From a virus, in IMG/VR virus record IMGVR_UViG_3300044695_002580, positions 1 through 64,000 of that record: 64,000 nucleotides of DNA. One strand, written 5' to 3'. Positions 1 to 64,000 of this stretch are shown here, piece after piece. Numbering within the stretch: the stretch's first letter is position 1; the number at the start of each line of letters is the position of its first letter. Under the pieces are notes generated by a model. It searched no databases. It worked only from the letters and a program-made list of their open reading frames with translations, and was not told the DNA's origin. The position numbers and the translations under genes were made by a program.

Positions 1-437
1 TCTTCATCTGTTGAAAACTTCTCTACACCACCGTTATCCCAATCAAACGTGAATCCGTGAGGGTACTTAGTGAGTATAAGAAGGTCTCCCCATACGCACG
101 AAAGCCTGTTGTAGGTGTCTATTAGGGTTTCGTCCCACCCATCCGCAACCCTGGAGTGAGAATCAGTGTGTAGAAAGTACTTGTATTGTTTAGAAAGCAA
201 CGAGTTTGCCAAATGACGGCCAGAACAAGCACCGTCAGCCAATCTATAGTCTATTTTTTGATAGGACAGTTGATGTTTTGGTATAAAACTGAAATCAAAA
301 TTGCACTCTTCACCCTCGTGGGACACTAAAGAGAAGAAAAGCCTATCTTTGTGCGTAGCTTTTGTGTAAATGCTACGGACAGTGTTGATTAAATCTGGGT
401 CTCTGTAAGCAGCTAGGCTTACAAAGATTTTATCCAC
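1..437 (-). CDS. GT60/Gnt1-like (Skp1-hydroxyproline GlcNAc-transferase family) glycosyltransferase, runs off window edge
   Basis: Not in ORF track; manual translation from GTG at 437 gives MDKIFVSLAAYRDPDLINTV...GACSGRHLANSLL...YFLHTDSHSRVADGWDETLI, matching the IFVSxAxYRDP and DSHxRF/VxxxWD motifs of this family. Confidence 0.75.
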   Translation of the reverse strand, partial: MDKIFVSLAAYRDPDLINTVRSIYTKATHKDRLFFSLVSHEGEECNFDFSFIPKHQLSYQKIDYRLADGACSGRHLANSLLSKQYKYFLHTDSHSRVADGWDETLIDTYNRLSCVWGDLLILTKYPHGFTFDWDNGGVEKFSTDE

Positions 438-438
438 T

Positions 439-1002
439 TTACATCATCCCTCTGGTATTGTTTTGCTCACGTAGTACGTATAGATACTCTGGGCCTTTTG
501 TAAAATACCAGTGGTCTGGTTCACAGTAGAATAAGAAAACGTTTGCAACTACGTTGTTCATTGGGTCTGGAAACGGCTCACGCCAATGCTCTTGGTCGTT
601 GCCGTACATTAAAAGCGCTTCATTTTCGTCTAAAAAATACTCTTTACCCTCAACCCAAATAGACCATGGCGTCTTTTGATATATGCATAGGTCAATATTA
701 TAGGTGCAGGCATTATCGTCTTTGTGATGGTGCAGTTGAGCTTTTGGGCCTTCATATACTGCTAGTTGATACCAAGAAGGGATTAGGGTTTTACTTTCAA
801 AATGTTCTCTAGCAACTGCGGTTAAATCGTTATGAAGCTCGTCAAGCCATGGTGATTTATTAAGTTGATATCTACCAAACCCTTTTTCAAAGGCATCCAT
901 GCTCGACTCTTCGTAGAACTCTATAGTTTTAGCCTTTAAGTCTGCAAACTTTGCGGGTTCCAACACGTTTTTAATTAGCATTGGGTCTTTAACTTTAATC
1001 AC
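439..1002 (-). CDS. 2OG-Fe(II) oxygenase (prolyl-hydroxylase-like fold)
   Basis: HxD (LHHHKD) ... distal His (EHWRE) pattern; likely GTG start at 1002 (track extends to 1032). Confidence 0.75.
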   Translation of the reverse strand: MIKVKDPMLIKNVLEPAKFADLKAKTIEFYEESSMDAFEKGFGRYQLNKSPWLDELHNDLTAVAREHFESKTLIPSWYQLAVYEGPKAQLHHHKDDNACTYNIDLCIYQKTPWSIWVEGKEYFLDENEALLMYGNDQEHWREPFPDPMNNVVANVFLFYCEPDHWYFTKGPEYLYVLREQNNTRGMM

Positions 1003-1279
1003 TTGCTGGTTCCCTTTCTTCGTTAGTTGCAACGTTCCATTTGCCTACTGGGCACTCTGCATCTGCTAATTTTACTTTTAAGTTCATTATGCAACCACAC
1101 TTTTTACACTGGTGAGTTGCGCCTATGTAATGGGTACATGCCTTACAGATATCAAGACGTGCCTGTGCAACAGAGTCTAGGGCTCTAGAGGAGTCGGTTT
1201 TAAGTAAATCCCAAGGTCTAGTTGTTCCTAGGTTTTTCTTATAACGTTGCCAGGCGCTTAGGTTTTCTTCTTCACTCAT
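995..1279 (-). CDS. small Cys-rich protein
   Basis: RLDICKAC...CKKCGC...CPVGKW motif typical of small phage proteins found near fibre/oxygenase clusters. Confidence 0.6.
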   Translation of the reverse strand: MSEEENLSAWQRYKKNLGTTRPWDLLKTDSSRALDSVAQARLDICKACTHYIGATHQCKKCGCIMNLKVKLADAECPVGKWNVATNEEREPASD

Positions 1280-1285
1280 AGTGGC

Positions 1286-1534
1286 CTACTCTACAGGAGG
1301 ATTGAAGGTATTTCCATCCCATGTCCAGCCAGGCAAAACCGCGGTGTCTAATGGAAGAGCCACAACCTTTGGGTCTGACAAAAGGCCAGCAATGCAGCGC
1401 TTTTCTACGTCGCGGACGTCATAAGGGTTCTTATCATCTAAAGAGATAACGCCAAATACGTCCCCATCCGCTATAAAAGCAAACTTATGGGTAGCTTGAT
1501 TTAGTTCGCTACCTTGCGGGAGTCTATCGTCCAT
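1286..1534 (-). CDS. hypothetical, possible tail-fibre accessory protein
   Basis: C-terminal PGWTWDGNTFNPP motif; follows fibre gene; leaderless-type TAGGAT-6nt-ATG. Confidence 0.5.
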   Translation of the reverse strand: MDDRLPQGSELNQATHKFAFIADGDVFGVISLDDKNPYDVRDVEKRCIAGLLSDPKVVALPLDTAVLPGWTWDGNTFNPPVE

Positions 1535-1552
1535 AGTTATATCCTATCATGT

Positions 1553-3187
1553 TTATGCAATACATTGGAAAATACTTAAGCAACGACCACGGAAGTCGCG
1601 GCAGTAGCAGCTTATAGGTGTTGGTGTAGGGGTTGGGGTAGGTGTTGGGGTAGGCGTTGTTGTACAACGGCATACGCCGTTAACAATAGACCAAGTACCA
1701 GCACAAGGACCAGAGCATGTTGGTGTTGTTGGAGCAGGGGTAAAGATAGGTGTAGGAGTTGGAGTTGGAGTTGGCGTTGGTGTTGGCGTAGGAGTAGGAG
1801 TTGGGGTGACAGTTACAGGTACGCAAGGACCTGTGTTTGGACAGCTACCGCCAGTCCAACATACATCTCTGAAACCTGAAGCACACGTTGAGTCTGGTTT
1901 TATGCCGCTAAGAGCTGGGTCGCAACTTGAACATGGTGGATAGCTGCAGTTACCATTTGCTGTGCTGCATGGTAGAGATACTGGAGGAGAACAAGGAACT
2001 GAAGGGTCGGTGGTGCTATAGGCACATGTGCCTCCTTGAACAGTTCCTCCACCGCTTGTACACGCCTGAACGGCAAAGTACTGCGAGTCGTTGCAGCTGC
2101 TCAATGTACTTCGAGATATTTGTGTATAAGTACCACCAGTATTACAACAAACAGTATAACGGTAGGTGTTTGTAGTAGGGGTAGTAGGGGTAGTAGGGGT
2201 AGTGCCGCCTGAAGGGCAGCCCGTGCCGCTTGATGGCATTGTAAAATTAGCAGTAGATGTAGCTGTTATACCTGTCCCATTAATTCCAGAGTACACAGTT
2301 AGTGTTGCAGTAGCAGTTTGACCACAAAATGTACTTGGGCTTGGACAACCCCAACTAAGTCCACTAACAGCAGTTGTAGTCCCATTTACTATACCTGAGC
2401 TACAACCAATTGCTGAGGCTGACCAAGATGCGTATCCAAATGCGCTCCAGTAAAGATTTGGAACAATAGGAGGTGCACCATCCACCGCCCCCGCAGAAGC
2501 TGTAAATGAAGTAATACCAATTGTTGGACCACTTGGTACTGGCGTAGGAGTTGGGGTAGGGGCTGGAGCTGGGGAGGTTGGAGAGACGGTTCCAGAAGCG
2601 GTTGAGGCTAATCCCGTACCGTTTTCGTTAGTAGCAGCAACTGTAAAGTTGTATGTGGTACCTACTACGCCAGAAAAACTGTAAGTTGTAGCAGCGCTAT
2701 TTGTAACAATTGGAGAACCTACCGTGGGTGTGATTGTGTAACTAGTTATTGCTTTACCAGCGTTTGCTGGAGCTACCCAGCTAAGTGAAATTCCACCACC
2801 ATTTACAAGGTTAATTGCAGTTAATGATGTTGGACGTCCAGGAACAGTTGTTACTGTATCTGGACCCGCGCCTGTGGAGTTCGCAGACTCAAATACTTCG
2901 TTTCTAGCTCTAATTGAGTATGTGTATTTAATACCTGAGCGTAAACCAGTAAAAACAAATGGGGCTAAGTTTGCAATTGTTGCAGTTACTGCATTTCCCG
3001 TCTCTGGGGTTGCAACAACTACGTAATCAATAATTGGTAGCTTGCCATCAAAAGTTGAAGGGTTAAATGTTAAAAAGGTAGCGCCATCGTCAAATGCACG
3101 GCCAGAACCAGAGTCTGAACGTGAAGCTACAGAAGGAGGTAGTGGAGGTACCTTCTTCTGAGAATCGCTAACCCCTACATATAACAT
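1553..3187 (-). CDS. fibronectin type III-containing fibre/virion surface protein with (Pro-Thr)n tracts and Cys-rich C-terminus
   Basis: Two FN3-like repeats (GLRSGIKYTYSIRARN; LSWVAP...YNFTVAATNENG), several PTPTPT tracts, over 20 Cys in the C-terminal half. Confidence 0.7.
   Translation of the reverse strand: MLYVGVSDSQKKVPPLPPSVASRSDSGSGRAFDDGATFLTFNPSTFDGKLPIIDYVVVATPETGNAVTATIANLAPFVFTGLRSGIKYTYSIRARNEVFESANSTGAGPDTVTTVPGRPTSLTAINLVNGGGISLSWVAPANAGKAITSYTITPTVGSPIVTNSAATTYSFSGVVGTTYNFTVAATNENGTGLASTASGTVSPTSPAPAPTPTPTPVPSGPTIGITSFTASAGAVDGAPPIVPNLYWSAFGYASWSASAIGCSSGIVNGTTTAVSGLSWGCPSPSTFCGQTATATLTVYSGINGTGITATSTANFTMPSSGTGCPSGGTTPTTPTTPTTNTYRYTVCCNTGGTYTQISRSTLSSCNDSQYFAVQACTSGGGTVQGGTCAYSTTDPSVPCSPPVSLPCSTANGNCSYPPCSSCDPALSGIKPDSTCASGFRDVCWTGGSCPNTGPCVPVTVTPTPTPTPTPTPTPTPTPTPIFTPAPTTPTCSGPCAGTWSIVNGVCRCTTTPTPTPTPTPTPTPISCYCRDFRGRCLSIFQCIA
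1616..1810. repeat. degenerate 6-nt coding repeats encoding (Pro-Thr)n
   Basis: GGNGTN hexamer runs with variable third positions, so conserved at the protein level. Confidence 0.8.
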
Positions 3188-3975
3188 TAAGAGGTCAAAT
3201 CACCAGATAGCCACCAGGTGTTAGCTGCTACTTTTACCAAAGTAGCGCCAGACCATCTAGTGCGAAGTCTTAGACCAGGTGTGGCGTTTACGCTAGCGGG
3301 AGATGTTGCTGCAAACACTACGCCACCTGTTTGACCACGTACAAAGTTAATTTGAGTACCTATAGGAAAATTAACAGAATCTGTTGGAACTGTAATAGTT
3401 AAATCAACTAAAGTGCTGGTGTTTACTAAATAAAACAGTTTATTCTTGTCCACAAGTGCAAGGGTAAAGTTTTCACTCTTTTGTTCCACAGTTGCATCAG
3501 CTGCAACAGCGGTTACAGAACCTTGAATGTTAGCTGCTAGTGTTTTTCCAGTAAAAGTGCCATCTGGGGTAACTCCAGCAATAATTTCGTTACCAGAACC
3601 TTGAAATTCTAGAAGGTTTACTGATTGATTAAGAGCACCTTGAACAATTAGGGCTCTATTAGTAGCTAGTCCAGCTTGAACCTTGTTAGATTGAGCACCG
3701 TCAGCTATTTTTCTTACATACTGTGTGTGAGAGTCGGCTACAACGCCCAACTCAACTTTAGCAATACGTGCAGACACAGTGCCTAGGTTTGAAGAGCTAC
3801 CTTCGTAGGTTTCAGAAGGGTTTGGGGTAGTAGATGTAGCTGGGTTTAGACCTAAAGTGGTTTCAACAGCAACAATTTCCTCTTGAAGGCTATTTGGGTG
3901 TGAAGCGTCAACTGTATCAACGACATTTTGTTTAGTAGTAAATACTCGTACCGAACTTGGGTATGATGCTGGCAT
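3187..3975 (-). CDS. virion structural/fibre adaptor protein
   Basis: N-terminal ASHPNSLQEEIVAVETTLG and C-terminal LRTRWSGATLVKVAANTWWLSGDL motifs seen in phage minor structural proteins; coupled to downstream fibre gene. Confidence 0.55.
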   Translation of the reverse strand: MPASYPSSVRVFTTKQNVVDTVDASHPNSLQEEIVAVETTLGLNPATSTTPNPSETYEGSSSNLGTVSARIAKVELGVVADSHTQYVRKIADGAQSNKVQAGLATNRALIVQGALNQSVNLLEFQGSGNEIIAGVTPDGTFTGKTLAANIQGSVTAVAADATVEQKSENFTLALVDKNKLFYLVNTSTLVDLTITVPTDSVNFPIGTQINFVRGQTGGVVFAATSPASVNATPGLRLRTRWSGATLVKVAANTWWLSGDLTS

Positions 3976-3985
3976 TTTGAACCTT

Positions 3986-4150
3986 TCAGTTTTGACTTTC
4001 CCCGTTAGGGCCTCTACCAGGGGTGTTCCAGACCGCTATGCTTGGTCTTTCATTGTTCTGTGGTAACTTTCTAAGACCAAATCTTGAGTCCATCACCACT
4101 TTTGGTTTTGATACTGCTTTTTTAAAGGATGACTTCCTCACGGCGTCCAT
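3986..4150 (-). CDS. small hypothetical protein (54 aa)
   Basis: Manual ORF MDAVRKSSFKKAV...GESQN fills the gap in the gene string. Confidence 0.45.
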   Translation of the reverse strand: MDAVRKSSFKKAVSKPKVVMDSRFGLRKLPQNNERPSIAVWNTPGRGPNGESQN

Positions 4151-4305
4151 CCTTCATATCTACTCCACTGTTTAGACATTGTAGTGGCCCCTTTTATTGG
4201 AGACATTACATACGTACGTCTATCGCGTTCTTCTCTGTTGTTCTTTTTAGTCTTTATACGTGCGTGAATCGTACTTTTTGCTTTAGGAACACCATCTTTA
4301 TGCAT
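4138..4305 (-). CDS. small basic hypothetical protein
   Basis: ORF overlapping both neighbours; probable start MHKDG. Confidence 0.4.
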   Translation of the reverse strand: MHKDGVPKAKSTIHARIKTKKNNREERDRRTYVMSPIKGATTMSKQWSRYEGWTP

Positions 4306-4792
4306 TTTTTTTCTTCTTTGGTTGGAAAGTCTTTTCAATTTCGCTAGTTACCTTGCCAAAGTTGGGACCTTCACGCAGGTCTACGATAGGAGTTGCCTTA
4401 TATACGGTTTTAACTCCTGGCGTTGTCTCTCTTTTTGTCTTTTTAGATGATTTTGGCTTAGTAGAAGCTGCTGGTTTAGGTGCAGGGAGTGCTGCAGGAG
4501 ATTTTTTACCAGCGGGTAAGGCGCCTGGTCGACGAGTCTCGCTCTTTTTAGGGACTCTTTCAGATTTTACTGTTTTAGGAGCCTGAGTTTTTACCTCACG
4601 CTCAACACGTTCAGATTTTACATCGACAGGCTTGCTAGCATCTTTATCTTTACCCTTTTGGGCCTTATCAACTGCTGATGCAACTCTAGCAAGGGTAACT
4701 GCTCGCAGGATACCCTTACCTTTTCTAGGAGCTAGAGAGGATGTGGCTTTGCCACGTAACTGGGTTTCTGAGGCGCTTCTAGCTGCTTTCAT
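4298..4792 (-). CDS. basic Lys/Pro-rich hypothetical protein
   Basis: ORF with leaderless-type promoter TACAAT-6nt-ATG. Confidence 0.6.
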   Translation of the reverse strand: MKAARSASETQLRGKATSSLAPRKGKGILRAVTLARVASAVDKAQKGKDKDASKPVDVKSERVEREVKTQAPKTVKSERVPKKSETRRPGALPAGKKSPAALPAPKPAASTKPKSSKKTKRETTPGVKTVYKATPIVDLREGPNFGKVTSEIEKTFQPKKKKNA

Positions 4793-4855
4793 ACTCTGAT
4801 TGTAAGTGTTTCTCTTCGCATTGTCGGGCTAAGTCAGGTACTACATAGCGCTTAG

Positions 4856-4886
4856 CGCATAAAGCGCATGTCCAGCGCTTTATGCG
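4856..4886 (-). terminator. hairpin downstream of endolysin
   Basis: 12-bp inverted repeat CGCATAAAGCGC/GCGCTTTATGCG. Confidence 0.55.
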
Positions 4887-4901
4887 TTCAGCATCATCCA
4901 T

Positions 4902-5471
4902 TTACTTACCGCAGCAGGCGCAGCGGTCAGCTGCAGCTGGGGCCGCTGGGGCAGCGGCGGCCTTTGGTGCTCCTTTGAATTTAGGACGGCCAAAACCTAC
5001 GATAGAGATTTGGACCTTCTTAGGGTTCTTCTTATAAGCACGAAGCTTCTTAGACACCTGTCCGCCATTACGTTGTGAGCCCTTATCATCTGGGCTTGTG
5101 TTCCCCTCAATGCACCAAACGGTTCCATCGCCATTGTCCTTGATAACAATGCCTACATGAGAGATTCTATCGACGCCATCTGATGGGAAATCAAAATACG
5201 CAATATCTCCAGCATCTGGGTCAGCGATGTCTCCATCAATCCAAGCTCCAGCTTTCTTAAATGCTGCTGCACCACCTGGTGTGTAAACGGTATTAGGAAC
5301 CTTTACTCCAGCCTCGTTAGCGCACCAGTTTACGAAAGACCCACACCATGGCTGAAAGTTAGCCTTTGTGTAAGCGCCGTACTTGGTCTCATTGTCTTTA
5401 GGACCTTCGATGGTTCCTAGTTCTGCTGTTGCAACTTCAATAAGTTTAGCTGCTGTACCTTGGTCTGCCAT
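4902..5471 (-). CDS. endolysin, CHAP/NlpC-P60 amidase
   Basis: QPWCGSFVNWC, SHVGIV and IEGNT motifs; start MADQG. Confidence 0.85.
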   Translation of the reverse strand: MADQGTAAKLIEVATAELGTIEGPKDNETKYGAYTKANFQPWCGSFVNWCANEAGVKVPNTVYTPGGAAAFKKAGAWIDGDIADPDAGDIAYFDFPSDGVDRISHVGIVIKDNGDGTVWCIEGNTSPDDKGSQRNGGQVSKKLRAYKKNPKKVQISIVGFGRPKFKGAPKAAAAPAAPAAADRCACCGK

Positions 5472-5860
5472 TAGTCTTTGTCCCAATCTTCGTCAACTGG
5501 CTGCTCTTCAGGAACTTCGCCCTCAGCCTTTGTAGCAACAGCTACAGCTGCAGCGGCTACGCCAGCAGAAATTACAATGTCCTGTCCATTTTGCTTAGCT
5601 TCAACACGTAGGTCAGCTTCGCTCTTAGCCTTTGTATCAACTGCAGAGAATGCTGCGTTAATTTCATCAAGGTCAAGTCTGCCGTCATTCATAAAGCCGC
5701 GTGCTAGCTTCTCTACGACTGCGGCAACTGCTGTTAAACCAGCCACTGTTACAGCTGTGATGGTGTCGACGCCAGCGATAGCACCAGCACCGATAACTGA
5801 GAGACCGCTAGCAGCAAATACTGCAAGGATTCTCAGAAGAATGTTTCCTATTGATTTCAT
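5471..5860 (-). CDS. holin-like membrane protein
   Basis: Two N-terminal hydrophobic helices; immediately upstream of endolysin. Confidence 0.55.
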   Translation of the reverse strand: MKSIGNILLRILAVFAASGLSVIGAGAIAGVDTITAVTVAGLTAVAAVVEKLARGFMNDGRLDLDEINAAFSAVDTKAKSEADLRVEAKQNGQDIVISAGVAAAAVAVATKAEGEVPEEQPVDEDWDKD

Positions 5861-6031
5861 TTATTCCTCGTCTTTTGGGTTTCGTAGTGGGTAGGTAACA
5901 GCCCAAGCAAAGATAGTTGCCATAATTGCGTAACCGACGACTGTCTTTGCTGAACCGTCTAGTACAACCCAAGCAATGAACATGCCAAGCAGTGTCCATA
6001 GCTGGTCAATCATGTCTCTAACTATCTTCAT
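5861..6031 (-). CDS. small two-TM membrane protein (lysis cassette)
   Basis: Manual ORF MKIVRDMIDQLWTLLGMFIAWVVLDGSAKTVVGYAIMATIFAWAVTYPLRNPKDEE. Confidence 0.65.
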   Translation of the reverse strand: MKIVRDMIDQLWTLLGMFIAWVVLDGSAKTVVGYAIMATIFAWAVTYPLRNPKDEE

Positions 6032-8613
6032 GGCCTTCTCCTAGTTCCTCTTGCATCTCCAGCGGCGCCTCCGCCTCCAGAGTTTCCGCCACCGCTTGAA
6101 CCACCAGTACCTGTACCAGTAGAACCTGTAGCCGCACCAACTGCATTAATAGCAGCGCCTGCAGCCACAACGGCAGCAACTACCATTTCTGTTGCTTCTT
6201 CACGTTCTTCGGGGGACATATCAGCACCGATACTTCCAAGTGCTTTCAGGGCTTGACCAGGGTCATCAAATAATTCGCCAAGTAACTCCGCAGGGTTCTC
6301 TAGTAGCACGAGAGCCGCGGCAACGTCTGCTGTAATTATAACTTCATTACCGTTTTCATCCTGCCTAACCTCCACAGGAGTCTCTGGTGGGAGGTCCTGA
6401 TAGGCGATTCCAGCGTCTTGAATCTGCTCTTTTGTAAGGGTTTCGCCTGGGGCTACAGACTCGATAAGAGCCTCAGCAACAAGTTCCTTCTCAGCCGCAC
6501 TCAGCTTGCCATCTTCCTTAAGGGCGTCAACTAGAGCAGTAACTTCCTCAGCGGTAACTTCGCCATCTGCGCTTAGCGCATCTAGAACAGCCTCAGCATC
6601 GTCAGCAGTAAGTTTGCCATCAGATAAAACGTCTTCCACAGCACTAGTCACAGCCTCTTCTTCTGTGGTAGTCTCTGGGGATGATTCTTCTAACGGACTT
6701 TCTGGCTCTGTTTCTGGTGACTCTGGTTGTGCTTCTTCTTCCACGGGTGTTTCGTCTTCCGCAGGACTCTCCTCGTCTTCTACGACAGGCTCTTCGGGCG
6801 TTACCTCTGGTTGTTGCTCTTCTGTGGGTTCTGATGGCGTTTCTGTATCAGGGTCAGTAGATGAAGTATCAGTTGATTCATCTGTTGGGTCAGGTTCGCC
6901 ATCACCAACGGGTTCAGTTGGAGTCTCAGGGTCAGTATCAGGAGTGGACGATTCCTCTTGAGAAGGCTCTTGTGAAGGCTCTTGAGGATTTGGAGCGTCA
7001 GTAGATGGACTTTCAGAATCTGTCTGAGGAGGAGTGGTTGAAGCACCGTCAGAAGGAGACGTTGGAGTATCTGGAGTTGACGGCGCAGTTGGCGTTGAAG
7101 AAGAAGCAGCTGCTTGAGCAGCAGCTGCAGCAGCAGCCGCAGCAGCCTGTTGAGCCGCAAGTTCAGCAGCAGCCTGTGCAGCCGCAGCAGCCTGAGCCTC
7201 CGCTTCAATACGAGAGTTCGTACTGGACACCACAGGAGCGATAGCTTCAGCTTTTGCAATTGCAGTATCCGCTAATTGATTAGCTGTATCTAAAGCAGCA
7301 GTAGCAACCGTAGTAGCAGCCTCAGCAGCAGCAGTAACTGTTGTTAAGTTTGTGTTGGCTGTTGTTAAGCTTTCCTGTGCTGTTGTCAGGTTTTGAGTAG
7401 CTGTTGTTAAGTTTTGATTAGCAGTAGTTAAAGTAGCCTGTGCAGCAGTTAGCGCAGCCTGTTGCTCTGGAGTAGCAGATGATTGAGAAAACTCAGAACC
7501 AGGTGCTATAACCCAGCCTGTTGACGGGTTATGACGATAGAACCAAACACCAGCTCCACCACCGTTTTCGTAGTACCACAGTTCAAATGCTTTGCTAGTT
7601 CCAGCAGATATAGGGGCCGCATTAACGCTTCCTCCGCCACCTTTGTCATACCAGTCGTTAATAACAAGTTGACCATCAAGGTACAGTTTTACCCCGTCAT
7701 CTGCAGGAGCAAGAACATGGGTTACATCAATTGAAGGTGTCCAAGTCCCTGTGTATTTAACAATTACATCCTCATGAAGGTTAGAGCCAGCAACGTACCC
7801 GCTGCCCCACTGTTCGTTAATTCCGTTTGTATCTGTAGTTGTGTGAACAGGAGTTGCATTTGTAGGAAGAGTTGGGGCGTTATTCTGACCTTGTACGTTG
7901 TAAACCTCTACCTTTAATCCTGGAGAAGTATTAGCATCTACAGCAGCCTGAGCAGTAGTAACGTCTTGCGTTACTACTGCTACAACTGCAGTCTTATCTT
8001 CTACAACAATAGCCGCAGCAGCGACGGTTGAGGTAGCGGTTTCGACTGCCGCTGCTGCGGGTGCTATAAGTGCAGTGGCGCTATCGGCAGCTTGCACTAA
8101 AGTTGTGGCTGTAGCCAAAGATTCTTGAGCAGCAGTAATAGCAGTATTTGCCTCTGCTACAGCTGTTACAACTGATGTCTCAGAAGCTGCAGCTGTTGGT
8201 ATAATTGTGTTAGCAACAGTGGCTGTTGCTGTATCAATCTTCTCTTGTACGGAGGTAACTGTAGGTGTCTCAGGAACTGTTGTGGTTATTGGTGTTGCCT
8301 CTGGTGTGGTGGTTTGGTTGGGCGATGGCGTTCCAGTGGATGAAGATTCGTTTGATGGTTCAGTTGGACCAGCTGAAGAAGGAGACTCTTGAGGCGAAGG
8401 CTCTTGTGCTTGAGTTACAGAAGTCTCAGGAGGGCTGGTTACAACGAGAGTCACGTCAGGCGATGGAGCGCTCGTTACAGTCGCTCCGTCCACGGGAGCA
8501 GGAGTAATTACCTGCTCACTTGGGGCAGGCTCATTCGCGTGAGCGGTATTTTGACTGAGTAAGTGTAGGAGTGTTGATAGAAATAGTGCTGCGAGTATAC
8601 GCAGTTTATAAAT
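6028..8613 (-). CDS. large secreted/membrane-anchored PA14-domain protein; probable non-AUG (ATT) start
   Basis: PA14-like ADDGVKLYLDGQLVINDW...YYENGGGA; acidic Pro/Thr/Glu linker; C-terminal TM and basic tail; frame stays open 40 codons upstream of 8493 and encodes a signal peptide behind an AGGAG RBS. Confidence 0.7.
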   Translation of the reverse strand: MYKLRILAALFLSTLLHLLSQNTAHANEPAPSEQVITPAPVDGATVTSAPSPDVTLVVTSPPETSVTQAQEPSPQESPSSAGPTEPSNESSSTGTPSPNQTTTPEATPITTTVPETPTVTSVQEKIDTATATVANTIIPTAAASETSVVTAVAEANTAITAAQESLATATTLVQAADSATALIAPAAAAVETATSTVAAAAIVVEDKTAVVAVVTQDVTTAQAAVDANTSPGLKVEVYNVQGQNNAPTLPTNATPVHTTTDTNGINEQWGSGYVAGSNLHEDVIVKYTGTWTPSIDVTHVLAPADDGVKLYLDGQLVINDWYDKGGGGSVNAAPISAGTSKAFELWYYENGGGAGVWFYRHNPSTGWVIAPGSEFSQSSATPEQQAALTAAQATLTTANQNLTTATQNLTTAQESLTTANTNLTTVTAAAEAATTVATAALDTANQLADTAIAKAEAIAPVVSSTNSRIEAEAQAAAAAQAAAELAAQQAAAAAAAAAAQAAASSSTPTAPSTPDTPTSPSDGASTTPPQTDSESPSTDAPNPQEPSQEPSQEESSTPDTDPETPTEPVGDGEPDPTDESTDTSSTDPDTETPSEPTEEQQPEVTPEEPVVEDEESPAEDETPVEEEAQPESPETEPESPLEESSPETTTEEEAVTSAVEDVLSDGKLTADDAEAVLDALSADGEVTAEEVTALVDALKEDGKLSAAEKELVAEALIESVAPGETLTKEQIQDAGIAYQDLPPETPVEVRQDENGNEVIITADVAAALVLLENPAELLGELFDDPGQALKALGSIGADMSPEEREEATEMVVAAVVAAGAAINAVGAATGSTGTGTGGSSGGGNSGGGGAAGDARGTRRRP

Positions 8614-8638
8614 AATTTCTCCTTAGTAGGAGTCTATC

Positions 8639-8836
8639 TTACTCTAAATTTAAGTAATTGTTAGGGTCAAATATATTTACAGACTTTAACTTTAGCGAGT
8701 CTGCTTTATCTTTTGCGTGGTGTCCGCAAAACATTAACTCTCCGTTAAGAAAGGTAACAATAACTTGTGCAGCAGCGCTGCAGGCATCACAGCGGTCTTG
8801 AGCGGTTAGCTGGCGGTTGACCTCTGTAGTTACCAT
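8639..8836 (-). CDS. small Zn-binding protein
   Basis: DRCDAC...LMFCGHH motif, familiar from actinobacteria and their phages. Confidence 0.6.
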   Translation of the reverse strand: MVTTEVNRQLTAQDRCDACSAAAQVIVTFLNGELMFCGHHAKDKADSLKLKSVNIFDPNNYLNLE

Positions 8837-8838
8837 GG

Positions 8839-8967
8839 TTATTTACCTTTCTTCTTCTTATCTTCTTTTTCGATAGAACGGGCTAGTTCATCTTGTGACT
8901 CTGCAGTCCAAGACCAGTCTACACCTTCTGGGATATCAAATTGAGACTCAGAACGCTTGTCTGTCAC
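8839..8967 (-). CDS. small hypothetical protein (42 aa)
   Basis: Manual ORF MTDKRSESQFDIPEG...; GTGA overlap with upstream gene. Confidence 0.55.
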   Translation of the reverse strand: MTDKRSESQFDIPEGVDWSWTAESQDELARSIEKEDKKKKGK

Positions 8968-9314
8968 TTGATGCCCTTTTCACGCTTTAACTTAGCTAAA
9001 GCAGCCCCGCTTACTGGTCCACCAAGCGTATCTGGATTATCGGTAGCCTCTTTAACTGTTGTTCTTAAATTAACAACGTTCTTTGCGCCAGCAATACCCT
9101 GAGAAACCTCACGGTCATATCGTTGTGCAGCGGTCATGCGACCAGTGATGTGTCCCTCTTCGTGGAACTGTTCAACAGCTCTATCTTTCAATGCTTGCTT
9201 GCTTGTACCCTTTGCACGCCTCATTTCAGGAGCGTACTTAGCCTGCATCTTAGATTGCATCTCAGACCTAATATCTTCTTGGCTAAGTCCAAACTGGTCG
9301 CCATTATGATTCAT
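8964..9314 (-). CDS. hypothetical protein
   Basis: ORF in tightly packed string. Confidence 0.6.
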   Translation of the reverse strand: MNHNGDQFGLSQEDIRSEMQSKMQAKYAPEMRRAKGTSKQALKDRAVEQFHEEGHITGRMTAAQRYDREVSQGIAGAKNVVNLRTTVKEATDNPDTLGGPVSGAALAKLKREKGIK

Positions 9315-9316
9315 TA

Positions 9317-9541
9317 TTAGTCCTTATACTTATCTGGGATACCCCAAGCACCACCAGGTGCTGGACGTGTTACCTTTACATCTTCCATACCTCTGCCTCT
9401 TGCAGAGTTAACACTATCAGCAAGACGAGCACGTAGAGGCTCGCCCCAATGCTCTGCACCATTACCTTTTGTTCTAGGCTTTGAACCTGCAGGATGAACT
9501 CCTACTAACGCGCTAAACTGACCACCGTCTTGATAGTTCAT
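9317..9541 (-). CDS. hypothetical protein
   Basis: ORF with ATGA overlap. Confidence 0.55.
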   Translation of the reverse strand: MNYQDGGQFSALVGVHPAGSKPRTKGNGAEHWGEPLRARLADSVNSARGRGMEDVKVTRPAPGGAWGIPDKYKD

Positions 9542-9831
9542 TTCTCATTCTCTTTCTTGCCTGCACGGCGCTTGTTCTCTTTTGCTGTGTTCTTACTGCG
9601 AGAGATGGCTCGTAGGTTGCCCTTGGAGTCATTATTATGGTTGTTGTCCTTATGGTCAACCGTAATATCCTTAGACTTAATTTTACCGTTTTTAGACTCA
9701 TAGTCAGCGCGAGCCTTATTCTTTGATGTGGTTACCCACTTACCGCCAACCTTTTTCTTATAAACATAGATTGGACGTCCACCATTGGCGTCAGAACCCT
9801 TATAAGGGCCAAACTTCTTTGTCTCTGCCAT
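9538..9831 (-). CDS. HNH-like small nuclease-fold protein
   Basis: VDHKDNNHNNDSKGNLRAISRSKN HNH signature. Confidence 0.65.
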   Translation of the reverse strand: MAETKKFGPYKGSDANGGRPIYVYKKKVGGKWVTTSKNKARADYESKNGKIKSKDITVDHKDNNHNNDSKGNLRAISRSKNTAKENKRRAGKKENEK

Positions 9832-10103
9832 TAGCAGTCCCACGCTCTCAATGACTTGTTAATACGGCTATTAGGGTCTTTAGCGGTCTTAGCGCTAGTG
9901 TTGACCTTCTTCATACCTTCCATACGTGCACAGAATGATTTACGACGTGCAGCAGACTTAGGTGACTTCTTAGCCTGTTCTTTTTTAACAGGAGGTTTTA
10001 AATTAGAACCAGGGTTAGCCTTCTCATAAGACTTACGGCCCTTCTCATTAAGACCGCCTTTAGCGTTCTTACCCTCTTTGCGTGTCCATGCTTCTGATGC
10101 CAT
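9831..10103 (-). CDS. conserved basic phage protein
   Basis: GGLNEKGRKSY...RRKSFCARM...SRINKSLRAWDC motif widespread in phages. Confidence 0.65.
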   Translation of the reverse strand: MASEAWTRKEGKNAKGGLNEKGRKSYEKANPGSNLKPPVKKEQAKKSPKSAARRKSFCARMEGMKKVNTSAKTAKDPNSRINKSLRAWDC

Positions 10104-10303
10104 TAGTGTGGGTTCTCCTTATGCCAGTCTTTGACGGCCTTAACGCCTTGCTTAATTGTCTTAGACCCACCCTTTTTTGTCAGGTTAATCTTGTCATACT
10201 TACCAGCCTTGGCTTTAGCCTCGTGGTCAACTACAACATCACCCTTTTTATTCTTTTTAACGGTGTGTTTAATACCTTGTACTTTAATTGTCTTTTTTGG
10301 CAC
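10103..10303 (-). CDS. small basic hypothetical protein
   Basis: Probable GTG start (VPKKTIKV) within track ORF 10103..10375. Confidence 0.5.
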   Translation of the reverse strand: MPKKTIKVQGIKHTVKKNKKGDVVVDHEAKAKAGKYDKINLTKKGGSKTIKQGVKAVKDWHKENPH

Positions 10304-10466
10304 GTTCGCTACGTTCTCTCTGCTCTGGGGCGTTTGCACACCCATGTGCATCTTTATGAAACATTTGGTACTCACCCTTGCGTCGGGTGCCTACCTTAAG
10401 GGCGTCTTCTCTAATCTCTCTACCGCAGTTCTCGCAGGTAGGAAATTGACCGCCACTTCTTTTCAT
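10284..10466 (-). CDS. small Zn-finger-like protein
   Basis: CENC...H...C; TAATG coupling to upstream gene. Confidence 0.5.
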   Translation of the reverse strand: MKRSGGQFPTCENCGREIREDALKVGTRRKGEYQMFHKDAHGCANAPEQRERSERAKKDN

Positions 10467-10768
10467 TAGTACATAGCTCCATTGTTTCCCTGTCCTGGGA
10501 ACCAGTTGTCAAAGTTTTCTTTTCTTCCGCCGCCCTGTTGGCCGCCGCCCATTGATGAGGTTACAGCGTGACCAATCATAGCACCGCGTACCATTGGGTT
10601 CTTAGCAGCTTTACCTAACATTGGAAGAGCTCTCTTTGCACCAGCAGAAATTGCTGGACCAACTACGCGAGATGCACCACGTGCTAACGCTGGGCCTGCT
10701 ACACGTGCAATTGCGGGGCCTGCAACGCGTGCTGCTACTCCAATTAAAGGTGCGATGAATGCTGGCAT
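10466..10768 (-). CDS. Ala/Gly-rich protein with RVAGPA repeats
   Basis: ARVAGPAI/ARVAGPAL/SRVVGPAI internal repeats. Confidence 0.55.
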   Translation of the reverse strand: MPAFIAPLIGVAARVAGPAIARVAGPALARGASRVVGPAISAGAKRALPMLGKAAKNPMVRGAMIGHAVTSSMGGGQQGGGRKENFDNWFPGQGNNGAMY

Positions 10769-11025
10769 TATCGGGTTCTCCTATTCAATGAACGGTTAAG
10801 AATATCTTGTGCTTGTTCAGATACATTGTATCTTCCGTATGATGGACGTGGCCCATCAAACATCCCGTTGGTATTCCGACGAATATCATCAGTCTTTTGC
10901 TTTGCTTTCGACGAAGGAGTTTTTTTGGTCTTTACACCTTTTTTCACTGCCTTCTTTGGATAAGCCTCACCTAATGCACGCTCTGCACGGGAACGTCCTG
11001 TTGCTGGGTCTTTCACTTCTTCCAC
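10768..11025 (-). CDS. hypothetical protein
   Basis: ORF in gene string. Confidence 0.5.
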   Translation of the reverse strand: MEEVKDPATGRSRAERALGEAYPKKAVKKGVKTKKTPSSKAKQKTDDIRRNTNGMFDGPRPSYGRYNVSEQAQDILNRSLNRRTR

Positions 11026-11213
11026 CCCTTTGGTCGCTTGCCGTATTGATAGGTGTTGCCGTAATACTCTTCTGTGCTCATTGTTGTTGGAAGCTGGTTA
11101 CGTCGTGGGAGATGAACTGATAGGTCGCCAGTCTCACGCTCATACTTAATCTTCTTAGGCTTCTCATCGCCAAGAGTGCGGAACTCCTCGAATGGGTCTT
11201 CTGATGGATTCAT
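11013..11213 (-). CDS. hypothetical protein
   Basis: ORF in gene string. Confidence 0.5.
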   Translation of the reverse strand: MNPSEDPFEEFRTLGDEKPKKIKYERETGDLSVHLPRRNQLPTTMSTEEYYGNTYQYGKRPKGWKK

Positions 11214-11295
11214 GGTCGGTTACGCTCGCAGATACAGTTGCAGTCATCAACATCACAGATTCCATAACGAATCTCATGGTCGCACTTGTAACACA

Positions 11296-11523
11296 TTATT
11301 CTGTCAATCCTAGAAATTGCATACCCTTTGTTAATCTTTGACCAAGTGTAGGTTTTGGATTGGCGATTGCCATCGCTTCATTATCGTGCTTAATTGTTGA
11401 TGGTAGGTCCATACGTGATGCACGACGGGATAAGGTCTTTGGAAAACCTTCGGCTCTGTTAGCCGCATAGGTATCTAGATGGTAGAGACGAGCCTCATCA
11501 AACTTTTGATTACGGTTTTCCAT
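11296..11523 (-). CDS. hypothetical protein
   Basis: ORF in gene string. Confidence 0.5.
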   Translation of the reverse strand: MENRNQKFDEARLYHLDTYAANRAEGFPKTLSRRASRMDLPSTIKHDNEAMAIANPKPTLGQRLTKGMQFLGLTE

Positions 11524-11525
11524 GT

Positions 11526-11753
11526 CTAAAGTCTAGTCTTATTGTGGTGGTAATACTCAATAAAAGCTAAGGTGAGCATATCCACCAATTGAGGTGAGTC
11601 TTTGTGCTTCTCTTGGAAATGGGCTTTCCATGCAACCGCGTTGAATTTACTCGAACCACATCCATTGTGAATATCTGTAAATACAACGCGTGCAAATTTG
11701 GAGGTACGTCCCTGATAATCCAGGGACTCCTCAAGAAAGTCGTAGAAGCTCAC
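11526..11753 (-). CDS. possible YozE/SAM-like protein
   Basis: (M)SFYDFL...KFARVVFTD resembles the YozE N-terminus; GTG start at 11753. Confidence 0.35.
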   Translation of the reverse strand: MSFYDFLEESLDYQGRTSKFARVVFTDIHNGCGSSKFNAVAWKAHFQEKHKDSPQLVDMLTLAFIEYYHHNKTRL

Positions 11754-11871
11754 CGACGTATAATGACACAAAAAGCTACTGTCTAGACAGGTGAATCTAA
11801 AATTTCATCAACGGCGTCATCAATAGTACGGCCACCGTGCTCTGTAGCACAATCACCGCAGTTCTTGCACA

Positions 11872-12141
11872 TTAGCGACGCTTAGTTGATTTCTTAGCTG
11901 TCTTCTTGACAGCCTTTTTAGCAGTCTTCTTTACCGCCTTCTTGGCAGTCTTCTTGACTGGCTTCTTAGCAGTTTTCTTAGCGGCCTTCTTAGCCGCCTT
12001 CTTGCGTGCCTTAGGCTTCAAGATTTCATCCAACTCTTCTTCCCACACCTGTGCACCAGTTGTGAGGAACTTATCATCACGAAGAGCCTTGCCGACGATA
12101 GCTACGATAATTGCGAATACAACGATAATTAAAATTTCCAT
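11872..12141 (-). CDS. membrane-anchored protein with histone-H1-like KKTAKK tail
   Basis: N-terminal TM, C-terminal AKKAAKKTAKK repeats; leaderless TATGAT-6nt-ATG. Confidence 0.7.
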   Translation of the reverse strand: MEILIIVVFAIIVAIVGKALRDDKFLTTGAQVWEEELDEILKPKARKKAAKKAAKKTAKKPVKKTAKKAVKKTAKKAVKKTAKKSTKRR

Positions 12142-12247
12142 AACCCAATCATAGGGCTACTGCCTTCCCAAATCAAGCTCTACCTGCATATGAAGCCTGG
12201 CTACCCTAACCCTCAACTTGAGGTTTAACCCTGGGGGGGTGTCCAAT

Positions 12248-12334
12248 CCTGAGAGCCTCGGCGTGTCGCCTTTCCTGTGAGTTTCTAGGTTGTCGGCGTG
12301 TCGTGTAGGTGGGTGGGTGGCTATCTAGTAGCCT
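12248..12334 (+). promoter_or_regulatory. early-type promoter cassette P1
   Basis: CCTGAGAG 12248 + GGCGTGTCG 12260; CCTGTGAG 12274 + GGCGTGTCG 12295; -10 TAGCCT 12329. Confidence 0.75.
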
Positions 12335-12373
12335 TATCCCACGCCACCAGATAGGGGGCAAAAAGGGGGAATA

Positions 12374-12670
12374 ATGAAAACTATCAACCAAAAGCAAGCG
12401 GTTCAGGCTATCGCTAACCTAGAACCTTTCAAGGCGGGCTCACTCACAGGTGAGTGGGTTCGTGTCTCATTCTACTCAGGCAGACTCAGCGTGAGCCACC
12501 CTGAGTTAGCCAATCTATGCGAGACACTCAACAAGGGCGAAAGCGCCTATGTCGTGTTCTCATACTTTACGCCTATCGCATACGCCACAGAAAAGTGGCA
12601 CACAGTAACCGAAAAGTTCTCACCTACAACATCACGCCATCAATCCATAGTTAGAAAGGCGGTCGCATAA
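12374..12670 (+). CDS. hypothetical early protein
   Basis: SD GGGGGA; YVVFSYFTPIA...FSPTTSRHQ motif common in phage early genes. Confidence 0.7.
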   Translation: MKTINQKQAVQAIANLEPFKAGSLTGEWVRVSFYSGRLSVSHPELANLCETLNKGESAYVVFSYFTPIAYATEKWHTVTEKFSPTTSRHQSIVRKAVA

Positions 12671-12945
12671 TGGAAATGGAAAAGGCAAAAGTTCATCAGT
12701 TCTTGCGCTCTCTCAATGGCAAGTTCTTCACAGTGGAATTCATCAAGCGCACGACGGGGGAGGTTCGCGTAATGCGAGCCACCACCAACTACGAAAGCAA
12801 GTTAGCGGGAGGGGACTTAGGTTACGACGCTAACGAAAAGGCTCTCATTCCAGTATGGGACTTAGAAAAGAAAGCTTTCCGCTCAATCCCAACGGACGCG
12901 GTAGTTCGTATAGTAGCCCTAGGGAATACATACGAAATCAAGTAG
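12670..12945 (+). CDS. WYL-like/SH3 beta-barrel protein
   Basis: FTVEFIKRTTGEVRVM...VWDLEKKAFRSI pattern. Confidence 0.6.
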   Translation: MEMEKAKVHQFLRSLNGKFFTVEFIKRTTGEVRVMRATTNYESKLAGGDLGYDANEKALIPVWDLEKKAFRSIPTDAVVRIVALGNTYEIK

Positions 12946-12950
12946 GACAA

Positions 12951-12976
12951 GAGGCGCGGACTTCCCCCCGCGCCTC
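12951..12976 (+). terminator. 3' hairpin with pyrimidine (anti-SD) loop
   Basis: GAGGCGCGG/CCGCGCCTC stem, loop ACTTCCCC. Confidence 0.6.
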
Positions 12977-13073
12977 TCTCGATTCCCCGTAGGGGAATGG
13001 GGAGGGTGGGCCAACACAAACATAAGAACGGCATAGGGACTGGCAAAGGAACCCCAGGAATAATAAAGAGAAT

Positions 13074-13189
13074 TCTGTGAGTCGGGCGTGTCGGCTTGAC
13101 ACCCCACGCGGTCGGGCGTGTTGCCAATCCTGTGAGTTTTTAGACTTTCGGCGTGTCGCATTGTATCTATCAGGGCTATCAACTAGATT
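13074..13189 (+). promoter_or_regulatory. early-type promoter cassette P2
   Basis: TCTGTGAG 13074 + GGCGTGTCG 13085; GGCGTGTTG 13115; CCTGTGAG 13129 + GGCGTGTCG 13150; TTGTAT-17-TAGATT. Confidence 0.8.
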
Positions 13190-13219
13190 TATCTTATGAA
13201 CAGAGGGGGGGTGATTATT

Positions 13220-13522
13220 ATGGAAAACACAGAAAGCACTACCGCTATCGCGGAAATGTGGCAAGGTAGCGATGTTACTCGCCTAGTAGGCGCTAACGCA
13301 ACACTAACCAATGTCCGCACTGGTAGCACTATCACGGGGCGTATTACAAGCGCGAAGGTCAGCACTATCGCTAAGGACTCTGACCTTTATGTCGAAGGTC
13401 TATCTTTCGTCAGCGAAGTCAAGGTCGAAGGTATCTACGGGTCATTAGACCTAGCGACACCATTCATCAGCGACTGGGCACGCAAGTCGTATGACCACTG
13501 GCTAATCAACATTCAGGCGTAA
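13220..13522 (+). CDS. hypothetical early protein
   Basis: SD GGGGGTGA upstream of ATG 13220. Confidence 0.65.
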   Translation: MENTESTTAIAEMWQGSDVTRLVGANATLTNVRTGSTITGRITSAKVSTIAKDSDLYVEGLSFVSEVKVEGIYGSLDLATPFISDWARKSYDHWLINIQA

Positions 13523-13529
13523 GCCGCAA

Positions 13530-13556
13530 GGGGCAGGTGCTTCCCCCACCTGCCCC
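13530..13556 (+). terminator. intergenic hairpin
   Basis: GGGGCAGGTG/CACCTGCCCC stem, loop CTTCCCC. Confidence 0.55.
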
Positions 13557-13591
13557 ACTAATAACACTACTAGGGGAAAGGGGGGGACATC

Positions 13592-13753
13592 ATGGAAGTA
13601 GACCCACGCTATGCGATGGCTCAAGTCTATAAAGCTTTACGCGGTAAAGCAGAATTGACTGACCAGTTCACTGATGAAGTGAACAATTGCAACGGCCCAG
13701 CCGATGCATTCAAAATCTGCATGAAGTACCTATCGTTAGCAAACGCTTCATAG
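13592..13753 (+). CDS. small hypothetical protein (53 aa)
   Basis: Manual ORF MEVDPRYAMAQVYKAL... with strong G-rich SD. Confidence 0.6.
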   Translation: MEVDPRYAMAQVYKALRGKAELTDQFTDEVNNCNGPADAFKICMKYLSLANAS

Positions 13754-13759
13754 GTTGTT

Positions 13760-13787
13760 CAGCCCCGCGGCCGTTCCCGCGGGGCTG
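13760..13787 (+). terminator. GC-rich hairpin
   Basis: CAGCCCCGCGG/CCGCGGGGCTG. Confidence 0.55.
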
Positions 13788-13851
13788 GCGCAGTTTGTGT
13801 TGGCCCGCCCACCCCGTTCTATATTTATATAGGGAGTTAGGGAAAGAGAAT

Positions 13852-13912
13852 CCTGTGAGTTTCTCAGGATTCGGCGTGTCGCATTGATTGCTATCTACGC
13901 ATAGTTTAGAGT
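13852..13912 (+). promoter_or_regulatory. early-type promoter cassette P3
   Basis: CCTGTGAG 13852 + GGCGTGTCG 13873; TTGATT-17-TAGAGT. Confidence 0.8.
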
Positions 13913-13949
13913 TCCACTAGTAGCCAAGGGGGCTACGGGAAAGGGATAT

Positions 13950-14204
13950 ATGTCAGAAAAGTACTATTCTACTGGTAGGGATTTAACTATCTCAATGGTA
14001 GAAATCAAGGCTAACTCAATTGAGGAAGCCGAAGCGGTTATGCAACGATTCATAGATGTAATTAGTGAAGTTATGAAGGACGATGTACGCTGGGATGAAG
14101 CGGACTGGTCCATTCAAGAAAATACATTAACGGCAGAAGGTATCTACGAAGTTACCGACGAGTATGACTACCATAAGGGTCATAGAATAATTGAGGTGGC
14201 ATAA
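13950..14204 (+). CDS. acidic hypothetical early protein
   Basis: SD AAGGGA; VEIKANSIEEAE motif. Confidence 0.65.
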   Translation: MSEKYYSTGRDLTISMVEIKANSIEEAEAVMQRFIDVISEVMKDDVRWDEADWSIQENTLTAEGIYEVTDEYDYHKGHRIIEVA

Positions 14205-14350
14205 TGTGTTTTAAATGTGGGACTACGCAAGACGGTAATATTGTGCACAGTGGGACCGACGCATTCTGCCTCGGGGTAATCGAACACGTAGGGCGCATAT
14301 GCTATGACTGCGCTAATAAGGTTAACAAGAAGGAGCAGGTAAATGCCTAA
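14204..14350 (+). CDS. small Zn-finger protein (48 aa)
   Basis: Manual ORF MCFKC...ICYDCAN; TAATG coupling. Confidence 0.55.
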   Translation: MCFKCGTTQDGNIVHSGTDAFCLGVIEHVGRICYDCANKVNKKEQVNA

Positions 14351-14540
14351 TGAAATCATCTTCTACAACGGTTTCAACCTACTCGTGGATATCATCATCG
14401 CGGTCACCGTTGGATTCTTTGCCTACAGGTCAGGTAAAGCTTCAGGTTATATCCAAGGTTACGGTGAAGGTGAAGAAGACTATCGTGACAGTCTCGAACG
14501 ATACGCCGACTACGCGTACGAGGCCAGCCGCGAGCGCTAA
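14343..14540 (+). CDS. small single-TM protein
   Basis: SD AAGGAG; hydrophobic helix followed by GYIQGYGEG. Confidence 0.6.
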   Translation: MPNEIIFYNGFNLLVDIIIAVTVGFFAYRSGKASGYIQGYGEGEEDYRDSLERYADYAYEASRER

Positions 14541-14610
14541 CAAGTTTCTCGTAGACGTGGTTCCAGACTAGGACGTCCGCCACTTATACGTGAATGCATA
14601 ACCCCCTCAG

Positions 14611-14643
14611 GGCCCCAGTGGATATCCCTTCCCCACTGGGGCC
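14611..14643 (+). terminator. intrinsic terminator with anti-SD loop
   Basis: 11-bp GC stem, loop ATATCCCTTCC, followed by TTTT. Confidence 0.7.
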
Positions 14644-14669
14644 TTTTGCTTGCCCTATTAAACGAGAAT

Positions 14670-14751
14670 GTTTGTGTTGGGGCTTATGGGCGTGTGTGTA
14701 TAAACATTTCGATATATATCTTCATATACACACATAAGCCCCAACACAAAC
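14670..14751. repeat. GTTTGTGTTGG-bounded long hairpin, copy A1
   Basis: 19-bp perfect inverted repeat plus inner 8-bp stem. Confidence 0.85.
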
Positions 14752-14755
14752 CTTT

Positions 14756-14848
14756 CCTGAGAGTCGGGCGTGTCGCCCTGGTGCAATCCTGTGAATAATA
14801 AGACTATCGGCGTGTCGCTGATAAGGCTGAGAGATAAGAGTCTAGTAT
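14756..14848 (+). promoter_or_regulatory. early-type promoter cassette P4
   Basis: CCTGAGAG 14756 + GGCGTGTCG 14767; CCTGTGAA 14788 + GGCGTGTCG 14809; -10 TAGTAT 14843. Confidence 0.8.
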
Positions 14849-14893
14849 TAGGGCACGCGAGACGGTCTCGCGAATTGAAGGGGGGTGTGCCTT

Positions 14894-15901
14894 ATGGCGC
14901 ACGACTTGGAAATGGAGAACGGCGAGGTTGCCTTCGCGCTACGCGGGGCACCCGCTTGGCACGGTCTAGCAAACCGCACATTCTCCGCTGATGAGCATGT
15001 CTCAACTGCAGACATGCTCTCTGCTGCAAAACTAGACGGATGGAATGTCCGCCTAGAGGATGCGATTTATCCTGAAGGATACCGCACCAACTCTGACCTA
15101 TTCATGGTCACACGCACCAATCCATTCGATGCGGGCACTGACGTGCTTGCAATCGTCGGTAAGCGTTACCGCGTATTCCAAAACGAGGATTTATTCACCT
15201 TCGGTGATAACATCCTAGACGGTGGCGCATCATGGGAGTCTGCTGGCTCCATTAAAAACGGCAAGGTAGTCTTTGGCTCCCTAGTCGTACCTCGCGAGTT
15301 CATTCTCGACCCTAACGGCGCTGCTGATAAGACTACTACTTATCTGCTCGTTCATACATCACACGATGGCTCTGCATCAGTTCAAGCATCCATTACTCCA
15401 GTTCGCGTGGTCTGCCAAAACACGCTCCATGTCGCACTGAATAACACCAAGAGTTCATTCAAGTTGCGCCATACTCTCAAGGTAGAGGGTCGCGTTGCTG
15501 AGGCTCGCATGGCTCTTGGTCTCACCTTCAATTACATGGATGAATTCGAATCCATCGCTAAGTCTCTCTTTGAGACTCCAATGAACGCCGTTCAATGGGA
15601 TAAGTTGATTAACACAATTTACCCTAAGCCTGATGCTAACCAAGCGCCACAAGTGAGCACCAAGTGGCAGGCTAAGCGCGACCTACTGGATGATATTTAC
15701 TTCCAGTCTCCAACCCAGACCAACATCAAGGGCAATTACTGGGGCGCCCTCAATGCACTCACTGAGCGCATCGATTACTTCCGCACTGGTCGCACCGCCA
15801 ATGGCGAGGCGCTCATCGGAGCAGCCAGTGGGTTCGACCCAGTGGTCAATGCGGAAAAGTCCCGCATCCTCCGCGCCGTCCGCGAGTTAGCGAGCGCGTA
15901 A
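14894..15901 (+). CDS. DUF932/TIGR03299-family phage-plasmid protein
   Basis: MAH...PAWHGL, QNEDLF, ESAGSI, SHDGS, TPVRVVCQNTL, WGALNALTE motifs. Confidence 0.85.
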   Translation: MAHDLEMENGEVAFALRGAPAWHGLANRTFSADEHVSTADMLSAAKLDGWNVRLEDAIYPEGYRTNSDLFMVTRTNPFDAGTDVLAIVGKRYRVFQNEDLFTFGDNILDGGASWESAGSIKNGKVVFGSLVVPREFILDPNGAADKTTTYLLVHTSHDGSASVQASITPVRVVCQNTLHVALNNTKSSFKLRHTLKVEGRVAEARMALGLTFNYMDEFESIAKSLFETPMNAVQWDKLINTIYPKPDANQAPQVSTKWQAKRDLLDDIYFQSPTQTNIKGNYWGALNALTERIDYFRTGRTANGEALIGAASGFDPVVNAEKSRILRAVRELASA

Positions 15902-15908
15902 GCCTACT

Positions 15909-15936
15909 AAGCCCCCCGCATCCAGCGGGGGGCTTT
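15909..15936 (+). terminator. intrinsic terminator
   Basis: AAGCCCCCCGC/GCGGGGGGCTT followed by T. Confidence 0.65.
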
Positions 15937-15957
15937 GGCATGCTCAAAAGAAGCTGA

Positions 15958-15978
15958 TTATCCACAGCCTGTGGATAA
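15958..15978. promoter_or_regulatory. inverted pair of perfect DnaA boxes
   Basis: TTATCCACA-GCC-TGTGGATAA. Confidence 0.75.
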
Positions 15979-15980
15979 GT

Positions 15981-16070
15981 GTTTGTGTTGGGGGCTTACT
16001 GAACAGATACTAATACAAGGTATAGGTAGCGTTCATAACAGCACCTATACAGTAAGCCCCCAACACAAAC
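15981..16070. repeat. GTTTGTGTTGG-bounded long hairpin, copy A2
   Basis: 20-21-bp perfect inverted repeat, inner GTATAGGT/ACCTATAC stem. Confidence 0.85.
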
Positions 16071-16080
16071 CTTAGAGTCG

Positions 16081-16174
16081 GGCGTGTCTGAGAGTGTGGC
16101 GTGTCTGCTTTCCTGTGAGTTTTAGAGATTATGGGCGTGTCGTGAAAGAGATAGCAGACCCCTATGGTTAGATA
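16081..16174 (+). promoter_or_regulatory. early-type promoter cassette P5
   Basis: GGCGTGTCT at 16081 and 16098; CCTGTGAG 16112 + GGCGTGTCG 16134; -10 ambiguous. Confidence 0.7.
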
Positions 16175-16248
16175 CTCGTAGTGGAAATACCACTATTAGA
16201 GAGAAGGAGAAATCCAATGCTTGATAACCCAATCAAGGAACGACTCTA

Positions 16249-16710
16249 ATGATGAAGGGGGGTGATACTATCTTTACACGCAACAACGCTCAACTCATTG
16301 AGCAACAAGCCGTTCGCAACCCTATGGTTGATGGACAATACTTTACCAACATGACCGAACTACTTTGGTCTGATGGGACTATTACATTCGGTTGCCTCAA
16401 GTGTGGCGAACAAACCGAAAGCCGACCACAACTATCTATCCATGTGGGCAAGGCACACAATCCAAAGCCTGCTAAGACTACTAAGACTATTAAGTATAAA
16501 GCGGTCAAGGCAACAGGCACACGACCATACACCAAGCGCAACAAGGAATACTGGGCAAATGGTGGCAACATCAACCAAAATCGTAGAACAACAACCGACT
16601 CTACTCTAGCCGATAAGGAACTAGAGTTTTGGAAGGCGCAAGCGCACCGAGCAGAGGCTGAACTCCGCAAGGTAAAAGCGCAACTAAAAGCCCTACTAGA
16701 CATAAAGTAG
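16249..16710 (+). CDS. C2H2 zinc-finger protein with C-terminal coiled coil
   Basis: C-x2-C-x12-H-x4-H (CLKCGEQTESRPQLSIHVGKAH); start could be ATG 16249 or ATC 16270. Confidence 0.65.
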   Translation: MMKGGDTIFTRNNAQLIEQQAVRNPMVDGQYFTNMTELLWSDGTITFGCLKCGEQTESRPQLSIHVGKAHNPKPAKTTKTIKYKAVKATGTRPYTKRNKEYWANGGNINQNRRTTTDSTLADKELEFWKAQAHRAEAELRKVKAQLKALLDIK

Positions 16711-16790
16711 GCAGGGTTTCTCACCCCCCGTGAGATAGCACCTGAGCAAGTGGCTAAAAGGCTCACCACCAACTAACGAAGGGTAAGAAA

Positions 16791-17189
16791 GTGGCAACCA
16801 CTATAAAAGTAGATAGGCTAGTCCTATTAGATGCTCTACAAGTAAAATTGGCAGAGCAAGATAAACTCCGTGCCGAATACAAAAAGGCTGAGGAGAAATA
16901 CAAGAAAGAGCAGGAAGCCTTTGCTGATAAGGTTCTAGCATTGGCTAAGTCAGGCAAGTTAGAGGTTCATAGAGTCAATACCCGCACCTACAACGGCGGG
17001 CTGATTGAGGTTGAGTGGAAGGCTGACCGCGCACTCATCAACTCCGAACCACAGAGTCCTGACCGACCTGAGGGCTGGGTTCATGAAAGCGATTATGAGG
17101 AACTCCGTAAGACTATCAGATTGCTTAGCATGACGACAGAGCCTTATGTTCCTGCCTCAACTTATCGCGCAGTATCACAATGGCTTTAA
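16791..17189 (+). CDS. coiled-coil hypothetical early protein
   Basis: GTG start with purine-rich leader; helical charged sequence. Confidence 0.65.
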   Translation: MATTIKVDRLVLLDALQVKLAEQDKLRAEYKKAEEKYKKEQEAFADKVLALAKSGKLEVHRVNTRTYNGGLIEVEWKADRALINSEPQSPDRPEGWVHESDYEELRKTIRLLSMTTEPYVPASTYRAVSQWL

Positions 17190-17304
17190 TAGCATAGGGC
17201 TATTAAACACTCCTGAGCATGAGTATAAAAGGCTTCACCTTTGACATAGGGTGCTTTCGTAAGGGGTAGGACTATTATCTCCATTCTAGTCCTCCCGTGT
17301 TGTC

Positions 17305-17340
17305 AATAAGCCCCCCGCCTGTGGAGTCGGGGGGCTTATT
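17305..17340 (+). terminator. intrinsic terminator
   Basis: AATAAGCCCCCCG/CGGGGGGCTTATT. Confidence 0.7.
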
Positions 17341-17427
17341 GTTTGTGCTGGGCTTGCTGTAATAAGTAGCTATCACGGTATAGGTACGGATTTCATCTCT
17401 GCCTATACCAGCAAGCCCAGCACAAAC
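17341..17427. repeat. GTTTGTGCTGG-bounded long hairpin, copy A3
   Basis: 18-19-bp perfect inverted repeat with compensatory changes relative to A1/A2; inner GGTATAGGT/GCCTATACC stem. Confidence 0.85.
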
Positions 17428-17430
17428 TTT

Positions 17431-17515
17431 CCTGTGAACTCGGGCGTGTCGTATCCTGTGAGTTTTGGAGAACTCGGGCGTGTCGCTTTGGTGTGGAGAG
17501 AGATGAGAGTATTGT
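17431..17515 (+). promoter_or_regulatory. early-type promoter cassette P6
   Basis: CCTGTGAA 17431 + GGCGTGTCG 17443; CCTGTGAG 17455 + GGCGTGTCG 17477; -10 TATTGT 17510. Confidence 0.8.
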
Positions 17516-17543
17516 TCGCCTTACCCAATAGAAGGGGGTATGT

Positions 17544-18065
17544 ATGAACAGTTTAGAACGCAAAGAGCGTTTTACAGAACTGATGGCAACGATAGAGTTG
17601 TTGCCTAGTGTAGATGATGAAAACTACGAGCCTGTATTTCCTAAGGGAACACTAGGCTTATCAGATGGCAACCTCAAGACCGCAATCATGGCACAGGCTA
17701 TGAGAGGTGATGAGGACTTCGTTGGTAATCTTATCAACGCGCTCGCCAACACAGGCTTCGAGGCTTGCCACGCCAAGCATGAGGCTGATGAAACACCTAA
17801 CGACGACGACCTCTCCGCTATCACACTAGCAATCCATGTAGCGTGGGCGAGTGGCGCACTAGCCCCTATGCTACTCCTATTAGGTGGCATGGGTAAGATG
17901 TTATCTGCCCTAGATGTAGATGTGCCTGAGGATTTGCCACTCATTTTCCGTCCTAACGGCTTGATGGCTGATAAGGCAGGTAAGTTCGACCCGATAGCCC
18001 TACTAGACATGGATAAGGCTAGCCTTATCAAATACATGGCAAAGGAGTTGGGTGATGACGACTAA
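17544..18065 (+). CDS. acidic helical hypothetical protein
   Basis: SD GAAGGGGG; 173-aa ORF. Confidence 0.65.
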   Translation: MNSLERKERFTELMATIELLPSVDDENYEPVFPKGTLGLSDGNLKTAIMAQAMRGDEDFVGNLINALANTGFEACHAKHEADETPNDDDLSAITLAIHVAWASGALAPMLLLLGGMGKMLSALDVDVPEDLPLIFRPNGLMADKAGKFDPIALLDMDKASLIKYMAKELGDDD

Positions 18066-18276
18066 AATTGTAGATGGCGTAAAGATGGTAGAGGTGCCCT
18101 TCACAATTACTTACAATGTCCTCGTAGAGGAGCACAAGTACCTAGAGTATGTAACTTCGGGTATCCCAGTAGGTGCTATGGCACAGGCTGGTAAAGAAAC
18201 CCTATTAGATGTAACCAAGCCTGTTATAGATAAGGCTAATGAAAACTGGACAACTATGATGGTAGAGGTGGCGTAA
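18052..18276 (+). CDS. hypothetical protein
   Basis: SD AAGGAG; overlaps upstream gene. Confidence 0.6.
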   Translation: MMTTKIVDGVKMVEVPFTITYNVLVEEHKYLEYVTSGIPVGAMAQAGKETLLDVTKPVIDKANENWTTMMVEVA

Positions 18277-18791
18277 TGGGTATGGATGTCTATGGTACTA
18301 AGCCTACTAGCGAGAAGGGCGAGTATTTCAGAAATAACGTGTGGTGGTGGCGACCACTATGGGATTACTGTGAGCATGTAGCGCCCGAACTGTGTGAAGG
18401 CGTGAGTGCCCACTACAACGACGGAGATGGATTAAATGATGAGAAGGCCAAGGCGCTCTCTAAAATCCTTCTAGAAACCCTATCAGATGGCAGATGCCTA
18501 ATCTATGAGGCGCAGTACAACCTAGAGGTCTCGCAACTTCCTAATGAGGACTGCAATATATGTGATAAGACTGGCATACGCACCGACGAGGTGGGTAAAG
18601 AGCACGGCATGGATGTAAAAGCCCTATCAGATGATGAGGCTATCGTGTTAGGAAGGGAAACGGGCTGGTGTAATGGGTGTAACGGTCTTGGTTGGAAGCC
18701 AAACTGGGCAACTCACTATCCATTCTCGCGTGAGAACGTACAAGAGTTCGCAGAGTTCCTAGCAGAAAGTGGTGGATTCAGTATCTGCTAG
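18276..18791 (+). CDS. conserved phage early protein with Cys pairs
   Basis: MGMDVYG...GEYFRNNVWWWRPLW...FLAESGGFSIC family pattern; CNIC and CNGCNG. Confidence 0.7.
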   Translation: MGMDVYGTKPTSEKGEYFRNNVWWWRPLWDYCEHVAPELCEGVSAHYNDGDGLNDEKAKALSKILLETLSDGRCLIYEAQYNLEVSQLPNEDCNICDKTGIRTDEVGKEHGMDVKALSDDEAIVLGRETGWCNGCNGLGWKPNWATHYPFSRENVQEFAEFLAESGGFSIC

Positions 18792-18876
18792 GGTTACCCC
18801 CTTCAACTAATCCACCAAATAGGGCTAGCAAGCACCAGCTTGCTGGCCCTATCTCTTTGCCTGGCGGCGGCAGCAG

Positions 18877-19019
18877 AGTTTGTGTTGGCCCACCCATCGC
18901 TCATAATGTATTCAATTATACATTATTCGCTTTCCCACCCTTTATGACCTTTTTTAATATAAAAAAGGTCATTCTGCCCATTGGGCTATTGGCTTTAGCC
19001 ATATAGCCCAACACAAACT
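18877..19019. repeat. multi-stem variant of the GTTTGTGTTGG hairpin family
   Basis: AGTTTGTGTTGG/CCAACACAAACT closing three internal hairpins. Confidence 0.7.
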
Positions 19020-19043
19020 GTGGCGCATATCACATGAGAGATT

Positions 19044-19094
19044 CCTGTGAATACGGCGTGTCGGCTTGAGAGAGAAAGAGAGAGAGAATAGGCT
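19044..19094 (+). promoter_or_regulatory. early-type promoter cassette P7
   Basis: CCTGTGAA 19044 + GGCGTGTCG 19055; TTGAGA-17-TAGGCT. Confidence 0.75.
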
Positions 19095-19135
19095 AGGAGA
19101 TTTGCCGTTTCGGCTACTGCCACCCTAGCAGGGGG

Positions 19136-19151
19136 TGTGACCGCGCTCACA
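19136..19151. promoter_or_regulatory. CRP/GlxR-type box
   Basis: Perfect TGTGA-N6-TCACA; a one-mismatch copy TGTGG-N6-TCACA lies at 19019-19034. Confidence 0.6.
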
Positions 19152-19238
19152 GCCAGATTTAATAGCCCTATCTGCAAGGACTATGCGGATAATAGGCTTA
19201 TTGGAGAGAGAGGCAGGTATAAGTTACTCATGGGTAAC

Positions 19239-19299
19239 TCTGTGAGTTTTAGGGGGTATCGGCGTGTCGTCTTTAATATAGATAGAGAGTCACTACGCT
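19239..19299 (+). promoter_or_regulatory. early-type promoter cassette P8
   Basis: TCTGTGAG 19239 + GGCGTGTCG 19261; -10 TACGCT 19294. Confidence 0.75.
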
Positions 19300-19342
19300 T
19301 AGGGGAGTGGCAACAACGCCACCCACTTATTGAAGGGGTCTT

Positions 19343-20875
19343 ATGACTACCAACCTTGCGTTGCTCGTAGTGAGCAACACCGAACTAGAGGGGATTCCTG
19401 CACAGGCGCAGACTCTCCTTATTGGAACAGATACCGAGGTCTTAGGGTATCACCGCGTATCAAATGGTGCGAAGGGTCGAGGACAGGCGTGGCAGGTAAT
19501 GTCCGACCTTCCTACTAGCCCTATCTCACACTCTCCCGTTGCCGTCGTATTAAGCGACCGCGACCTAGTAATGCTTCAACTAGGGCAGATTACCAATGTC
19601 GGTATCAAAGCCCTATACGCCCTAGAAACCGCACCAACGGCTTCCGCGTCCTTCCCACACAATGAGGCAGTAGATAACCTTATCAAGCGCCTAGAGGAAG
19701 GCGACTCCACCCTTGCCGAGTTTATTGCAGATAAGCGACGCACACAGGCAGTAGATATTAAGCCTATCAAGCAGGGTGTATTACCAATTTCGGCGAACGC
19801 GACCGCGCCCGTCGTGCCTAACAAGCCTATTACTATCGAGGCTAATAGGACTATAAGTGACTCACTCGTCAATGCTATGGTGAGCGTACCCGACAAGGCG
19901 TTTAGTAAGGCTTATATCAACCGCAAGGTCGTAGGCGGTCTTACCGACTTCGAAATTATGGACTTCGCCATGAAGTCGAGCAAGAACGTACTTATCGAGG
20001 GTCACGCAGGTAGCGGTAAGACGGCTATGGTACAGGCGTATGCGTCTGCACGTGGATATCGGTATTTTAACGTCGCTTGCCATATTGGATTAGAGGCTTC
20101 ACACCTAATCGGTCGTTGGATTCCTACTCCCGAAGGACACTTCCGTTGGCAGGACGGCGCAGTTACAGAGATAGTCCGTAATGGTGGCGTACTCCTATTT
20201 AACGAGATTAACTTCGCACCCGAGCGTTTTCTCACCTTTATCTTTAGCCTATTAGATTACCGTCGTGAGATTCAACTCATGGAAAATGGTGGCGAGGTTA
20301 TCAAGGCTCACCCCGACCTACTTATCGTGGCAGATATGAACCCCGACTACCGAGGCACACGCCCACTCAACCAAGCGTTAGCCGACCGCTTCCCCGAGCG
20401 TTTGGTATTCCCATACGATAATGCTATCGAACAGAAGTTACTCGGTAGCAAAGCCCTATTAGATATGGCGAACCAACTCCGTACCGAGTTTGATAAGGGT
20501 ACTATCAACACCCCTATCTCTACCCGTAATCTAGTAGCCTTTGCAGATAACGCTAAGGCGCTAGGTATGGACTTCGCCACCTATTGCTATATCAACTCCT
20601 TCGAGGGAGATGAGGAACGTAGTGCAGTAAGACTATTACTCACCACTCACCGCGACAATATCGCTAGTGACTTCGGGCTACCAACCCTTAATAAGGCTAC
20701 CTTTGGCAATTCAAATACCGAACAAGCCATATTAAATACAGAAGTAGGCGCACAGATTGACGGCTTCGAGTCGCTAGTGCAGGACTCAACTCCCGAACTC
20801 AACGATATCCATGCAATAGATACCTTTATCAACGCACTTAATAACCCTATTGACGACGTGGTAGGTAGCAACTAA
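19343..20875 (+). CDS. MoxR/CbbQ/CobS-type AAA+ ATPase
   Basis: Walker A GHAGSGKT, Walker B variant LLFNEIN, MNPDYRGTRPLNQALADRF, STRNL. Confidence 0.85.
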   Translation: MTTNLALLVVSNTELEGIPAQAQTLLIGTDTEVLGYHRVSNGAKGRGQAWQVMSDLPTSPISHSPVAVVLSDRDLVMLQLGQITNVGIKALYALETAPTASASFPHNEAVDNLIKRLEEGDSTLAEFIADKRRTQAVDIKPIKQGVLPISANATAPVVPNKPITIEANRTISDSLVNAMVSVPDKAFSKAYINRKVVGGLTDFEIMDFAMKSSKNVLIEGHAGSGKTAMVQAYASARGYRYFNVACHIGLEASHLIGRWIPTPEGHFRWQDGAVTEIVRNGGVLLFNEINFAPERFLTFIFSLLDYRREIQLMENGGEVIKAHPDLLIVADMNPDYRGTRPLNQALADRFPERLVFPYDNAIEQKLLGSKALLDMANQLRTEFDKGTINTPISTRNLVAFADNAKALGMDFATYCYINSFEGDEERSAVRLLLTTHRDNIASDFGLPTLNKATFGNSNTEQAILNTEVGAQIDGFESLVQDSTPELNDIHAIDTFINALNNPIDDVVGSN

Positions 20876-22743
20876 TGGGTCGCTACGATAGCCACGACGA
20901 CCTACTCGATAGGCTTATTGAACAGACACGCGAGGCTAATTGGCGTGACGATATCGAGTACGACAAAGAACTCGAACAGGAACGCCTAGAGGAACATATC
21001 AACAAATTACAGGCGGTGGGTGCGGTCTATGGTCGCACCGACCGTATCCTCACCGCCGAGCCAGTAGAGGTACGTGTCGAGGATAATAAGGAAATGGATA
21101 CGACCGCCTACAATGACGGCAAGAATATCGTGTTCAATGCTCACCTTATCGAGGACGTAGATGATAAGACTATTATCTCTCTCAACGGCTTCAACTACCA
21201 TGAGGTCGGTCACGTCCTTTACTCACCTAGAGGCGGTAGCGAGTTTGGTAAGACAGTTAAGCGCGAGAACCTAGAGAAAGCCTTTAACGTCCTAGAGGAC
21301 GCTCGTATCGAACGCCTACTAATCGCAAAGTATCCTGCCGTTGCACCCTTCATGGAAGCCTCATGCCTAGAGTATCTACTCAAGGGTGACTCCGCAGAGT
21401 TTGGTGCGTACTTCCCACTATTTACGGGTCGTAAGTATTTAGATATAGAATTGCGACAGGAAATTGCAGATAGGTTTATTAAAGACTTCGGCGTAGAGTT
21501 AGCCGTTGCTATCGCGTCTATCGTGCATGAGTACCGAACTCTCGTATATCCACGCGACTTCCATAGAGGACTCGAGTTACTACGTGCTATGGCAGATATC
21601 GTCGGTCGAGAAGTAACTAACGAAGTTAATGATAAGCCTATTCTACCCAACGGTAACGGCGGTCATATCGACCGCGACGTACAGGACAAGGGGCGCATGA
21701 AGGGCGACAAAGAACAGAAAGCCCAACAAGATAAGGCTACCAACAACGAGTCGGGCGACGGCGCAGGGGAACAACTAGACGACCCTGCCGACACAAATAC
21801 CGAGAACGACCGCAATAGCACCAGTTTCTCTAGCAAGGGTAAGGACGAAGCCGACGACAACGTGCTACGTAAAGATATCCAAGAACGACTAGATAACCTT
21901 AGCAAGAAGGACGACGTACAACAGGGTGCGCGTGAAGTACGCAAGGCTATCAACGACAACAATGAACGTCGTAGTGCTATTAAACAAGGCGCTTACTCCA
22001 ACCAACAGGTATCTCCACAGGTATCTGCGAGCGCCCGAGCCTTCGGCGTAGCCCTAGAGCGTGTCCGTATAGATAACGACCCTATGTGGGAGTTAGAGCA
22101 ACCTATGGGGCGCTTAAATATAGGACGTGCCATGAGAGCCGATATCAACGACATGGACAAAGTGTTCGACCGTTGGAGTGAGGGTAACTCCAACAATGAT
22201 ATTGACGCGATAGTCCTAGTAGATACTTCGGGCAGTATGTCGTGGCAGATTCAACGCACTATGGAAAGCGCGTGGGTAATCAAGCGCGGTATCGAGCGTA
22301 TCAACGGTCGCGTATCGGTCTATAAGTTTAACCACGATAGTAGGCTTATCTACTCCGCTACCGATAAGGCTCAACCAACCGAGTATCGCTACGTCAATTC
22401 CTCGGGTGGCACTAACCCTTACAAAGCCCTATTAGAAGCACGTCGCCAACTATTAAATAGCAAGCGTGGAGTGCGTATGCTATTTATCGTCACCGACGGC
22501 GAGTGGGATATGACCGAGGACAACAATAAGATTATTAGCGACCTCACTAAGGACGGAGTGCAGACTTCGGTGGTCTATCTAGGTAGCCTCAAGGGTTGGG
22601 GCGAGTATGACCGAGCAGAGCATGACGCACGTGTAGAGCGTTACCGTCATGGTGCTAAGCACTTCCGCGAGGTCGAGGAACCTAATCAAATGGTGCTAGT
22701 CGCTAAAGATATCGTCAAAGCGACTATGAGCGCCCGTCATTAG
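20875..22743 (+). CDS. VWA (MIDAS) protein with N-terminal HExxH metallopeptidase-like domain (CobT-like)
   Basis: YHEVGH, NVLEDARIE, DTSGSM, GGTNP, IVTDGE. Confidence 0.85.
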   Translation: MGRYDSHDDLLDRLIEQTREANWRDDIEYDKELEQERLEEHINKLQAVGAVYGRTDRILTAEPVEVRVEDNKEMDTTAYNDGKNIVFNAHLIEDVDDKTIISLNGFNYHEVGHVLYSPRGGSEFGKTVKRENLEKAFNVLEDARIERLLIAKYPAVAPFMEASCLEYLLKGDSAEFGAYFPLFTGRKYLDIELRQEIADRFIKDFGVELAVAIASIVHEYRTLVYPRDFHRGLELLRAMADIVGREVTNEVNDKPILPNGNGGHIDRDVQDKGRMKGDKEQKAQQDKATNNESGDGAGEQLDDPADTNTENDRNSTSFSSKGKDEADDNVLRKDIQERLDNLSKKDDVQQGAREVRKAINDNNERRSAIKQGAYSNQQVSPQVSASARAFGVALERVRIDNDPMWELEQPMGRLNIGRAMRADINDMDKVFDRWSEGNSNNDIDAIVLVDTSGSMSWQIQRTMESAWVIKRGIERINGRVSVYKFNHDSRLIYSATDKAQPTEYRYVNSSGGTNPYKALLEARRQLLNSKRGVRMLFIVTDGEWDMTEDNNKIISDLTKDGVQTSVVYLGSLKGWGEYDRAEHDARVERYRHGAKHFREVEEPNQMVLVAKDIVKATMSARH

Positions 22744-22755
22744 AACAAGTGTTCG
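22742..22755. promoter_or_regulatory. possible Gram-positive-type SOS (LexA) box
   Basis: AGAAC-AAGT-GTTCG. Confidence 0.35.
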
Positions 22756-22758
22756 GAA

Positions 22759-22782
22759 GCCCTGCCCGATACAGGGCAGGGC
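22759..22782 (+). terminator. hairpin after VWA gene
   Basis: GCCCTGCCC/GGGCAGGGC. Confidence 0.55.
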
Positions 22783-22816
22783 GACCGACTTTAATACGGA
22801 AGTAGAGGAAACAAAT

Positions 22817-22972
22817 ATGGAAACAACGCTAGACTACAAAGAACGGCTACGCGCCCTAATCGCAGAAGCAAAGGGTCACGTAGAAGCACACAACTCAACC
22901 AACGAGTATCTAATAAACCTACTAGATACCGCAACCGACTATCTATTCTACCTAGAGGACACCAGCAAATGA
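22817..22972 (+). CDS. small hypothetical protein (51 aa)
   Basis: Manual ORF METTLDYKERL...; SD GAGG; ATGA overlap. Confidence 0.55.
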   Translation: METTLDYKERLRALIAEAKGHVEAHNSTNEYLINLLDTATDYLFYLEDTSK

Positions 22973-23280
22973 CCAGCACAAACCTACTACCAAAGACAGG
23001 TCAATATAACGACCTTGCACTTAAATATATAAATGGCGACCCCGACGCAATAGCCTTATTAGATACGGTTATCGGGTCGTCGCTAGACTTATGCGCCCTG
23101 CGTAATAACCAAGATGAACGCCTAACCAACTACTTCGAGTACCACGACGTACGCGGTGAGATAGATGAGGCTATCGACAGTATCGAACCTCATGCAGATA
23201 AGTTAGGCTTACGAGCGCCTATCCTTGACGAAGCAGATGAACGCGACCTAGAGAACGGTTATGGACTAGACGGTATCTAA
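22969..23280 (+). CDS. acidic hypothetical protein
   Basis: ORF with SD GAGGA. Confidence 0.6.
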   Translation: MTSTNLLPKTGQYNDLALKYINGDPDAIALLDTVIGSSLDLCALRNNQDERLTNYFEYHDVRGEIDEAIDSIEPHADKLGLRAPILDEADERDLENGYGLDGI

Positions 23281-23414
23281 TGCGCCTATCAAAGACGAGA
23301 GAGCAACTCCGCCGTATGCTAGAGTTACGGCGGAGTAATGCTTCCGTACCTATCCGTAATAAAAAGAGATACACTAGGAAACTTAAATATAAAGATAAGG
23401 ACTTAAATGAGTAA
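23280..23414 (+). CDS. small basic protein (44 aa), ArfA-like tail
   Basis: Manual ORF MRLSKTREQLRRMLELRRSNASVPIRNKKRYTRKLKYKDKDLNE. Confidence 0.55.
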   Translation: MRLSKTREQLRRMLELRRSNASVPIRNKKRYTRKLKYKDKDLNE

Positions 23415-23856
23415 CAACGAGGAAATCTACGACGCAGAAGTTATTTACGACAGCGCCACCGACTCCACCACCGCCACCACCGAGGGCGAGATAATTGATA
23501 TAGAGGAACCAAGCGATTATTGGAAACTCGTAGCCTTCCACCTACAAAATAATCACAACCCAAGTATTCCTATTAGCATGACCGACGTATGTATTAAGGC
23601 TATCGAATACGCTAACAAGAAGGATTGGGGCGTACTAATAGCCCTACCCGACGGAACTACCTACAAGGGAAGCACCCATGCAACAGTAGAAACTATCGTG
23701 GAGAGCCACCACCTTCATAACTTTATTACCAGCGACCGAGAGGTCGTAACGATTAAGGACGCTGAAGGCGCGGTCATATATCAAGGTTATGGCACAGAAC
23801 TAAAATTAAATACAGAAACAAATACAGAAGTAGAGAGCGATGACGACCAACAGTAA
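23407..23856 (+). CDS. hypothetical protein
   Basis: HLQNNHNP...IALPDG...IVESHHLH pattern; SD AAGGA. Confidence 0.6.
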   Translation: MSNNEEIYDAEVIYDSATDSTTATTEGEIIDIEEPSDYWKLVAFHLQNNHNPSIPISMTDVCIKAIEYANKKDWGVLIALPDGTTYKGSTHATVETIVESHHLHNFITSDREVVTIKDAEGAVIYQGYGTELKLNTETNTEVESDDDQQ

Positions 23857-24229
23857 CCCCCAAGAAGAACCCCGCGGCGAAGAAATCGTCTGCGGGTGTC
23901 GAGGCAAAATGTGTGACGAGTGCCTTGATAAATATGGAATAGAGAAGTAGGAGAGAGCCATGCGTTGTGCTAAGTGTTTTATTGAATACGATAACGGCGA
24001 AGTTATTGCCCCTATCGACGAGAGTGCTATTGACGTATCAACCGAGATGGGTCTAGGATTCTGCGTGATGTGCGTACCGCCAGCAGGGAACCCTGCCCAA
24101 CTATAAGGAGAGAGAATTATGGACGAAACAACAGAGCCTACCTGCGGTTGCGGTAAGTGTGCTTGCGGTAAAGATGAAGGGTTAAAGATAGAACGACCAG
24201 CCGTATCTGAAATGGACGGCGTTAGTTAA
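23840..24229 (+). other. three Cys-rich micro-ORFs (23840-23950, 23960-24106, 24119-24229)
   Basis: Manual ORFs with CGC..CDEC, CAKC..CVMC and CGCGKCAC; the last two have GGAG SDs. Confidence 0.5.
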
Positions 24230-24657
24230 TGCAAACCTTTCTGCCATACGCAGACTTCAAACTAACCGCACAAGTATTAGACTATCGACGCTTAGGCAAA
24301 CAGAGAGTCGAAGCCTATCAAATAGTAAGAGTATTAGACGGCACTCAACAAAGTAACGCATGGCACAACCACCCTGCGGTGCTGATGTGGAGAGATAACC
24401 TAGACGCACTCAAGTCCTACGGGAGAGAGATATGCCTAGAGTGGATACGTCGTGGATATAACGATAACCTTATTACGCACTTCCAGCACAAACCCGCGCC
24501 CGACATGCCAGCGTGGCTAGGCGACGAGCGGATACATATATCACACCAAGCAAACCTAGTGAGAAAGTTACCCGAGCATTATAGGCTACACTTTCCCACA
24601 GTAGATGAAACTATGCCCTACCATTGGCCTATAACTAAGGAGAACCTACATGGCTAA
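24229..24657 (+). CDS. pyrimidine-dimer DNA glycosylase/DenV-like (MSMEG_6728 family)
   Basis: MQTFLPY...LDYRRLGKQRVEAYQI...HPAVLMW...SHQANLVRK. Confidence 0.85.
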   Translation: MQTFLPYADFKLTAQVLDYRRLGKQRVEAYQIVRVLDGTQQSNAWHNHPAVLMWRDNLDALKSYGREICLEWIRRGYNDNLITHFQHKPAPDMPAWLGDERIHISHQANLVRKLPEHYRLHFPTVDETMPYHWPITKENLHG

Positions 24658-24955
24658 AAAGACAGAGCGCACCTTCAAAGCAACCCTTATCAAGAACATG
24701 GAAAAGGGTGGCGCATGGAAGGTTACATACACAATTACCGAAGCACAAAAGAACGACCTCGGTACGTACGACAACGTGGAGATTGATAACATTACTACCG
24801 CTTGGTCTAACGCCAGCGCAGGTAAGCGTTGGATTAAAGAGAGAGTACAAAGCCTCACACCACGAAAGAGTGTGAAGCTCGAGGTTACGTCAGAGGACGA
24901 AAACGGCAAACCTATTAAAATTTCAGGTACTCTAATTTATAAGCAGGAGATTTAA
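24650..24955 (+). CDS. hypothetical protein
   Basis: SD AAGGAG. Confidence 0.6.
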   Translation: MAKKTERTFKATLIKNMEKGGAWKVTYTITEAQKNDLGTYDNVEIDNITTAWSNASAGKRWIKERVQSLTPRKSVKLEVTSEDENGKPIKISGTLIYKQEI

Positions 24956-24957
24956 AT

Positions 24958-25056
24958 ATGAGTTTCATTGAACCTATCGTTCCAGAGCCTCAATGGGGCC
25001 GTCCTAGCCCAGGTATCCCAGATGAAGAGATTTATGACGACGATGATGAGGACTAG
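24958..25056 (+). CDS. acidic micro-protein (32 aa)
   Basis: SD AGGAG; MSFIEPIVPEPQWGRPSPGIPDEEIYDDDDED. Confidence 0.5.
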   Translation: MSFIEPIVPEPQWGRPSPGIPDEEIYDDDDED

Positions 25057-25192
25057 ATTAAACTTAGATACCCTAGTTAAACTTTACAAACGCAATAGTC
25101 GTACAAAATGGATAGCGTGCCACCACTGCGGTCGTATGTTTATAGTTGATAAAAGAAATGTAAGAGTCGATACCTTGTGTGGCTCATGCTAA
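25043..25192 (+). CDS. small Zn-ribbon protein
   Basis: CHHC...CGSC. Confidence 0.45.
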   Translation: MMRTRLNLDTLVKLYKRNSRTKWIACHHCGRMFIVDKRNVRVDTLCGSC

Positions 25193-25297
25193 AACTTAAT
25201 ATAGGCGTCAAAGCGGTTACTGGTTTTCTCTCCCGCTAAGGCTATCCATGAAGCCACACCCTTCAGGCCGAGATAGACCTGCGCCTTACTAAATAAA

Positions 25298-25327
25298 GAA
25301 GCCCCCTAGACTTGGCTAGGGGGCTTC
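25298..25327. terminator. terminator at convergent strand switch
   Basis: GAAGCCCCCTAG/CTAGGGGGCTTC, T-rich tail on the minus strand. Confidence 0.75.
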
Positions 25328-25343
25328 ACTATTTAAGTAGCGA

Positions 25344-27362
25344 TTACGGTATTAAACAGTTGTCGTTAGAGCAGTATTTCTCACCGATTGCATCCGCGGC
25401 CATCCCTGCATAGACGTCTGTGAAGTCAATAGGAAGCAATTTAAATGTGTATTTCTCATACTCATCTTTATTTATTTGCGTATATGGCATTTGCGGGTAA
25501 GTCGCGTTCCCCATTGGTAGGAAGGAAACGGTTTTGAGTTGCCCGTCAAACATGTGAAGTACAGTTCCTACGGCGTCCTTTTCAGTTTCGGCATTAAATG
25601 AGACGGTCACAGATACAGAGTTATCAGACCAGTGGCGTTGGGCAGTAGAGGCAAGCGACATCTTTTCAAAGATAGAAACATCTTTCTCTGAACGGAGAGC
25701 CTGACTCTCAATTGGGAAGAAGACTACGCTAGTAGTTTTAGGTGACTCCGAAGCCTTTTCTATTTTATAACCCGACGCTTTAAACAAAGGTAGCATTGGG
25801 TCATCATTAGAGAAGCGGATTGCACGAAGGAAGTACTGTCCCCCAGGAGTCCAGTGAACCCCAGGAGATTCTCCAGCGAGGATAGACACAGTTCCGCTCG
25901 GCTTCACAGTAGTAGTCTTAATAGATTCGCGGATACCTAGCCACTCGGAGTAAGTGCGGTCGTAGTCTTGGATAATCTTGTATCCAGAGTCCATCCACTC
26001 ACGAAGTACAGGCATACCCACGCGGTCTGCAAAGTTAGCCACACCAGACATAGAAGTTCCGATACGACGATTGCGTTGCATAATCGCATTGGTTTCTTCC
26101 CAGTGAGTAGGTAGCAACGTAACAGTCTTAGCGTATAGGTACGCAAACTTTAGAGTACGTAGGTAATCTTCTTTAGATTCGTGGCGGTTGAGGTAAGTTT
26201 CAACCAAGGTACAGCACTCAAAGGATTCGAGTGATTGCTCGGCGCATGGGTTGTAACCCGCGGCTCGGTGGTCTTTGTTATTAGGTGGGTCGATAAGACG
26301 TCCGTATTTGCGGGTAACGTCCATCCAGATAACTCCAGGCTCACCATTGAGAGCGATACCCTCAACGATATGTTCTAAATTAGAGCCTACTGATACCTCA
26401 ACAGAGTTATTAGACATCCAGGCCCAGCCAGGATTGGCGGCATCATAGGAGTTACGTTCAGGGTATTTAGCAGGGTTCTTTAAATTTAAAAAGTCCTCAT
26501 CGTCCAGTCTGCCCATGAGCAGCTCAGCAGAGCGGCGGACATTGCCCGAGACTACACAGACACCTATTAAATTACCGATATCGGCAATATCTACCCTAGT
26601 TAATTTTTGACCAGCCCTATCTTTAAATATATTACGGATATACTCATGAAGTTTAATCAGAGGTTCAGGGCCCGCGGCCGTGCCGCCAAAGGTCTTGATG
26701 GGTACGCCAGCAGGACGGATAACAGAGTAATCAAATATAGGATTCTTCTTATCAGCGATTAAGTAGGCATTGATTAACAGACTTACCGATTCCACCCACC
26801 CCTCACGTGTATCAGGGATAAGGATTGGGGCGGTGTCTGGTTCTGGTGAGTAAATGGTGAAGTCCTTGTCCGCACCCTTGTCGTCAAATCCGACGCCCAC
26901 ACCCAACATCGATGCTTCCATTAGAAAAGCAAATGGTTTAGCGGGGTCTAATTTAGACATGCTAGAAGTAGATACGAAAGCACAGTTCTGCAGTGCTGCC
27001 GAGTTCTTGAGCTCATTGACAAGCGGGGTACCCATAACCCACAGACCTCGGCCTGGTGGGGTCCACTTTAAATTAAACAGACGGTCAAACGCTTCCTTAG
27101 CAGAGGCTTGGGCCCTGGTATCGTTCCAGGGTAGTCGACTGGTTTTGCAGTGGTCTTTTTGTAGGGAGTACATGCCCTCGATTACACGCTGGCAAACATC
27201 AACCCAAGTCTCCTTAGTTCCGTCCTCTTTTAAACGGGAGTAGGTGCGAAGGAAAGTAATCTCGCCAACCGAATTACCGCCCGCATCTTTATAACCCCAA
27301 GGCACTTTCTTGCTTCGATACTCCTTTAGGAAGTCCTCGGTTAGTCTAAAAGATAGGGGCAT
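25344..27362 (-). CDS. nrdJ: class II (B12-dependent) ribonucleoside-triphosphate reductase
   Basis: WTPPGRGLW, LQNCAF, GNVRRSAEL, NPCAEQSL, TVKPSGT, C-terminal CxxxxC. Confidence 0.92.
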   Translation of the reverse strand: MPLSFRLTEDFLKEYRSKKVPWGYKDAGGNSVGEITFLRTYSRLKEDGTKETWVDVCQRVIEGMYSLQKDHCKTSRLPWNDTRAQASAKEAFDRLFNLKWTPPGRGLWVMGTPLVNELKNSAALQNCAFVSTSSMSKLDPAKPFAFLMEASMLGVGVGFDDKGADKDFTIYSPEPDTAPILIPDTREGWVESVSLLINAYLIADKKNPIFDYSVIRPAGVPIKTFGGTAAGPEPLIKLHEYIRNIFKDRAGQKLTRVDIADIGNLIGVCVVSGNVRRSAELLMGRLDDEDFLNLKNPAKYPERNSYDAANPGWAWMSNNSVEVSVGSNLEHIVEGIALNGEPGVIWMDVTRKYGRLIDPPNNKDHRAAGYNPCAEQSLESFECCTLVETYLNRHESKEDYLRTLKFAYLYAKTVTLLPTHWEETNAIMQRNRRIGTSMSGVANFADRVGMPVLREWMDSGYKIIQDYDRTYSEWLGIRESIKTTTVKPSGTVSILAGESPGVHWTPGGQYFLRAIRFSNDDPMLPLFKASGYKIEKASESPKTTSVVFFPIESQALRSEKDVSIFEKMSLASTAQRHWSDNSVSVTVSFNAETEKDAVGTVLHMFDGQLKTVSFLPMGNATYPQMPYTQINKDEYEKYTFKLLPIDFTDVYAGMAADAIGEKYCSNDNCLIP

Positions 27363-27469
27363 TTGATTCTCCTTTATTGGCGGGGGTGTTAGTCTAGTGA
27401 TGAGTTACAGCCTATTTCAGACTGTGTATATTTAGTTGTGTGGTAGCGCTATTATCAGGATAAGTAAAA

Positions 27470-28915
27470 CTACTTATCCTCAGTTAAATCTTTAATAATC
27501 TTGGTAGTCTCCGTCTCATTTAGCCCGTTATTAGGTAGTTCTTTTAGGACTTGAGCCTTGTCTCCGAAGATAGAAGATAGCACTCCTGCCGAGCCTTGGC
27601 GCTCTACGGTCATGCGGATAAACTCCCTAGAGTCGTCCAATTCCTTGACCGTCTTGATTAATTTAAACAGTCTATCTATCTCTTGGGAAACGTTCGGGTC
27701 AGCGTACCCACCGTTCATTTCTTCGCTAAAACGCATAAAAGCAACCCTTTGTCCCTGCATTTCGATGATTGCATTGATTAGGCTCTTGAGTTGGTCTTTG
27801 CTCTTTACCTCTACTGGTAACTTAAAAGCGCACATAGATTGAGGCTTGAAAGCAGGGCAGTTGGCGGCTACGAAACAGGTGTCGCACTGGCGCAACGTAC
27901 CTGATTGCGAGGTAACATGCACGTTGTCGGTGATGACGCCATCGCCATCTACATCGCTCTTAACCTCGTATCCGAACACTGGTAAATTGATGATTTCATC
28001 GGGATTGCGTGGCATAAGTTTCCGCATATCTACCCCCTTATTATCAGCATCCGTAGGGGTGATTTCCGTGTTTGGCGTACCTGCCTCATCCTGATAATAA
28101 GACTCTCCCACTTTGTTTATCCTCTCTTCAAAACGTTCATAAGACCATACCGCTAGGCGGCAAACCTCTTTGTTGTCGTCCTCGGCTATGAGGTCGGCGT
28201 CGATTCCAGCCTTGGCATACACGTGGTTATACCTTGAACGGGATTGTTCCTTCATGCGCTTGGGATATCGCATAAGCCTAGTACCATCCCAGACGATTGT
28301 CTCCCCATGAGTCATGGGTGATAGCCACGATAGGGTATGAGCAGTTTCGGCTTGGATTGAACGAAGGTTGTCTGGCTTGGCACATCCTAGCGCATGAAAC
28401 CTAGTTCCCTGACGCTTGGTGGCGGTTCTGGTGGTGGAGGCCAGCCTGGTCTCAGATTCAATGGCTGCCCCTGGGATTCCGATATCTAAATAGTTATTTA
28501 TAAGCCTGTTGAGGTTATCTAAACCTAAGTCTGGATTCCAGACGGGCAGAAACTTGCCTGGCGGCACCTGGGCCCAAGCTGTGCGGCGCTGTTCCTCTAC
28601 GAAGGCTGGGTCTACAAATCCATAATTAAGTTCTGCAAATAAAGTTAATCTATCAATATTCATCGCTACAAACTGCTCGTAGGCAGCTGCGAATTCTTCG
28701 AGCTCAAGGCGTCCCATCTTGGCCGACAGGGGTATCCCTGGATATAAATATATATAGGAGTCTTTTGGGAAGTAGTTATCTATTAAATAGGGTTTTGTTT
28801 TAGGTAGCCCTCGACGCACCAGGCCGTGGAAACTGATGCCCAGGTGGTTAGCCGTGGTGGTTTCAAGAAGGGTTCGATTGCTGGGGACCTCGCACCCCAT
28901 ATATACAATTTTCAT
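27470..28915 (-). CDS. hypothetical, possible degenerate TGT/DpdA-like barrel with Cys cluster and coiled coil
   Basis: RFHALG...ETAHTLSW resembles HxLG...SxDSxSW; CDTCFVAANCPAF...C. Confidence 0.4.
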   Translation of the reverse strand: MKIVYMGCEVPSNRTLLETTTANHLGISFHGLVRRGLPKTKPYLIDNYFPKDSYIYLYPGIPLSAKMGRLELEEFAAAYEQFVAMNIDRLTLFAELNYGFVDPAFVEEQRRTAWAQVPPGKFLPVWNPDLGLDNLNRLINNYLDIGIPGAAIESETRLASTTRTATKRQGTRFHALGCAKPDNLRSIQAETAHTLSWLSPMTHGETIVWDGTRLMRYPKRMKEQSRSRYNHVYAKAGIDADLIAEDDNKEVCRLAVWSYERFEERINKVGESYYQDEAGTPNTEITPTDADNKGVDMRKLMPRNPDEIINLPVFGYEVKSDVDGDGVITDNVHVTSQSGTLRQCDTCFVAANCPAFKPQSMCAFKLPVEVKSKDQLKSLINAIIEMQGQRVAFMRFSEEMNGGYADPNVSQEIDRLFKLIKTVKELDDSREFIRMTVERQGSAGVLSSIFGDKAQVLKELPNNGLNETETTKIIKDLTEDK

Positions 28916-29385
28916 TACAGACGGTCTCTGCGGGAGTCATTGTCGTACTCATCCTGTTGCCTGATTAGTTCATCTTGAATCTGGGCCCAGGACTTGAACC
29001 CACGCTTTAGGCTATCGGGTCTGAAGTTCTCATTGGTGTAGATAGGGTGCAGGAACATGATGGTCGTGATGCCACGTACCAGCAACTTAAGGGCTAGGTC
29101 TGGGTCTGAAGTAACTACATACTCAACTGGCCCCTGTGAGCGAATCCACTCTACGTGTCGTAGTTTTGGCTCATCTCCTGGGAACGGCACATCCTCTAAC
29201 GAAACTAGGTCGTCAAAGTTATTGATGCGTTGTTGCCGTAGCCAGTGGTCTGCTTTTTCTTTATCTTCACATAAAATTAAAACTCTGTGTTTTTCTTTTA
29301 GGGTTCGATAAAACGCAAGGCCCTCAACTATTGGATGCTTTTTGTGGTTACGCATAACCTCATCCATAAATACTAATATTGCCAC
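28915..29385 (-). CDS. HAD-like protein (degenerate motif I)
   Basis: ILVFMDEVM, Rossmann-like pattern, WL....I..FDDL. Confidence 0.45.
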   Translation of the reverse strand: MAILVFMDEVMRNHKKHPIVEGLAFYRTLKEKHRVLILCEDKEKADHWLRQQRINNFDDLVSLEDVPFPGDEPKLRHVEWIRSQGPVEYVVTSDPDLALKLLVRGITTIMFLHPIYTNENFRPDSLKRGFKSWAQIQDELIRQQDEYDNDSRRDRL

Positions 29386-29400
29386 GTCTTAGTTCTCCTA

Positions 29401-30330
29401 CTACTTTTTGTTAATTAAGGCCCGCCTAATTAATGTATCTGTTGTTGGTAATTGCATACCATAAGTTTGCTTCTCAAACTCTGCTTTAGAATCATCGGCA
29501 ATTTCTTTCATCTGCTTTAGTGCCTGGACAATACCACTGGCCTTGCCAGATTGCCAACGGTAATTATGCACATCTGCATAGCCTTGCCCGCTTGGACTAA
29601 ACGCATACTTTCTACCTTGGTGTATATCTTCGAATAATGATGCACCTTGTTCAACTGCTAATTTTAATGCTGCTTCTGCATTTCTACGTGCAACATCTGT
29701 TGATGCTGCACCTATTTTAGATAGTGCATCTGCATACCTACTTAAAATTTCTGTAGCCATTGACGTGTCTTGTGCAACCTTTCGTTCCCACATTTTGTTA
29801 ACTGGTACACCGCGAATCTCTGGTTGTACTGTCCAGTCATCTGCGGTTAACGAGTAGGCAGCATACGGTTTGATTGACCGTATATCTGATTGGGCGTTAA
29901 CATAGAACGTCAGTTCAAATATGTCAAGAAAGTTTGCAGTATTTGGGTGAATCTGTCGTAGGAGGTCGTTGAAGGTTTTGGCGATTTCTTTATCGCTAAG
30001 TCCTTTGTACTCTGGATTAGATTGTCTAAATATTAAATAATTAACCCCGATTAAACAGTCTAGGTCAGCTGGTTTACGAGCTGCAGTCCACTGGTAGCTT
30101 ACAGCTGAGCCAGCTAGCCAGACGTGGCAATAGGCCTCTGGGTTCTTAAACTGTGTTTTTAAATGGGTAAGTAGGATTCTTAATATAGATGCCCTGACTG
30201 ACGGGACAATTTTTCCGTTTCGGAACAGTCTAGGGTCTAGACCAGCTGACGGAGCTGCGAAGTAGGAAGTTTCTGACGGCTCTACCGACACTGGCCGTGC
30301 CTGTTGCGCCAGTGCTTTTTGGTAATCCAT
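29401..30330 (-). CDS. Pol-beta superfamily nucleotidyltransferase
   Basis: LAGSAVSYQW...DLDCLI, ELTFYV, AAYSL...W. Confidence 0.75.
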   Translation of the reverse strand: MDYQKALAQQARPVSVEPSETSYFAAPSAGLDPRLFRNGKIVPSVRASILRILLTHLKTQFKNPEAYCHVWLAGSAVSYQWTAARKPADLDCLIGVNYLIFRQSNPEYKGLSDKEIAKTFNDLLRQIHPNTANFLDIFELTFYVNAQSDIRSIKPYAAYSLTADDWTVQPEIRGVPVNKMWERKVAQDTSMATEILSRYADALSKIGAASTDVARRNAEAALKLAVEQGASLFEDIHQGRKYAFSPSGQGYADVHNYRWQSGKASGIVQALKQMKEIADDSKAEFEKQTYGMQLPTTDTLIRRALINKK

Positions 30331-30334
30331 GTTC

Positions 30335-30571
30335 CTAGTCTATATCTTTTTTGTGACTTTCTTTGTACTTAACGTCAGTATCCCACTCAATTATGCGATG
30401 GGTCTCTGGTACATCGGTCTTTACTGTGTTCATAAAACCACAAGCGGCATGTGAATTAACAAATTGGGTTGCCCACAATATAACTAATGTTTCATTTCCA
30501 ACTTCGGCAACGTCCGCTTGGAAACTACACTCACACTTGCATGTCATTTCAATAAATGCCATGACTGCCAC
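30335..30571 (-). CDS. small hypothetical protein
   Basis: CKCEC...H..C. Confidence 0.5.
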   Translation of the reverse strand: MAVMAFIEMTCKCECSFQADVAEVGNETLVILWATQFVNSHAACGFMNTVKTDVPETHRIIEWDTDVKYKESHKKDID

Positions 30572-30665
30572 CTATCCCTAGTTTTGTACATACAGTATAC
30601 CGCTGCTGTACGGGCTAATGTCTAGTGTATGGGGATGGGTTTTTGTGAATTTTGGGCTAATAAGC

Positions 30666-31229
30666 CTATTTGGTGTACAGACCCTTGGCCTTGTTATGCC
30701 TCATCATGTTGTAGGACTTGACGGGGCAGAAGTCGCATAGGTGCATCTTTGGCGCCTTGCTAGCGTCTAGACCAGCATCTCTACGTTCTGCAGAGGTACC
30801 TGCCGTTAATATCTTCTTATCTGTCTTGTAGTCGCTGCACTGTCCCTGTGGACGGTTGTGTTGGGCGAAACACGTCATAGCGTCTGCTGAAAAGTTAGCC
30901 TTGGTATCGTAAAAATTGGTACCAAATACATCTAATCCAGGCGAACCGCCCTTTTGGAATTGCTCAACAATCTGCTTCTTACCGTCTGGATGTTGCCACA
31001 CGAGCAGGTCTGCATCTGCAAGCATACCTTTGTGATTAGGGTGACGCTCTACCATCTGGTGTAGGAAAGGGTTTTGGTTCTGGTCGTGACCAGGCTTACC
31101 GTCAAATGGAAAACGGTCATCATATGGGATTTCATCTACGCTTTTGCAGTCGTAGCAAGCTAACAGAAGTACCTTAGGGCGGTCTTCTGGCTTCTCCTTG
31201 GGGTTTAATTTAGAAAGGTCTAGTACCAT
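30666..31229 (-). CDS. Cys/His metal-binding hypothetical protein
   Basis: CYDC, HPNH, C...H...C, CDFC; leaderless TAGTCT-6nt-ATG. Confidence 0.6.
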   Translation of the reverse strand: MVLDLSKLNPKEKPEDRPKVLLLACYDCKSVDEIPYDDRFPFDGKPGHDQNQNPFLHQMVERHPNHKGMLADADLLVWQHPDGKKQIVEQFQKGGSPGLDVFGTNFYDTKANFSADAMTCFAQHNRPQGQCSDYKTDKKILTAGTSAERRDAGLDASKAPKMHLCDFCPVKSYNMMRHNKAKGLYTK

Positions 31230-31246
31230 TAGATAAGACTAGCACA

Positions 31247-31744
31247 CTATTTGCCAAACAGGTTACGCATTACCTCGTTTTTGTCTTCAATCAGTGGGTT
31301 GCTTTCTTTTTTAGCCGCGCCACGTGGTGGAAGTGGGGCAGGTGGTCGCATACCAGGAGCGGTTGGACGTGTGCCAATTGGTGCAGTCTTATTTGACGGA
31401 CGCTTGGCTAGATTAGCCGCCACCATCTTCTGCATAATTGGCTGCAGAACTTCCTTGTTATCTTGTTGAATAAAGGTACGACGTGGGAAGGATGCATCAC
31501 CATTTGGGTGGATAACGATATCGTCAGCCAAACCGTTGTTCATAAGGTGACCTAAAAGGGCCTTGTGGTCTTGGTTGTTGCTATCGTACCTAAATCTAAA
31601 ATCTTTGCTGGTGTCTCTAGGGTTGTCACGCATTTCCTGTAGGCGTGCAGCTTCATTGGCAGCAGCTTTCTTGGCAGACTTCTTAACATCTACTTTTGGC
31701 TGCTTTTTGTTAGGGTCTAAGGAAAGCTCGTATTCTTTAGCCAT
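31247..31744 (-). CDS. hypothetical protein
   Basis: ORF in coupled string. Confidence 0.6.
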   Translation of the reverse strand: MAKEYELSLDPNKKQPKVDVKKSAKKAAANEAARLQEMRDNPRDTSKDFRFRYDSNNQDHKALLGHLMNNGLADDIVIHPNGDASFPRRTFIQQDNKEVLQPIMQKMVAANLAKRPSNKTAPIGTRPTAPGMRPPAPLPPRGAAKKESNPLIEDKNEVMRNLFGK

Positions 31745-32122
31745 TTACTTGCCCTTTGCTGGGTCTGTATTAATCTTAATTACTTCGCGTGGCTTGGTCT
31801 CAAACTTACGCTTTACAGCCTCACGAGCCTCGGCGTCTTTTACAGCAGCGCCAGACTTGGCGCGGTTAGTAAGCGCGGTGCTAACCTCGTTATAGGTCGC
31901 TGGTGATTGCTCCCATTGATAGGTACTACGTCGCTCACCTGGCTCTTTAGGACGTGTTCTTACGCCATTCTTTGCTGGACCAACAAAGCCATGAAGATAG
32001 TTAAGGTCTCTGTGTGCATCTGGAGACATATCAATGCCTCTAAGCGCAGCACTATCAGCTAGACGTGCTTCAATTTGAGGTACACGACTAGGGTCGTAAG
32101 CGCGGTCGTATGCGTCAGCCAT
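31745..32122 (-). CDS. hypothetical protein
   Basis: ORF in coupled string. Confidence 0.6.
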   Translation of the reverse strand: MADAYDRAYDPSRVPQIEARLADSAALRGIDMSPDAHRDLNYLHGFVGPAKNGVRTRPKEPGERRSTYQWEQSPATYNEVSTALTNRAKSGAAVKDAEAREAVKRKFETKPREVIKINTDPAKGK

Positions 32123-32478
32123 TAGCCTTTACCCTGCATTGCACCTTTAGTTTTACCTAAAGTAGTACCGCTAATAGATACGCCACTTACGGTCGCACCT
32201 GTAACAATTGGTGAATCATTGAGGCTTTTGCCTGGTCCAATAAAGCTAACCCCTCTTAAACGCTTACCACTTTTAGAAATTGTTGGGCCATCGTTGTCCC
32301 CAGTTGCCATGTCATAACCAATTCGTGAAGATACAGCATCGCTAATGGTCTTACTACCGCCAGAAAGCTGTCCGCGAGAAGCAGCTCTGTTTGATAATTC
32401 CTCGTTACTTGCAGGGTCGTTCTTATAAAATATATTAGGACGACGTGCTGGGTCGTATTCTCTACGTGGCGCAGCCAT
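32122..32478 (-). CDS. hypothetical protein
   Basis: ORF in coupled string. Confidence 0.6.
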   Translation of the reverse strand: MAAPRREYDPARRPNIFYKNDPASNEELSNRAASRGQLSGGSKTISDAVSSRIGYDMATGDNDGPTISKSGKRLRGVSFIGPGKSLNDSPIVTGATVSGVSISGTTLGKTKGAMQGKG

Positions 32479-32479
32479 A

Positions 32480-32689
32480 TTAGTTACCTGCTGGGTTTAC
32501 TTTATTTGGCTCTTCTGAGTTGATAAAACCGTAGTTCATGTATGGGTGTAGACCTGCGCGGTTAGCAGCAACGGTCTGGTCTCCCATGCCTGGTTGTACG
32601 GTTGTATTTGGACGACGCTTGCGATACTTGCCGTCTGTTGCGCCCTCTGTCATGTCGCCATTGAGGGAACGTGATTCGTTAGTTGCCAT
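32480..32689 (-). CDS. hypothetical protein
   Basis: Start MATNESR coupled to upstream stop. Confidence 0.55.
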   Translation of the reverse strand: MATNESRSLNGDMTEGATDGKYRKRRPNTTVQPGMGDQTVAANRAGLHPYMNYGFINSEEPNKVNPAGN

Positions 32690-32901
32690 TATGCCATCCG
32701 TCCTTTGACTAATCGTGAGGCCTTGATACGGTTGCACTTTGGGCAAACGTCCTGGTCTCTCAATGATTCTACTGGATTCATGTGAGAACCACAGGCTTTA
32801 CAGGCCTTAGTACCGTTATAAATGGTGCCTAGGCTAACATCTGTGGCTCCAGCCATGCCTTCTCCTGTGCTATCTGTGAATAATCCTGGGTCTTTGCTCA
32901 T
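32689..32901 (-). CDS. small Zn-ribbon protein
   Basis: CKAC...CPKC. Confidence 0.6.
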   Translation of the reverse strand: MSKDPGLFTDSTGEGMAGATDVSLGTIYNGTKACKACGSHMNPVESLRDQDVCPKCNRIKASRLVKGRMA

Positions 32902-33281
32902 TAGATTGACCCTCCTAATGTGTTTCGGCTTGTTGATTGGGTAGTGTTAGGGGTGTTGGAGTAATCAGACTCTACACGCTGTTCTCTACCTGCAGGAAGA
33001 CGTACGATATCTTCCAAACCTAACTCTACCTCAGTATAGCCGTAGCGGTCTGGGAATAGGTTAATTTGTGGCAAGTTGGGACGAACATACTCTTGTAGTT
33101 CTGCGCCGCTCATAGTCCAGGTAGCAAGCGCCTGATTAAGTAGGCGGTCTTGATTAGACTGGAATGGCCCTAAGTATTCCTGTGGGGGAAACGCAGCCTC
33201 TTCAGGTGTGTGATAAGGCTTGCGACCATCATTAGTCCACGGTCTGCGACCGTAGGTACCGTCTGAATATTTACCTGGCAT
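32901..33281 (-). CDS. hypothetical protein
   Basis: ORF in coupled string. Confidence 0.6.
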   Translation of the reverse strand: MPGKYSDGTYGRRPWTNDGRKPYHTPEEAAFPPQEYLGPFQSNQDRLLNQALATWTMSGAELQEYVRPNLPQINLFPDRYGYTEVELGLEDIVRLPAGREQRVESDYSNTPNTTQSTSRNTLGGSI

Positions 33282-33284
33282 AGT

Positions 33285-33824
33285 TTACTTCCACTGTGGT
33301 CTCATGCGTGCCATTTGGTCTTGGCGTGCGTTGTTAACATACATTGGTGAATCACTGCGTACAGTTGGGCCAGCCTTACCATCATTTGGCAAGTGTGGTG
33401 CTGGAGCAATGTCTGCCATAAATACATGGCGAGGACTTCTGTAAACGTTGCCTTCTTTAACAGCGTTCATTTGACGAACAATGCCAGAGTGTGGTTCAAG
33501 ACCAGCTGGGTAGTAATAACCCTGTTGGTCAATTCGTTCACCACGGTGCACACCACGTTGGTATGAACGCTGGCCTATTCTAACTTTAAGTGAGTCGAGC
33601 ACATTTTCAGATTGTGAATTAGGGCGGCCGCGGTCATCACGACGTGTGCGGATAGTACCTAAGTATCCATCTGGATATTCTGCTTGTGGTGCTCGACCTA
33701 CACCTAATCGAAGTTCATCAAGCTCATTACGAGCAACAGGAACACCGCCGCCACCGTAGTTTGTATACGTACCGTATAAACCACTGGCGCCTAGGTTCTG
33801 TGTATTTTGATGTGGATTAGGCAT
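33285..33824 (-). CDS. hypothetical protein
   Basis: Leaderless TATCAT-6nt-ATG; first gene of the string. Confidence 0.65.
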   Translation of the reverse strand: MPNPHQNTQNLGASGLYGTYTNYGGGGVPVARNELDELRLGVGRAPQAEYPDGYLGTIRTRRDDRGRPNSQSENVLDSLKVRIGQRSYQRGVHRGERIDQQGYYYPAGLEPHSGIVRQMNAVKEGNVYRSPRHVFMADIAPAPHLPNDGKAGPTVRSDSPMYVNNARQDQMARMRPQWK

Positions 33825-33847
33825 GCCTCAATGATACGCCTGTATGT

Positions 33848-34867
33848 TTAGACCGTAGCCTTAAACTCGTGGCCCTCGTAAAGGGTCCAGCCATCCATGA
33901 TGTGAATTGGCTGCAAAGTAAAGGAATCGTCTGGTCTTACCCAGCCAATCATAACGCCCTGTTGCCAGTCTTCCCAGTGCTTTACTGGACGACCGTTGTC
34001 GTTTAACCCAGAACCGTAGGAAGGCACTGCGCCATCTACACGACATAGACATCCTGGTGAACCTGATACCGAACGGATAGGGCCGTCGCCATTGGCAACA
34101 GTCTTGTACTGAAGTTCCTGTCGGTGAGCGTGGCCAAATACTGTGGAAACGTGTGGGTTCTTATTTACATATGCCGAGGCTGTTGAGCCATTAGAACGCA
34201 CAGTAGTTCCGTGGATAGCACGGAGCTGTGGGGTAATCCAGTACTCACCCGCTGGGTAAGCGCCTACATAATTAACATTTAATTCGTCAAGGCGGAGTAA
34301 ATATTGAATAGACATAACTGGCCAATCTTCAGGGGTAGCGTTGGCTCGCTTGATACCTTTTGACGCCATAGCGTTAGCGACTACGTAGCGCTGCATACGG
34401 CAATCGTGGTTACCTTCTAGCAAAGTAATCTTTGCGTCTGGGCATGTGGCACGTTGCTTTGCTAATAGTTGATGTCCGTAATCAAGTGCTGGTTGCACTG
34501 TGTGTGCAAACATTTCTTCTTGTGCGTACTTACCCATTGTTGGTAGGTCTAGGTAATCACCTAAATGAATAATCTCATCTACACCGTACTTCTCTTCCAA
34601 ATACGCTAGTAGTTGAAAATGAACCTCAATAGCTGCTTCATCATGGAATGGGTCTAGCGTACCGTCTTCATACTTACGGTAGCCAATCTGTGGGTCTGGA
34701 ACGAACATAATTAATCGTCCGTCTTTTTTACCCTTGCGCTCTTTATAAGTAGCGGGCTTAATTACTGTTGGTTTTGCTGGTTGAACTGGTGGCCAAGACC
34801 AGTCAGTTTTATTACTGACAACAACCCTATCAAATATAGAAGATAGTGATTCTTTCATTTCTGGCAT
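33848..34867 (-). CDS. calcineurin-like metallophosphoesterase
   Basis: PDPQIG, HLGDYLD, LEGNHD, IHG, FGHAH. Confidence 0.85.
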   Translation of the reverse strand: MPEMKESLSSIFDRVVVSNKTDWSWPPVQPAKPTVIKPATYKERKGKKDGRLIMFVPDPQIGYRKYEDGTLDPFHDEAAIEVHFQLLAYLEEKYGVDEIIHLGDYLDLPTMGKYAQEEMFAHTVQPALDYGHQLLAKQRATCPDAKITLLEGNHDCRMQRYVVANAMASKGIKRANATPEDWPVMSIQYLLRLDELNVNYVGAYPAGEYWITPQLRAIHGTTVRSNGSTASAYVNKNPHVSTVFGHAHRQELQYKTVANGDGPIRSVSGSPGCLCRVDGAVPSYGSGLNDNGRPVKHWEDWQQGVMIGWVRPDDSFTLQPIHIMDGWTLYEGHEFKATV

Positions 34868-35112
34868 GTGCAATACTCCTTAAAGTGTGAGCGAAAGGCA
34901 GTAAGTCCCATAGGTAAATTAACTCCAGCTTCTTGCAACGCTTCAAATAGGTTCTTAATATCTACGCTTCTGTTTTCATTTTTTAGGCTATTAAATTTTT
35001 CTTGGTCATCTTTAGATAATGTATTTACCCACTTCTGTGTTTTACACTTCTTTGGAAGTTTTGCATCAGCAATAAACACATCTAATATAGACCCCAATGT
35101 ATCCTTTGGCAT
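34855..35112 (-). CDS. small protein coupled to phosphoesterase
   Basis: C...W...L...HFKEYCTC; SD GAGAGG. Confidence 0.55.
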   Translation of the reverse strand: MPKDTLGSILDVFIADAKLPKKCKTQKWVNTLSKDDQEKFNSLKNENRSVDIKNLFEALQEAGVNLPMGLTAFRSHFKEYCTCQK

Positions 35113-35180
35113 ACGACCTCTCTCTGATTAAAGGATGATTCCGTACAATAGCCTATCACACATAAGGTGTTTGTATAGCA

Positions 35181-35210
35181 AAACACCCACGATTTTTATC
35201 GTGGGTGTTT
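35181..35210 (-). terminator. intrinsic terminator after hsp20
   Basis: AAACACCCACGAT/ATCGTGGGTGTTT. Confidence 0.7.
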
Positions 35211-35283
35211 GACCTTGTTATCGTGATTGCAAGGTGGACGTCAGTGGACGTCAGTGGAGTCGTACTATAACCTGGTTATAGTG

Positions 35284-35805
35284 CTATTTAATTTTGATTG
35301 TCTTTTCTTTCTTTTCTTCAGGAAGGATTCGCTGCAATTCAATAGTCAGGAAGCCGTCCGCTAGCTTAGCGTCCAGCACTACTACGTCATCTGCGATGGC
35401 AAACTTCTGAGTAAAGTTACGTGCAGCAATGCCTTTGTAGGCATACTCCCCGTCGTCTTCCCCTCTGTTGCCCTCTACAGTTAGTACGTTTTCCTTATAT
35501 GTAATCTTAACATCATCCTTCTTGAACCCCGCAATAGCAAGCTCAATCTCCGCCTTATCATCTGGCAAGGTCTTGATATTGTAGGGAGGGTAATTAGATT
35601 TAATGCGTACGTCTTCTAACTCTTTAAATAGGTTTAGTTGACGGTCAAACCCAAAAGTCCACGGAGCAAGCATGTTTTGCAATGCTGCAAAGGGGTCGGT
35701 TTGAGGGAGTGTCTGAAACTGTTGAATTACTTTTGGCTTTTCCCACTGTTCGTGAGGTGACCCCTTAGGGTATCCGCCAATATTATTGTTGTAGCCTGAA
35801 GCCAT
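35284..35805 (-). CDS. hsp20: small heat-shock protein Hsp20
   Basis: NYPPYNI, IELAIAGF, YKGIAARNF, ADGFLTIEL, PEEKK; SD AAGGAG before ATG 35805. Confidence 0.9.
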   Translation of the reverse strand: MASGYNNNIGGYPKGSPHEQWEKPKVIQQFQTLPQTDPFAALQNMLAPWTFGFDRQLNLFKELEDVRIKSNYPPYNIKTLPDDKAEIELAIAGFKKDDVKITYKENVLTVEGNRGEDDGEYAYKGIAARNFTQKFAIADDVVVLDAKLADGFLTIELQRILPEEKKEKTIKIK

Positions 35806-35902
35806 AATATATCTCCTTAGACGATATAACTTTTTGTGACCCTCCGAGTGAGCGGTCAACACTATTGTAACGTAATCTAAATTAGAATATTCCCATAAAT
35901 GC

Positions 35903-35930
35903 CAAAGGCCCCCAGTTACGGGGGCCTTTG
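35903..35930 (-). terminator. intrinsic terminator
   Basis: CAAAGGCCCCC/GGGGGCCTTTG. Confidence 0.7.
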
Positions 35931-35942
35931 CGCTATTCAGTT

Positions 35943-36284
35943 TTAGTTGTGGTCAGCCGTACCATCAGAGAAGTTAGGCTTTACACGATTTACTGCAGGA
36001 GCAATGATACGCCCATTTGCCTGGGTGGATGTTGCTTCTGGTGCAGTTGTCTTCTGGAAGTTAACGCGAATGCCATAGCGAGCGCCACCTGTCGCAGATA
36101 CGTTACTGCGAGAAGGCTTAGCCTGCTTGTATGGGTCGGTTGCTCCCTTGGCGTTACCAGTCTTCTTAACTAATGTGCCTTTCAAGGCTTTAGCTACTTT
36201 AGCTGGCTTTGCGCCCGTCGCATTAGATGCGGAGCTAGAAGTCGGAGCTAGGGGCGCCGAGTTCTTAGTTGAGTCTTTTGTCAT
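35943..36284 (-). CDS. basic hypothetical protein
   Basis: SD AAGGA. Confidence 0.6.
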   Translation of the reverse strand: MTKDSTKNSAPLAPTSSSASNATGAKPAKVAKALKGTLVKKTGNAKGATDPYKQAKPSRSNVSATGGARYGIRVNFQKTTAPEATSTQANGRIIAPAVNRVKPNFSDGTADHN

Positions 36285-36343
36285 TTGTATTCCTTTGGCC
36301 GAAGGTATAAAAAGGGTAAGGTATTTACTTGGGAAATACAGGG

Positions 36344-36625
36344 TTAACGTGCACTGACGTCGAAGATGATGGCTGATATCTGGCCGTCATGGCTCTCAAT
36401 GCTGGTAAATCCTGGGATACAGATTAAATCCATGCCTCTAGGGGCGGTATACCCGCGGGCAATGGCGATGGCCTTTACGGCCTGATTGATGGCACCAGCT
36501 CCTACAGCACGAATCTTGCAGGCTCGGGTCTCATAGATGCTATGAGCAATGGCTGATGCTACGGCTTGTGGATTAGAACCAGCGCTTACGCGTAGAACCT
36601 GGTCGTCTTTCTGTTCTTCTGACAT
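36344..36625 (-). CDS. spoVS: SpoVS-family protein
   Basis: LRVSAGSNPQAVASAIA...AVGAGAINQAVKAIAIARG...CIPGF. Confidence 0.9.
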   Translation of the reverse strand: MSEEQKDDQVLRVSAGSNPQAVASAIAHSIYETRACKIRAVGAGAINQAVKAIAIARGYTAPRGMDLICIPGFTSIESHDGQISAIIFDVSAR

Positions 36626-36674
36626 TTAATACTCCTATTAGTGATACTTGTTATTGGAGTATCTATTATGTATT

Positions 36675-36896
36675 TTAAATTAGATTTGGTCTGTCTAAAG
36701 GGGTGGGAGCCTTGGCGTAGGTCCCACATATTGAGCATTCCATATCCAGAAGATACTGGGATATCTCATAGTCCTGGAAGCTGGCTTTTATGTTCCAAAG
36801 GCTAGACTCACAGTTAGGGCACTCGTGGCAAACCGTGTGCTCGTAGGCCATAGTCCCCGTAAAATCGGGTTTTAGCTCTCTAATGCTCTTTGTCAT
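36675..36896 (-). CDS. Zn-ribbon protein
   Basis: CPNC...CSICG...PTPLD. Confidence 0.6.
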   Translation of the reverse strand: MTKSIRELKPDFTGTMAYEHTVCHECPNCESSLWNIKASFQDYEISQYLLDMECSICGTYAKAPTPLDRPNLI

Positions 36897-37071
36897 GTCT
36901 GCAATTTATAAAGTCTTGGGCAACGTGGCAGGCTACATCTATATAAACTGAAGCATTTGTAAACAGGTCTACGGGGTGGTGCAGCTCATCCCCACCTCGA
37001 ACACCCCAATTGTTAGACAAATATTCCCTAAGACCTGGGACCAGGGTGTCAATAAACTGGTCTACAGTCAT
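36880..37071 (-). CDS. hypothetical protein
   Basis: Probable start MTVDQF within track ORF 36880..37185. Confidence 0.4.
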   Translation of the reverse strand: MTVDQFIDTLVPGLREYLSNNWGVRGGDELHHPVDLFTNASVYIDVACHVAQDFINCRHDKEH

Positions 37072-37093
37072 CCAACCATCTTGGATTAGGTCA

Positions 37094-37342
37094 TTATTCT
37101 TGTGGTTCTTCGGCAAGACCGTGCTCTTTCTTAAATTTAAATAAACTATCCATAAACTTCTGCTTCTCAGCTTCCATCTGCTCAATCTCCTCAGCAGATA
37201 GTTTTTCTTTATTCTTTTCGTATAACTCTAGGCCAAGATTAAACTGGGCCTCTAGAACTTTAAGTTCCTGTAAACGGCGTTGTTTAATAAAAGCCTTTTG
37301 CTCTGCAATACGTGCTGCTCGCTTATCTTGTGTCTTACTCAT
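37094..37342 (-). CDS. coiled-coil hypothetical protein
   Basis: ATGA overlap with upstream gene. Confidence 0.55.
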   Translation of the reverse strand: MSKTQDKRAARIAEQKAFIKQRRLQELKVLEAQFNLGLELYEKNKEKLSAEEIEQMEAEKQKFMDSLFKFKKEHGLAEEPQE

Positions 37343-37509
37343 CCCTGGCCTCCCCAGCCTCCACCTTTAAATTGAACAGCAGGTGGTGTGTAACTTTTAA
37401 TCATAAACTCACCGCAACCTTCGCAAGTAGGGCGCTGTGTAGCGTCAAATGCAAAATGCATCTCTACTGTACGGTCGCACTTCATGCATGTGAAGTCGTA
37501 CTTTGGCAT
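37339..37509 (-). CDS. FmdB-family zinc-ribbon protein
   Basis: Manual ORF MPKYDFTCMKC...CEGCG...PAVQFKGGGW. Confidence 0.8.
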   Translation of the reverse strand: MPKYDFTCMKCDRTVEMHFAFDATQRPTCEGCGEFMIKSYTPPAVQFKGGGWGGQG

Positions 37510-38055
37510 TTAAATCTCCCGATAATCTGGACTCTGTACCTGCTGGTAAATAGCCTTTTCATACGCAAGCGTACCATCCCCTGAGCATAGCCGCGCAAGC
37601 CCATACGCATCACAAGCGTTGTCATCAGTAAAGGTCTGCCCCCACTTTTTGTAGGTATGCAGAATCATCTGGTTCTTTTGGCCAGAGCCTGCGCCTGTTA
37701 CATACTTCTTTAGCGTAGTTGGGGGGACTATCAGTGGGTACTTGTCAATATCTGCCAACTCCATCTTAACTAGGCCACCAAGCTCACCTAGATGGAATAC
37801 CTTGCCTTTGGCTCCCATTGCGTAGCCTTCCATGGCTACATCAATAATCTCTACCCTAGATACCCAATCACGGATAAACGCACGTATATCTAACATACGT
37901 GGCATCCCTTTGTTGGTGGATTTGTAAACTTCTGCGTAATACGTATTGTCTTTATACGCACACATCGCAAAGCCAGTAAAGGACTGGTCTATACCTAAGT
38001 AGATTGGGCTACTGTCGGTCAGGTCCAGACCTCCTTCAATTTTTTTAAGGGGCAT
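37510..38055 (-). CDS. RuvC-like Holliday junction resolvase
   Basis: LGIDQSFTG, AMEG, PTTLKKYVTG, DNACDA. Confidence 0.85.
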   Translation of the reverse strand: MPLKKIEGGLDLTDSSPIYLGIDQSFTGFAMCAYKDNTYYAEVYKSTNKGMPRMLDIRAFIRDWVSRVEIIDVAMEGYAMGAKGKVFHLGELGGLVKMELADIDKYPLIVPPTTLKKYVTGAGSGQKNQMILHTYKKWGQTFTDDNACDAYGLARLCSGDGTLAYEKAIYQQVQSPDYREI

Positions 38056-38539
38056 ACCTATTAAACCCAGTGACACGACCGCTAGAAGTTCTACGTGTTA
38101 ACTCACGGCTAGTCAATGAGTAGTAGCGTTCGATGTTATCTAGGATAGTTCTAATCATCTTATGGTATGCGCGAGCATATGAGTAGGCATCTGATAGCTC
38201 TTTAACAAGAGGCTCTGCCTCTACCTGAGCTCTAAGTAAGGTTGCTTTCTCTGATGCTTTACCTGAGGTCTTGGATAGTAAACCAGAGTTTACAGCCTCA
38301 CTGTAGAAAGCCTCGGCCTCCATCTCAGCCAGTTCAGCGCAGGCAGCTTGAGTACGAAGGAAGTTCATGTTCTCGATGTACTTGCTGGCCATACTCATGA
38401 GCTCTGTGTCATCTACTAATGTGATATCGCTAGGGAAGTCAGGCAACTCTAATTTAAGTGAGCGCTTTAGTGGCAACCCTTGTTCTTCTAATTGCTTTAG
38501 TACTTGTTCACTTACACCTGTGGCTACTAGGTCAGTCAT
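38045..38539 (-). CDS. helical protein, possible recombination mediator (UvsY-like)
   Basis: Coiled-coil sequence within the RecA/nuclease/resolvase block. Confidence 0.4.
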   Translation of the reverse strand: MTDLVATGVSEQVLKQLEEQGLPLKRSLKLELPDFPSDITLVDDTELMSMASKYIENMNFLRTQAACAELAEMEAEAFYSEAVNSGLLSKTSGKASEKATLLRAQVEAEPLVKELSDAYSYARAYHKMIRTILDNIERYYSLTSRELTRRTSSGRVTGFNRYAP

Positions 38540-39389
38540 TGTATCCTCCGCATCGCTCGCAATTACCCCAACCATCGATATTACACGGTGGTGGTGTCTG
38601 ATTATTTACTGCTTCCACAATCTTAGCAGCAGCTTCGAACAAAGGTGCAATCGAGAAGTCGCTCTTTGGTATCACAAACTCTTTAGGTTCTTGTGACGCC
38701 TTGTTCTCATAAATAATTACAGCCTCTTGTGGAACTACCTCCATGTTAAGGAGTTCAGCAAGCTTCATGTATATCTGTACCTGATTAATATGGGATTCAA
38801 AAGGCTCTTTAATCGCTGCAAACATCTTATCTAGGTCACCATTGTGTTCCATAAATAATGATGGGTTTTCCCAACGGATGGTGCCTGCACCTATGGACTT
38901 AATCTCCAGCATCAATGGGTCACCAAGGTTTAGTAGGATGCCATCTGAGTGTCCATTGATTCGCAATGGCTCATAAAATAACGGGACCTCTCGGTATTCC
39001 AACGGTCCCTCATGGCAGTCAGAACCACCAAAAAACATCTCGCCACACTCTATGCAGTACCACTTACCGTACAGCGTTCCCATATCCTGAAACCAACCCT
39101 GCCACTTAGCGTGGATAGCGTGGCCTTCAGCAAATATGGATGCAGTTCGCAAAGTCATAGTGCGATTAGATACTGGGGCTTTACCCATTAGATGATAGTA
39201 GGAAGCTCTGTGGCACCACTCTTTTTTAACCATGTCAGAGGGATGTAGCACGTCTGTGCGACGGCTTAGGTCTTTTGGCTTTGCAATTAGGTGACGCTCA
39301 AGTGAGCCTAATACACGTGTTTTCTTTCTAGACACGTCTACAAATGCTTTCAGTGCCCCTGTTATTTCTTGTGGTTTCGATGCTTTCAT
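38532..39389 (-). CDS. Cas4-like PD-(D/E)XK exonuclease
   Basis: HPS...C, GHAIH, GHSDG, LEIKS, QVQIY, C-terminal Cys. Confidence 0.8.
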   Translation of the reverse strand: MKASKPQEITGALKAFVDVSRKKTRVLGSLERHLIAKPKDLSRRTDVLHPSDMVKKEWCHRASYYHLMGKAPVSNRTMTLRTASIFAEGHAIHAKWQGWFQDMGTLYGKWYCIECGEMFFGGSDCHEGPLEYREVPLFYEPLRINGHSDGILLNLGDPLMLEIKSIGAGTIRWENPSLFMEHNGDLDKMFAAIKEPFESHINQVQIYMKLAELLNMEVVPQEAVIIYENKASQEPKEFVIPKSDFSIAPLFEAAAKIVEAVNNQTPPPCNIDGWGNCERCGGYND

Positions 39390-39391
39390 GC

Positions 39392-39709
39392 CTAGACCTT
39401 ATCATCAAATAGGTGTTCCTTTAAAGTGGTTCCATCTTTTTTTAATTTACGTTTTAGCGCGTTGCGTTCACGGTGGCTAAGGCCACCCCAGATACCGTGC
39501 TGTTCATCCATCTGTTCGGAGTACAGCAGGCATTCCTTGCGTACAGGGCACTCTGGTAAACCATCTTTACCAAAGCATACGCCCTTGGATACTTCTGCTA
39601 TTTTTCTATATTTAGTTTTGTCACGTGGAGGAAACCAAAGCTCGGTATCCATGCCACGACACTTAGCGTTGTGTCGCCAGCCCTCTACGTGCCCTGCGTC
39701 GTTGAACAA
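39392..39709 (-). CDS. whiB: WhiB-family Fe-S transcription factor
   Basis: WRHNAKC...C...CPVRKEC...HGIWGGLSHRER. Confidence 0.92.
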   Translation of the reverse strand: MFNDAGHVEGWRHNAKCRGMDTELWFPPRDKTKYRKIAEVSKGVCFGKDGLPECPVRKECLLYSEQMDEQHGIWGGLSHRERNALKRKLKKDGTTLKEHLFDDKV

Positions 39710-40026
39710 TTATGCTCCTGAAGATTCTGGCGCATTTCCAGAAAGTCATCTTCAGTAAGCAATACATAATTACTATTGTTTAGACTGAATCCGAGGACGG
39801 GTATCCGACTATCAACGATGGCTTCGTTAACAATCTTTTCTAGTACTGCTGCCTTGACAGTTACCTGAGCTTTGCCAGTCCACTTGTGTTCTATTAACAA
39901 GTCCTTAGACCTAACATCACCCTTACGACTCCAAAACGCACCGCTGGCAGCATTACGCTTACCACCGACAAGTTTTGCCAATCGCTCCTCGTGCTTCTTA
40001 GACTCCTTCTGGCCTTTACTCTTCAT
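39685..40026 (-). CDS. PD-(D/E)XK nuclease/Hjc-like resolvase
   Basis: ASGA...KGDV...LIEHK. Confidence 0.7.
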   Translation of the reverse strand: MKSKGQKESKKHEERLAKLVGGKRNAASGAFWSRKGDVRSKDLLIEHKWTGKAQVTVKAAVLEKIVNEAIVDSRIPVLGFSLNNSNYVLLTEDDFLEMRQNLQEHNCSTTQGT

Positions 40027-41065
40027 CGGCTACGAACTTAGAACCTGCCCGTATGGCATCTAGTACGTCGCGCTCAAGTAGTTCCTTAAGGTCAATCTCT
40101 TCCCGTATAGCGCTAAGCATACCATCTTGTCCCATCCACTTTCTATCCCCATAGTTGTAATAGGCGCCAGTGCGCTTGATTACCTTATTAAGGATACCCA
40201 TGGCCATAATCTCCTTGGCAAAATCAATCTCGCCAGCTGGGATATGCCCACCATCTGCAAAGTAGAAGTCAAAGGTAGAGACCTGGGAAGGGGCTGCTGA
40301 CTTGTTCTTTAGGACTCGGACCTTAATTGACTGTCCTACACGGCGCTTTTCTTGGCCTGTACCAACCTCAATCCACTCATCTCGACGGACCTCGCAGCGG
40401 GTAAAGAAGGCGTAATCCTTGCCTAGACCACCTGGGGTAGTGCGTGGGTCTCCATACATGACGCCAATCTTTGAGCGCCACTGGTTAATAATAATTCCGA
40501 TAAAGGGACGCTCCTCCTCTACAAGGGAGCGCTTAGATGCCTTGCCTACCTTACGGAAGAACTTGTTAGTAAGGAGGGCGCCGCGACCTACAGTAGATTC
40601 CTCCATCTCCTTATCGTCCTCTGCTGTAGGGACCAAGGCAGGTAGCGAATCAAGAACAATACAATCAACCGCTCTACTTTCTGTAAGTTGGATAACGGCT
40701 TCATACGCTTCCTCCATAATATTAGTTGACACTACGTAAACACGTGAGGTGTCTACGCCACACATAGTTGCGTAACTATCTACCCACTGCTCAGCAGCAA
40801 CCCATACAGTAGTGAAGTCTGGGTTTGCTTTTTGATTTGCTGCTACAGTCTTTAATGCAATAGCAGTCTTTCCGTTGCTGGCTTCTCCAATTAGTTCATG
40901 CCATTGGTTAGCAGGCCATCCGCCACCAAGAGACACGTCTAAGGCTAGAGAGCCTGAAGTAAAACGAGGAGGCTGTTCAATAATTTCTGAACCTAATACA
41001 ACAGTTCCGTCTCCATACTTTTTATTAATGCTGGCAATAGTTTTAATTAGTTCTGCGTTTTTCAT
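40016..41065 (-). CDS. recA: RecA/UvsX recombinase
   Basis: TSGSLALDVSLGGGWP, GEASNGKT, VLDSL, INQWR, TPGG. Confidence 0.92.
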   Translation of the reverse strand: MKNAELIKTIASINKKYGDGTVVLGSEIIEQPPRFTSGSLALDVSLGGGWPANQWHELIGEASNGKTAIALKTVAANQKANPDFTTVWVAAEQWVDSYATMCGVDTSRVYVVSTNIMEEAYEAVIQLTESRAVDCIVLDSLPALVPTAEDDKEMEESTVGRGALLTNKFFRKVGKASKRSLVEEERPFIGIIINQWRSKIGVMYGDPRTTPGGLGKDYAFFTRCEVRRDEWIEVGTGQEKRRVGQSIKVRVLKNKSAAPSQVSTFDFYFADGGHIPAGEIDFAKEIMAMGILNKVIKRTGAYYNYGDRKWMGQDGMLSAIREEIDLKELLERDVLDAIRAGSKFVADEE

Positions 41066-41427
41066 TATTCAATCTTTCCGATAATGACATTTGGATTCCA
41101 TCCGCCTGCCTGGACTTGTCTTGATGGTTGCGGTGCACCTGCACTTTGTTGACCTGAAACGATACCTCTACCCATGCCACTACCTGATTGGACTATTGGA
41201 TATCCGCAATCGTAACATCGTTTTCTAGACTCTGGAGTAGCGCCACCATAGTTATTGCTACCACAGCCTGGACAACGCTCAGCTTGCGGTGTCATCTGCT
41301 GTGTTGGTGGATACTGTGGCTGTGGCGACTGTACATAGGTTGCTGGTTGTGGTTGTACAACACCTTGTCGTTGTGGCTGTTGAGGCGCTTGCGTACCTAA
41401 CTTATTTGCCCACCAATTACTGCTCAT
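41065..41427 (-). CDS. Gln/Pro-rich Zn-ribbon protein
   Basis: CPGC...CYDCGYP. Confidence 0.6.
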   Translation of the reverse strand: MSSNWWANKLGTQAPQQPQRQGVVQPQPATYVQSPQPQYPPTQQMTPQAERCPGCGSNNYGGATPESRKRCYDCGYPIVQSGSGMGRGIVSGQQSAGAPQPSRQVQAGGWNPNVIIGKIE

Positions 41428-41899
41428 CTAATATCCTTTTCTCCCATTCCGCTTCCTGTATTTCCCCTGGCTCAATTAAGCCAATCTCCATAGCAGAGGC
41501 GAAGGCCCCAATAATAGCGGATAAGCTAACAACTTTATATAGCACCTTCATGGTGTCTAGTTCACGCTCAATTTCTTCTTTGTCATCAGGGTTCCTTTTG
41601 ACAATCTCATCTACCTGTACCCCAGTAATAACGTCGGCTGCGATATCAGCAATTGCGTGTAGGTAGGGAAGCAGGTACTCAATGTTATCTAAACGCAGGT
41701 CGCTGTCTTCACGTTCCTTTTCATCACCCTCGGCGCTAGCCTTATTAAGACCAATGAACTCTACTACGTCGTTGGGCTCCCCTAGTTCCGTATCGTATAC
41801 GTACCATCTAGCGATAGTGCTTAGGGGAATATCTTTTTTAAAATACTCAATGTCATAAGGCTCTTCGCGTTTGTTAAACCACTTACGCATAAAACTCAT
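41417..41899 (-). CDS. hypothetical protein
   Basis: ATGA overlap with the polymerase stop. Confidence 0.6.
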   Translation of the reverse strand: MSFMRKWFNKREEPYDIEYFKKDIPLSTIARWYVYDTELGEPNDVVEFIGLNKASAEGDEKEREDSDLRLDNIEYLLPYLHAIADIAADVITGVQVDEIVKRNPDDKEEIERELDTMKVLYKVVSLSAIIGAFASAMEIGLIEPGEIQEAEWEKRILDEQ

Positions 41900-43863
41900 T
41901 TTGCCTCTCCCCATCTCTGCACGACAGCAAGGTCTGCTATCAGTGGAATATCTAGTAGGTTGATGCCTTCCATAGCTTCTCTAATTGCCTCTCTAGTTTC
42001 ATCAACTAAATTATCAGGAGCTATAGTCACCAACTCATCGTGAACGGTAAGGAGGAGGCTTGCACCTTCTGGTATTAACTCATGCGCTCTAATCATAGCA
42101 AGTTTCATGATGTCAGCAGCAGACCCCTGGATACGGGTATTGAACGCTTGACGCTCAGCACCAGCACGCTCACCTGGGTTCCTGCTGTTTATTTCTGGTA
42201 AGTAACGCTTACGACCTAGTACGGTGGATACAAATCCAGCCTTTCTAGTAACCCCAATAACCTTGGCTCGATAGGCGCTAACGTTCTGGAACTTATCACC
42301 GAAGCTACTTAGCAATCCTCTAGCCTCAGTTATCGAACAACCAATTGAACGGGCAATCTTGTCTGGCCCTACGCCGTAGGCCATAGAAAGAACAAGCACC
42401 TTACCTGCTGCACGGTTTACGCCCATGACATCACCTACAGTTGTATAGATATCCCCACCTTCTAGGTAGTTCTTCTTCATAATAGGGTCGTTAGACATTG
42501 ATGCAATAACACGTGGCTCAATCTGTGAGTAGTCAGCAACTACCAGCTTGTAACCTTCTGGAGCGTAGAAGAGGTTTCGGATAGCTTTACCATGCGCGGT
42601 GGCTGGGTTGGGGACGTTCTGTAGATTAGGGTTACGACTTGAGAATCTTCCTGTCTCCGCTCCGTGCTGGATGAAGTCACCGTGTACTTTACCGTTGACG
42701 AGGAGACTATCTCTATACTCGACCTTTGATTTACCGCCTGTAGTTCTAACAACTTCTCCTCCTAGGTATGGGATTACGTATGTGGTTAACAACTTATTAA
42801 GGTCTGCATACTCAAGCATTGCCTTAACAAGTGGGTCCTTATCTCTATACGGCTCAAGCGCCTCGGCTGATACGGAGTAGTCCTCTACGGTTAACTCCTT
42901 ACCTTCGGCCTCTTTCTTAATACCTTTACCTGTATAAATCTTTGGTTTCAACCCACGACCTGAAGGCTGTGGGGAGTACAAGAGGTACTGCTTCTCTCTG
43001 TTGGAGTTAATATTAAATACAACACCAGCAGTTCTATAGATATCTTCTCTTGCCTTTTCAATGTCTGCTTCTAGTTGAACATGTAAAGCAGCCAAAGCAT
43101 CCTGGTCAATAGGTGCGCCAGCAAGTTTCATATCGCACAGCACTCGTAGAACATCCATCTCTAATGCCATGATGTTCTCTACGCCAGCCTTTGCAATCTT
43201 TTCTTTAACAACCTTCCATAACATGAAGGTGTACTTAGCATCTAGGTAGGCATACTTAGCAACAATGCTAAATGGGTGAACCTCTACCTGAGCACCAACA
43301 CCCTTCTCCATCTCATAGCCCAACTCACGCTTTAAGCAGTCATCAAGGCCACACTTATTTTTATTACGGTTGTCGTATACAAAAGAGCCAACCATGGTGT
43401 CAAAGTATGGAGTAGCAGGGACCTGACCATCAAAGTATTTGGTGATGGAACAAAGGTCGAATACTAAGTTATGACCAATCTTTAGCATGTCGCTGAAGAA
43501 CAGCGGACGCAGTGCAGTAAACACCTCTGCTGGATGTAACTGCTTAGGTGGCTCTGTAAAAACATGTGTGTGTAGCTTTTTATTTTTTGAGTAGTCAACG
43601 TCATTAAGCTTTAGGCCTTTTTCAGCCTTCTTAGCACCTTGTCCAGTAAGCGGCTTAATAACTTCAGCCAGTTCACCATTTGGGTGACCTAAAGGAATAA
43701 CATCACCACGACCATATGTAGCAAAGCTAAGCCACATAATCTCATTAACAACGGACACACCTCTACGTGGTCCAACAGTTTCGCAGTCAAAAGCAAAGGC
43801 ATCTTGTTTCAAGTAATAGGCAACCATCTCATCGAGTTGCTCTTTAGTAGTTATTATGTTCAT
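41896..43863 (-). CDS. polA: family A DNA polymerase with 3'-5' exonuclease
   Basis: DCET, HNLVFD, YAYLD; TGRFSS, DYSQIE, RAAGKVLVLSMAYG, TVHDE. Confidence 0.93.
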   Translation of the reverse strand: MNIITTKEQLDEMVAYYLKQDAFAFDCETVGPRRGVSVVNEIMWLSFATYGRGDVIPLGHPNGELAEVIKPLTGQGAKKAEKGLKLNDVDYSKNKKLHTHVFTEPPKQLHPAEVFTALRPLFFSDMLKIGHNLVFDLCSITKYFDGQVPATPYFDTMVGSFVYDNRNKNKCGLDDCLKRELGYEMEKGVGAQVEVHPFSIVAKYAYLDAKYTFMLWKVVKEKIAKAGVENIMALEMDVLRVLCDMKLAGAPIDQDALAALHVQLEADIEKAREDIYRTAGVVFNINSNREKQYLLYSPQPSGRGLKPKIYTGKGIKKEAEGKELTVEDYSVSAEALEPYRDKDPLVKAMLEYADLNKLLTTYVIPYLGGEVVRTTGGKSKVEYRDSLLVNGKVHGDFIQHGAETGRFSSRNPNLQNVPNPATAHGKAIRNLFYAPEGYKLVVADYSQIEPRVIASMSNDPIMKKNYLEGGDIYTTVGDVMGVNRAAGKVLVLSMAYGVGPDKIARSIGCSITEARGLLSSFGDKFQNVSAYRAKVIGVTRKAGFVSTVLGRKRYLPEINSRNPGERAGAERQAFNTRIQGSAADIMKLAMIRAHELIPEGASLLLTVHDELVTIAPDNLVDETREAIREAMEGINLLDIPLIADLAVVQRWGEAK

Positions 43864-43883
43864 CGCATCCTAAAAATAAGTGA

Positions 43884-43917
43884 AGGCTGGGGGCGTTGCA
43901 CGTGTTGCCCCCAGCCT
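43884..43917 (-). terminator. hairpin between SSB and polA
   Basis: AGGCTGGGGGC/GCCCCCAGCCT. Confidence 0.55.
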
Positions 43918-43928
43918 AGCACTAGTGA

Positions 43929-44591
43929 TTAAAGAAGGGAATTAGCGATTTCTTCTAGCTCTTCCCATGTGTGCTCCTTAATGATGGAGCGTGTGTAAGG
44001 CTCAATCTTTGCTACTTCAGCCTCAGCAAAAGCTGGGTCAATGCCCCAGTCCTCTGCAAGGTCGCGAGCCTTGATTGCTTGTAGGTGGTAGACAGTTTGC
44101 TGCATCTTTCCAGTGCGGCTAATAGCCCAGTAGTTCTTAGTCAAAGGTCCCTGTGGGGAGAACTCTGCTGAGTGTAGGGTCTTATAGAGACGTGGACTTG
44201 CAACCAACATCTGACGTACTACGCCTGACGGGGTGATAACTGCGATGGTGAAAGCACGCTTATCTTCAGGCTTGCTTCCGAGCTTTGTGCACAATGGGTC
44301 GTTAGGTCCAAGTGAGACGTAAGACTTCTTGCCAACAGTCTTCTGTTGTAGGAAGTGTTGCTTGTAGATAGCGAAAGGACCAGTTTGGTCAATGAACTTG
44401 ATAACGGTGAACTCACCATCACTGAACTTAAACTCAGTTGGGAAGTCACCTGATGCGGTTGTCAGCTGTTCTGCTGCTGCCCAACCTGATTGAACTGCAT
44501 TGCTGCTTGGTGTTGCTGGACGGTCATCAACAGCTGTTGTTGAAAACGCGTCTGTTGCTGGCATGTACTCGTCGGTACGGTCGATTGCCAT
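43929..44591 (-). CDS. single-stranded DNA-binding protein (gp32-like)
   Basis: IKFID..PF..YKQHF, DPLC, WAISRTG; position next to polA; strong SD. Confidence 0.6.
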   Translation of the reverse strand: MAIDRTDEYMPATDAFSTTAVDDRPATPSSNAVQSGWAAAEQLTTASGDFPTEFKFSDGEFTVIKFIDQTGPFAIYKQHFLQQKTVGKKSYVSLGPNDPLCTKLGSKPEDKRAFTIAVITPSGVVRQMLVASPRLYKTLHSAEFSPQGPLTKNYWAISRTGKMQQTVYHLQAIKARDLAEDWGIDPAFAEAEVAKIEPYTRSIIKEHTWEELEEIANSLL

Positions 44592-44619
44592 AGGGCATTT
44601 CTCCTTAGTTTCGTTTGAT

Positions 44620-45084
44620 TCATAGATTAAGCTCGGCGGACTTTATGTTCTGCCAAGCCTCAGCGATTGCGTTAGTCAATTGCTGGTTAGGCCATTGTAT
44701 CCTAGTTTTATCTAGGAGTCCAGCCTTTCCAAACAGTTCTACTATCGCATCAATTTGAGCACGTGAGTATAACCTACGCCCTCTCATCTTTTCGCCATTT
44801 TTTGTTTCTTTATCAGATAGGCGATATGGAGCCTGAGGTATGTACTCTTGTTTAATCCAGTAACGGATTGTTACAAGGGGCCTACCTAGTGCCTGTGCCA
44901 AAGCACCCACCTGATAAAACTCGTGTAGTTCTCCAGAAGGAAGTTTTCTAAACACAGCGTTGGATGTCCAGTCGGAATCATCTTTTACTGCGCGTTTGTT
45001 TTTTGGTTTGGTCTCTCTACGCTTTTTCTTACTACCTGGATAGTAAGTATCTAGGTCAGAGAATAGGTTATCAATCTCGTCCAC
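44620..45084 (-). CDS. MerR-like HTH DNA-binding protein
   Basis: YQVGALAQALGRPLVTIRYW...RRLYS. Confidence 0.75.
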   Translation of the reverse strand: MDEIDNLFSDLDTYYPGSKKKRRETKPKNKRAVKDDSDWTSNAVFRKLPSGELHEFYQVGALAQALGRPLVTIRYWIKQEYIPQAPYRLSDKETKNGEKMRGRRLYSRAQIDAIVELFGKAGLLDKTRIQWPNQQLTNAIAEAWQNIKSAELNL

Positions 45085-45478
45085 TACTCTTACCTACAAT
45101 AAATGCGTAAGAAACTTTTGGTGGGAACATAGTATCGATATCTTCTTCAGTAAGGTGTCCGTTATAAAACGCAGCCATAATTGCTGACTCATCTAATGTT
45201 GGAACCATCTTAATGCACGTATCTTTAATACCCTTTTTACTAAGGATAATCTCTGCTGCATTGATATCAAGGTTTTTAGTTACGCGCTTCTGTTTCATAA
45301 TCTGTTCTGCATCTTCTACTGCAAGAACGATATGTCCGCGCTCATCTTCAGTACCGAACTCGTCAATACTTTCTGTTAATCTTTTTTTAATCTCTGCTTG
45401 ACGCTTTGTAAGCAGGTCGACATTATCTTTCAACGCCTTAAACTGGCGTATGTCTTCTTTGATGGCATCTGTGTTCAT
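45071..45478 (-). CDS. hypothetical protein
   Basis: N-terminal coiled coil. Confidence 0.6.
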   Translation of the reverse strand: MNTDAIKEDIRQFKALKDNVDLLTKRQAEIKKRLTESIDEFGTEDERGHIVLAVEDAEQIMKQKRVTKNLDINAAEIILSKKGIKDTCIKMVPTLDESAIMAAFYNGHLTEEDIDTMFPPKVSYAFIVGKSSGRD

Positions 45479-45537
45479 AAGTTTCCTAACGTTTAGCTGT
45501 TAGGTAGAACTTAATGGATGACTAGACGGCTGTCAAG

Positions 45538-45681
45538 TTACTTTGCGTTATTAGCCTTTACGCCACGGTAGCCAGTTTTTTTCTTATTCATAGAGCCTGG
45601 CTTTTTGTAACCTGAGCCGTTTGGCGCAGCTGCTTGACGTTGAGCTAGCGCCTTAGCAATCTTATCTAGGTGCTTTCCCAT
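45538..45681 (-). CDS. small basic protein (47 aa)
   Basis: Manual ORF MGKHLDKIAKALAQRQAAAPNGSGYKKPGSMNKKK... Confidence 0.55.
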   Translation of the reverse strand: MGKHLDKIAKALAQRQAAAPNGSGYKKPGSMNKKKTGYRGVKANNAK

Positions 45682-45831
45682 TTAATTATCTACTTTAATA
45701 TAATCTTCAAGGGCTTCGATAATAATGCTGGTCACTGTAACCTTTTCAGCTGCAGCTTTCTTCTGGACCGCTGTCCACAGCTGGTCTGATACGCGAATAG
45801 TACGCGTAGGAGTCTTAGGTGAGTTAGGCAT
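45682..45831 (-). CDS. ribbon-helix-helix DNA-binding protein
   Basis: Manual ORF MPNSPKTPTRTIRVSDQLWTAVQKKAAAEKVTVTSIIIEALEDYI; leaderless TACACT-6nt-ATG. Confidence 0.8.
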   Translation of the reverse strand: MPNSPKTPTRTIRVSDQLWTAVQKKAAAEKVTVTSIIIEALEDYIKVDN

Positions 45832-45873
45832 CCTATAAGTGTACATGCCCAACGATTATCGTTGGGTGTAAAG

Positions 45874-45944
45874 CTCCCCCCCATGGATTCGAACCACAAT
45901 TAGAGCATCCAGAGTGCTCTGTCCTACCGTTAGACGAGAGGGGA
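45874..45944 (-). tRNA. tRNA-Gln(CTG)
   Basis: Cloverleaf TCCCCTC acceptor, GAGCA-CTCTGGA-TGCTC anticodon arm, TTCGAAT T-loop; no encoded CCA. Confidence 0.9.
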
Positions 45945-45945
45945 A

Positions 45946-46021
45946 TGGAGCGGTTGACGAGGCTCGAACTCGCGACCTGCACCTTGGCAAGGTGCCGCTC
46001 TACCAACTGAGCTACAACCGC
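45946..46021 (-). tRNA. tRNA-Gly(GCC)
   Basis: GCGGTTG acceptor, GCACC-TTGCCAA-GGTGC anticodon arm, encoded CCA. Confidence 0.95.
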
Positions 46022-46025
46022 ATCG

Positions 46026-46098
46026 CTGCCCCACCTGGACTCGAACCAGGGACACTCGCATTAACAGTGCGATGCTCTGCCAACTGAGCTATGGGGCA
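46026..46098 (-). tRNA. tRNA-Asn(GTT)
   Basis: TGCCCCA acceptor, TCGCA-CTGTTAA-TGCGA anticodon arm; begins immediately after the SNF2 stop; no CCA. Confidence 0.93.
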
Positions 46099-47688
46099 TT
46101 AAACGTTGGCGTTCGTCAGGTAGGACCTGAGGCTGTCAACGGTCATGGATATCTTATCACCATCTTCAATGCCCTCGCCGTCAATGATGGCGTTGGCTAC
46201 AGAAGACTTTTGTTGAAGCATCTCGTGCTGGCGCTCTTCAATAGAGCCAGAGATAATTAAATCTTGAATTACGATTGAGGGCCAGGTAGAGGACGCTCTT
46301 TGGATTCGGCCATTCCTTTGCGTCGCACTGCCTGAAGACCAAGGGAGGTCATAATTGATAAGCAGATTAGCAGCAGGAAGGTCCACACCGTAGCCCCCAG
46401 CGTCAGAACTAATAAGTACGCGTACATCGGGATTAGTATTGAAGTCAATTTTGTTACGTTCTTTAGTTTTAGCATCTAACCTCCCAGAGTACTTGCGACA
46501 AATTTCAGGACCTAAAGCTTCTTCAACCATATCTAACATATCAACATAGGTAGCAAATATAACAACCTTGTTATCGTCGCTTTGGTCTAAGAACTCTTTA
46601 ACATATTGCGTTAGGTAATCTAATTTAGGTGAGCGGTTGCACCCGTCTAAAGCACCAGTATCTACGAGCTCTGCAATGTATGAAGAACCCTCTCCACTCA
46701 TTAGTTTAAACTTTGTAGCACTAGTCTTTAATAAGTCTGGGTGAGAGCACAGCATCTTGAGTGCGCCAATCTTGGACATGATGCGACCGCGCATCTCATC
46801 CTCAGGACCACCACGACGAGACTCCATACCGTAGTGAGCCATGATGTTGAAATTAGAACCAAAAAGCTCGTGCGCCTCATCAAGGTCAGATAGTAAGTCT
46901 TGACCTATGCGTGTGTATAACTTGGATGATGCCCTGTCAAAAACAATATGCATAGGGTCTTTGTGAATTGTATCTGGAAGATACGGTGCAACATCTGGGT
47001 CCTTCTGTGCCTTACGTACAGAGGCTTCCTTCATCTTAGTGTGAAGAGTAGATAGGTTGCGGTAGTACTGGGGCGCTCCCCAAGAGTTTCTTACGATAAA
47101 AGCAGCGTCAAAGATATCAAACCTACCAAGTACGCTGGCGTCAACGAACTGCATAATGCTATACAGCTCTTCAGGCTTGCCATTTTCAATCGGAGTACCA
47201 GTGAGTGCAAATCTATACGGCGCATTGATTAACTTCTTTACTGCTCGGGAACGTTTGGATTTGAAGGACTTAATGGCTGTGGCTTCATCGAGGACAACGA
47301 ATCCTCTTGGTAGGTCTTTGATGGTATCCCAGTCATTAACAACCTGCTCGTAGTTAAGGATGATGTAATCAATCCCCGTATTCCGCCAGTCCATAGCTTC
47401 GGCGTACTGCTCTGCTCTTTTCTTTGGCGTTCCATCAATAACCAAAGCGCGTGAAGTTCCACCTGTGAATTTCTCAATCTGTCCAGCCCATTGGTATTTC
47501 AATGAGGATAGACAAATTATAAGACCAGGCTCTTTTACTTTCTTGGTATCCATCAGCCTTTCTATAGCGGCGATGGTTAACACGGTCTTACCTAAACCCA
47601 GGTCGTAGGCAACTAGAACCCTCCCGCGCTCGCACATCTTGTCGACGGCTTCGGGTTGGTAAGGTAGAAGGGTGCCAGTAAATGTCAC
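46099..47688 (-). CDS. SNF2-family helicase
   Basis: DLGLGKT, LDEAT, LTGTPIEN, SDAGGYGVDL, QRNGRIQR. Confidence 0.9.
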   Translation of the reverse strand: MTFTGTLLPYQPEAVDKMCERGRVLVAYDLGLGKTVLTIAAIERLMDTKKVKEPGLIICLSSLKYQWAGQIEKFTGGTSRALVIDGTPKKRAEQYAEAMDWRNTGIDYIILNYEQVVNDWDTIKDLPRGFVVLDEATAIKSFKSKRSRAVKKLINAPYRFALTGTPIENGKPEELYSIMQFVDASVLGRFDIFDAAFIVRNSWGAPQYYRNLSTLHTKMKEASVRKAQKDPDVAPYLPDTIHKDPMHIVFDRASSKLYTRIGQDLLSDLDEAHELFGSNFNIMAHYGMESRRGGPEDEMRGRIMSKIGALKMLCSHPDLLKTSATKFKLMSGEGSSYIAELVDTGALDGCNRSPKLDYLTQYVKEFLDQSDDNKVVIFATYVDMLDMVEEALGPEICRKYSGRLDAKTKERNKIDFNTNPDVRVLISSDAGGYGVDLPAANLLINYDLPWSSGSATQRNGRIQRASSTWPSIVIQDLIISGSIEERQHEMLQQKSSVANAIIDGEGIEDGDKISMTVDSLRSYLTNANV

Positions 47689-47921
47689 AGGGGTAGCTCG
47701 TTGACTCTATCTTTAGACCAATGAATGTAAGACCTAACGTATACAACAGCATAGGCAAGAGCAGCAACAATGAATCCGTATTGCTCAGTTGTTACTGCAT
47801 AGATAATCCATAGGCACTCATTAAAAAGAAGTAGAAGCCAACCCCAAATAGCCTTTCGTCCTACAAAAAATATACCTGTAACACCAATTGTGGCTAATAC
47901 CCAAGACCAATACTGCATCAT
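47685..47921 (-). CDS. short PnuC-like membrane protein
   Basis: Three TMs, WGW...NECLWIIYA...QYGF. Confidence 0.55.
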   Translation of the reverse strand: MMQYWSWVLATIGVTGIFFVGRKAIWGWLLLLFNECLWIIYAVTTEQYGFIVAALAYAVVYVRSYIHWSKDRVNELPL

Positions 47922-48454
47922 CTTAAATCCCGCATCCTTACAGCAATAGTTGTTTTTAGGTCCTCTATTGTACCTGCATTAAAGAAGGTCTGGTCATACT
48001 TCCAATTATCCATCTCGGTCTCTGACACATGCCCATTGACCGCCTCTACCCCAGGCCGAATAACACGCCATATCTGTGAGTTAGGAATTAGTTTAATAGC
48101 TTTAGCTTCGTTAATAAATCTAACATCAGTAACAACAAAATCTTTTTGAATACTATCTCTATTTAAATTTACAGTCTGTCGCACCCAGAAGTCCTCACCA
48201 AATAGGTCTCTAGCTCCCAAGCCTAAGTTCTGTAATAGAGTTCGTATCTCTGGAAATTCAACCTTTGCCCTGTCCCATCCGTAAGCATCTACAACACCTT
48301 TAACTCTGTAGCCTTCTTTAACAATAGGGTTCATCTGATACAAAAGCTTACGTATAGGGTCAGCAAACGCAAGACGAGTAAACCCGTACTCGGATAGATA
48401 GTTAGCCACAGTGTCTTTTCCTGACTGTGCGTAGCCAGATAGTCCAATAATCAT
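47918..48454 (-). CDS. deoxynucleoside monophosphate kinase
   Basis: IIGLSGYAQSGKDT, AFADP, LQ..G, VTDVRF.NE, HVSE. Confidence 0.88.
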   Translation of the reverse strand: MIIGLSGYAQSGKDTVANYLSEYGFTRLAFADPIRKLLYQMNPIVKEGYRVKGVVDAYGWDRAKVEFPEIRTLLQNLGLGARDLFGEDFWVRQTVNLNRDSIQKDFVVTDVRFINEAKAIKLIPNSQIWRVIRPGVEAVNGHVSETEMDNWKYDQTFFNAGTIEDLKTTIAVRMRDLR

Positions 48455-48645
48455 TCGTGCTCCTCTGGGCAACACTCTTTGCATGCCCTAATTAAAGTGG
48501 GTGAACCTCTTAATGCTTCCCAATGGTCTGCAGTAGGCTTATCACAGAACGAGCAGTACTTAGCACGCTCTTTGTTATCTGCTGCGACCTTTTCTAGATA
48601 ATCGCGCAGAGGACCTGCATCCATCCACTTAGCACTGCTGCTCAT
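48451..48645 (-). CDS. small Zn-finger protein
   Basis: CSFC...CKEC; ATGA overlaps. Confidence 0.55.
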   Translation of the reverse strand: MSSSAKWMDAGPLRDYLEKVAADNKERAKYCSFCDKPTADHWEALRGSPTLIRACKECCPEEHE

Positions 48646-49562
48646 GGCATGAATCCTAGTATGTGTCTAGCGTTTTGCAAACCCCACTCTATTTCCTTAC
48701 GAGACATGCCGCCCACATCTTTCTGGTCAGTCTGTGAGTAGTTAAAAAACCAAGACGATAGTCCAATATCCATGGCTTTAAATCGTAAGTCTTCTGTACA
48801 AGCCCGACCAGCATCATCATTATCTAACGCAAAGATAGGTCTGGTTGCCCCTCTAATCATGCTCCACTGAGTATCAGAGACAGCGCAACCATAAGTAGCC
48901 ACCCCACCCTGGATGCCAACCGACGCTAAGCGGATAACATCTAGTGGAGACTCAACAACAATCATGTCTCCACCTTTGTAGTGCTCATACCCAAATAGGG
49001 CTTCACTCTTTTTAACTCCAGTGGTGTTCTTAAAGAACCTAGTCTTCTGACCCTTCTCTTGCCAACCTAACAACTTGTTAGTCATAGGGTCTCTGATGGG
49101 GATAATCCAGTTGCCTTGGTTAGAGTTCCATTTAACACCGTACTTAGCTACTGCCTCAGGTAATAGACCTCTACTCAAAGAAATGTCTTGTGGTACCTCT
49201 TTGAAAGCGTGAAGCATTGACTCATGGATTGGGGCGTACTCTTCTTTCTTAGGTTTATCGCCTTCAATCAGTTGCTTGATACGGGCGGTAAGCCTGTCAA
49301 CAGTTAAATCTATATCTGTTATAGCATCAGTGCTACCACCTAAGTATCTAACTAAAGTTTGTAGGCCACCTTTCCAGTGACAAGAAAAACAAATAAATAA
49401 ACCATTCTCACCATTAATCCAAAATGATGGGTTATTGTCTTCTTTTCCTGTACGTTCCTTGTGAGCAGGGCAGTGCAGTTGTATCTCGCTGTTTCTTATT
49501 GATACAACCTTTAGACCTAGAACTTCTAGAGTGTCCTCAATGCTAGATGTCATTTGAGTCAA
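48642..49562 (-). CDS. DNA primase (Zn finger + TOPRIM)
   Basis: CPAH...CFSC, VVESPLD, LDNDDAG, KDVG. Confidence 0.88.
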   Translation of the reverse strand: MTQMTSSIEDTLEVLGLKVVSIRNSEIQLHCPAHKERTGKEDNNPSFWINGENGLFICFSCHWKGGLQTLVRYLGGSTDAITDIDLTVDRLTARIKQLIEGDKPKKEEYAPIHESMLHAFKEVPQDISLSRGLLPEAVAKYGVKWNSNQGNWIIPIRDPMTNKLLGWQEKGQKTRFFKNTTGVKKSEALFGYEHYKGGDMIVVESPLDVIRLASVGIQGGVATYGCAVSDTQWSMIRGATRPIFALDNDDAGRACTEDLRFKAMDIGLSSWFFNYSQTDQKDVGGMSRKEIEWGLQNARHILGFMP

Positions 49563-50769
49563 TCTCCCTAAAGGTACCTGTGCTCCAATCCCAGATAAGC
49601 GATATCTCCATACGTCCAGAGTTACGGCTTTCTAGCACCTTCAAGATACGAGTGTCGTCTACGTTTTCGTCTTCACGCTGTAGACCAAAGATAACGTCAG
49701 CATCCTGATGGAAGGAAGATGAATAACCGATTGAGTCAGCAGTTACTTGACCCTTACGCATCTTCCAGTTAAGTACCTGAGTTGTAATAACTACAGGAAC
49801 TTTGTACTTCTGTGCCATGCGCTTTAGGGAACGAGTGATATTAGTAATGGCCTGCGGAGTATTGGCTTCACCAGTCTGCTCATCAATCATCAAGTACACA
49901 CCGTCGATAAATACAATCTCTGGGTGCAACACTGATAACTTGCTAGAAATACCAGAGACTGTTGAACCATTAGCGGAGTCAACCAACCAAAACGGTTTAC
50001 GCATGTTCTCCATAGAACGTAGCTTTGCTTGGTATCTTGCTTCTTCTTCTTGGTCAAGCAAACCATTGATAAGACGTGTGTGAGAGATGCGTGCTCGCAT
50101 AGCATCGTAACGAGTCTGCTGTTCGTGGTTACTCATTTCAAATGATTGGAACATAACAGACTTATCTTGTAGGTGAACGTTCTGTGCAAACTGTAATGCA
50201 ACTGTTGACTTACCAGTTTTAGGTGGAGCAACAATCACAATCAACTGACCAGGTTGTAGACCACCAGTAACTTGGTCAACGCTAGGGAACCCTGTTGCTG
50301 TTCCAAGTAGACCTGGGTTGTTCTTACGGAAGGTGTACTCATCCCAACGCTTCTGTGGTTCATCAATAAGGTTTACATCGCTGGTCTTACCTAGGCCGTC
50401 CTCTTCTAAACCAATGATGCCAGCCTGAACTATACGCAGTCCCTCTTCGTGGTCTTTAGTAGCACCAAATGTAGTAGCTGCAGACTCAATCATCTTTAAG
50501 AATGAAGAGGAACGTCGTGCAGCAACAACGCTGTCAATTAAATACTCTAGGGCGTCAGGAGACTCATGCTGTTTCCATGATGGGAAGTTCTGCGTTACTA
50601 CATCAAGGCTTGGGCACTCTGCATACTTAGAAAAATGGTCGCGTACAAAAACCCATACACGTCTTACTTCACCATCTACAAACCATGCGTCTTTAACACC
50701 ACGGTCAAATAATGGGGCGAGGTCGCGGCTCTCTAATACTTTACTTAATAGTCGTAGTTCGTTGTTCAT
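49543..50769 (-). CDS. dnaB: DnaB-like replicative helicase
   Basis: TGF..VD..TGGL, APPKTGKS, SFEM, FIDG, TQ, QDAD. Confidence 0.9.
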   Translation of the reverse strand: MNNELRLLSKVLESRDLAPLFDRGVKDAWFVDGEVRRVWVFVRDHFSKYAECPSLDVVTQNFPSWKQHESPDALEYLIDSVVAARRSSSFLKMIESAATTFGATKDHEEGLRIVQAGIIGLEEDGLGKTSDVNLIDEPQKRWDEYTFRKNNPGLLGTATGFPSVDQVTGGLQPGQLIVIVAPPKTGKSTVALQFAQNVHLQDKSVMFQSFEMSNHEQQTRYDAMRARISHTRLINGLLDQEEEARYQAKLRSMENMRKPFWLVDSANGSTVSGISSKLSVLHPEIVFIDGVYLMIDEQTGEANTPQAITNITRSLKRMAQKYKVPVVITTQVLNWKMRKGQVTADSIGYSSSFHQDADVIFGLQREDENVDDTRILKVLESRNSGRMEISLIWDWSTGTFREIDSNDI

Positions 50770-51176
50770 TGTAAGTCAGCGAATGTCCTTCCCCAGTGTC
50801 CGTAACGTAGGAGGCGAGAGTCTACATCAACAACGCCAACTACTTCAGGTCGATAGGGAAGTTCGCTGAGCAAGTGTTTGTCCGATTCATACGCCGTGTA
50901 GTATCTAAATGGGTTAGTACCCATGTTGTCAAGTGCATCCATAGTTTCAGATAACGTATCGTTATCATATTCAAATGATACTAATTCAAGCGTGAAACCT
51001 GCCCTAGTTGTAAAAACATACAAATAGGACAAAGCATCACGTTTAAACTTTTTATTTACTTTTACGGATGGGATTACTAAAAGCTTACGCTTTACTGTCA
51101 TCTCCACATCCATAATAATGTCTGTGGTAACTAATATCCTTCTGGGGAGTTCGTTACTGATATCCCCATTCTTCAT
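50766..51176 (-). CDS. hypothetical protein, possibly HAD-like fold
   Basis: Alpha/beta pattern; coupled to dnaB. Confidence 0.5.
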   Translation of the reverse strand: MKNGDISNELPRRILVTTDIIMDVEMTVKRKLLVIPSVKVNKKFKRDALSYLYVFTTRAGFTLELVSFEYDNDTLSETMDALDNMGTNPFRYYTAYESDKHLLSELPYRPEVVGVVDVDSRLLRYGHWGRTFADLQ

Positions 51177-51484
51177 TAAAAGACTTCTATCTTACCGAAG
51201 TTTATTACAAACTCCCTGAAGGCTTCTTTTGATGAACGGGCATTACTGATGTCGTCTTTAGACGCACGACTAGAAAACTCTAGTGGGTAGTTGTCGCCAC
51301 CGTTTGCTTTGATACGTGCGCTTACAAACTTAACATGCTTACAGGTGCTACGACCTTGATAACCAGGGCAGGTGCAGTACAACTTGTTGTTGTCGTCTAC
51401 TGATACTTCATAGATACCAGGACCAGGCGACTGTGTTTGACTAAGAAACACTTGTACTAGTTTAGTTTCCATTACCTTGCTCAT
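51176..51484 (-). CDS. SWIM zinc-finger protein
   Basis: YEV...CTCPGY...CKH. Confidence 0.75.
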   Translation of the reverse strand: MSKVMETKLVQVFLSQTQSPGPGIYEVSVDDNNKLYCTCPGYQGRSTCKHVKFVSARIKANGGDNYPLEFSSRASKDDISNARSSKEAFREFVINFGKIEVF

Positions 51485-52167
51485 TCTCGTAGGTCTCCTT
51501 TGTTAGTAACCATAGGCAAATACATAAACGCTTCCTTAGCAAAACTTTCAGTAGCATCTCCGTAAAGACTACCCCAGTCGTCAAGACTGACGTTAGTGGT
51601 TACTATGGTTGGCAGTCCAAGGTTGAACCGTGTACGTAGTACATGATGCAGAACGTTCTTCTGCCACCCACTTAGGCTGGCGTGCTCCTTACCTACATCG
51701 TCAATCACTAGGACTCTGACGTTATAGGAGTCGTGCGCTTCACCTAAGAGACCATAGTAGAGGACCTCCTCCCAGTCTGTCGGGCTATCCATCATCTGAC
51801 CTGATAATGCAAGCAGGTCATTGAAGGTCATAAAGTAGCAAGGACGGATAAGTGTTAGGCCGTCCTCTACATCAAAGGCAGACGGAGGGGAAAGCCGCAT
51901 GATATCTTGGATGGTTGCAACAGCCACCGTTGATTTACCACGTCCTGGCTTACCTGCAAGCATTAATCCTTTGCCACAGTGTCTGCTACCAGAGGCTCTT
52001 ACATTAACGCCTTGGTCTAGCAAACTAATCCAACCACGTATCTGTTCGATGTCTTCGGGGTCAGTATCAACGCAGTCATCTAGTGTCCAACCAAGTCGTG
52101 CTTTAGGGATGTTGGAAGATTTAATCCACATCTTGCGACGAACTTTTTGCTCTTCTACTTTGTACAT
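51481..52167 (-). CDS. DnaC/IstB-like helicase loader ATPase
   Basis: GKPGRGKS, LVIDDVGKE, RTR...PTIVTTN. Confidence 0.85.
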   Translation of the reverse strand: MYKVEEQKVRRKMWIKSSNIPKARLGWTLDDCVDTDPEDIEQIRGWISLLDQGVNVRASGSRHCGKGLMLAGKPGRGKSTVAVATIQDIMRLSPPSAFDVEDGLTLIRPCYFMTFNDLLALSGQMMDSPTDWEEVLYYGLLGEAHDSYNVRVLVIDDVGKEHASLSGWQKNVLHHVLRTRFNLGLPTIVTTNVSLDDWGSLYGDATESFAKEAFMYLPMVTNKGDLRE

Positions 52168-53096
52168 TAGTTCAACCCTAACAGCTTTCGGTTCTTTGCT
52201 CGTGCAATGGCAACAGCATCTAGGTCTTCTTCCTTTACAGAGCGCTTGGCTTCGCCAACCTTTGACGGAGCCCAGTTGATAAAGCCCCAGAAGATTTCTT
52301 CTGGGTTATATAACTTAGTCTTATCAAACTTTTTTGTCGATATGTAAGCATCAATAAGATACTTATCAATCTCGCCGTTGGTGTCGTTGTCTATACGGAA
52401 CAGGTCCATAGCCTTAACCAACTTAGGTCGTTGGGATAACGCTACATCCTCCACGTTCCAAATCTGTTTTACCTGTTCGGCAAAGTGGTTAACGACGTCG
52501 GCAGGCGACCAGTCAACTACAGCACGGCTGGCGCGGATGCGCTGGCGGTTCTTGTAGTGTGCCTCTGACTGCTCCTTGCGCTCCTGCTTCTTGCGCTCTT
52601 TGTCTTTCCGCATCTCATCAGCTAAATCGTCTGGGTCTATTGGCGTTGAGCCTAAGCTCATGATTCCTCCTATTTTTTCGTTTCCTTCTAGTGCGGAACT
52701 CTGTTCCGCACCTTGGTTAACTGAATAAGGATATAAGCCATACTGCTCATTGCTATATGGAATATCTGCTTTATAGGTATCTGCTATATTGCTATTCAGT
52801 GATATGGAGATTCGGGTTTTACCGTTCGGTAAAACCCTTAACGGTTTCTTACCAGTCATCCAGTTATGGGCATACTCTACGCCCTCTGGGGTCATCTCCA
52901 CTTTGTACCAGAATGTCCCTTTTGCCGTTTTTCCGTTAGAAAGCCGTACAAGGCCAATAGAGGCTAGTTCTGCCAGGGCAGAATCAATCTGCCCACGACC
53001 TACCTCAAAGTCCCTAGAAAGGCCTTTAACGCCCTCTGGAGCCCCATAAACGGCTATATGTAGGAGTACAGCTAAGGTCTTAGGGTTTAGGGCCAC
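52167..53096 (-). CDS. putative replication initiator (N-terminal winged helix)
   Basis: wHTH-like LSRDFEVGRGQIDSALAELASIGLV; directly upstream of the loader. Confidence 0.6.
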   Translation of the reverse strand: MALNPKTLAVLLHIAVYGAPEGVKGLSRDFEVGRGQIDSALAELASIGLVRLSNGKTAKGTFWYKVEMTPEGVEYAHNWMTGKKPLRVLPNGKTRISISLNSNIADTYKADIPYSNEQYGLYPYSVNQGAEQSSALEGNEKIGGIMSLGSTPIDPDDLADEMRKDKERKKQERKEQSEAHYKNRQRIRASRAVVDWSPADVVNHFAEQVKQIWNVEDVALSQRPKLVKAMDLFRIDNDTNGEIDKYLIDAYISTKKFDKTKLYNPEEIFWGFINWAPSKVGEAKRSVKEEDLDAVAIARAKNRKLLGLN

Positions 53097-53739
53097 TCTG
53101 GGCCTTCCACTCCTCGATGAATACCTTGGCGAATACCCGAGCTATCGCTTCGATTCCCGCATAGATATCTTCAATGTCTTCGTCGTCTTCGTACTCTTCG
53201 TCGTCGTCTTCTTCGGTGGCTTCTTCCTCGTCGACTTCTTCTTCCTCCTCATCGGTCTCCTCGCTTTCTGTGACCATCTCAGCTTGGGGGAATAGGGTTG
53301 GCTCTGGCTCCTTAAGAGTTTCAGATGGTGTTATCTCTGACAGCCCGTTAATCAAGTCATAGCAAGGGATGCCCGCTTTCTTACAAGACGCCAATACTGC
53401 AAGCGATGCTTCATCCCCGTCATCCCAAAGAAGGAACGCAGATGTGTCCGCGCCAGCAACTATCTCTACAGATTTTTTAATTGGCTCATCATCATGAACT
53501 ACTGATGCGGCAGGCATGTTGCCTAAGTCAGCGTCTGGCTTTGCAACCAGAACTATCTCTTTGTTTTTATCTTTAGCAAACTGTGCAACAAATACCTGTG
53601 ATGGTGTTGCCATTTTTTCAATAGCGATTACAACAGTTCCGCCATCGCCTTTTGCGTAGTAATGGTCTTCCATTAACGCTTCAACGTTTTGTCTACTGGT
53701 GGCTCCTTTACCAGCCACTAGAACATAATATTTGCTCAT
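53080..53739 (-). CDS. Rossmannoid (SLOG-like?) protein with acidic tail
   Basis: VLVAGKG N-terminus, long D/E tract. Confidence 0.5.
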   Translation of the reverse strand: MSKYYVLVAGKGATSRQNVEALMEDHYYAKGDGGTVVIAIEKMATPSQVFVAQFAKDKNKEIVLVAKPDADLGNMPAASVVHDDEPIKKSVEIVAGADTSAFLLWDDGDEASLAVLASCKKAGIPCYDLINGLSEITPSETLKEPEPTLFPQAEMVTESEETDEEEEEVDEEEATEEDDDEEYEDDEDIEDIYAGIEAIARVFAKVFIEEWKAQSGPKP

Positions 53740-53770
53740 AGGACCTCCTTAGGTCCCTTGTACCCTATCA

Positions 53771-54049
53771 CTAATCTCTGGCAGTGTTAACAACTGCTGG
53801 CCTGTAGGTGGACACGCGCTCAACTATGGCAAGGAGGGCAGCGCCTAGGAAAGCTCCAGCGACTGTCCACAGGATGAACTGTTTAGTAGTTGAAATTTCA
53901 ACTAAATACACGGCTACGCCTGCAAATATAATTGAAAGTACAGCATTAATTACGGAAGTAGGTATAAAAATACTTAATACGTCTACTAGATTCCGCACTG
54001 TAGCTAGGAAGAACCCAGTAAAACAACCAACGAGTATCAGCTCCAACAT
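53771..54049 (-). CDS. three-TM membrane protein
   Basis: Hydrophobic helices; leaderless TATGAT-6nt-ATG. Confidence 0.6.
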   Translation of the reverse strand: MLELILVGCFTGFFLATVRNLVDVLSIFIPTSVINAVLSIIFAGVAVYLVEISTTKQFILWTVAGAFLGAALLAIVERVSTYRPAVVNTARD

Positions 54050-54061
54050 GGGAGCATCATA

Positions 54062-56875
54062 CTACGTCTTTGGCTGAGCTAGGTATAGGGCGTAGGTAGA
54101 GCCGCTAACAAGCCACTCGTCTAAGGCACCTTTTGCAAGGCGGTCAGAGATAGCGACGCGGTTTCTGTAGTAGTGGCTGCGGGCTAGGTTAGGGGTCTGG
54201 CCTTCCCAGAACAGTTCAGCAGTAGAACCAAAGCCCTGGCTTCCATCAAAGTACTGGAGTACAAACGGACTGTTTTCAAACAAGGCGTTGTCCAATGCGA
54301 TTGAGTCATTGGCTGCCCCATTAGTCCAGATAACAGACACGCTTGCATAGGCGGCGTTCTCAGGGGCTACCGAGGTTGCATTGATTCTTGACCATTCCGT
54401 AGAACTACTAATTGTTACAAGGTCAGCCAAATTACTAGAGATGGCGGTCTTAGTGCTGTCATACCAATAGATAACTGGTCGCACAGTTGGGGCAGCAGTT
54501 CCAGTAACTCGTCTTACATACACACTAAAAGTGTAGTTAGTAGATGGGTAATGAATATCCATGTAGGTTGCAGAAGATGACGCAGCATTAATTTCTGTGT
54601 TTCCAGTTGCAGGCTTAGTTACTAAGCAAGAGTTTCCAGACTTAGCGATAGTTCCCGCATCAGCGGTGAACGCCACGGTTGCGCTTGGGCTAACGGTGTA
54701 GCTGACTGTAAAGTCGGTAACTGCAGTAATTGTCTTTACTCCGTTATATGCAGCAGGCAAACCTTCTACTACAACAATATCGTTAGCTTTATACGCATGA
54801 ACTGTTGATAGAGATATTTCTGCTGTTGTACCCGCCTGTTGATAACCTTCAATAATTAACAGGTCATCAATAGGGTCAGTTTGAGCGCTTGAGGCTGTTG
54901 GTGTTCCGTTTGTAAAACCCCAAGGTGCAAAGCTGTTTGCACTATTAAAGGTTGGGTTTTTAATTTCGTTAATGCGGCTAGCCTTCATAGTAATATGTAC
55001 TTGACGAGCCTCATCAAAATCTGTAACAGCTCCAGCTTTTTCAAACTGTGCTGCATCAAAGTAGTGACGCTCACCGCTTGCGGCGTTGGCTACGCTAGAG
55101 ATAGAGATAGTAGGGGCTGCGTAGTAAGACTCCTGCACGCGGTTAACGGTGGCTAGGAAGCCAGAGCCTGTTGCGCTACCGATGGAAGCTTTATCAAAAG
55201 AGAAGATGGTTGTTGTATCTGAGCCTTTACCACCATTTGTAATAGATAGAGATGACACTGACCCACCAGAGATAGCAATGTTTGCTCTTGGTGCAATAGT
55301 AAATGCTTTGCCACTAACTCTAGTTAGTGGAACGTTTGTATAAACGCCATCTGCGTACCCAGTTCCTGCGGTAGCAAAGAATGGGTTTAGAGTGATATTA
55401 CAAGGACCTGCTGCAGTTACAACCGCTCTTGTTGAAAAGGCACCAGTTGCATTTGTTACAGGGTTACCTGTAGTAGTTGACATAAATGTTCCAAAACGGT
55501 CATACCAACTGATTCCCGCTGTAAGGCTTCGAGCAGTCGAGAGTGCCGCGGTATAGATGCTAAATGTGTAAGTATCTCCAGAGTTAATGGGGATTCCTAA
55601 AGTTTTTGGCGAGGCGCTTCCGCAAGATAACGTGACAACCTGAGGCGATGCTGTTGAGTTTGCTACAGATAAAACTCCACCTTGTTTATTTGGGTAAAGT
55701 GCGGGGGCAGTCGGTTCTGAGTATGGGGTTGGGTACGGAGTAACCTTTGGGTAAGCGTCTGCTTCTTTGTTAAAGGCATCTACCAAAGCAATATCTGGGC
55801 TAGAAACAATAACTTCAATGTAACTAAGTGGGTCAACTCCAGTGATAGATACAGGAGAGCTAGAGTTATATGCAGGGGATTTAAATCCACTGATAGTAAT
55901 CTTGTCGCCAACCTTATAACCGTTAGCGCCAATAATCATGCGAAGGTTGTTGTTATTAGTTTGATACTTGGTAACAGACTTGACACCCATTTGAGATAAA
56001 GAAGCTGTGCTGTCTGGGGTTGTCCAGTGTCCAATACCTTCTTCAAATGAAGAGTCGTTGTAGTCCAACATTAGGTTGTGGCTTACTTGTAGGCCGTCAA
56101 TTGTTGGGTTAGGTGTTCCAGCAATCGGTGCTGGACATGCCCATCCTGTAAATCCTTTTATATATTCCCGTAGACCTTGGGCTGAGCCTTTTTCTTTTGT
56201 TAGCTGAACAGAGTCTCTTACAAGGATACGCGACTGTTGAAACCCAATTTCTGGTTCATACCTAAGACCAAACTGATTTAACAAAAGTGGGATAGAGCTG
56301 GCTGTAACTCTTTCAAAGTTATAGCGGTCTGTAATAATTTCTGCTAGTGCTCTTGTGTGGTCTAGCTCGTAAGCAAATAGGGATAGGAAGTTACGCAAAT
56401 CATTATTGTCTGTAGCTTCTGACGCTACATACGGGGTTGTTAACTTATAAACCTGTGGCAGATAGTTGTACATCTTGTCAGCGGTTCCGTAGTCTTTTAC
56501 GGACATACCAGACATTCGTCCAGCTAATACCCAAGTGAGCTGTACAGAGTCAAATACAAAAATAGAGTAGAAGTAAACTTTTGAGTCTGCATTTATAAGA
56601 GATGTCTTATCTATGTAGAACTGAGGGTCTGCTCGTCTAGTAGTTTCAAATACTTTATCACCGTCAGTTACGTTTACAGGAAATCCGTATGGGCTTCTTA
56701 CTAGGCGTAATTTAACCCATGCACCCACTGGGCTTGTCCAAAATAGGGTTAGCTGGTTGTACCCAGAGGACAGCGCAAAAACAGGGTTAGCATCGTAATT
56801 AAGGGCGTTATCGTTTCCGTAGTAACTTAACGGAAAACTGGACGCGCTATAGTAATCAAGACCATACCGTGCCAT
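54062..56875 (-). CDS. baseplate wedge/tail protein (P2 gpI-like) with carbohydrate-binding-like domains
   Basis: LRNFLSLF...KGSAQGL...FTGW gpI-like core; NPTF/YTFS/FDAAQFE CBM-like repeats; follows baseplate J. Confidence 0.7.
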   Translation of the reverse strand: MARYGLDYYSASSFPLSYYGNDNALNYDANPVFALSSGYNQLTLFWTSPVGAWVKLRLVRSPYGFPVNVTDGDKVFETTRRADPQFYIDKTSLINADSKVYFYSIFVFDSVQLTWVLAGRMSGMSVKDYGTADKMYNYLPQVYKLTTPYVASEATDNNDLRNFLSLFAYELDHTRALAEIITDRYNFERVTASSIPLLLNQFGLRYEPEIGFQQSRILVRDSVQLTKEKGSAQGLREYIKGFTGWACPAPIAGTPNPTIDGLQVSHNLMLDYNDSSFEEGIGHWTTPDSTASLSQMGVKSVTKYQTNNNNLRMIIGANGYKVGDKITISGFKSPAYNSSSPVSITGVDPLSYIEVIVSSPDIALVDAFNKEADAYPKVTPYPTPYSEPTAPALYPNKQGGVLSVANSTASPQVVTLSCGSASPKTLGIPINSGDTYTFSIYTAALSTARSLTAGISWYDRFGTFMSTTTGNPVTNATGAFSTRAVVTAAGPCNITLNPFFATAGTGYADGVYTNVPLTRVSGKAFTIAPRANIAISGGSVSSLSITNGGKGSDTTTIFSFDKASIGSATGSGFLATVNRVQESYYAAPTISISSVANAASGERHYFDAAQFEKAGAVTDFDEARQVHITMKASRINEIKNPTFNSANSFAPWGFTNGTPTASSAQTDPIDDLLIIEGYQQAGTTAEISLSTVHAYKANDIVVVEGLPAAYNGVKTITAVTDFTVSYTVSPSATVAFTADAGTIAKSGNSCLVTKPATGNTEINAASSSATYMDIHYPSTNYTFSVYVRRVTGTAAPTVRPVIYWYDSTKTAISSNLADLVTISSSTEWSRINATSVAPENAAYASVSVIWTNGAANDSIALDNALFENSPFVLQYFDGSQGFGSTAELFWEGQTPNLARSHYYRNRVAISDRLAKGALDEWLVSGSTYALYLAQPKT

Positions 56876-58647
56876 TAACTAATTCCTCCACTTGTTGTCA
56901 AGTCGATTCCCGCCACAGTTGTTACCCCAGCAACCTTGGTTACCTCTAGTTGAGGTAGTTCGTTCTCTAAACAAATGATGTCTTTTACAGCTAACAACGC
57001 AACCTTTCCAACAGGGGATACGGCTGCTGTAGAAACGTTTGTACTAATAACAGAGTAACTAAATGTAGTAGGAGCTACAGCTGTAACAACAAAGGCGCCA
57101 TCAAAAGGGGCGTTAACACCGCTTACCAACACAGTCTCTCCAACTTGAAGGTTGTGAGTTGCTGTAGTTGTAAGCGTGGCTACGCTATTTGATAGAACCT
57201 TGTTATTGATGCTCCATACCTTATCTTCGTCTTTTCTAATCATCTTGCTCATAGAGACGCGGGCAACCCCGTCTACCTCTCTAATGACGCTTAGTACGTC
57301 GGCTGTAGTGATACGGTCATTAAAAGACACGTTATCAAAATCAAACAGTTCAGTAATAGCTTCTCTGATTGAGGCTGTTACTTGGTCAGCTCTAAACTGC
57401 GGTAGTACTACACAGTCTAACTTAAGTCGTACGTCTACATAAGCAGGCGGCTGAAGCGTGATTGAAGTTCCTGGTGGAGTCTTGTCCTCAAAGAACTTAC
57501 CAATATTAACGGCTAGGTTGTTAAAGATATCAGAGGCTGTTTGCCCATCTGACTGAAGACCCGAGTCACCGAACGGTGCAATATAGATAGTTACACTGCT
57601 ATACACATCTGCAATAGAGTTAGCTTTGGCTACACCAGGTACCTGAATAGCAATGTTAGAGTAGTCAGATAGTGATACAGCACGGTTAAGTGCTCTCACG
57701 CTCTTAGGGGCATTGATACGAATAGAGTCTGTTGCCTCTGGGTCAGCTCCGCCTGTAGCAGCCCCAGAGGTTTGCCCAACGTCTTGGTTATTTACAGTAA
57801 GGCCAATTGTCGCATTTGTTTTAACAAACTTAATAGTGTTAGCTGCAACGTTACCCAGCTTGCCTCCACCAATACGGTAGGTAGCTTTAATAGTTGCCTG
57901 GTTTGCTGGGATACGTCCGCTGATTCCGTCACCAAACTGAACGTATGTAGTGCCTTCAGCATCTGTGTAGGTTGTAAACACTGGGTCGTAATCTTGGTAG
58001 TCAATTAGGAATGGGACATAAGAATACTTAACTCCAGATACATCTATCTCAATGCTTCCACCAATAACTGGGGAGTCTGGGATTGGGTAGAATTGATTGG
58101 CTGCACCGTTAGATACCCCTAGCTCTCCATCTGTAGGGCGTGTGATTGCGTCATACCCAAGTGTCTCGCCTTGAGTTGCCGTTACTGTAATAGAACCATT
58201 AGTTGTTCCTACCTTTGCAGGCACAGTTACCGCACTGTCAGTTTCAAAAATAATCTGGGTTGTTGAACCGCTGTTTACAACAGTAGTTGATACCTGAGTT
58301 CTTTTTGGTACGGTGATAGTGCTTCCAGTTGAGTTCTGAAAGGTCAGCGTAACCTTGGCAGCTGTAGATTCTGTGGGTGTGTACCCCAGAAGGCGTGCAA
58401 TTTTTAAAACGTTATCTCTTTGGCTGGAGGTAGTAATGAAAGCCTCGTTCAAAGAACGGTCGATATAGTAGTTAAGCTGGTCACCCATGTATGCAAACAA
58501 CTCAATTAAGGTCATGCCAAAGTCTGCTGGGTCGCGGTTAGTCCAGTTGGGAGCAAAGTACGGGATGAGAGCTGCCATCTCTTCTTTGAGAGATAGGTAG
58601 TCACGAGAGGTGTAATCTACTTGCGGAACATAGTTTTCATTTGCCAT
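56875..58647 (-). CDS. baseplate J/gp6-like wedge protein
   Basis: DYTSRDY, DFGMTLIEL, FGDG, GGADPE, RAVSLSDY. Confidence 0.9.
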   Translation of the reverse strand: MANENYVPQVDYTSRDYLSLKEEMAALIPYFAPNWTNRDPADFGMTLIELFAYMGDQLNYYIDRSLNEAFITTSSQRDNVLKIARLLGYTPTESTAAKVTLTFQNSTGSTITVPKRTQVSTTVVNSGSTTQIIFETDSAVTVPAKVGTTNGSITVTATQGETLGYDAITRPTDGELGVSNGAANQFYPIPDSPVIGGSIEIDVSGVKYSYVPFLIDYQDYDPVFTTYTDAEGTTYVQFGDGISGRIPANQATIKATYRIGGGKLGNVAANTIKFVKTNATIGLTVNNQDVGQTSGAATGGADPEATDSIRINAPKSVRALNRAVSLSDYSNIAIQVPGVAKANSIADVYSSVTIYIAPFGDSGLQSDGQTASDIFNNLAVNIGKFFEDKTPPGTSITLQPPAYVDVRLKLDCVVLPQFRADQVTASIREAITELFDFDNVSFNDRITTADVLSVIREVDGVARVSMSKMIRKDEDKVWSINNKVLSNSVATLTTTATHNLQVGETVLVSGVNAPFDGAFVVTAVAPTTFSYSVISTNVSTAAVSPVGKVALLAVKDIICLENELPQLEVTKVAGVTTVAGIDLTTSGGIS

Positions 58648-59048
58648 TATCGGACCTCCTGTAGTACCTCTCCAGCTCTGGAGAACGTCTTAGTCTTTAT
58701 ACTTAAAGACTCTGTTAATGTCTGTTGGGACTTTCTATATCTAACCTCTAGCTCTAGTGTGCCCTCTCCGTCTACGTCTGGAAGGACCTCTATAAACTCT
58801 AGGTAAGGAAAGAACTCTGTAAAGCATGCGGCTACTGCCTCAGTTGCAATTGCTATGGCAGTATTTTCGTCTTCAAACATGGTCTCATAAATTGCGCTAC
58901 CAAAGCTTGGTCGCATAACTCGTTCGCCTGGACGACTCATGATTGCTAGCACAAGTCTATCTTGGATAATCTTGGCCTCGTCTGTTGTATAGGAGACTTC
59001 TCCCGCAGAGTTAAAAGAAAAAGGTAGAGCTATGGCTCGTTGTGTCAC
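58647..59048 (-). CDS. gp25/GPW baseplate protein
   Basis: PGERVMRPSFGS. Confidence 0.9.
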   Translation of the reverse strand: MTQRAIALPFSFNSAGEVSYTTDEAKIIQDRLVLAIMSRPGERVMRPSFGSAIYETMFEDENTAIAIATEAVAACFTEFFPYLEFIEVLPDVDGEGTLELEVRYRKSQQTLTESLSIKTKTFSRAGEVLQEVR

Positions 59049-59563
59049 AGTTCAACTCCCATCCATACTGGAAAATTAGGGTCTCCGCCCTCAAACATAA
59101 CCCAGACCTTTTGACCTAGCTTAGGTACTAGTCTATGCGGTGTATGCTCAGGTGTCAGGTTTGTCTCTTGGTCATCATTCCATTTGTTGTCTGTATCAGC
59201 GTCGGTTTCGTGCTCATGGTCTAACGTCAATGAGTTTCCCGTATGGTTATTGGTGTGGGGAGTCGTAAAACTGAAGGAGTGTGTATGAGACCCAAAGGTA
59301 GAAACTGTCGCCCCTCCCGTTGTGCCCGACACTGAGTGGTCCGCGTGAGCTTCTAAAAGTGCGGCTACCTCAGCAGCTAAATGTTTCTTGTGGTCAGGGT
59401 GGTTGCTGTTAGATGTAACAGGCAAGCATGCTCTAGCCCAACCAGTCTCTGATTGACCTAGTACCTGAGGTACTTGTAAGCGGATGCGGTTATCGTTTTG
59501 GTCGTCCTCTACATCCACGCAGATGCCTAGGTAGAGTCCATAGAATCTTTTCTCGTCTATCAT
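59045..59563 (-). CDS. baseplate spike gp5/gpV OB-fold protein with His-rich insert
   Basis: YGLYLG..VD..D...RIRLQVP, WA, P..G..VWVMFEGGDP..PVW.G. Confidence 0.85.
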   Translation of the reverse strand: MIDEKRFYGLYLGICVDVEDDQNDNRIRLQVPQVLGQSETGWARACLPVTSNSNHPDHKKHLAAEVAALLEAHADHSVSGTTGGATVSTFGSHTHSFSFTTPHTNNHTGNSLTLDHEHETDADTDNKWNDDQETNLTPEHTPHRLVPKLGQKVWVMFEGGDPNFPVWMGVEL

Positions 59564-60894
59564 AGGGCTGCTCTGCTCCTTACCCTGTTAGCCACGGTAG
59601 GTGACTTAATCTTTTTAGGAGTAAAGGTTACCCTAGTAGTTTTTTTATCAGCAACCCAGGTAGAAGGCTGCTTAGTTTTTGCAGTGACCTTCTGTCTGTT
59701 ACCAATCTTTCCAAAGCTTCCTTTGTTTTGATTGCTACTTCTACGGGCTGAACTCTTTATAAGAGGCTTGCTAGTCTTTGGTCTACCAGAAGCTACTCCA
59801 GGTTTAATTAATCTTTTTGGGCTGCCAGGGACTGCAACTTCTAGTCCAGCTACTCCATTTACAGAACCTAAAGAGTCAGTTCCTACAACAATATTAGTAA
59901 CGTAAGTAGGGACGTTTCTTTCGGTCTCAACCATTACGTGTTCCGCAGACAGGACAGTCCAATATCCAGAGTACGTAGGACCGAGCCCAGATAGATAAAC
60001 TGGCATATTAGGTCTAAGGGTTGGGTCACCAATCACACTAGCTGTTCCTCTATATGGGAACGAGTTTCTAGCTTCAGCCGCATCTGCTTCGTAGGTTGCA
60101 ATCTCTGCATTAGGGGCTACAACTAAAGAGTTAAAACGGTCAAAGAACTCGTCTTGACGTTTTGCCTTTGTAGTCTTATTTCTCTTTTGCTTGGTCTGAG
60201 CCATAGCAGCTTTAGAGAATCTGTCTACACCGCTAATAGCTACAGCAGACTTCATCTCTCCGTCGTACTCTATTGACTCTCCAATAGATGGCTGAAATGA
60301 GTACAACGTAGAGCCAGTAACATCGCTGGCGTCTTTCATTACAAATACCTTAGCGGTGTCTTTGTATAGCTCATAGTCATTAAGGATGGGCTCAAAATAG
60401 ATATCGGTGTTTTCCCCACGCAGGGTGTAACCAATCTGCTTTGCCAAACGGACAGCAAGCTGCCAGTCGGTATATCCCGCTTGAGATATCATTTCGTAAA
60501 CTCTAGGGTGCGGCTTTCCAATAAAACGTAGGCTGTGTTTGATACAGATTTCTTTTATTACTTGGTCTGCCGTACAGTCTCTGTAAGTTGTTTGAGAAGC
60601 CTGCTTAAGGGGAAACGAGCCTCCTATGCATACAACTTCTGTAAACATCTTTCCTGGGGTAGCAGAAGGTGTGATGTGGTGAATGTAGCCGAAGAAGTTT
60701 CTAGGTGTAGTGTTCGCTGACAAGGTAACTTCAATAGGAGTGCCTGGTCTAATCGATTCGTAATTAGGGTTCCAGTCTTTAAACGTTAAAATTAAAAGCT
60801 CATGCTCATAGGTTTTTTGCATGAGTACGGCCTTATACACAGCTCTAGGACCTTCAGGCGCGTCTGGAAAAGAAACACTTACAAATTTAAACAC
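59560..60894 (-). CDS. baseplate hub (gpD/gp27-like)
   Basis: FFGYI, QAGYTDWQL..RLA..IGY, GDPTLRP, YSGYW. Confidence 0.8.
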   Translation of the reverse strand: MFKFVSVSFPDAPEGPRAVYKAVLMQKTYEHELLILTFKDWNPNYESIRPGTPIEVTLSANTTPRNFFGYIHHITPSATPGKMFTEVVCIGGSFPLKQASQTTYRDCTADQVIKEICIKHSLRFIGKPHPRVYEMISQAGYTDWQLAVRLAKQIGYTLRGENTDIYFEPILNDYELYKDTAKVFVMKDASDVTGSTLYSFQPSIGESIEYDGEMKSAVAISGVDRFSKAAMAQTKQKRNKTTKAKRQDEFFDRFNSLVVAPNAEIATYEADAAEARNSFPYRGTASVIGDPTLRPNMPVYLSGLGPTYSGYWTVLSAEHVMVETERNVPTYVTNIVVGTDSLGSVNGVAGLEVAVPGSPKRLIKPGVASGRPKTSKPLIKSSARRSSNQNKGSFGKIGNRQKVTAKTKQPSTWVADKKTTRVTFTPKKIKSPTVANRVRSRAAL

Positions 60895-61168
60895 GTGGAA
60901 TCCTGAGCACTGTTCCAGCTGGAATACTAAGGATGTCTTTAATTTCAGGGTTATGGTCTAATATAATCCACCACATGCTGGAGCGGTTATAGTACTTATT
61001 ACCCAGCTGGTCTAGTCGCTCTCCCTCTTTAAAGGTATGCTCGTAGTAGCTAAGGGTCCCAATGTCAGGGAAGTTGTAGAACACAATAGGATTCTCATCC
61101 CCATTAGGGACTGTAGAAACAAAGTCAATAAAAGATGGCTCGTACCTAGAACCTAGATAAATAGTCAT
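60887..61168 (-). CDS. LysM/gpX-like tail protein
   Basis: GERLDQLG..YY....WW.I...NP...GTVLRIP. Confidence 0.85.
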   Translation of the reverse strand: MTIYLGSRYEPSFIDFVSTVPNGDENPIVFYNFPDIGTLSYYEHTFKEGERLDQLGNKYYNRSSMWWIILDHNPEIKDILSIPAGTVLRIPRV

Positions 61169-61176
61169 GACTACTC

Positions 61177-62520
61177 CTAAACCACTGTGGAGCCAGCGAA
61201 GGCATCACAGCTAAACGAAACGGTTGTGCGTAAAGGAATCATATCTTCTGTAAAGAAGGTGTGATTGATAGACATATTTGTTATCCATCCAACAAAAGAT
61301 AGCTGCTGTTGAGCGTTAGGTCCGAACCTAAAGCCCAAGAGGCTAGGGGATAGGAACCCAATGTTCGCTGTCTTTTTAAGCATCAGTGTTGCCCACTCAC
61401 CAGAGCCTTGGTTAGCTCCGTTTCCATTTAGGGCCTTAAACAGATACTCAAGGTCAGCCATTGTTCCAAACTTCATTAGGTCATTAATCTTTTGTAAATT
61501 TACAGACCCAAGTCCAGATGGGTAGTAGTCCACAGCGTTACTTGGTATCTTGGCGTACTTACTTTCTCTAACCTGTGGGCTGTTTGCATTTACCTCTACA
61601 GCTTTTGGATGCTTCATTGAGTTTGCATACGTATCTCCAGCCATAGACCTTAGAGCTGCAAAGTCATTTACACGGTCTAACATAATCTGGAATTGGTATG
61701 TCTCTTGTCCAGGGAAGGCGCCTGCAACTGAACGGAAACGGTCAGCTGATGATGGGGTAACATCCATGTTTCTTGCAATAGAAGATGAGATAGTTTCTGG
61801 GTTCCATAGGAATTGAAAACCGTAGTTGTAGTTGTTCTCTTTTCCAGAGCCCTGCTTTAATATCTCATTCTTTTTATCTGCTTCTTTTGTTGCTGCCTGT
61901 AGTTGAGCTGCAGATGTAATTACTGTTGCGCCGTTTTCTTCTTTGCTAGCAGAGATGTCGCTTCCGTTACTCCAGTGCCAAATAACACCTCTACGTAGTC
62001 TGTGGAAGTCGCCCTCGTGGTTGTTCTGTGCAACATTTCCTTTACCACTAGTACCGTCTACCGCGTGCGGTCTTACAGGTAGGCTCCACTTATGTGGCGG
62101 TAGGTTGTAGTCATAGTTTCTTGGTGGAAATGACTTAGTACTCTTATTGTCTGGAGGGGTACTCCCCACCAGATTGTTGTAATCTTTTATCGCTGAGTTT
62201 TCCAAAGCTTTTCCAATAAGGGTTAGACCTAACCCAACACCTAGTCCAGGTAATCCACCAACTCTTACTATTTTGCCTGCTCTAGATAAAGCAACACCTA
62301 CTGCTTGACGGTTGAGACCAGAGCCAACTACCGTTGAGGCCGCAGCAGCTGCAGCAACTGTAGGGGCCGCTGATGATGCAATGCTTCCAGCAGTTGTTGA
62401 TACTACGCTAGCTGTAGCTAGGTTGTTAATTCTTTTTAAAGCTTCAGCTTTTTTTACTGTTTCTTTTTTTACAGCAGCTTTCTTTTTTTGAAGTAATCCT
62501 GGAGGAACGATGAATGGCAT
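61177..62520 (-). CDS. tail tube initiator/baseplate protein
   Basis: FQFLWNPETI...FVGWITNMSINHTFF...IPLR; between TMP and LysM. Confidence 0.65.
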   Translation of the reverse strand: MPFIVPPGLLQKKKAAVKKETVKKAEALKRINNLATASVVSTTAGSIASSAAPTVAAAAAASTVVGSGLNRQAVGVALSRAGKIVRVGGLPGLGVGLGLTLIGKALENSAIKDYNNLVGSTPPDNKSTKSFPPRNYDYNLPPHKWSLPVRPHAVDGTSGKGNVAQNNHEGDFHRLRRGVIWHWSNGSDISASKEENGATVITSAAQLQAATKEADKKNEILKQGSGKENNYNYGFQFLWNPETISSSIARNMDVTPSSADRFRSVAGAFPGQETYQFQIMLDRVNDFAALRSMAGDTYANSMKHPKAVEVNANSPQVRESKYAKIPSNAVDYYPSGLGSVNLQKINDLMKFGTMADLEYLFKALNGNGANQGSGEWATLMLKKTANIGFLSPSLLGFRFGPNAQQQLSFVGWITNMSINHTFFTEDMIPLRTTVSFSCDAFAGSTVV

Positions 62521-64000
62521 TAGTTTTTAGCCGCCTTATCTAGAGTCTCTGAGTTTGATAGAGCCGCCTTTAGGGCTGCAATATTGTCTTGTGCGCTTCC
62601 TCCACCAGATAGGTTTACTGTAACGCCGCCATAGTTATACGTTGTAGCGCCTACCTGAGATGTTGTTTTTAGTGCAGGGCTTGACATAGAGGTAAAGCCT
62701 TTTAGTAAATCTGATACTAGATTTCTATTGTTGGTTCCTTCAGTGCTGAACAACTTAGACCAACTAAACTTGCCATCTTCTTTGCCGTTATTTTTAGCTG
62801 AAGCAGAGGAGAAGGTAGACCTATCTGAGCCACCATCACCTGAAGAGTTGTTGTTACCAAGCACAGATTTAGTAGACCAAGAGCTCCAGTTATATCCTTT
62901 TTGAGACATGTGGTATGCAACACGTGCATTAGTCTCTGCATCAAAAAGGTCGTTAACTGAATTTAACTTAAATGACTTACCGCCTGCCATGTTCCAAGAC
63001 TTATTTAGACGTTCGTCCATAAGGTCGCCAAGCATGTTAATTTGGAATAGGCCATAGGAGAGGTCCCCACCATGTGGATTAAATGCGTATGGGCGTCCAC
63101 CAGACTCAGCACCAGCAATCTTTAATGCGTTTGCTAATCCCTGTCCTTCAAAGCCCGCTCTTTCCAATACCTTCTTTAATTCATCTGGGCTCAACTTAAT
63201 TCCGCTTGAGCCCTTAGGGCCTGTAAAGTTTCCATTGTGGCTGTGTCCTGGGTACGCAGCGCCACCCTCATGTCGGAATGGGTGGTTCTTTAACTCATGG
63301 TTAGGAACAATAATTCCTGGCTGTTCAGGGACGAATAGTTCTGGGCCCTGCTCACCTACAACGTAAGGCATCTTTCCACCAACAGGTCCACCTTCTGCTC
63401 TAAACATATTACCAAGAAGACCACCTAGTAGTGGGCCAGCAGCAAAGTTAAACGCTCCAGACAATACATTGCCAAGACCGCTTTGCCCTAGTGTTCCTAT
63501 ACCGCTTTTAATTGCCCCAATTCCAGAGAACAGACCAGTAAATCTATCAATTAAGTTCATGAAACCTGTAAAGTAGCTAAGCACGCGGTTTGCATACGTG
63601 AAGGCGTCAGCCATAGCAGGTGCTGCTTGCTGTAGGGTTCTAGTAGATTCTGTAATTCTTTGGCTTAAAGAACTAACTGCAGGTGTAGTAGCGCCATACT
63701 TCTCACCAAGTTTTTTAAGGTCTCTTCCAGCAAAGGCCTGTCCACCACTTCGCGCTTTAAGCATAAGACCATCTTCTACCTGCTTACGAAGTAGGGGGTC
63801 ATTTCCAAAGTATTGGTCAAGCATAGATGCCAGAGCATTACCAGGCTGTAAAGAGATAGCTACATCTTGAGCAGTTACGGGTTCATTGCCCATCTTTTCT
63901 CTCATTAACTTAGCCCAGATTTCATCAATAATCTGTGGCATAGGTTTCATAGAACCATCTTCACCACGGATACGGATACCAATACCGCGAAGCATGTTGA
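62520..64000 (-). CDS. tape measure protein C-terminus with lytic transglycosylase domain (5' truncated by window)
   Basis: RAEGGPV...VGEQGPELFVP; AESGG...SYGLFQINM...N..VAY...W..W. Confidence 0.85.
   Translation of the reverse strand, partial: NMLRGIGIRIRGEDGSMKPMPQIIDEIWAKLMREKMGNEPVTAQDVAISLQPGNALASMLDQYFGNDPLLRKQVEDGLMLKARSGGQAFAGRDLKKLGEKYGATTPAVSSLSQRITESTRTLQQAAPAMADAFTYANRVLSYFTGFMNLIDRFTGLFSGIGAIKSGIGTLGQSGLGNVLSGAFNFAAGPLLGGLLGNMFRAEGGPVGGKMPYVVGEQGPELFVPEQPGIIVPNHELKNHPFRHEGGAAYPGHSHNGNFTGPKGSSGIKLSPDELKKVLERAGFEGQGLANALKIAGAESGGRPYAFNPHGGDLSYGLFQINMLGDLMDERLNKSWNMAGGKSFKLNSVNDLFDAETNARVAYHMSQKGYNWSSWSTKSVLGNNNSSGDGGSDRSTFSSASAKNNGKEDGKFSWSKLFSTEGTNNRNLVSDLLKGFTSMSSPALKTTSQVGATTYNYGGVTVNLSGGGSAQDNIAALKAALSNSETLDKAAKN

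Follow-up and report, generated by a model that had tools for sequence, protein, structure and literature searches.

The DNA analysed here (the window) covers 64,000 nt of the virus record IMGVR_UViG_3300044695_002580, whose phage genome is 96,881 bases long. It holds an island of genes and hairpins around a series of candidate promoter cassettes built from two short words, Box A and Box B, and, further along, a gene of the Wbl family. The nearest cellular WhiB homologues of this Wbl protein, at no more than 44% identity, belong to Actinomycetota, and protein comparison places the relatives of the phage DUF932 protein in actinophages; together with the presence of the Wbl gene, this suggests an actinobacterial host. 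The features are the following:

12248 to 12334, plus strand: cassette P1, with Box A at 12248, Box B at 12260, Box A at 12274, Box B at 12295 and a -10-like TAGCCT at 12329 to 12334; it lies upstream of the gene starting at 12374, which it serves.
13074 to 13189, plus strand: cassette P2, with Box A at 13074, Box B at 13085, a degenerate Box B at 13115, Box A at 13129, Box B at 13150 and TTGTAT-17-TAGATT (-10 at 13184 to 13189).
13852 to 13912, plus strand: cassette P3, with Box A at 13852, Box B at 13873 and TTGATT-17-TAGAGT (-10 at 13907 to 13912), serving the gene that starts at 13950.
14609 to 14645: a separate GC hairpin with a T-run, upstream of the next hairpin.
14669 to 14751, plus strand: long hairpin (z about -8) with conserved arms that are kept in relatives, ending 0-5 nt before P4.
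14756 to 14848, plus strand: cassette P4, with Box A at 14756, Box B at 14767, Box A at 14788, Box B at 14809 and a -10-like TAGTAT at 14843 to 14848; it serves the DUF932 gene (14885 to 15901).
15980 to 16070, 17341 to 17427 and 18878 to 19018: equivalent long hairpins.
16081 to 16174, plus strand: cassette P5, with Box B at 16081, Box A at 16087, Box B at 16098, Box A at 16112, Box B at 16134 and an ambiguous -10 (TATGGT at 16163 to 16168 or TAGATA at 16169 to 16174).
17431 to 17515, plus strand: cassette P6, with Box A at 17431, Box B at 17443, Box A at 17455, Box B at 17477 and TTTGGT-17-TATTGT (-10 at 17510 to 17515), serving the gene that starts at 17544.
19044 to 19094, plus strand: cassette P7, with Box A at 19044, Box B at 19055 and TTGAGA-17-TAGGCT (-10 at 19089 to 19094).
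19239 to 19299, plus strand: cassette P8, with Box A at 19239, Box B at 19261 and a -10-like TACGCT at 19294 to 19299, serving the AAA_5 ATPase gene (19343 to 20875).
39392 to 39709, minus strand: phage whiB (Wbl family; Pfam Whib, E 1.2e-16).

Box B, GGCGTGTCG/T (GGCGTGTCK), is matched 14 times in the window, always on the plus strand and between 12260 and 19269, where 0.55 were expected and none of 100 shuffles gave 14. The first-pass annotation had described about 14 intergenic copies in one orientation, and the number is indeed exactly 14, distributed over seven non-coding gaps. The genome-wide count that it had proposed returned 15 forward and no reverse matches of the 8-mer core in the 96,881 bases, 14 of the 15 lying on one strand within one 7-kb gene island and the sole outside copy (80018) within a coding stretch. 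Box A (YCTGWGAR) precedes 13 of the 14 island copies, with start-to-start distances of 11-12 nt in six cases and 21-22 nt in seven (0.0125 expected), as had been reported in a list that omitted the pair 16087/16098; the Box B at 16081 is the only island copy that lacks a Box A. The helical phasing proposed for these promoters holds for the spacing from Box A to Box B and fails for the spacings between successive Box B copies within cassettes, which are 17, 34, 35, 36, 42 and 65 nt.

All 14 boxes contain GTGTC, that is, a GACAC core on the opposite strand. This core had been recognised earlier as the WhiA motif, and the match proved wider than claimed, as the reverse complement of Box B agrees at 9 of 9 positions with the extended WhiA/WhiB2 motif of mycobacteria. 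The full mycobacterial 9-mer has been reported from ChIP-seq and in-vitro work (PMC13473873); for M. tuberculosis the extended motif GACACGCC (8-mer) comes from ChIP-seq and in-vitro IDAP-seq, and the same motif appears as the Minch 11-mer and as an M. smegmatis one-hybrid motif. Additionally, the tenth motif position is matched in 7 of the 14 copies, and in 195 phage sites, sampled independently and not chosen by the search pattern, the two flanking positions agree with the published 11-mer (G in 88% and C in 59%, against a background of 19%). The sampled Actinomycetota genomes do not show a uniform excess of the 9-mer, which speaks against WhiA as the reader of Box B.

In seven of the eight cassettes a TAnnnT starts 24-25 nt past the last Box B, and P2, P3 and P7 carry TTGnnn-17-TAnnnT, both in accordance with the first-pass annotation; the exception to the former is P5, where TATGGT lies at 20 nt and TAGATA at 26 nt from the Box B at 16134. 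The -10 hexamers follow the consensus TAGnnT, with T in the last position in 8/8, and the arrangement of a sigma-A promoter (TAnnnT, a -35-like hexamer 17±1 nt upstream, and 20-80 nt to a start codon with a ribosome-binding site) was found in seven to eight of the eight cassettes. The -35-like hexamers are weak overall and good in only about four of the eight, and a generic sigma-70 scan did not flag the cassettes, which counts against a sigma-A-type assignment. Profile searches of the phage proteins found no HTH_WhiA, no Sigma70_r2 or Sigma70_r4 (PF04542, PF04545) and no T7-type RNA polymerase (PF00940, a weak result, its control having also matched nowhere), and on this basis promoters for a phage-own RNA polymerase or sigma factor were rejected.

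Because the distance from Box B to the -10 is fixed within 1 nt and the intervening sequence is not conserved, contact with RNA polymerase is indicated. This bears on the idea that the boxes are WhiA decoys during phage replication, or homology patches of mobile promoter-hairpin cassettes, with the adjacent promoters unregulated. Promoter-stem-loop cassettes shuffle small genes in T4-type phages, each genome carries 14 high-information copies, and the gene content of the island is mosaic between sibling phages, in which the same slots, bordered by conserved hairpin arms, hold unrelated ORFs; but the fixed spacing, and a single orientation and promoter-proximal position that a decoy would not need, make such an explanation improbable. 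The long units (A-13/14-B) could also be read as ECF-sigma promoters of the mycobacterial SigL type, in which CGTGTC would be the -10, the Box A core the -35 and the spacer 16-17 nt, with transcription starting just after Box B. These units do read CTGTGA-N16/17-CGTGTC, and the published SigL consensus has CGTGTC at -10; its -35, however, is TGAACC, unlike that of the phage. Furthermore, the short units (A-3/4-B) lack a partner at that spacing, as do the many sites of other phages that consist of Box B only, Box A being generally not coupled to Box B there, and A-to-B start distances are 17, 21 and 30 in the phage L001. Outside CGTGTC, the conserved positions agree with the WhiA motif, no sigma domain is found in the phage and TAGnnT is position-locked 25 nt downstream, so that a SigL-type promoter is very hard to credit.

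The position of Box B resembles that of class II activator sites of the CAP or lambda cI type (centre at -41.5/-42), with which WhiA/WhiB have been compared (PMC10243135): its centre lies at about -42, it abuts the -35 and its spacing implies contact with RNA polymerase, although it is an asymmetric monomer-type site and not a palindrome. WhiA binds an asymmetric site as a monomer. With the known WhiA/WhiB (WhiB2) promoters (sepX of S. venezuelae, seen by cryo-EM in 8DY7; M. tuberculosis targets such as dnaE1, dnaB and sepF) the cassettes share the GACAC core, its GCC extension and the preceding C, as well as the presence of a Wbl protein and a site that would lie immediately before the -35 of a sigma-A-type promoter. 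In sepX the non-template strand carries the pentamer, some 7 bp away from the -35, with WhiB between them, whereas Box B is inverted, its pentamer stops about 3 nt short of the -35-like hexamer, and the phage promoters have tandem boxes (two or three) and the extra Box A. A sepX-type geometry was rejected on these grounds, and the pentamer, about 4 bp nearer the -35, falls where WhiB sits in the sepX structure, which weighs against a WhiA-Wbl reading. The sites from which WhiA and WhiB2 activate lie immediately before the -35 and differ in orientation and spacing among targets, and the mismatch is thus compatible with membership among WhiA targets. Another point against activation is that WhiA is also able to repress. 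The earlier proposal of WhiA-type boxes at promoters is partly supported: its core gains strength from the wider motif match, but the geometry is unlike sepX and the phage WhiB does not co-vary with the box.

Among solved structures, the phage WhiB, whose gene had been correctly located beforehand, is closest to the WhiB in 8DY7, the S. venezuelae WhiA/WhiB/RNAP complex; its best structural matches are WhiB and WhiB1 rather than WhiB7. WhiB7-dependent promoters are similar in that a short element upstream of the -35 is read by a factor on sigma-A region 4; the AT-hook of WhiB7, however, binds an AT-rich motif beside the -35, whereas Box B is GC-rich, measures 9-11 nt and does not co-vary with the phage WhiB. 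The closest relatives, G001 and G002, hold one Box B each and share 88-90% identity in WhiB, C-terminus included, which argues that WhiB does not set box specificity.

Many low-GC viral contigs that encode WhiB also carry arrays of this 9-mer, restricted to 3-7 kb. All five long array-bearing contigs encode WhiB and have 6-9 copies confined to 3-4 kb, with no control matches. In other phages the box stands 2-3 nt before TTGAnn at 13 of 56 sites (background 4.5%), TTGACT-17-TATAAT promoters among them. The nearest cultured relatives of the island DUF932 protein (about 52% identity) are Streptomyces cluster BE phages (Stanwilliamsviridae, for example Jay2Jay), whose early regions also consist of many short genes, with a terminator hairpin, a conserved upstream word and a promoter resembling TTGTAT-17-TAGACT in front of each, but the word found there, CCCGGACA(c), differs from Box B, and an 11-kb terminal repeat contains the region. 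In G001 and G002, whose DUF932 proteins are 83-91% identical to that of our phage, the Box B slots hold a DnaA-box-like word instead and the promoters and hairpins are retained; Box B would therefore be dispensable or replaceable, which also counts against a WhiA-dependent promoter.

The swapped word is what would be expected if a mobile regulator-operator pair had been exchanged, with Box B read by another sequence-specific protein (an unrecognised phage protein, for instance a small early or virion-delivered one, or another host regulator) that acts as a shut-off repressor of early genes or as an activator, the WhiA match being coincidence or convergence. Small ORFs at 13196-13522 and 13950-14204 are specific to the phage studied, G001 carrying an unrelated ORF in the same slot, and many island proteins have no recognisable family. 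These two ORFs show no DNA-binding signature, though, no protein co-varies with Box B across the fetched loci, and the protein most often linked to the arrays (149 aa) is very acidic and unlikely to bind DNA. The 9-11-mer is kept across phages of 35% to 52% GC, which a conserved host reader fits better, and chance would be unlikely to produce a 9/9 match to one particular published motif; we consider another reader fairly unlikely. The stoperators of cluster A mycobacteriophages and the phiC31 early-promoter/CIR elements are likewise short asymmetric or conserved sites, present in many copies and associated with the transcription units of an actinophage. Stoperators occur throughout the genome, where a phage repressor reads them, whereas Box B is promoter-proximal and matches the motif of a host factor; stoperator-type repressor sites were rejected given the confinement of Box B to the island and because no repressor or HTH protein was recognised among the phage proteins examined.

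On balance, we lean slightly towards the cassettes being sigma-A-type promoters in which a WhiA-type operator occupies about -46 to -38 and is recognised by host WhiA with a Wbl partner. The eight cassettes would be housekeeping actinobacterial promoters whose -10 is TAGnnT and whose weak -35, TTGnnn, is abutted by Box B. WhiA has no gene in the phage and would come from the host, binding Box B through its C-terminal helix-turn-helix, and the Wbl on sigma region 4 could be a host WhiB2-type protein or the phage WhiB; five of the eight cassettes have another A-B unit, farther upstream, that would offer further sites. WhiA and Wbl would most likely aid RNA polymerase at these weak -35 promoters, and island expression would thereby track a regulator of host growth and cell cycle. 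WhiA binding, activation rather than repression, start sites and timing class are inferred here, and the 'early' timing, WhiB as switch or competitor, and WhiA titration that blocks division, all part of the first-pass annotation, are speculation.

A broader reading, which we hold tentatively and as possible rather than probable, is that, in a large clade of actinophages with whiB, most of them uncultured, one gene island is transcribed from promoters dependent on host WhiA and a Wbl, possibly phage WhiB. The upstream slot would act as a plug-in socket in which siblings swap the WhiA word for perfect DnaA-box 9-mers with 11-bp-phased direct repeats, or for CRP-type palindromes, wiring the same genes to different host regulators of cell cycle or physiology. 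Why whiB genes are so common in actinophages, in mycobacteriophages as well as in abundant freshwater phages, is a long-standing question, and exact WhiA/WhiB2 sites abutting phage -35 elements, repeated in whiB-encoding phages, make it directly testable; in the literature searched, no paper links WhiA sites to phage promoters. If the reading is true, the phage ties a gene block to an essential host regulator of cell division and replication, whiB would gain a concrete job that may explain its carriage, and box swapping between siblings would be a natural experiment on the host inputs of phage promoters. Lastly, about 150 nt without a clear ORF lie downstream of P7, and at the promoter orthologous to P7 Box B is absent in G001 and kept in L008 and L011.

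Box B (GGCGTGTCG, with T as the final base in two copies) was found 14 times in the window, always on the + strand and between 12260 and 19269, with only 0.55 copies expected, and none of 100 shuffled sequences approached this number. All 14 copies lie in seven non-coding gaps, as the first-pass annotation had described for about 14 intergenic sites in one orientation, and the genome-wide count that it had proposed gave 15 forward and no reverse copies of the 8-mer core in the whole viral contig (96,881 bases, 46% GC), whose first 64 kb make up the window, the lone copy beyond the island, at 80018, being inside a coding stretch. For six B boxes the start-to-start distance from the upstream Box A (YCTGWGAR) is 11-12 nt, and for seven it is 21-22 nt; 0.0125 pairs were expected at these spacings, and the sole Box B without a Box A is that at 16081. 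Downstream, a TAnnnT hexamer starts 24-25 nt past the last Box B in seven of the eight cassettes (P1-P8), the consensus at this position being TAGnnT with T in the last column in all eight, and TTG is located 2 nt past the last Box B in five or six of them. The same annotation had reported both the Box A spacings, which hold for 13 of the 14 B boxes, and the position of TAnnnT in seven of eight cassettes, and its two-box description was accurate apart from one aspect: the helical phasing that it proposed applies to the A-to-B spacing, which changes in steps of about one turn, and not to the B-to-B distances (17, 34, 35, 36, 42 and 65 nt), which do not follow helical-turn steps.

The cassettes are part of a repeated unit in which the end of a gene is followed first by a T-run-bearing GC hairpin, then by a long and very stable one and, after 0-5 nt, by the cassette itself. 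The usual cassette consists of a distal short unit (Box A, 3-4 nt, Box B) and a proximal long unit (Box A, 13-14 nt with a T-run, Box B), past which come a weak -35-like hexamer, an unconserved spacer of 17-18 nt, TAGnnT, a leader of 20-80 nt, a ribosome-binding site and the start codon. A generic sigma-70 scan did not flag the cassettes. The spacer between the -35 and -10 elements is constant in length and variable in sequence, a pattern that favours selection for geometry over recent copying. That the boxes are decoys or recombination patches exerting no control over promoters is improbable, as this would be hard to reconcile with spacing fixed to within 1 nt. The long hairpins always end directly upstream of a promoter cassette, and their arm sequences are kept in phages with only 59-91% protein identity; they may serve as processing sites, insulators or recombination patches. 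Rfam returned only hairpin look-alikes below threshold.

Long hairpins of the window (82-140 nt, z about -8) and their half-sites
14669-14751, long hairpin
15980-16070, long hairpin
17341-17427, long hairpin
18878-19018, long hairpin
13011, long-hairpin half-site
13793, long-hairpin half-site

The P7 leader (19095-19238) extends for about 150 nt before P8 with no convincing ORF and no Rfam match at threshold, and relatives share parts of it (the GGCTACTGCC word, with a second copy at 12155). This stretch may correspond to a structured leader or to a small RNA.

The first-pass annotation had related Box B to the GACAC pentamer of Streptomyces WhiA, and this likeness could be extended. In Mycobacterium tuberculosis, the 8-mer GACACGCC came out of both ChIP-seq of WhiA and IDAP-seq in vitro with the purified protein, WhiB2 ChIP-seq gave a motif identical to that of WhiA, and in the earlier ChIP study of Minch the motif was an 11-mer with an additional leading C and trailing G, while a one-hybrid study in M. 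smegmatis gave cGACACGc (PMC13473873). Activation in vitro requires both WhiA and WhiB2 (PMC13473873). The reverse complement of Box B matches the extended WhiA/WhiB2 motif at nine of nine positions, and the tenth is matched in 7 of the 14 copies of this phage. Furthermore, at 195 phage sites outside the selection made by our search pattern, used as an independent check, G followed the 8-mer in 88% and C preceded it in 59%, with a background of 19%, and these two enriched positions are precisely the ones that the published 11-mer adds. Nine conserved bases had first seemed too many for a WhiA site; set against the extended motif, they become the strongest support for one, and the link of the predicted sites to WhiA is much strengthened at the sequence level. 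A survey of the 9-mer against a control word in 156 Actinomycetota genomes, including seven unpublished ones (G011, G028, G058, G078, G098, G130 and G156) on which none of our conclusions depends, decides nothing, the ratios being mixed (362 vs 73 in G101, 154 vs 278 in G034). The published -10 element of SigL is CGTGTC, which the long units space 16-17 nt from the Box A core, as an ECF promoter of SigL type would have it; however, the -35 is mismatched, the short units and the B-only sites lack a partner, and the conserved Box B flanks fit WhiA, making this interpretation very improbable.

If the -10 element is assigned to -12 to -7, Box B covers approximately -46 to -38, where a class II activator would sit. 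In the cryo-EM structure at sepX, an alpha-CTD site lies furthest upstream, followed by the WhiA pentamer, by 7 bp that begin with GCC and are held by WhiB, and by the -35. Read contiguously, the sepX 8-mer would cover nearly the same 10-bp window as Box B in the opposite orientation. The phage arrangement thus differs from the solved one, and the pentamer is about 7 bp from the -35 in sepX but about 3 bp from it in the phage. According to the authors of the sepX complex, WhiA targets differ in orientation and spacing thanks to a flexible linker, so the phage arrangement is allowed; at about 3 bp from the -35, WhiA and a Wbl protein might compete rather than cooperate. In the mechanism that we consider moderately probable, host WhiA would bind the proximal Box B, at about -42, in sigma-A promoters with a weak -35, and bound WhiA together with a Wbl protein on sigma region 4 would raise initiation, with cooperativity or another input contributed by the distal A-B unit and Box A. 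Expression of the island would then occur while hosts grow and divide, or upon the appearance of the phage WhiB. WhiA repression or WhiA titration are also possible, with nothing here specifically for either. Phage promoters that depend on host factors are of a known kind, and the new aspect would be the predicted use of WhiA/Wbl, for which our literature search found no paper on phage promoters.

No sigma region 2 or 4, T7-type RNA polymerase or WhiA helix-turn-helix that could act as a phage-encoded reader was detected in the phage, none of about 45 small or island proteins was assigned to a DNA-binding family by Pfam or PHROGs, and a co-variation test found no protein common to Box-B phages and absent from the siblings (the closest relatives, genomes G001, G002 and kin). 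The nearest solved structure to the phage WhiB is the S. venezuelae WhiB in the WhiA/WhiB/RNA polymerase complex. The phage WhiB is 88-90% identical to the WhiB of G001 and G002, C-terminus included, and each of these genomes has a single Box B, which rules the protein out as the specificity reader and leaves it as a possible partner at the boxes. A host reader conserved across Actinomycetota fits with one 9-11-mer being kept in phages of 35% to 52% GC.

Nineteen IMG/VR loci encode relatives of the island DUF932 protein. In the closest ones (G001/L002, G002/L003 and L004-L008), hairpin arms and downstream promoters are kept. The P7 orthologue retains Box B in loci L008 and L011 and lacks it in G001. 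Genomes G001-G003 have one Box B each, and their slots contain a 12-mer with a perfect DnaA-box 9-mer core (TGTGGATAA) followed by a phage-specific second word.

DnaA-box 9-mers on the island strand of three related genomes
5000-11670 (G001, L026), island strand, 11 of 11 copies in the island
80798-87103 (G002, L025), island strand, 9 of 10 copies in the island
73697-78863 (G003, L034), island strand, 6 of 7 copies in the island

In the whole genome of our phage, this 9-mer occurs only as one perfect inverted pair with 3 nt between its halves (15958-15978), located between the terminator and the long hairpin ahead of P5. The swapping of words between siblings resembles an exchanged regulator-operator pair, and many island proteins are unknowns; that a protein other than WhiA reads the Box B word is conceivable, if rather unlikely. 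The slot-matched ORFs of our phage and G001 are unrelated, and the former has no recognisable DNA-binding family. In G003, some of the 9-mers are paired in inverted orientation with a TTGTCCACA-type box. In G001 (L026, e.g. 9844-9915), two 6-mers of GTGAAC / ATGAAC type follow the DnaA-like word 11 bp apart, a layout like that of OmpR-family (MtrA- or PhoP-type) direct-repeat sites; their likeness to the published MtrA consensus is too loose, and this assignment was rejected.

In the more distant loci (L001, L010-L014 and L017-L020; 36-52% GC), Box B is present in several copies and often precedes a TTGACA-like hexamer by 2-3 nt; among these are textbook TTGACT-17-TATAAT promoters whose -10 lies exactly 25 nt from Box B. 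An IMG/VR scan for pairs of B boxes spaced 8-38 nt gave at least 118 loci, with about 50 estimated by chance, and the high-GC matches resemble coding repeats. Among the matches listed, 58 of the 117 retrieved loci had a GC content of 45% or less, most of them with 4-9 strand-biased copies per ~10 kb, and only 33 of 366 Box B sites in the listed low-GC loci fell within ORFs of at least 90 aa (background 50%). All five long array-bearing contigs encode a WhiB-family protein and hold all their 6-9 Box B copies inside 3-4 kb, with no copies of a composition-matched control word. About half of the low-GC loci listed have relatives of the DUF932 protein or of a very acidic 149-aa protein (window 23407-23856). 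The latter, which has no family assignment, is the most frequent neighbour of the arrays among the matches listed, being beside them in 30 of the 58 low-GC loci, and may be a DNA mimic or an inhibitor of a host protein.

Box A is paired with Box B in our phage and in loci L001 and L011; L011 also has tandem Box A pairs at an 11-bp distance. In G002/L003, Box A takes the position of the second word, past the DnaA-like word. In the low-GC phages, Box A showed no linkage to Box B and is not a general partner of it there. A 107-kb relative of 38% GC (G004, L040) has five perfect CRP-type palindromes (TGTGA-N6-TCACA), only in the equivalent island (~81269-87212), and in other low-GC phages (L054, L091 and L155) such palindromes are fixed 22 nt before Box B. 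Triple tandem B boxes also occur, with the DnaA-like word and its inverted partner on their flanks.

According to crude ORF calls, the island (12.2 to ~25 kb) stands alone as a long + strand block, nearly all else being on the - strand. Its products are small proteins of no assigned function, the DUF932 protein, an AAA_5 ATPase, a VWA protein and a pyrimidine-dimer glycosylase. This layout, together with the analogy to terminal-repeat regions of Streptomyces cluster BE phages, suggests that it may be an early block. Among cultured phages, these have the closest relatives of the DUF932 protein (~52% identity), and their terminal repeats, like our phage, have a terminator, a conserved word and TTGTAT-17-TAGACT. 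Megablast of the island against cultured phages gave no match. In phage Jay2Jay (L042, 1-10800), a CCCGGACA(c) word is common to the intergenic regions of the terminal repeat, where it separates the terminator from the TTGTAT-17-TAGACT promoter, and several copies read GACAC, making GTGTC...GACAC inverted pairs. Divergent from P1, the leftward block opens with a gene (11872-12141, - strand) for an 89-aa protein of lysine/alanine-rich repeats with a 12-nt period, similar to histone H1 or HU tails, beside which there is a promoter-like TTGATT-17-TATGAT site (12176-12148, - strand). Lastly, the contig ends (1-252 and 96630-96881) overlap by 252 bases with 2 mismatches, indicating a circularly permuted or terminally redundant contig despite its linear class in IMG/VR.

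Follow-up and report, generated by a model that had tools for sequence, protein, structure and literature searches.

Natural co-variation points to pairing of an mRNA tail with its own ribosome-binding site in an early operon of an uncultured freshwater phage

Known contacts between mRNA ends and ribosome-binding sites

To our knowledge, very few bacterial genes (icaR, hbs) are known in which the 3' end of the mRNA pairs with the ribosome-binding site (RBS) of that same mRNA. In the hok/sok system, pairing of the 3' fbi element with the 5'-terminal tac keeps the full-length toxin mRNA translationally inert; activation needs 3' trimming, and the antisense Sok RNA as well as the mok reading frame belong to the system. 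Long-distance masking of an RBS is also found in RNA phages, the replicase site of MS2 being paired with a segment of the coat gene. Q-beta is a comparison case for this type of masking (PMC2978339). For the icaR mRNA of Staphylococcus aureus it was proven by compensatory mutation that the motif UCCCCUG in the 3' UTR pairs with the Shine-Dalgarno (SD) sequence UAGGGGG; this pairing blocks ribosome loading and promotes decay, and the authors did not decide between action in cis and in trans (PMC3868564). Moreover, in Bacillus subtilis pyrimidine-rich anti-SD-like 8-mers placed hundreds of nucleotides downstream can base-pair with the RBS, so that initiation is repressed and the mRNA decays faster; in native genes such 8-mers are normally selected against and depleted (Gill et al., bioRxiv 2025, PMC12697547). 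Finally, C-rich loops are used by stand-alone small RNAs in which 2-4 hairpins repeat a common loop motif, such as the UCCC loops of S. aureus RNAIII and RsaE (as cited in PMC3868564) and the CCUCCUCCC loops of the cuckoo/CcsR RNAs (PMC4615179). These loops mimic the anti-SD tail of the 16S rRNA and bind to SDs in several mRNAs, the stems being variable and the loops kept.

Early unit F on the plus strand of an uncultured freshwater phage (IMG/VR record IMGVR_UViG_3300044695_002580, of which the 64,000 nucleotides analysed are here called the window) is best read, judging from comparative evidence, as an icaR-like 5'-3' anti-SD pairing, which would be new for a phage early operon. Its SD at 17531-17540 and its tail at 18795-18804 are Watson-Crick complements in 10/10 positions (Table 1). 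As in icaR, a C-rich anti-SD motif 3' of the coding part is complementary to the G-run SD of the same unit, and this pyrimidine motif and its SD have both changed naturally. Unit F differs from icaR in being three-cistronic and phage-borne, in the placement of the element directly past the last stop codon instead of 260 nt downstream, in a duplex of up to 10-11 nt covering the SD plus the spacer, and in the kind of support, which is natural co-variation for unit F and mutagenesis for icaR. In contrast to the synthetic substitutions made in B. subtilis, the unit F element is native, conserved and co-evolving with the RBS, suggesting that it is used.

The likeness to hok, which a sequence-only reading of the window had pointed out, lies in a 3'-terminal element that would fold back onto the 5' region of the complete mRNA. 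This analogy is loose, because the partner in unit F is the SD with its spacer and not a 5'-terminal element such as tac; likewise 3' trimming, a Sok-like antisense RNA and a mok frame were not seen in unit F, where neither an antisense promoter nor an antisense RNA was identified. With the RNA phages unit F shares a distant complementary segment that would close a phage RBS and ribosomes that would open it by translating through or up to this segment. However, the partner in RNA phages lies within the upstream coding region of genomic RNA and the coupling is positive, whereas in unit F the partner belongs to the 3' UTR of an early mRNA of a dsDNA phage. Like the C-rich-loop small RNAs, the unit F hairpin is complementary to several SDs; in place of repeated anti-SD-loop hairpins it presents a single C-rich loop at the mRNA end, with flanks matched to particular RBSs.

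A natural early-operon case in a dsDNA phage, in which the sites have co-evolved into about nine solutions, provides strong comparative evidence that such a contact is used. It also offers a compact study system, with a 10-bp duplex in a 1.3-kb mRNA and natural variants that are ready compensatory mutants, and could help to show protein-free timing of phage early expression. In addition, it is a warning that phage "terminator loops" can hold regulatory information.

Co-variation of the unit F ends in related phages

The products of F1-F3 (173, 73 and 171 aa) matched no Pfam or PHROG family, and the pulse timer for toxic early genes put forward in the sequence-only reading is a conjecture. Across the whole 1.3-kb transcript no other segment complements the F1 RBS window over as many nucleotides as the tail does. 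Its chance level is 0.001; chance levels give the share of windows of the same length, in 567 kb of window and related phage DNA, that have a complement at least as long. In a partition-function fold of full-length unit F (17487-18858) the SD pairs with the tail at P ~1.0, and the two-hairpin 3' end folds with -46.9 kcal/mol (z = -8.0). Relatives preserve the closing stem of the anti-RBS hairpin with some two-sided changes; the 5' arm of this stem falls in the last F3 codons, and the hairpin is still present in lineage L016, in which F3 is lost. As read from the sequence, the flanks of the 10-mer lack extended homology, so that a plain inverted copy of a leader module does not account for the element.

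Table 1. Positions of the elements discussed, in window coordinates
Feature	Position	Strand	Remarks
A1 SD GGGGGAA	12365-12371	+	7/7 complement of TTCCCCC at 12962-12968
Unit A terminal hairpin, loop ACTTCCCC	12951-12976	+	TTCCCC in 8-nt loop; fold probability 0.78
C1 SD plus spacer AAGGGATAT	13941-13949	+	9/9 complement of unit C loop
Unit C terminal hairpin	14611-14643	+	11-nt loop 14622-14632 holding ATATCCCTT
SD of ancestral E1 start, GGGGGGTGA	16257-16265	+	precedes ATC 16270
Hairpin 3' of E1 stop	16719-16735	+	stem TCTCAC/GTGAGA, C-run loop
Pair 4 loop TTATCTCCATTC	17275-17286	+	longest exact run with 16203-16212 is 5 nt
F1 ribosome-binding site GAAGGGGGTA, 5' partner	17531-17540	+	ATG at 17544; -13 to -4 from ATG
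Unit F coding region	17544-18791	+	F1 17544-18065, F2 18055-18276, F3 18276-18791; same synteny in relatives
Hairpin displaying the anti-RBS	18770-18816	+	stem arms 18770-18781 / 18806-18816; TACCCCCTTC in loop
Anti-RBS element TACCCCCTTC, 3' partner	18795-18804	+	pyrimidine-rich; starts 4 nt past F3 stop codon
GC-rich hairpin, presumed unit F terminator	18819-18852	+	3' of anti-RBS hairpin; terminal loop ACCA

In 12 related metagenomic phages the F1 RBS is complementary to the first 50 nt past the last stop codon, and orthologous anti-RBS elements are present in 11 other lineages. The 12 phages represent about nine distinct sequence solutions in which both sides differ between lineages, among them RBS/element combinations GAAGGGGGTA/TACCCCCTTC (window), AAGGGGGTA/TATCCCCTT (with one G-U pair), AGGGGGTA/TACCCCCT, GGAGATACTA/TAGTATCTCC, AGAAAGGGGA/TCCCCTTTCT, GAAAGGGG-TATG/CATACCCCCTTTC, AAGGGATAAGG/CCTTATCCCTT and AGAGAGG/CCTCTCT. 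As both sites have changed in concert in about nine lineages, the mRNA tail very probably pairs with the mRNA head and controls translation.

Chance is excluded for unit F by three different tests, based on permutation, on the window statistic and on the position within the transcript. When own-lineage pairs were compared with cross-lineage pairs, the observed sum of longest runs was reached in 85 of 200,000 permutations (p ~4e-4), rising to 411 of 200,000 with G-U pairs allowed and to 7083 of 200,000 by duplex energy (p 0.035), which is much weaker than the run-length statistic. The empirical window test gave 5e-4 to 6e-2 per lineage and, combined over six distinct solutions by Fisher's method, 5.8e-10, and in 8 of the 12 lineages no other part of the transcript gives as good a complement as the 50 nt past the stop codon (binomial 3e-9); the lineages entering these statistics are not fully independent, and the start codons of L034 and L060 were chosen after the sequences had been inspected. 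The comparison with related phages, which the sequence-only reading had proposed as a check, thus came out in its favour for unit F, and the natural co-variation supports the view that pairing of the 3' end with its own SD is under selection.

The element starts 1-10 nt past the stop codon in 10 of the 12 lineages and 23-38 nt past it in L016 and L043. The match is weak in L019 and L046 (7 nt each) and in L049 (six Watson-Crick pairs, nine with one G-U), and no complement between F1 RBS and tail was found in L067. Nested folding of five diverged orthologues gave the long-range pairing in L034 alone (P 0.53), whereas local pairing of the SD was obtained for the remaining four; a loop-to-SD contact, however, would be a pseudoknot, a structure beyond the scoring of nested folding. 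Overall, the comparisons establish the complementarity, its fixed placement in many related phages and its co-variation by lineage.

Possible modes of action of the unit F tail

Based on this co-variation, we consider it reasonably probable that the tail base-pairs with the F1 SD plus spacer 1.25 kb upstream in the same transcript, damping translation. Upon completion of the transcript the tail would close on the F1 RBS, and closure would reduce translation initiation and probably also the stability of the unit F mRNA, as for icaR and in B. subtilis. In most lineages the distance from stop codon to element is 1-10 nt, so a ribosome that terminates on the last cistron would be expected to disrupt the duplex briefly. 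A wider model, which we regard as doubtful, is a termination-sensitive closed loop, in which each round of translation would reopen the first start site and untranslated mRNA would lock, the tail cross-talking with D1 and G1 and timing early genes without any protein.

Specificity for the own unit alone, as assumed in the sequence-only reading, is too narrow. In the main alternative, the F 3' hairpin would serve chiefly as a trans-acting, multi-target anti-RBS regulator of D1, F1, G1 and perhaps E1 that would time an early regulon, active either within the F mRNA or as a processed 3' UTR fragment in the manner of the Gram-positive C-rich-loop small RNAs or cuckoo/CcsR. Across nine lineages the F element co-varies with D1 (observed level reached in 288 of 100,000 permutations) and with G1 (70 of 100,000) and may therefore act on several early genes. 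The F loop of the window matches the D1 SD over 10 nt, as long as its F1 match, and G1 and E1 over 9 nt each; L016, L017 and L058 carry a bipartite element, of which TAGTATCTCC matches F1 and CCCCTTCGG matches both D1 and G1; and in L043 the D1 match (10 nt) exceeds that to F1. Since the D1 and G1 sites are matched about as well as F1 in several lineages, the matches do not single out cis action on F1. Moreover, the two-hairpin 3' end resembles a small RNA, and cuckoo RNAs likewise bear anti-SD loops on variable stems (PMC4615179). However, complementarity in every lineage is seen for F1 alone, with D1 failing in L019 and L046 and G1 in L034 and L043, and the F 3' hairpin matched no Rfam family. 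The RBSs of first genes are alike within a genome, so that the D1 and G1 signal may in part be a side effect of this likeness. We consider mainly trans-acting regulation rather unlikely.

Pairing that damps translation in cis also has to be weighed against pairing that is real but positive or translation-sensing, by handing ribosomes over from the last stop to the first start codon or by shielding the 5' end from RNases, the F1 site being reopened in every round by terminating ribosomes. The size of the ribosome footprint is established, and on this basis a terminating ribosome would have the element within reach at a distance of 1-10 nt in 10 of the 12 lineages; the closing stem takes its 5' arm from coding sequence. 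Moreover, for B. subtilis hbs mRNA a 5'/3'-UTR interaction is reported among the features controlling ribonuclease action (PMC5737220). However, the elements of L016 and L043 lie farther from the stop codon, and the pairing covers the SD, which blocks 30S binding in every tested case (PMC3868564, PMC12697547). We regard a positive or sensing role as improbable. Equally improbable is an origin without RNA function, be it by fortuitous complements of G-run SDs and C-run hairpins, by DNA-level inverted repeats serving recombination or protein binding, or as remnants of repeated modules, which abound in the intergenic regions. In its favour, the extensions of the duplexes showed no excess of G-U over A-C, so plus-strand RNA was not favoured over a DNA-level or antisense reading, and pairs 1 and 4 of the sequence-only reading lie at background. 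Own-unit matches, which had been expected to rank top, exceeded permuted ones within the window by longest run (p=0.028) and not by duplex energy (p=0.27), where the own match won in unit C only, and an automated test of all units in ten genomes was not significant (Stouffer Z 1.43). On the other hand, this origin is opposed by the three tests for unit F, by the flanks without extended homology, by solutions that include non-G-run sequences over spacer and start codon (e.g., GGAGATACTA and AAGGGATAAGG), and by a position fixed relative to RBS and stop codon, which is meaningful only for an mRNA.

Complementarity in the other early units

The sequence-only reading had proposed unit-by-unit co-variation for five pairs of strings, all ten of which are present in the window at their positions. 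Pairs 1, 2, 3 and 5 are perfect (7, 9, 9 and 10 nt), and pair 4 contains no exact run of more than 5 nt. Display in a loop applies to TTCCCC, ATATCCCTT and TACCCCCTTC; of TCACCCCCC the C-run alone forms the loop and TCAC is part of the stem. Co-variation held for F across relatives and tentatively for E1, and as a general rule it was not supported, units B, D and G having no comparable own-SD tail element; within the window, a pattern in which each unit matches its own SD is only marginal. Closure of the full-length mRNA on its own RBS, postulated for every unit, is backed for unit F by fold and co-variation. A consensus terminator scan called none of these unit-end hairpins, including that at 18819-18852, and "transcription unit" and "terminator" are inferred labels here.

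Pair 4 (16203-16212/17275-17286, E0/E3) was rejected at a chance level of 0.95, and its hairpin is missing from L012/L019 and L049. In unit A the 7-nt match is background (chance level 0.086), and the A1 SD finds equally good matches in the B12, F and G elements. The unit A loop is conserved in all relatives on a stem changing on both sides, and the SD drifts among them without compensation. For unit C (pair 2) the chance level is 0.007; in L024 the loop reads AAATCCCTT with an unchanged SD, i.e., without compensation. For both units A and C a 5'-3' pairing is possible but unproven.

A pairing of the same kind as in unit F, with weaker support, can tentatively be suggested for E1 (16257-16265 with 16721-16729). 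The start at 16270, ATC in the window, is ATG or GTG in relatives, and GGGGGGTGA sits inside the longest ORF of the window locus (ATG 16249). TCACCCCCC is complementary over 9 nt to the E1 SD and equally to the B1 SD, the chance level of the E1/E12 pair being 0.005. Two different 9-nt solutions are found, in the window and in L046, and relatives retain the E1 C-loop on different stems.

Gene groups and complementary pairs in the window

The IMG/VR record comprises 96,881 bp and is rated complete, the window being its first 64 kb. Short gene groups (A to G) follow one another on the + strand from 12.2 to 25.3 kb, and the first gene of each group carries a G-run Shine-Dalgarno (SD) sequence. Repeated promoter-like boxes are found upstream of each gene group within 12.2-19.3 kb, i.e., GGCGTGTC, which has 14 copies there and one elsewhere in the genome, and CCTGTGA. 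On the 3' side of most groups there are GC-rich hairpins together with a long palindrome whose arms are conserved. The groups are presumed transcription units. A scan for consensus promoters and terminators stayed at shuffle level and did not call the GC hairpins terminators, and an Rfam scan returned only sub-threshold miRNA-like matches, located on the long intergenic palindromes. The product of D1, the first gene of unit D, belongs to DUF932 and shares about 52% identity with Streptomyces phage proteins, and G1 and G2 (19343-22743) form a pair that encodes a MoxR/CobS-like ATPase (AAA_5) and a CobT-like VWA protein; these matches hint at an actinobacterial host. For the unit F genes F1-F3 no family was recognisable. 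A Megablast search with the region gave no match in GenBank phages and thus no near relative among them; the relatives used here (contigs L0xx) come solely from protein-anchored searches of IMG/VR and metagenome contigs. They are syntenic, derive from freshwater samples, encode F1 proteins 35-100% identical to that of this phage, and keep the palindrome arms with a different promoter-like motif.

Positions of gene groups, loops and conserved elements
Feature	Position	Strand	Description
Unit A	12374-12945	+	gene group
Unit B	13220-13753	+	gene group
Unit C	13950-14540	+	gene group
Unit D	14894-15901	+	gene group
Unit E	16217-17189	+	gene group
Unit F	17544-18791	+	gene group
Unit G	19343-25192	+	gene group
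3' string loop, unit A	12960-12967	+	hairpin loop
3' string loop, unit C	14622-14632	+	hairpin loop
3' string loop, unit F	closed by 18770-18781 / 18806-18816	+	hairpin loop
Unit A conserved 3' module	window 12946-13075; L011 1183-1300; L012 1761-1880		near-identical
L049 F 3' element / G1 leader match	9481-9490 and 9979-9988		10/10 complement

The sequence-only reading had proposed that the early units end in hairpins displaying the complement of their own SD region. Its ten placed strings were all found in position (10/10), and the pairs of units A, C, E1/E12 (16257-16265 with 16721-16729) and F are perfectly complementary (7, 9, 9 and 10 nt), but the pair E0/E3 (16203-16212 with 17275-17286) has an exact run of at most 5 nt. 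Of the 3' strings, three are located in hairpin loops; in a fourth, TCAC belongs to the stem and only the C-run is looped. As background we took the share of same-sized windows with a complement at least as long in 567 kb of own and related phage DNA, both strands. This fraction is 0.086 for pair A, 0.007 for C, 0.005 for E1/E12, 0.95 for E0/E3 and 0.001 for F, so that C, E1/E12 and F stand out, A does not, and E0/E3 is at chance level. Pair E0/E3, the hairpin of which is absent in L012/L019 and L049, was rejected.

Own-unit matches no better than cross-unit ones had been set beforehand as the refuting outcome. Permutation of the units in the window gave an own-unit advantage by longest run (p=0.028) but not by RNAduplex energy (p=0.27); with the E1/E12 choice of the sequence-only reading, the values are 0.002 and 0.058, respectively. 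In the exact-run matrix the F loop matches the D1 SD over 10 nt (TTGAAGGGGG) and G1 and E1 over 9 nt each, the E12 element matches the B1 SD over the same 9 nt as E1, the A1 SD is matched equally well by its own element and by those of B12, F and G, and unit C alone has an own-unit match that is better than all others. Units B, D and G are without a comparable element, and the hairpin loop CTTCCCC downstream of B1 (13540-13546) is a better match to A1 than to B1. Owing to these mixed results, within-window co-variation by itself is not convincing. An automated own-versus-cross test of all units over ten genomes, with units set by palindrome arms and crude gene starts, was not significant; unit F was an outlier throughout. 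For units C and E of this window, a nested partition-function fold, in which loop-to-SD pseudoknots are not representable, gave no long-range pairing.

The F1 ribosome-binding site and the unit F tail

In all lineages except the most distant one, L067, the ribosome-binding site (RBS) of F1 is complementary to a stretch at most 50 nt past the last stop codon of the unit. This F element starts at position 1-10 after the stop in 10 of 12 lineages. The sequences of both partners differ between lineages, and several solutions reach through the spacer to the start codon, a reach not expected of a generic anti-SD motif.

Lineage-specific solutions of F1 RBS and 3' element
Lineage	F1 RBS	3' element	Match
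this phage, L020, L052	GAAGGGGGTA	TACCCCCTTC	10 nt
L021/22	GAAGGGGGTA	TACCCCCTTC	9 nt
L024/25	GAAGGGGGTA	TACCCCCTTC	9 nt, 10 with G-U pair
L049/L051	AAGGGGGTA	TATCCCCTT	one G-U pair
L059	AGGGGGTA	TACCCCCT	8 nt
L019	GAAGGGG	CCCCTTC	7 nt
L016/17/31/58	GGAGATACTA	TAGTATCTCC	10 nt
L034/62/64	AGAAAGGGGA	TCCCCTTTCT	10 nt
L043/66	GAAAGGGG-TATG	CATACCCCCTTTC	with bulge
L060	AAGGGATAAGG	CCTTATCCCTT	11 nt
L061	CCAAAGGG	CCCTTTGG	8 nt
L046	AGAGAGG	CCTCTCT	7 nt

Four tests (permutation, window frequency, location and loss of F3) support that this complementarity is under selection. Upon permutation of RBSs and elements among nine lineages, the own-lineage sum was reached in 85 of 200,000 cases by longest Watson-Crick run, in 411/200,000 with G-U allowed and in 7083/200,000 by duplex energy. 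The empirical window frequencies of the F pair range from 5e-4 to 6e-2 per lineage, and Fisher's method over six clearly distinct solutions yields 5.8e-10, an estimate that is conservative because the background includes true elements. Each whole F transcript was searched, from codon 2 up to 50 nt beyond the stop, for the stretch with the longest complementarity to the RBS window. In 8 of 12 lineages the one best partner lay in the window after the stop, which makes up 4% of the length, and in L043 both tied best complements lie there (binomial 3e-9, the lineages being not fully independent). Finally, L016 has lost the F3 gene and kept hairpin and element.

Several lineages retain the stem that closes the displaying hairpin, with some changes that affect both arms, and the 93-nt 3' end of unit F folds into two hairpins (-46.9 kcal/mol, z = -8.0). 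When the presumed full-length transcript (17487-18858) is folded by partition function, pairing between the SD and 18795-18804 has a probability of about 1.0. Nested folds of five diverged orthologues gave long-range pairing only for L034 (0.53) and local pairing for the four others, negative folds that weigh little because the method cannot represent a loop-to-SD pseudoknot. Pairing of a 3' end with its own SD is supported for unit F and perhaps for E1, but not as a rule for all units. A role of the complement as RBS of a minus-strand gene was rejected, as the minus strand has no start codon after it.

Proposed closure in cis and the multi-target alternative

The best-supported reading is that the F tail would close the F1 RBS in an icaR-like manner. 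In icaR, the 3' motif UCCCCUG base-pairs with the SD, UAGGGGG; ribosome loading is thereby blocked and a substrate for RNase III is formed, as compensatory mutants proved (PMC3868564). In B. subtilis, anti-SD-like 8-mers located hundreds of nt downstream bind the RBS by base pairing, repress initiation and accelerate decay; native genes are depleted of such sequences (PMC12697547). A conserved and co-evolving F element is therefore unlikely to be neutral. The kind of mechanism is already known; literature searches returned no description of 3'-tail/own-RBS pairing for a dsDNA-phage early operon. The comparison of G-U with A-C extensions was uninformative as RNA-strand test, so that the RNA-level reading rests on position (RBS, stop codon) and precedent.

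A serious rival is that the F element has several targets and acts in trans or on read-through RNA, rather than by pure cis fold-back. Across lineages it co-varies also with the RBS of D1, two units upstream (288/100,000 permutations), and with that of G1, in the next unit (70/100,000); for example, this phage has TTGAAGGGG and the L016 group CCGAAGGG, with CTTCAA in the F element replaced by CTTCGG. The element of the L016 group consists of two parts, of which one matches F1 and the adjoining one D1 and G1. In the G1 leader of L049, GGGATACACG, located 5' of the SD, is a 10/10 complement to the F 3' element CGTGTATCCC of this contig. However, F1 is the only partner that occurs in every lineage, D1 failing in L019 and L046 and G1 in L034 and L043, and the first-gene RBSs of a genome resemble each other.

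Under icaR-like closure, the completed F mRNA would close on its own RBS and would be translated mainly before its 3' end is made, or while ribosomes still reach the last stop. The near-constant placement of the element right after the stop suggests, speculatively, that terminating ribosomes might reopen the F1 site. The analogy to hok fails on the defining contact: in hok, fbi pairs with the 5'-terminal tac element and not with the SD, whereas in unit F the partner is the SD itself.

Units A, B, C and E and intergenic sequences

The conserved E1 protein begins where this phage has ATC 16270; this codon is ATG in L016/L018 and GTG in L046, making GGGGGGTGA the ancestral E1 SD. The C-loop hairpin directly after the E1 stop is kept in all relatives with differing stems, and L046 has a different 9-nt solution, TAGCAGGGG / CCCCTGCTA, starting 2 nt past the stop; the empirical frequency is ~0.005 for each of the two solutions. 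The E1 pairing is suggestive but thin, and an IMG/VR search for further E1 relatives gave no new lineage. A 10-codon leader ORF (ATG 16217), present in all close relatives with variable sequence, ends in TAATG and overlaps ATG 16249 (16217-16272), an arrangement that may reflect coupled or non-canonical initiation. The motif CCTGAGCA(A/T)G(T/A)G..AAAAGGCT(C/T)ACC follows both E1 and E2 (16741-16768, 17211-17238) and recurs after E1 and/or E2 in L024, L022, L049 and L019.

For unit C, L024, the only other lineage with C1, keeps the SD and has the loop AAATCCCTT, which cuts the match to 7 nt, uncompensated. In unit A every lineage has the same loop, ACTTCCCC, on a stem that shows compensatory changes, and the first-gene SD drifts uncompensated (GGGGGAA, GGGGAA, GGGGAT, GGCGAA). 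All lineages share, nearly unchanged, the terminal hairpin of unit A and ~120 nt 3' of it (with ATTCCCCGTAGGGG.ATGGGGAGGGTGGG), although the preceding genes differ; this stretch is a conserved non-coding module. For the B1-B2 hairpin (13530-13591), loop CTTCCCC and 3' arm are predicted to pair with the B2 SD 30 nt downstream (P about 0.73), an alternative structure that would mask this SD locally; conservation of the loop does not extend to L011 or L012.

Long palindromes lie between units at 14671-14750, 15982-16070, 17340-17425 and 18879-19017, with unpaired half-sites at 13011 and 13794. Their arms GTTTGTGTTGG / CCAACACAAAC are kept in all related phages and their interiors are unrelated; an RNase III site, a bidirectional terminator or a protein site are possibilities. 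The boxes TCGGGCGTGTCG and CCTGTGAGTTT (12260-19270) are replaced at the same positions in L012, L011 and L046 by CTGTGGATAAC..GT(G/T)AACA, which includes the DnaA-box-like TGTGGATAA, i.e., the entire set of early regulatory boxes is swapped between lineages. In this phage, a perfect inverted DnaA-box-like pair, TTATCCACA gcc TGTGGATAA, is located at 15958-15978, after the D hairpin and before the palindrome that follows.

Follow-up and report, generated by a model that had tools for sequence, protein, structure and literature searches.

Most of the unknown genes that lytic phages devote to host takeover and anti-defence lie in their early regions and, to our knowledge, the shuffling of early genes is poorly understood beyond T4-type phages. 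Integron attC sites are imperfect palindromes of 57-141 nt, with short conserved inverted end boxes and a cassette-specific variable centre. Correia-type MITEs are intergenic, measure 100-150 bp, have terminal inverted repeats and can affect transcription; they occur in hundreds of copies, with TA duplications and repeats that are conserved. The homologous regions (hr) of baculoviruses consist of tandem imperfect palindromes of ~30 bp that are bound by IE-1 and act as enhancers/origins and recombination hot spots. REP sequences occur in numerous near-identical copies, are tied to the RAYT transposase and carry a GTAG/CGTC tag. REP and BIME sequences are extragenic palindromes located 3' of transcription units, with proposed roles in supercoiling, termination and mRNA stability (PMC3733652). 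In T4-type phages, PeSLs form a conserved terminator/promoter joint between small non-essential early genes and serve as homology islands for the insertion, deletion and replacement of gene modules between related phages (PMC2839356, PMC4122927).

Elements of the early array

The elements described here belong to a large family of DNA palindromes, so far undescribed, which stand between early-gene units in a group of uncultured freshwater phages. Their plan comprises two invariant 11-bp ends, inverted to each other; inside these, 7-15 bp more that are free in sequence yet perfectly complementary; and, at the centre, an AT-rich asymmetric core with small hairpins of its own. The window, which is the whole 64,000-nt stretch of DNA that was analysed, comes from a 96.9-kb genome (CheckV completeness of 100%) and contains the following elements and flanking motifs.

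13000..13021 (+): one-armed relative that has the 3' arm alone; ahead of the arm lie a G-rich tract and, at 12982-12998, a small hairpin
13793..13814 (+): one-armed relative that has the 5' arm alone, with a C-rich tract; conserved in L003, L013, L021 and L026
14611..14643 (+): GC-rich terminator-like stem-loop (sequence motif) at the end of the cassette upstream of E1
14670..14751 (+): element E1, 82 nt; perfect 19-bp outer stem, short 5' bulge, inner stem, core 68% AT
14756..14817 (+): promoter/operator-like two-box repeats (CCTGWGAG and GGCGTGTCG), beginning 5 nt past E1
15912..15932 (+): GC-rich terminator-like stem-loop (sequence motif) at the end of the DUF932 cassette upstream of E2
15958..15978 (+): DnaA-box-like TTATCCACA as a perfect inverted pair, 2 nt ahead of E2
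15981..16070 (+): element E2, 90 nt; perfect 21-bp outer stem, 5' bulge of 19 nt, inner stem stacked on the 3' arm
16081..16142 (+): two-box repeats (CCTGWGAG and GGCGTGTCG; sequence motif) past E2
17308..17337 (+): GC-rich terminator-like stem-loop before E3; its T-rich tail passes directly into the 5' arm of E3
17341..17427 (+): element E3, 87 nt; perfect 19-bp outer stem, 5' bulge of 17-18 nt
17431..17485 (+): two-box repeats (CCTGWGAG and GGCGTGTCG), beginning 4 nt past E3
18878..19018 (+): element E4 ("class B"), 141 nt; same 11-bp ends, two CCCACCC boxes, three inner hairpins

A sequence-only reading of this DNA had proposed three hairpins at the positions of E1-E3, with perfect outer stems of 18-21 bp, a one-sided 5' bulge, an inner stem stacked on the 3' arm and a loop. 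All three lie at exactly those coordinates, their outer stems are perfectly Watson-Crick paired over 19, 21 and 19 bp, and folding bore out the anatomy. That reading had overlooked the fourth full member, E4, which is recognised by the covariance model (E = 4e-5) and is the last element of the array here and in relatives. The two one-armed relatives are complementary to each other across 22 nt. The 13000-13021 form is kept alike in relatives L034 and L018, and its counterpart in L016 and L036 is a variant with other sequence ahead of the arm.

The window contains 15 copies of the 11-mer end motif, compared to 2.6 expected. In a scan of the whole 96.9-kb genome, the exact 11-mer clusters at 13-19 kb, and three copies also lie within coding sequence (7348, 22973 and 24483). 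A single 6-kb array contains all the elements, which keep fixed positions; each genome has 4-7 of them. E1-E3 fold with z = -7.6 to -8.9 as RNA and -7.4 to -9.6 as DNA on either strand, where the antisense strand equals or betters the sense strand.

Comparison with described systems

Like PeSLs, the elements mark composite terminator-like/promoter-like joints, at which indels and replacements break. However, a PeSL is a promoter and terminator stem-loop only, whereas here a separate palindrome of 70-140 bp lies in between, with invariant ends, a variable but perfectly paired stem and a core that is itself exchanged; moreover, this phage clade is unrelated to T4-type phages. PeSLs are further marked by mini-circles that arise when adjacent motifs recombine. 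The elements share with REP and BIME sequences that they are extragenic palindromes of similar size placed after the 3' ends of units. In contrast to REPs and REPINs, they are phage-borne, the copies have their 11-bp ends alone in common (paralogue cores have a median identity of 60%), and no RAYT was found (PF01797, Y1 transposase, had no match in the genome). The REPIN-like identity suggested by the sequence-only reading therefore fails as family membership. By analogy, the element would be PeSL-like or REP-like in role while belonging to neither family.

With attC sites, the elements have in common the conservation of structure over sequence, asymmetric bulges, a position between gene cassettes and an imperfect palindrome with a variable centre. 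They differ in their ends, GTTTGTG ... CACAAAC, whose TGTG misfits the RRRY of the attC RYYYAAC ... GTTRRRY boxes, and in their stems, which are perfect and lack conserved extrahelical bases. Moreover, each cassette here has promoter-like and terminator-like motifs of its own, and no excision or empty-site products were seen in 285 instances. The 96.9-kb genome also lacks an IntI-type tyrosine recombinase: PF00589 had no match there and matched all control genomes. PF00239 (serine recombinase) and PF01844 (HNH) likewise had no match in the genome; a search for endonuclease VII found nothing, as did its control. The early proteins are orphans, with no informative Pfam, PHROG, PADLOC, PDB or Atlas match.

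Correia elements resemble the family in their inverted ends, intergenic place and similar size, but here there are no duplications, no conserved repeats and no hundreds of copies. Baculovirus hr sequences are comparable as dispersed palindromic repeats adjoining early genes in a large DNA virus, but have no sequence or organisational homology to the elements.

Flanking motifs

As judged from sequence motifs, the element occupies the gap from a terminator-like stem-loop to the promoter-like motifs of the next unit. A GC-rich stem lies ≤25 nt upstream of the element in 60 of 80 distinct contexts; in 42 of the 80 it lies ≤6 nt upstream and the spacer is T-rich, so that the 5' arm prolongs the T-tract. 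A CCTGTG-type motif follows the element in 59/80 contexts, mostly within 12 nt. The upstream stem-loops have weak T-tracts and were uncalled by a simple terminator scan, whose sole call was the inverted TTATCCACA pair at 15958-15978. Simple scans likewise did not call the promoter-like motifs, and both assignments are of motifs alone; the spacer with the element may therefore be transcribed. Thus, the position between terminator and promoter given by the sequence-only reading stands, but its flanks are only terminator-like and promoter-like. A sigma-70-like promoter within the element (TTGCTG-N17-19-TATAGG) was dropped as a candidate because it fits the E2/E3 subfamily only.

Pairing and anatomy

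The stems of 116 distinct family members comprise 2,087 cells, of which 99.8% are paired, compared to 82.4% in shuffles (0/500 reach the observed value) and 36-47% when the partner is slid. These cells contain 345 double changes (98 ± 15 in shuffles) and 1 one-sided change, which implies that G-T wobble is essentially absent. Counting anchored at the ends gave 1,195 variable pairs for 109 elements, whose 8-nt stem extensions take 57 different forms; shuffled cores attain 16 bp in 0.1% of trials. The 81 oriented stems of ≥16 bp contain zero G-T pairs and one mismatch, which occurs in a stem recombined from two alleles. Very strong selection acts on the pairing, which keeps strictly to Watson-Crick pairs. 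The compensating arm differences and selected structure that had been read from three copies are thus general to the family.

A long hairpin is not obligatory, since about 40% of unique sequences (75/184) have a perfect run of <16 bp, mostly the 11-12-bp ends alone, and since the two one-armed relatives are conserved. The long perfect stem claimed earlier therefore holds for E1-E3 and is not universal in the family.

Cores are 61-68% AT compared to 42-53% for the arms, and both strands fold equally well as DNA. In the inner parts, G-U pairs number 61 on the sense strand and 34 on the antisense strand, and stability favours the sense strand by ~2 kcal/mol on average, which gives a weak hint of a strand-specific single-stranded form. 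The internal asymmetry is co-oriented with transcription in 22 elements and opposed in 4. Bulge and core sequences are conserved position by position, and bulge motifs persist while stems change, for example ahead of the gene family at 17544-18065. A role in structure alone does not account for this conservation.

Turnover among relatives

Orthologous elements are 0.93-0.98 identical, compared to 0.5-0.9 for their flanks. E3 is 95-97% identical to the copies in L006/L037, where the flanking genes are about 68-79% identical. Paralogues of the same genome have a median identity of 0.60 (maximum 0.84, no duplicate), compared to 51% for shuffled sequence. Copies thus differ within a genome, yet orthologues outdo neighbouring genes in conservation.

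Cores have been swapped at conserved ends between L017 and L063, which are 97.6% identical across 2.8 kb, and between L018 and L167, which are 94.7% identical across 5 kb; the adjacent 70-nt flanks of these swapped cores show 0-2 differences. Overall, the phages between which whole cores were swapped are 95-99% identical. More than one allele was found in 8/128 contexts, and 18/113 alleles recur across contexts. Two independent assemblies show one core in reversed orientation at its site, between identical flanks. Core orientation is concordant in 556 of 560 informative pairs and discordant in 4, and frequent flip-flop (rolling-hairpin-like) behaviour was rejected on this count. For an invertible promoter switch (inverton), one clean inversion was seen, but the genome has no serine or tyrosine recombinase match.

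No target-site duplication was found in the flanks, as the sequence-only reading had stated, and none of the 285 instances had an empty site. Gene-content differences between relatives have their breakpoints at or inside elements. The core with its variable stem is a module that is exchanged exactly at the conserved ends, occasionally inverted and never deleted. Exchangeable promoter-gene cassettes had been proposed, and the breakpoints agree with them, but the cleanest exchange is of the hairpin core itself. Together, free-sequence perfect stems, cores above genes in conservation and whole-core replacement at fixed end points make up an unusual evolutionary regime.

Candidate function of the elements

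Our leading reading, to which we give a probability of roughly 0.45, is that the DNA element forms a hairpin or cruciform, delimits autonomous early cassettes and acts as a recombination handle. We favour it because of the position of the elements, their strict Watson-Crick pairing and the equal folding of both DNA strands; because of AT-rich cores compared to the arms, persisting single 11-mers and clade specificity; and because of orthologue conservation, core swaps, the in-place inversion, the lack of empty sites and the breakpoints at elements. The AT-rich core would be unwound by supercoiling, replication or a polymerase that reaches the terminator, whereupon the GC-rich arms could snap to a hairpin or cruciform. 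A putative phage or host factor may recognise the constant 11-bp duplex at the base of this structure; alternatively, the duplex may be an annealing handle for template switching. As a structural boundary, the element would keep adjacent early transcription units independent of one another; it would also supply the next promoter with regulatory information from upstream, and be a hot spot for cassette and core exchange between co-infecting relatives. Several points count against this reading: extrusion of a cruciform with a 40-50-nt unpaired centre is kinetically hard, and no element-binding protein or nuclease was identified among the early proteins or the four enzyme families searched. The short stems of about 40% of members, the one-armed relatives, the position-by-position conservation of core and bulge, the inner G-U excess on the sense strand and the flanks assigned by motif also weigh against it.

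It is unlikely that the element acts instead as RNA, with a hairpin transcribed by weak-terminator read-through or from an unrecognised promoter and an 18-26-bp duplex that would be an RNase III-type processing site uncoupling the units, or a small regulatory or decoy RNA presenting the conserved bulge. The weak T-tracts of the uncalled upstream stem-loops would suit such transcription, and the very stable folding, the sense-strand advantage of 2 kcal/mol with its greater number of inner G-U pairs, the bulge motifs conserved despite changing stems and the asymmetry mostly co-oriented with transcription (22 vs 4) are consistent with it. However, G-U is virtually absent in >2,000 stem cells though the 5' arms are G/T-rich, and the antisense strand of the window copies folds as well or better. 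Moreover, promoter-like motifs lie downstream of the element, one-armed members are conserved, and two assemblies retain the inverted core. With ≤3 mismatches allowed, nothing elsewhere in the 96.9-kb genome is complementary to the bulges and loops of E1-E3, so the bulges lack a target there. An Rfam covariance search, the check proposed with the sequence-only reading, matched no known family at gathering score; the best scores were 24-38 bits compared to thresholds of 48-100, from microRNA precursor families and one leader family, and their occurrence on both strands is the behaviour of a generic long hairpin. The guide or decoy small RNA of that reading is unsupported, given the terminator/promoter position, the near-absence of G-U and the bulges without complement. 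Its ssDNA/cruciform option fits better, and exchange breakpoints at elements are observed.

We also regard as doubtful an upstream enhancer/origin-like module, that is, a palindromic protein-binding platform like baculovirus homologous regions, perhaps with a DnaA-box-like motif, that would activate the next early promoter or be an unwinding/priming site. A duplex binding site needs no perfect arm-to-arm complementarity, and nearly identical phages have whole cores replaced or inverted between unchanged flanks. In its favour, the element lies directly upstream of every early promoter-like region, the core is AT-rich, position-specific bulge motifs are conserved (e.g., before the gene family at 17544-18065), and orthologous cores are conserved above gene level. 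TTATCCACAGG occurs ≤12 nt past the element in most relatives and a perfect inverted pair lies ahead of E2, but another motif replaces the DnaA-box-like motif at most sites of the window's phage.

Least probable is a selfish non-autonomous mobile element (MITE, REPIN or PATE type) that has settled in neutral spacers and that an unrecognised enzyme would move in trans: the family has conserved inverted ends, cores are exchanged at the ends, the elements are islands of high identity and 18/113 alleles occur in more than one context, but there is no target-site duplication, no empty site in 285 instances, no genome with two like copies and no match to the four enzyme families searched, the elements keep to fixed positions in one 6-kb array, and 596 Gb of bacterial genomes gave 5 pattern matches, 4 of them in non-hairpin sequence. 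The element is therefore not a MITE, and the IS-derived MITE that the sequence-only reading had named as a counter-explanation finds no footing in duplications, empty sites or enzyme families.

If the elements are DNA hairpins or cruciforms, as we favour, they would be a rare natural example of a double-stranded DNA phage in which DNA function and recombination depend on structure, and could provide portable insulator or exchange sites for phage engineering. A bolder proposal, which we hold to be rather improbable, makes them the cis sites of an undescribed structure-guided exchange in lytic phages, where the palindrome would be broken or would stall replication and its two conserved, outward-facing 11-mers would confine repair or template switching to the core, giving precise cassette exchange and inversion without excision. 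Such exchange would parallel that between inverted recombination sites but need no recombinase, and would keep early-gene units and regulatory cores circulating among co-infecting freshwater phages.

Extent of the family

The same architecture was found in 38 viral loci and at least 120 metagenome loci, with 184 distinct sequences, and the family is specific to a phage clade. Full-text literature searches for the end motifs returned unrelated primers only, and literature searches on phage cruciforms and palindromes returned nothing equivalent. No cultured phage gave a near DNA match. By DNA polymerase and DUF932 protein, Streptomyces phages are the nearest relatives in culture, and they have neither exact 11-mer copies nor comparable inverted repeats. 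The 11-bp inverted ends are a clear signature by which the boundaries of early-gene cassettes can be recognised in this widespread group of uncultured freshwater phages. In a separate search with the AAA protein, the matches were close relatives only.

Palindromes in the early region of the phage

The phage contig is 96,881 bp long (46% G+C), is rated complete by CheckV, and contributes its first 64 kb to the window. It encodes a DNA polymerase, a DnaB-like helicase, a UvsX-like recombinase, baseplate proteins, a B12-dependent ribonucleotide reductase, and a metallophosphoesterase. No near DNA match was found among cultured phages. The nearest cultured relatives are Streptomyces phages (40% amino-acid identity for the DNA polymerase and 52% for the DUF932 protein), and the actinobacterial affinity that this may suggest is one of distant protein similarity alone. 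The palindromes sit in the sole rightward-transcribed block (about 12.2-25.2 kb), which holds small, mostly orphan genes; early proteins gave no informative match in Pfam, PHROGs, PADLOC, PDB sequences, or Atlas.

Features of the window
12248-19269, + strand: fifteen GGCGTGTCG-like boxes and ten CCTG(T/A)GAG boxes, in every early intergenic region
13000-13021: one-armed site (single 11-mer, 3' arm)
13793-13814: one-armed site (5' arm), complementary to 13000-13021 over 22 nt
14670-14751: palindrome E1, perfect outer stem of 19 bp
14885-15901: DUF932 protein gene
15958-15978: perfect inverted pair of TTATCCACA, a consensus DnaA box, 2 nt upstream of E2
15981-16070: palindrome E2, perfect outer stem of 21 bp
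17341-17427: palindrome E3, perfect outer stem of 19 bp
18878-19018: palindrome E4 (class B), 141 nt, full member
27470-28915, - strand: queuine tRNA-ribosyltransferase-like gene (PHROG 887)

The sequence-only reading had placed E1 to E3 exactly, and its description of a 5' bulge, a loop, and an inner stem stacked on the 3' arm agrees with what we observed. Compared with shuffled sequence, these three folded with z scores of -7.6 to -8.9 as RNA and of -7.4 to -9.6 as DNA of either strand. The window holds 15 copies of the end motif GTTTGTGYTGG (2.6 expected). Genome-wide, its intergenic copies all fall within 13-19 kb, and a further three exact matches are within coding sequence (7348, 22973, and 24483).

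E4 and the two one-armed sites are further members. A covariance model built without E4 recovered it (E = 4e-5); it shares the family ends and contains a pair of CCCACCC boxes plus three inner hairpins, including a perfect 13-bp AT-rich palindrome. Class B elements occur in 11 relatives, always as the last element of the array and directly ahead of AAA-ATPase/VWA genes, and the C-runs of some of them correspond, on the opposite strand, to a G-quadruplex motif of four runs. Between the one-armed sites lies a unit of two genes (771 bp). Four loci from relatives (L034, L018, L016, and L036) have the 3'-arm type or a variant of it, and four others (L003, L013, L021, and L026) have the 5'-arm type; both types precede the same downstream gene pair.

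Family size and compensated changes in the stems

With the two ends required to lie 50-80 nt apart, the pattern matched 38 viral loci, each with at most 5 copies, on contigs whose length reaches about 98 kb and in several cases is 93-98 kb. It also matched at least 120 metagenome stretches, whose names point largely to lakes. Bacterial and archaeal genomes totaling 596 Gb yielded only 5 matching stretches, 4 of which were not hairpin-like. An Rfam search with the palindromes gave no match above threshold, and a full-text literature search did not find the end motif. The pooled set comprised 184 distinct sequences of 64-153 nt, many from loci that are near-duplicates from different samples, so that sequence counts are not counts of independent events. 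Perfect stem runs were bimodal, at 16-36 bp in 109 of the 184 and at 7-15 bp, mostly 11-12 bp, in the other 75; shuffled cores attained a 16-bp stem in 0.1% of trials.

Across 116 distinct rows aligned to the model (2,087 stem cells), 99.8% of cells were paired, compared to 82.4 ± 0.5% in column shuffles (0 of 500) and 36-47% with a slid partner. Double changes affected 345 cells (98 ± 15 in shuffles), and a one-sided change was present in one cell only. Each of positions 13-21, counted from the end, showed 3-4 Watson-Crick pair types and zero non-Watson-Crick pairs. When isolated mismatches were permitted, 81 oriented stems of at least 16 bp contained one mismatch in total; the 5' arm of that stem matches one E3 allele and the 3' arm another, which implies that this copy is a recombinant. 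Orthologous stems showed compensated substitutions, as well as a compensated 3-bp insertion, and their cores were nearly constant.

Position between early units

The DUF932 gene is the commonest gene adjoining elements across all relatives. In Streptomyces phages such as Jay2Jay, the closest cultured homologues of its protein are found close to the left genome end, and each record matches at two places; a sequence search for a solved structure returned none. Among 80 distinct contexts, oriented by a heuristic based on the flanking motifs themselves, a GC-rich stem-loop lay at most 25 nt upstream in 60 and a CCTGTG-type motif lay downstream in 59, mostly within 12 nt. In 42 contexts, a spacer of at most 6 nt, for example TT or TTTT, separated the stem-loop from the palindrome, so that the T-rich 5' arm extends the stem-loop's tail. 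The palindrome thus fills the interval separating one unit's end from the next unit's control region. Simple consensus scans called neither these stem-loops as terminators nor sigma-70 promoters here, and the flanking motifs are putative terminators and promoters.

In most relatives, the downstream motif is TTATCCACAGG, which follows every element, includes a consensus DnaA box, and is itself followed by phased GTTAT repeats. The phage of the window has CCTGTGAG instead, and its version of the motif, CCTG(T/A)GAG, is coupled with GGCGTGTCG. These boxes form short-spaced and long-spaced pairs, the two-box sites standing where relatives have GTTAT repeats; their probable role is that of non-canonical promoter or operator sites.

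Exchange at the conserved ends

Orthologous elements are 0.93-0.98 identical and adjoining genes 0.5-0.9; E3 and its copies in loci L006 and L037 are 95-97% identical, with flanks at 68-79%. By contrast, paralogues of one locus share little beyond the ends, with a median core identity of 0.60 (maximum 0.84; shuffled 0.51; 253 pairs). Unrelated cores occupy L017:2277-2365 and L063:1048-1125, in phages 97.6% identical over 2.8 kb, and also L018:4819-4903 and L167:499-574, in phages 94.7% identical over 5 kb. Both swaps have the conserved ends as breakpoints, with 0-2 differences in 70 nt per side. More than one allele was found in 8 of 128 flank contexts, and more than one context for 18 of 113 alleles. 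In L016:6758-6846, a 51-nt core is exactly inverted relative to two independent assemblies (L069:5442-5530 and L071:6159-6247) with identical 19-bp arms and flanks; inversions of this kind are rare, at 4 of 560 informative pairs.

Relatives vary in gene order and gene content as well. Between L016 and L015, homology ends 20 nt into one element and restarts 12 nt before the end of another, with an extra cassette between. Between L018 and L003, an element is kept together with about 50 nt of control region, and replacement of the gene and its stem-loop runs to within 3 nt of the next element. Together with the end-precise core swaps, these comparisons bear out the earlier proposal that exchange has breakpoints at the hairpins. 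One gene family precedes the DUF932 gene in L034, L016, and L036 and follows it in the window, L018, and L026. Gene turnover also occurs within cassettes, distant from any element, and therefore does not require the elements. At the conserved ends, either general recombination or template switching would suffice to account for the core swaps; tyrosine and serine recombinases, Y1 transposase, and HNH had no match in the phage genome.

A proposed boundary element acting as DNA

The best-supported reading, to which we assign a probability of about 0.45, is a DNA-level boundary element. Its arms would pair within one strand and the palindrome would keep autonomous early units apart, serving also as a joint for recombination; the 11-bp ends could be a protein site or homology handles for exchange. 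The family is alike in role to the PeSL (promoter-early stem-loop) cassettes of T4-type phages (PMC2839356, PMC4122927) and to bacterial REP/BIME repeats, and alike in anatomy to integron attC sites. It is a member of neither the REP/BIME repeats nor the attC sites, and probably not of the PeSL cassettes.

Cores and bulges are conserved position by position, which is the main feature that this boundary reading leaves unexplained. It suggests that upstream regulatory information is encoded in the element as well, and because of it an enhancer- or origin-like variant keeps a small share of the probability.

G-U pairs are usually tolerated in RNA families. Here, they are nearly absent from the stems although the 5' arms are G/T-rich. 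Folding is equally good on both strands, one-armed members are kept in several phages, one core persists inverted, no site complementary to the bulges was found in the phage genome, and AT-rich cores (61-68%) lie between GC-richer arms, a composition that favors opening of the centre and then intrastrand pairing. These properties point to DNA and speak against the small RNA with a guide or decoy bulge that had been proposed as one of two options. In favor of RNA, G-U pairs of the inner part number 61 on the sense strand and 34 on the other, the sense strand is on average about 2 kcal/mol more stable, and the bulge precedes the inner hairpin, on its 5' side, in 22 elements and follows it in 4. 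However, this strand signal in G-U pairs and stability is weak because the sequences are interrelated, and we consider an RNA role unlikely. Flanks joined without an element were seen in 0 of 285 cases, and it is very improbable that the palindromes are selfish MITEs.

Other observations

The 3'-arm 11-mer at 22973-22983 and 24483-24493 lies inside or at the start of downstream-operon coding sequences, and single arms are present at the matching gene junctions in relatives. The gene at 27470-28915 possibly encodes a DpdA-type enzyme, in which case 7-deazaguanine bases may occur in the phage DNA. In L073, a metagenome contig of 11,971 bp, cmsearch matches equal those of E1 to E3 in score and length; judged by these two values alone, it probably carries the elements of the same or a very close phage from an independent metagenome.
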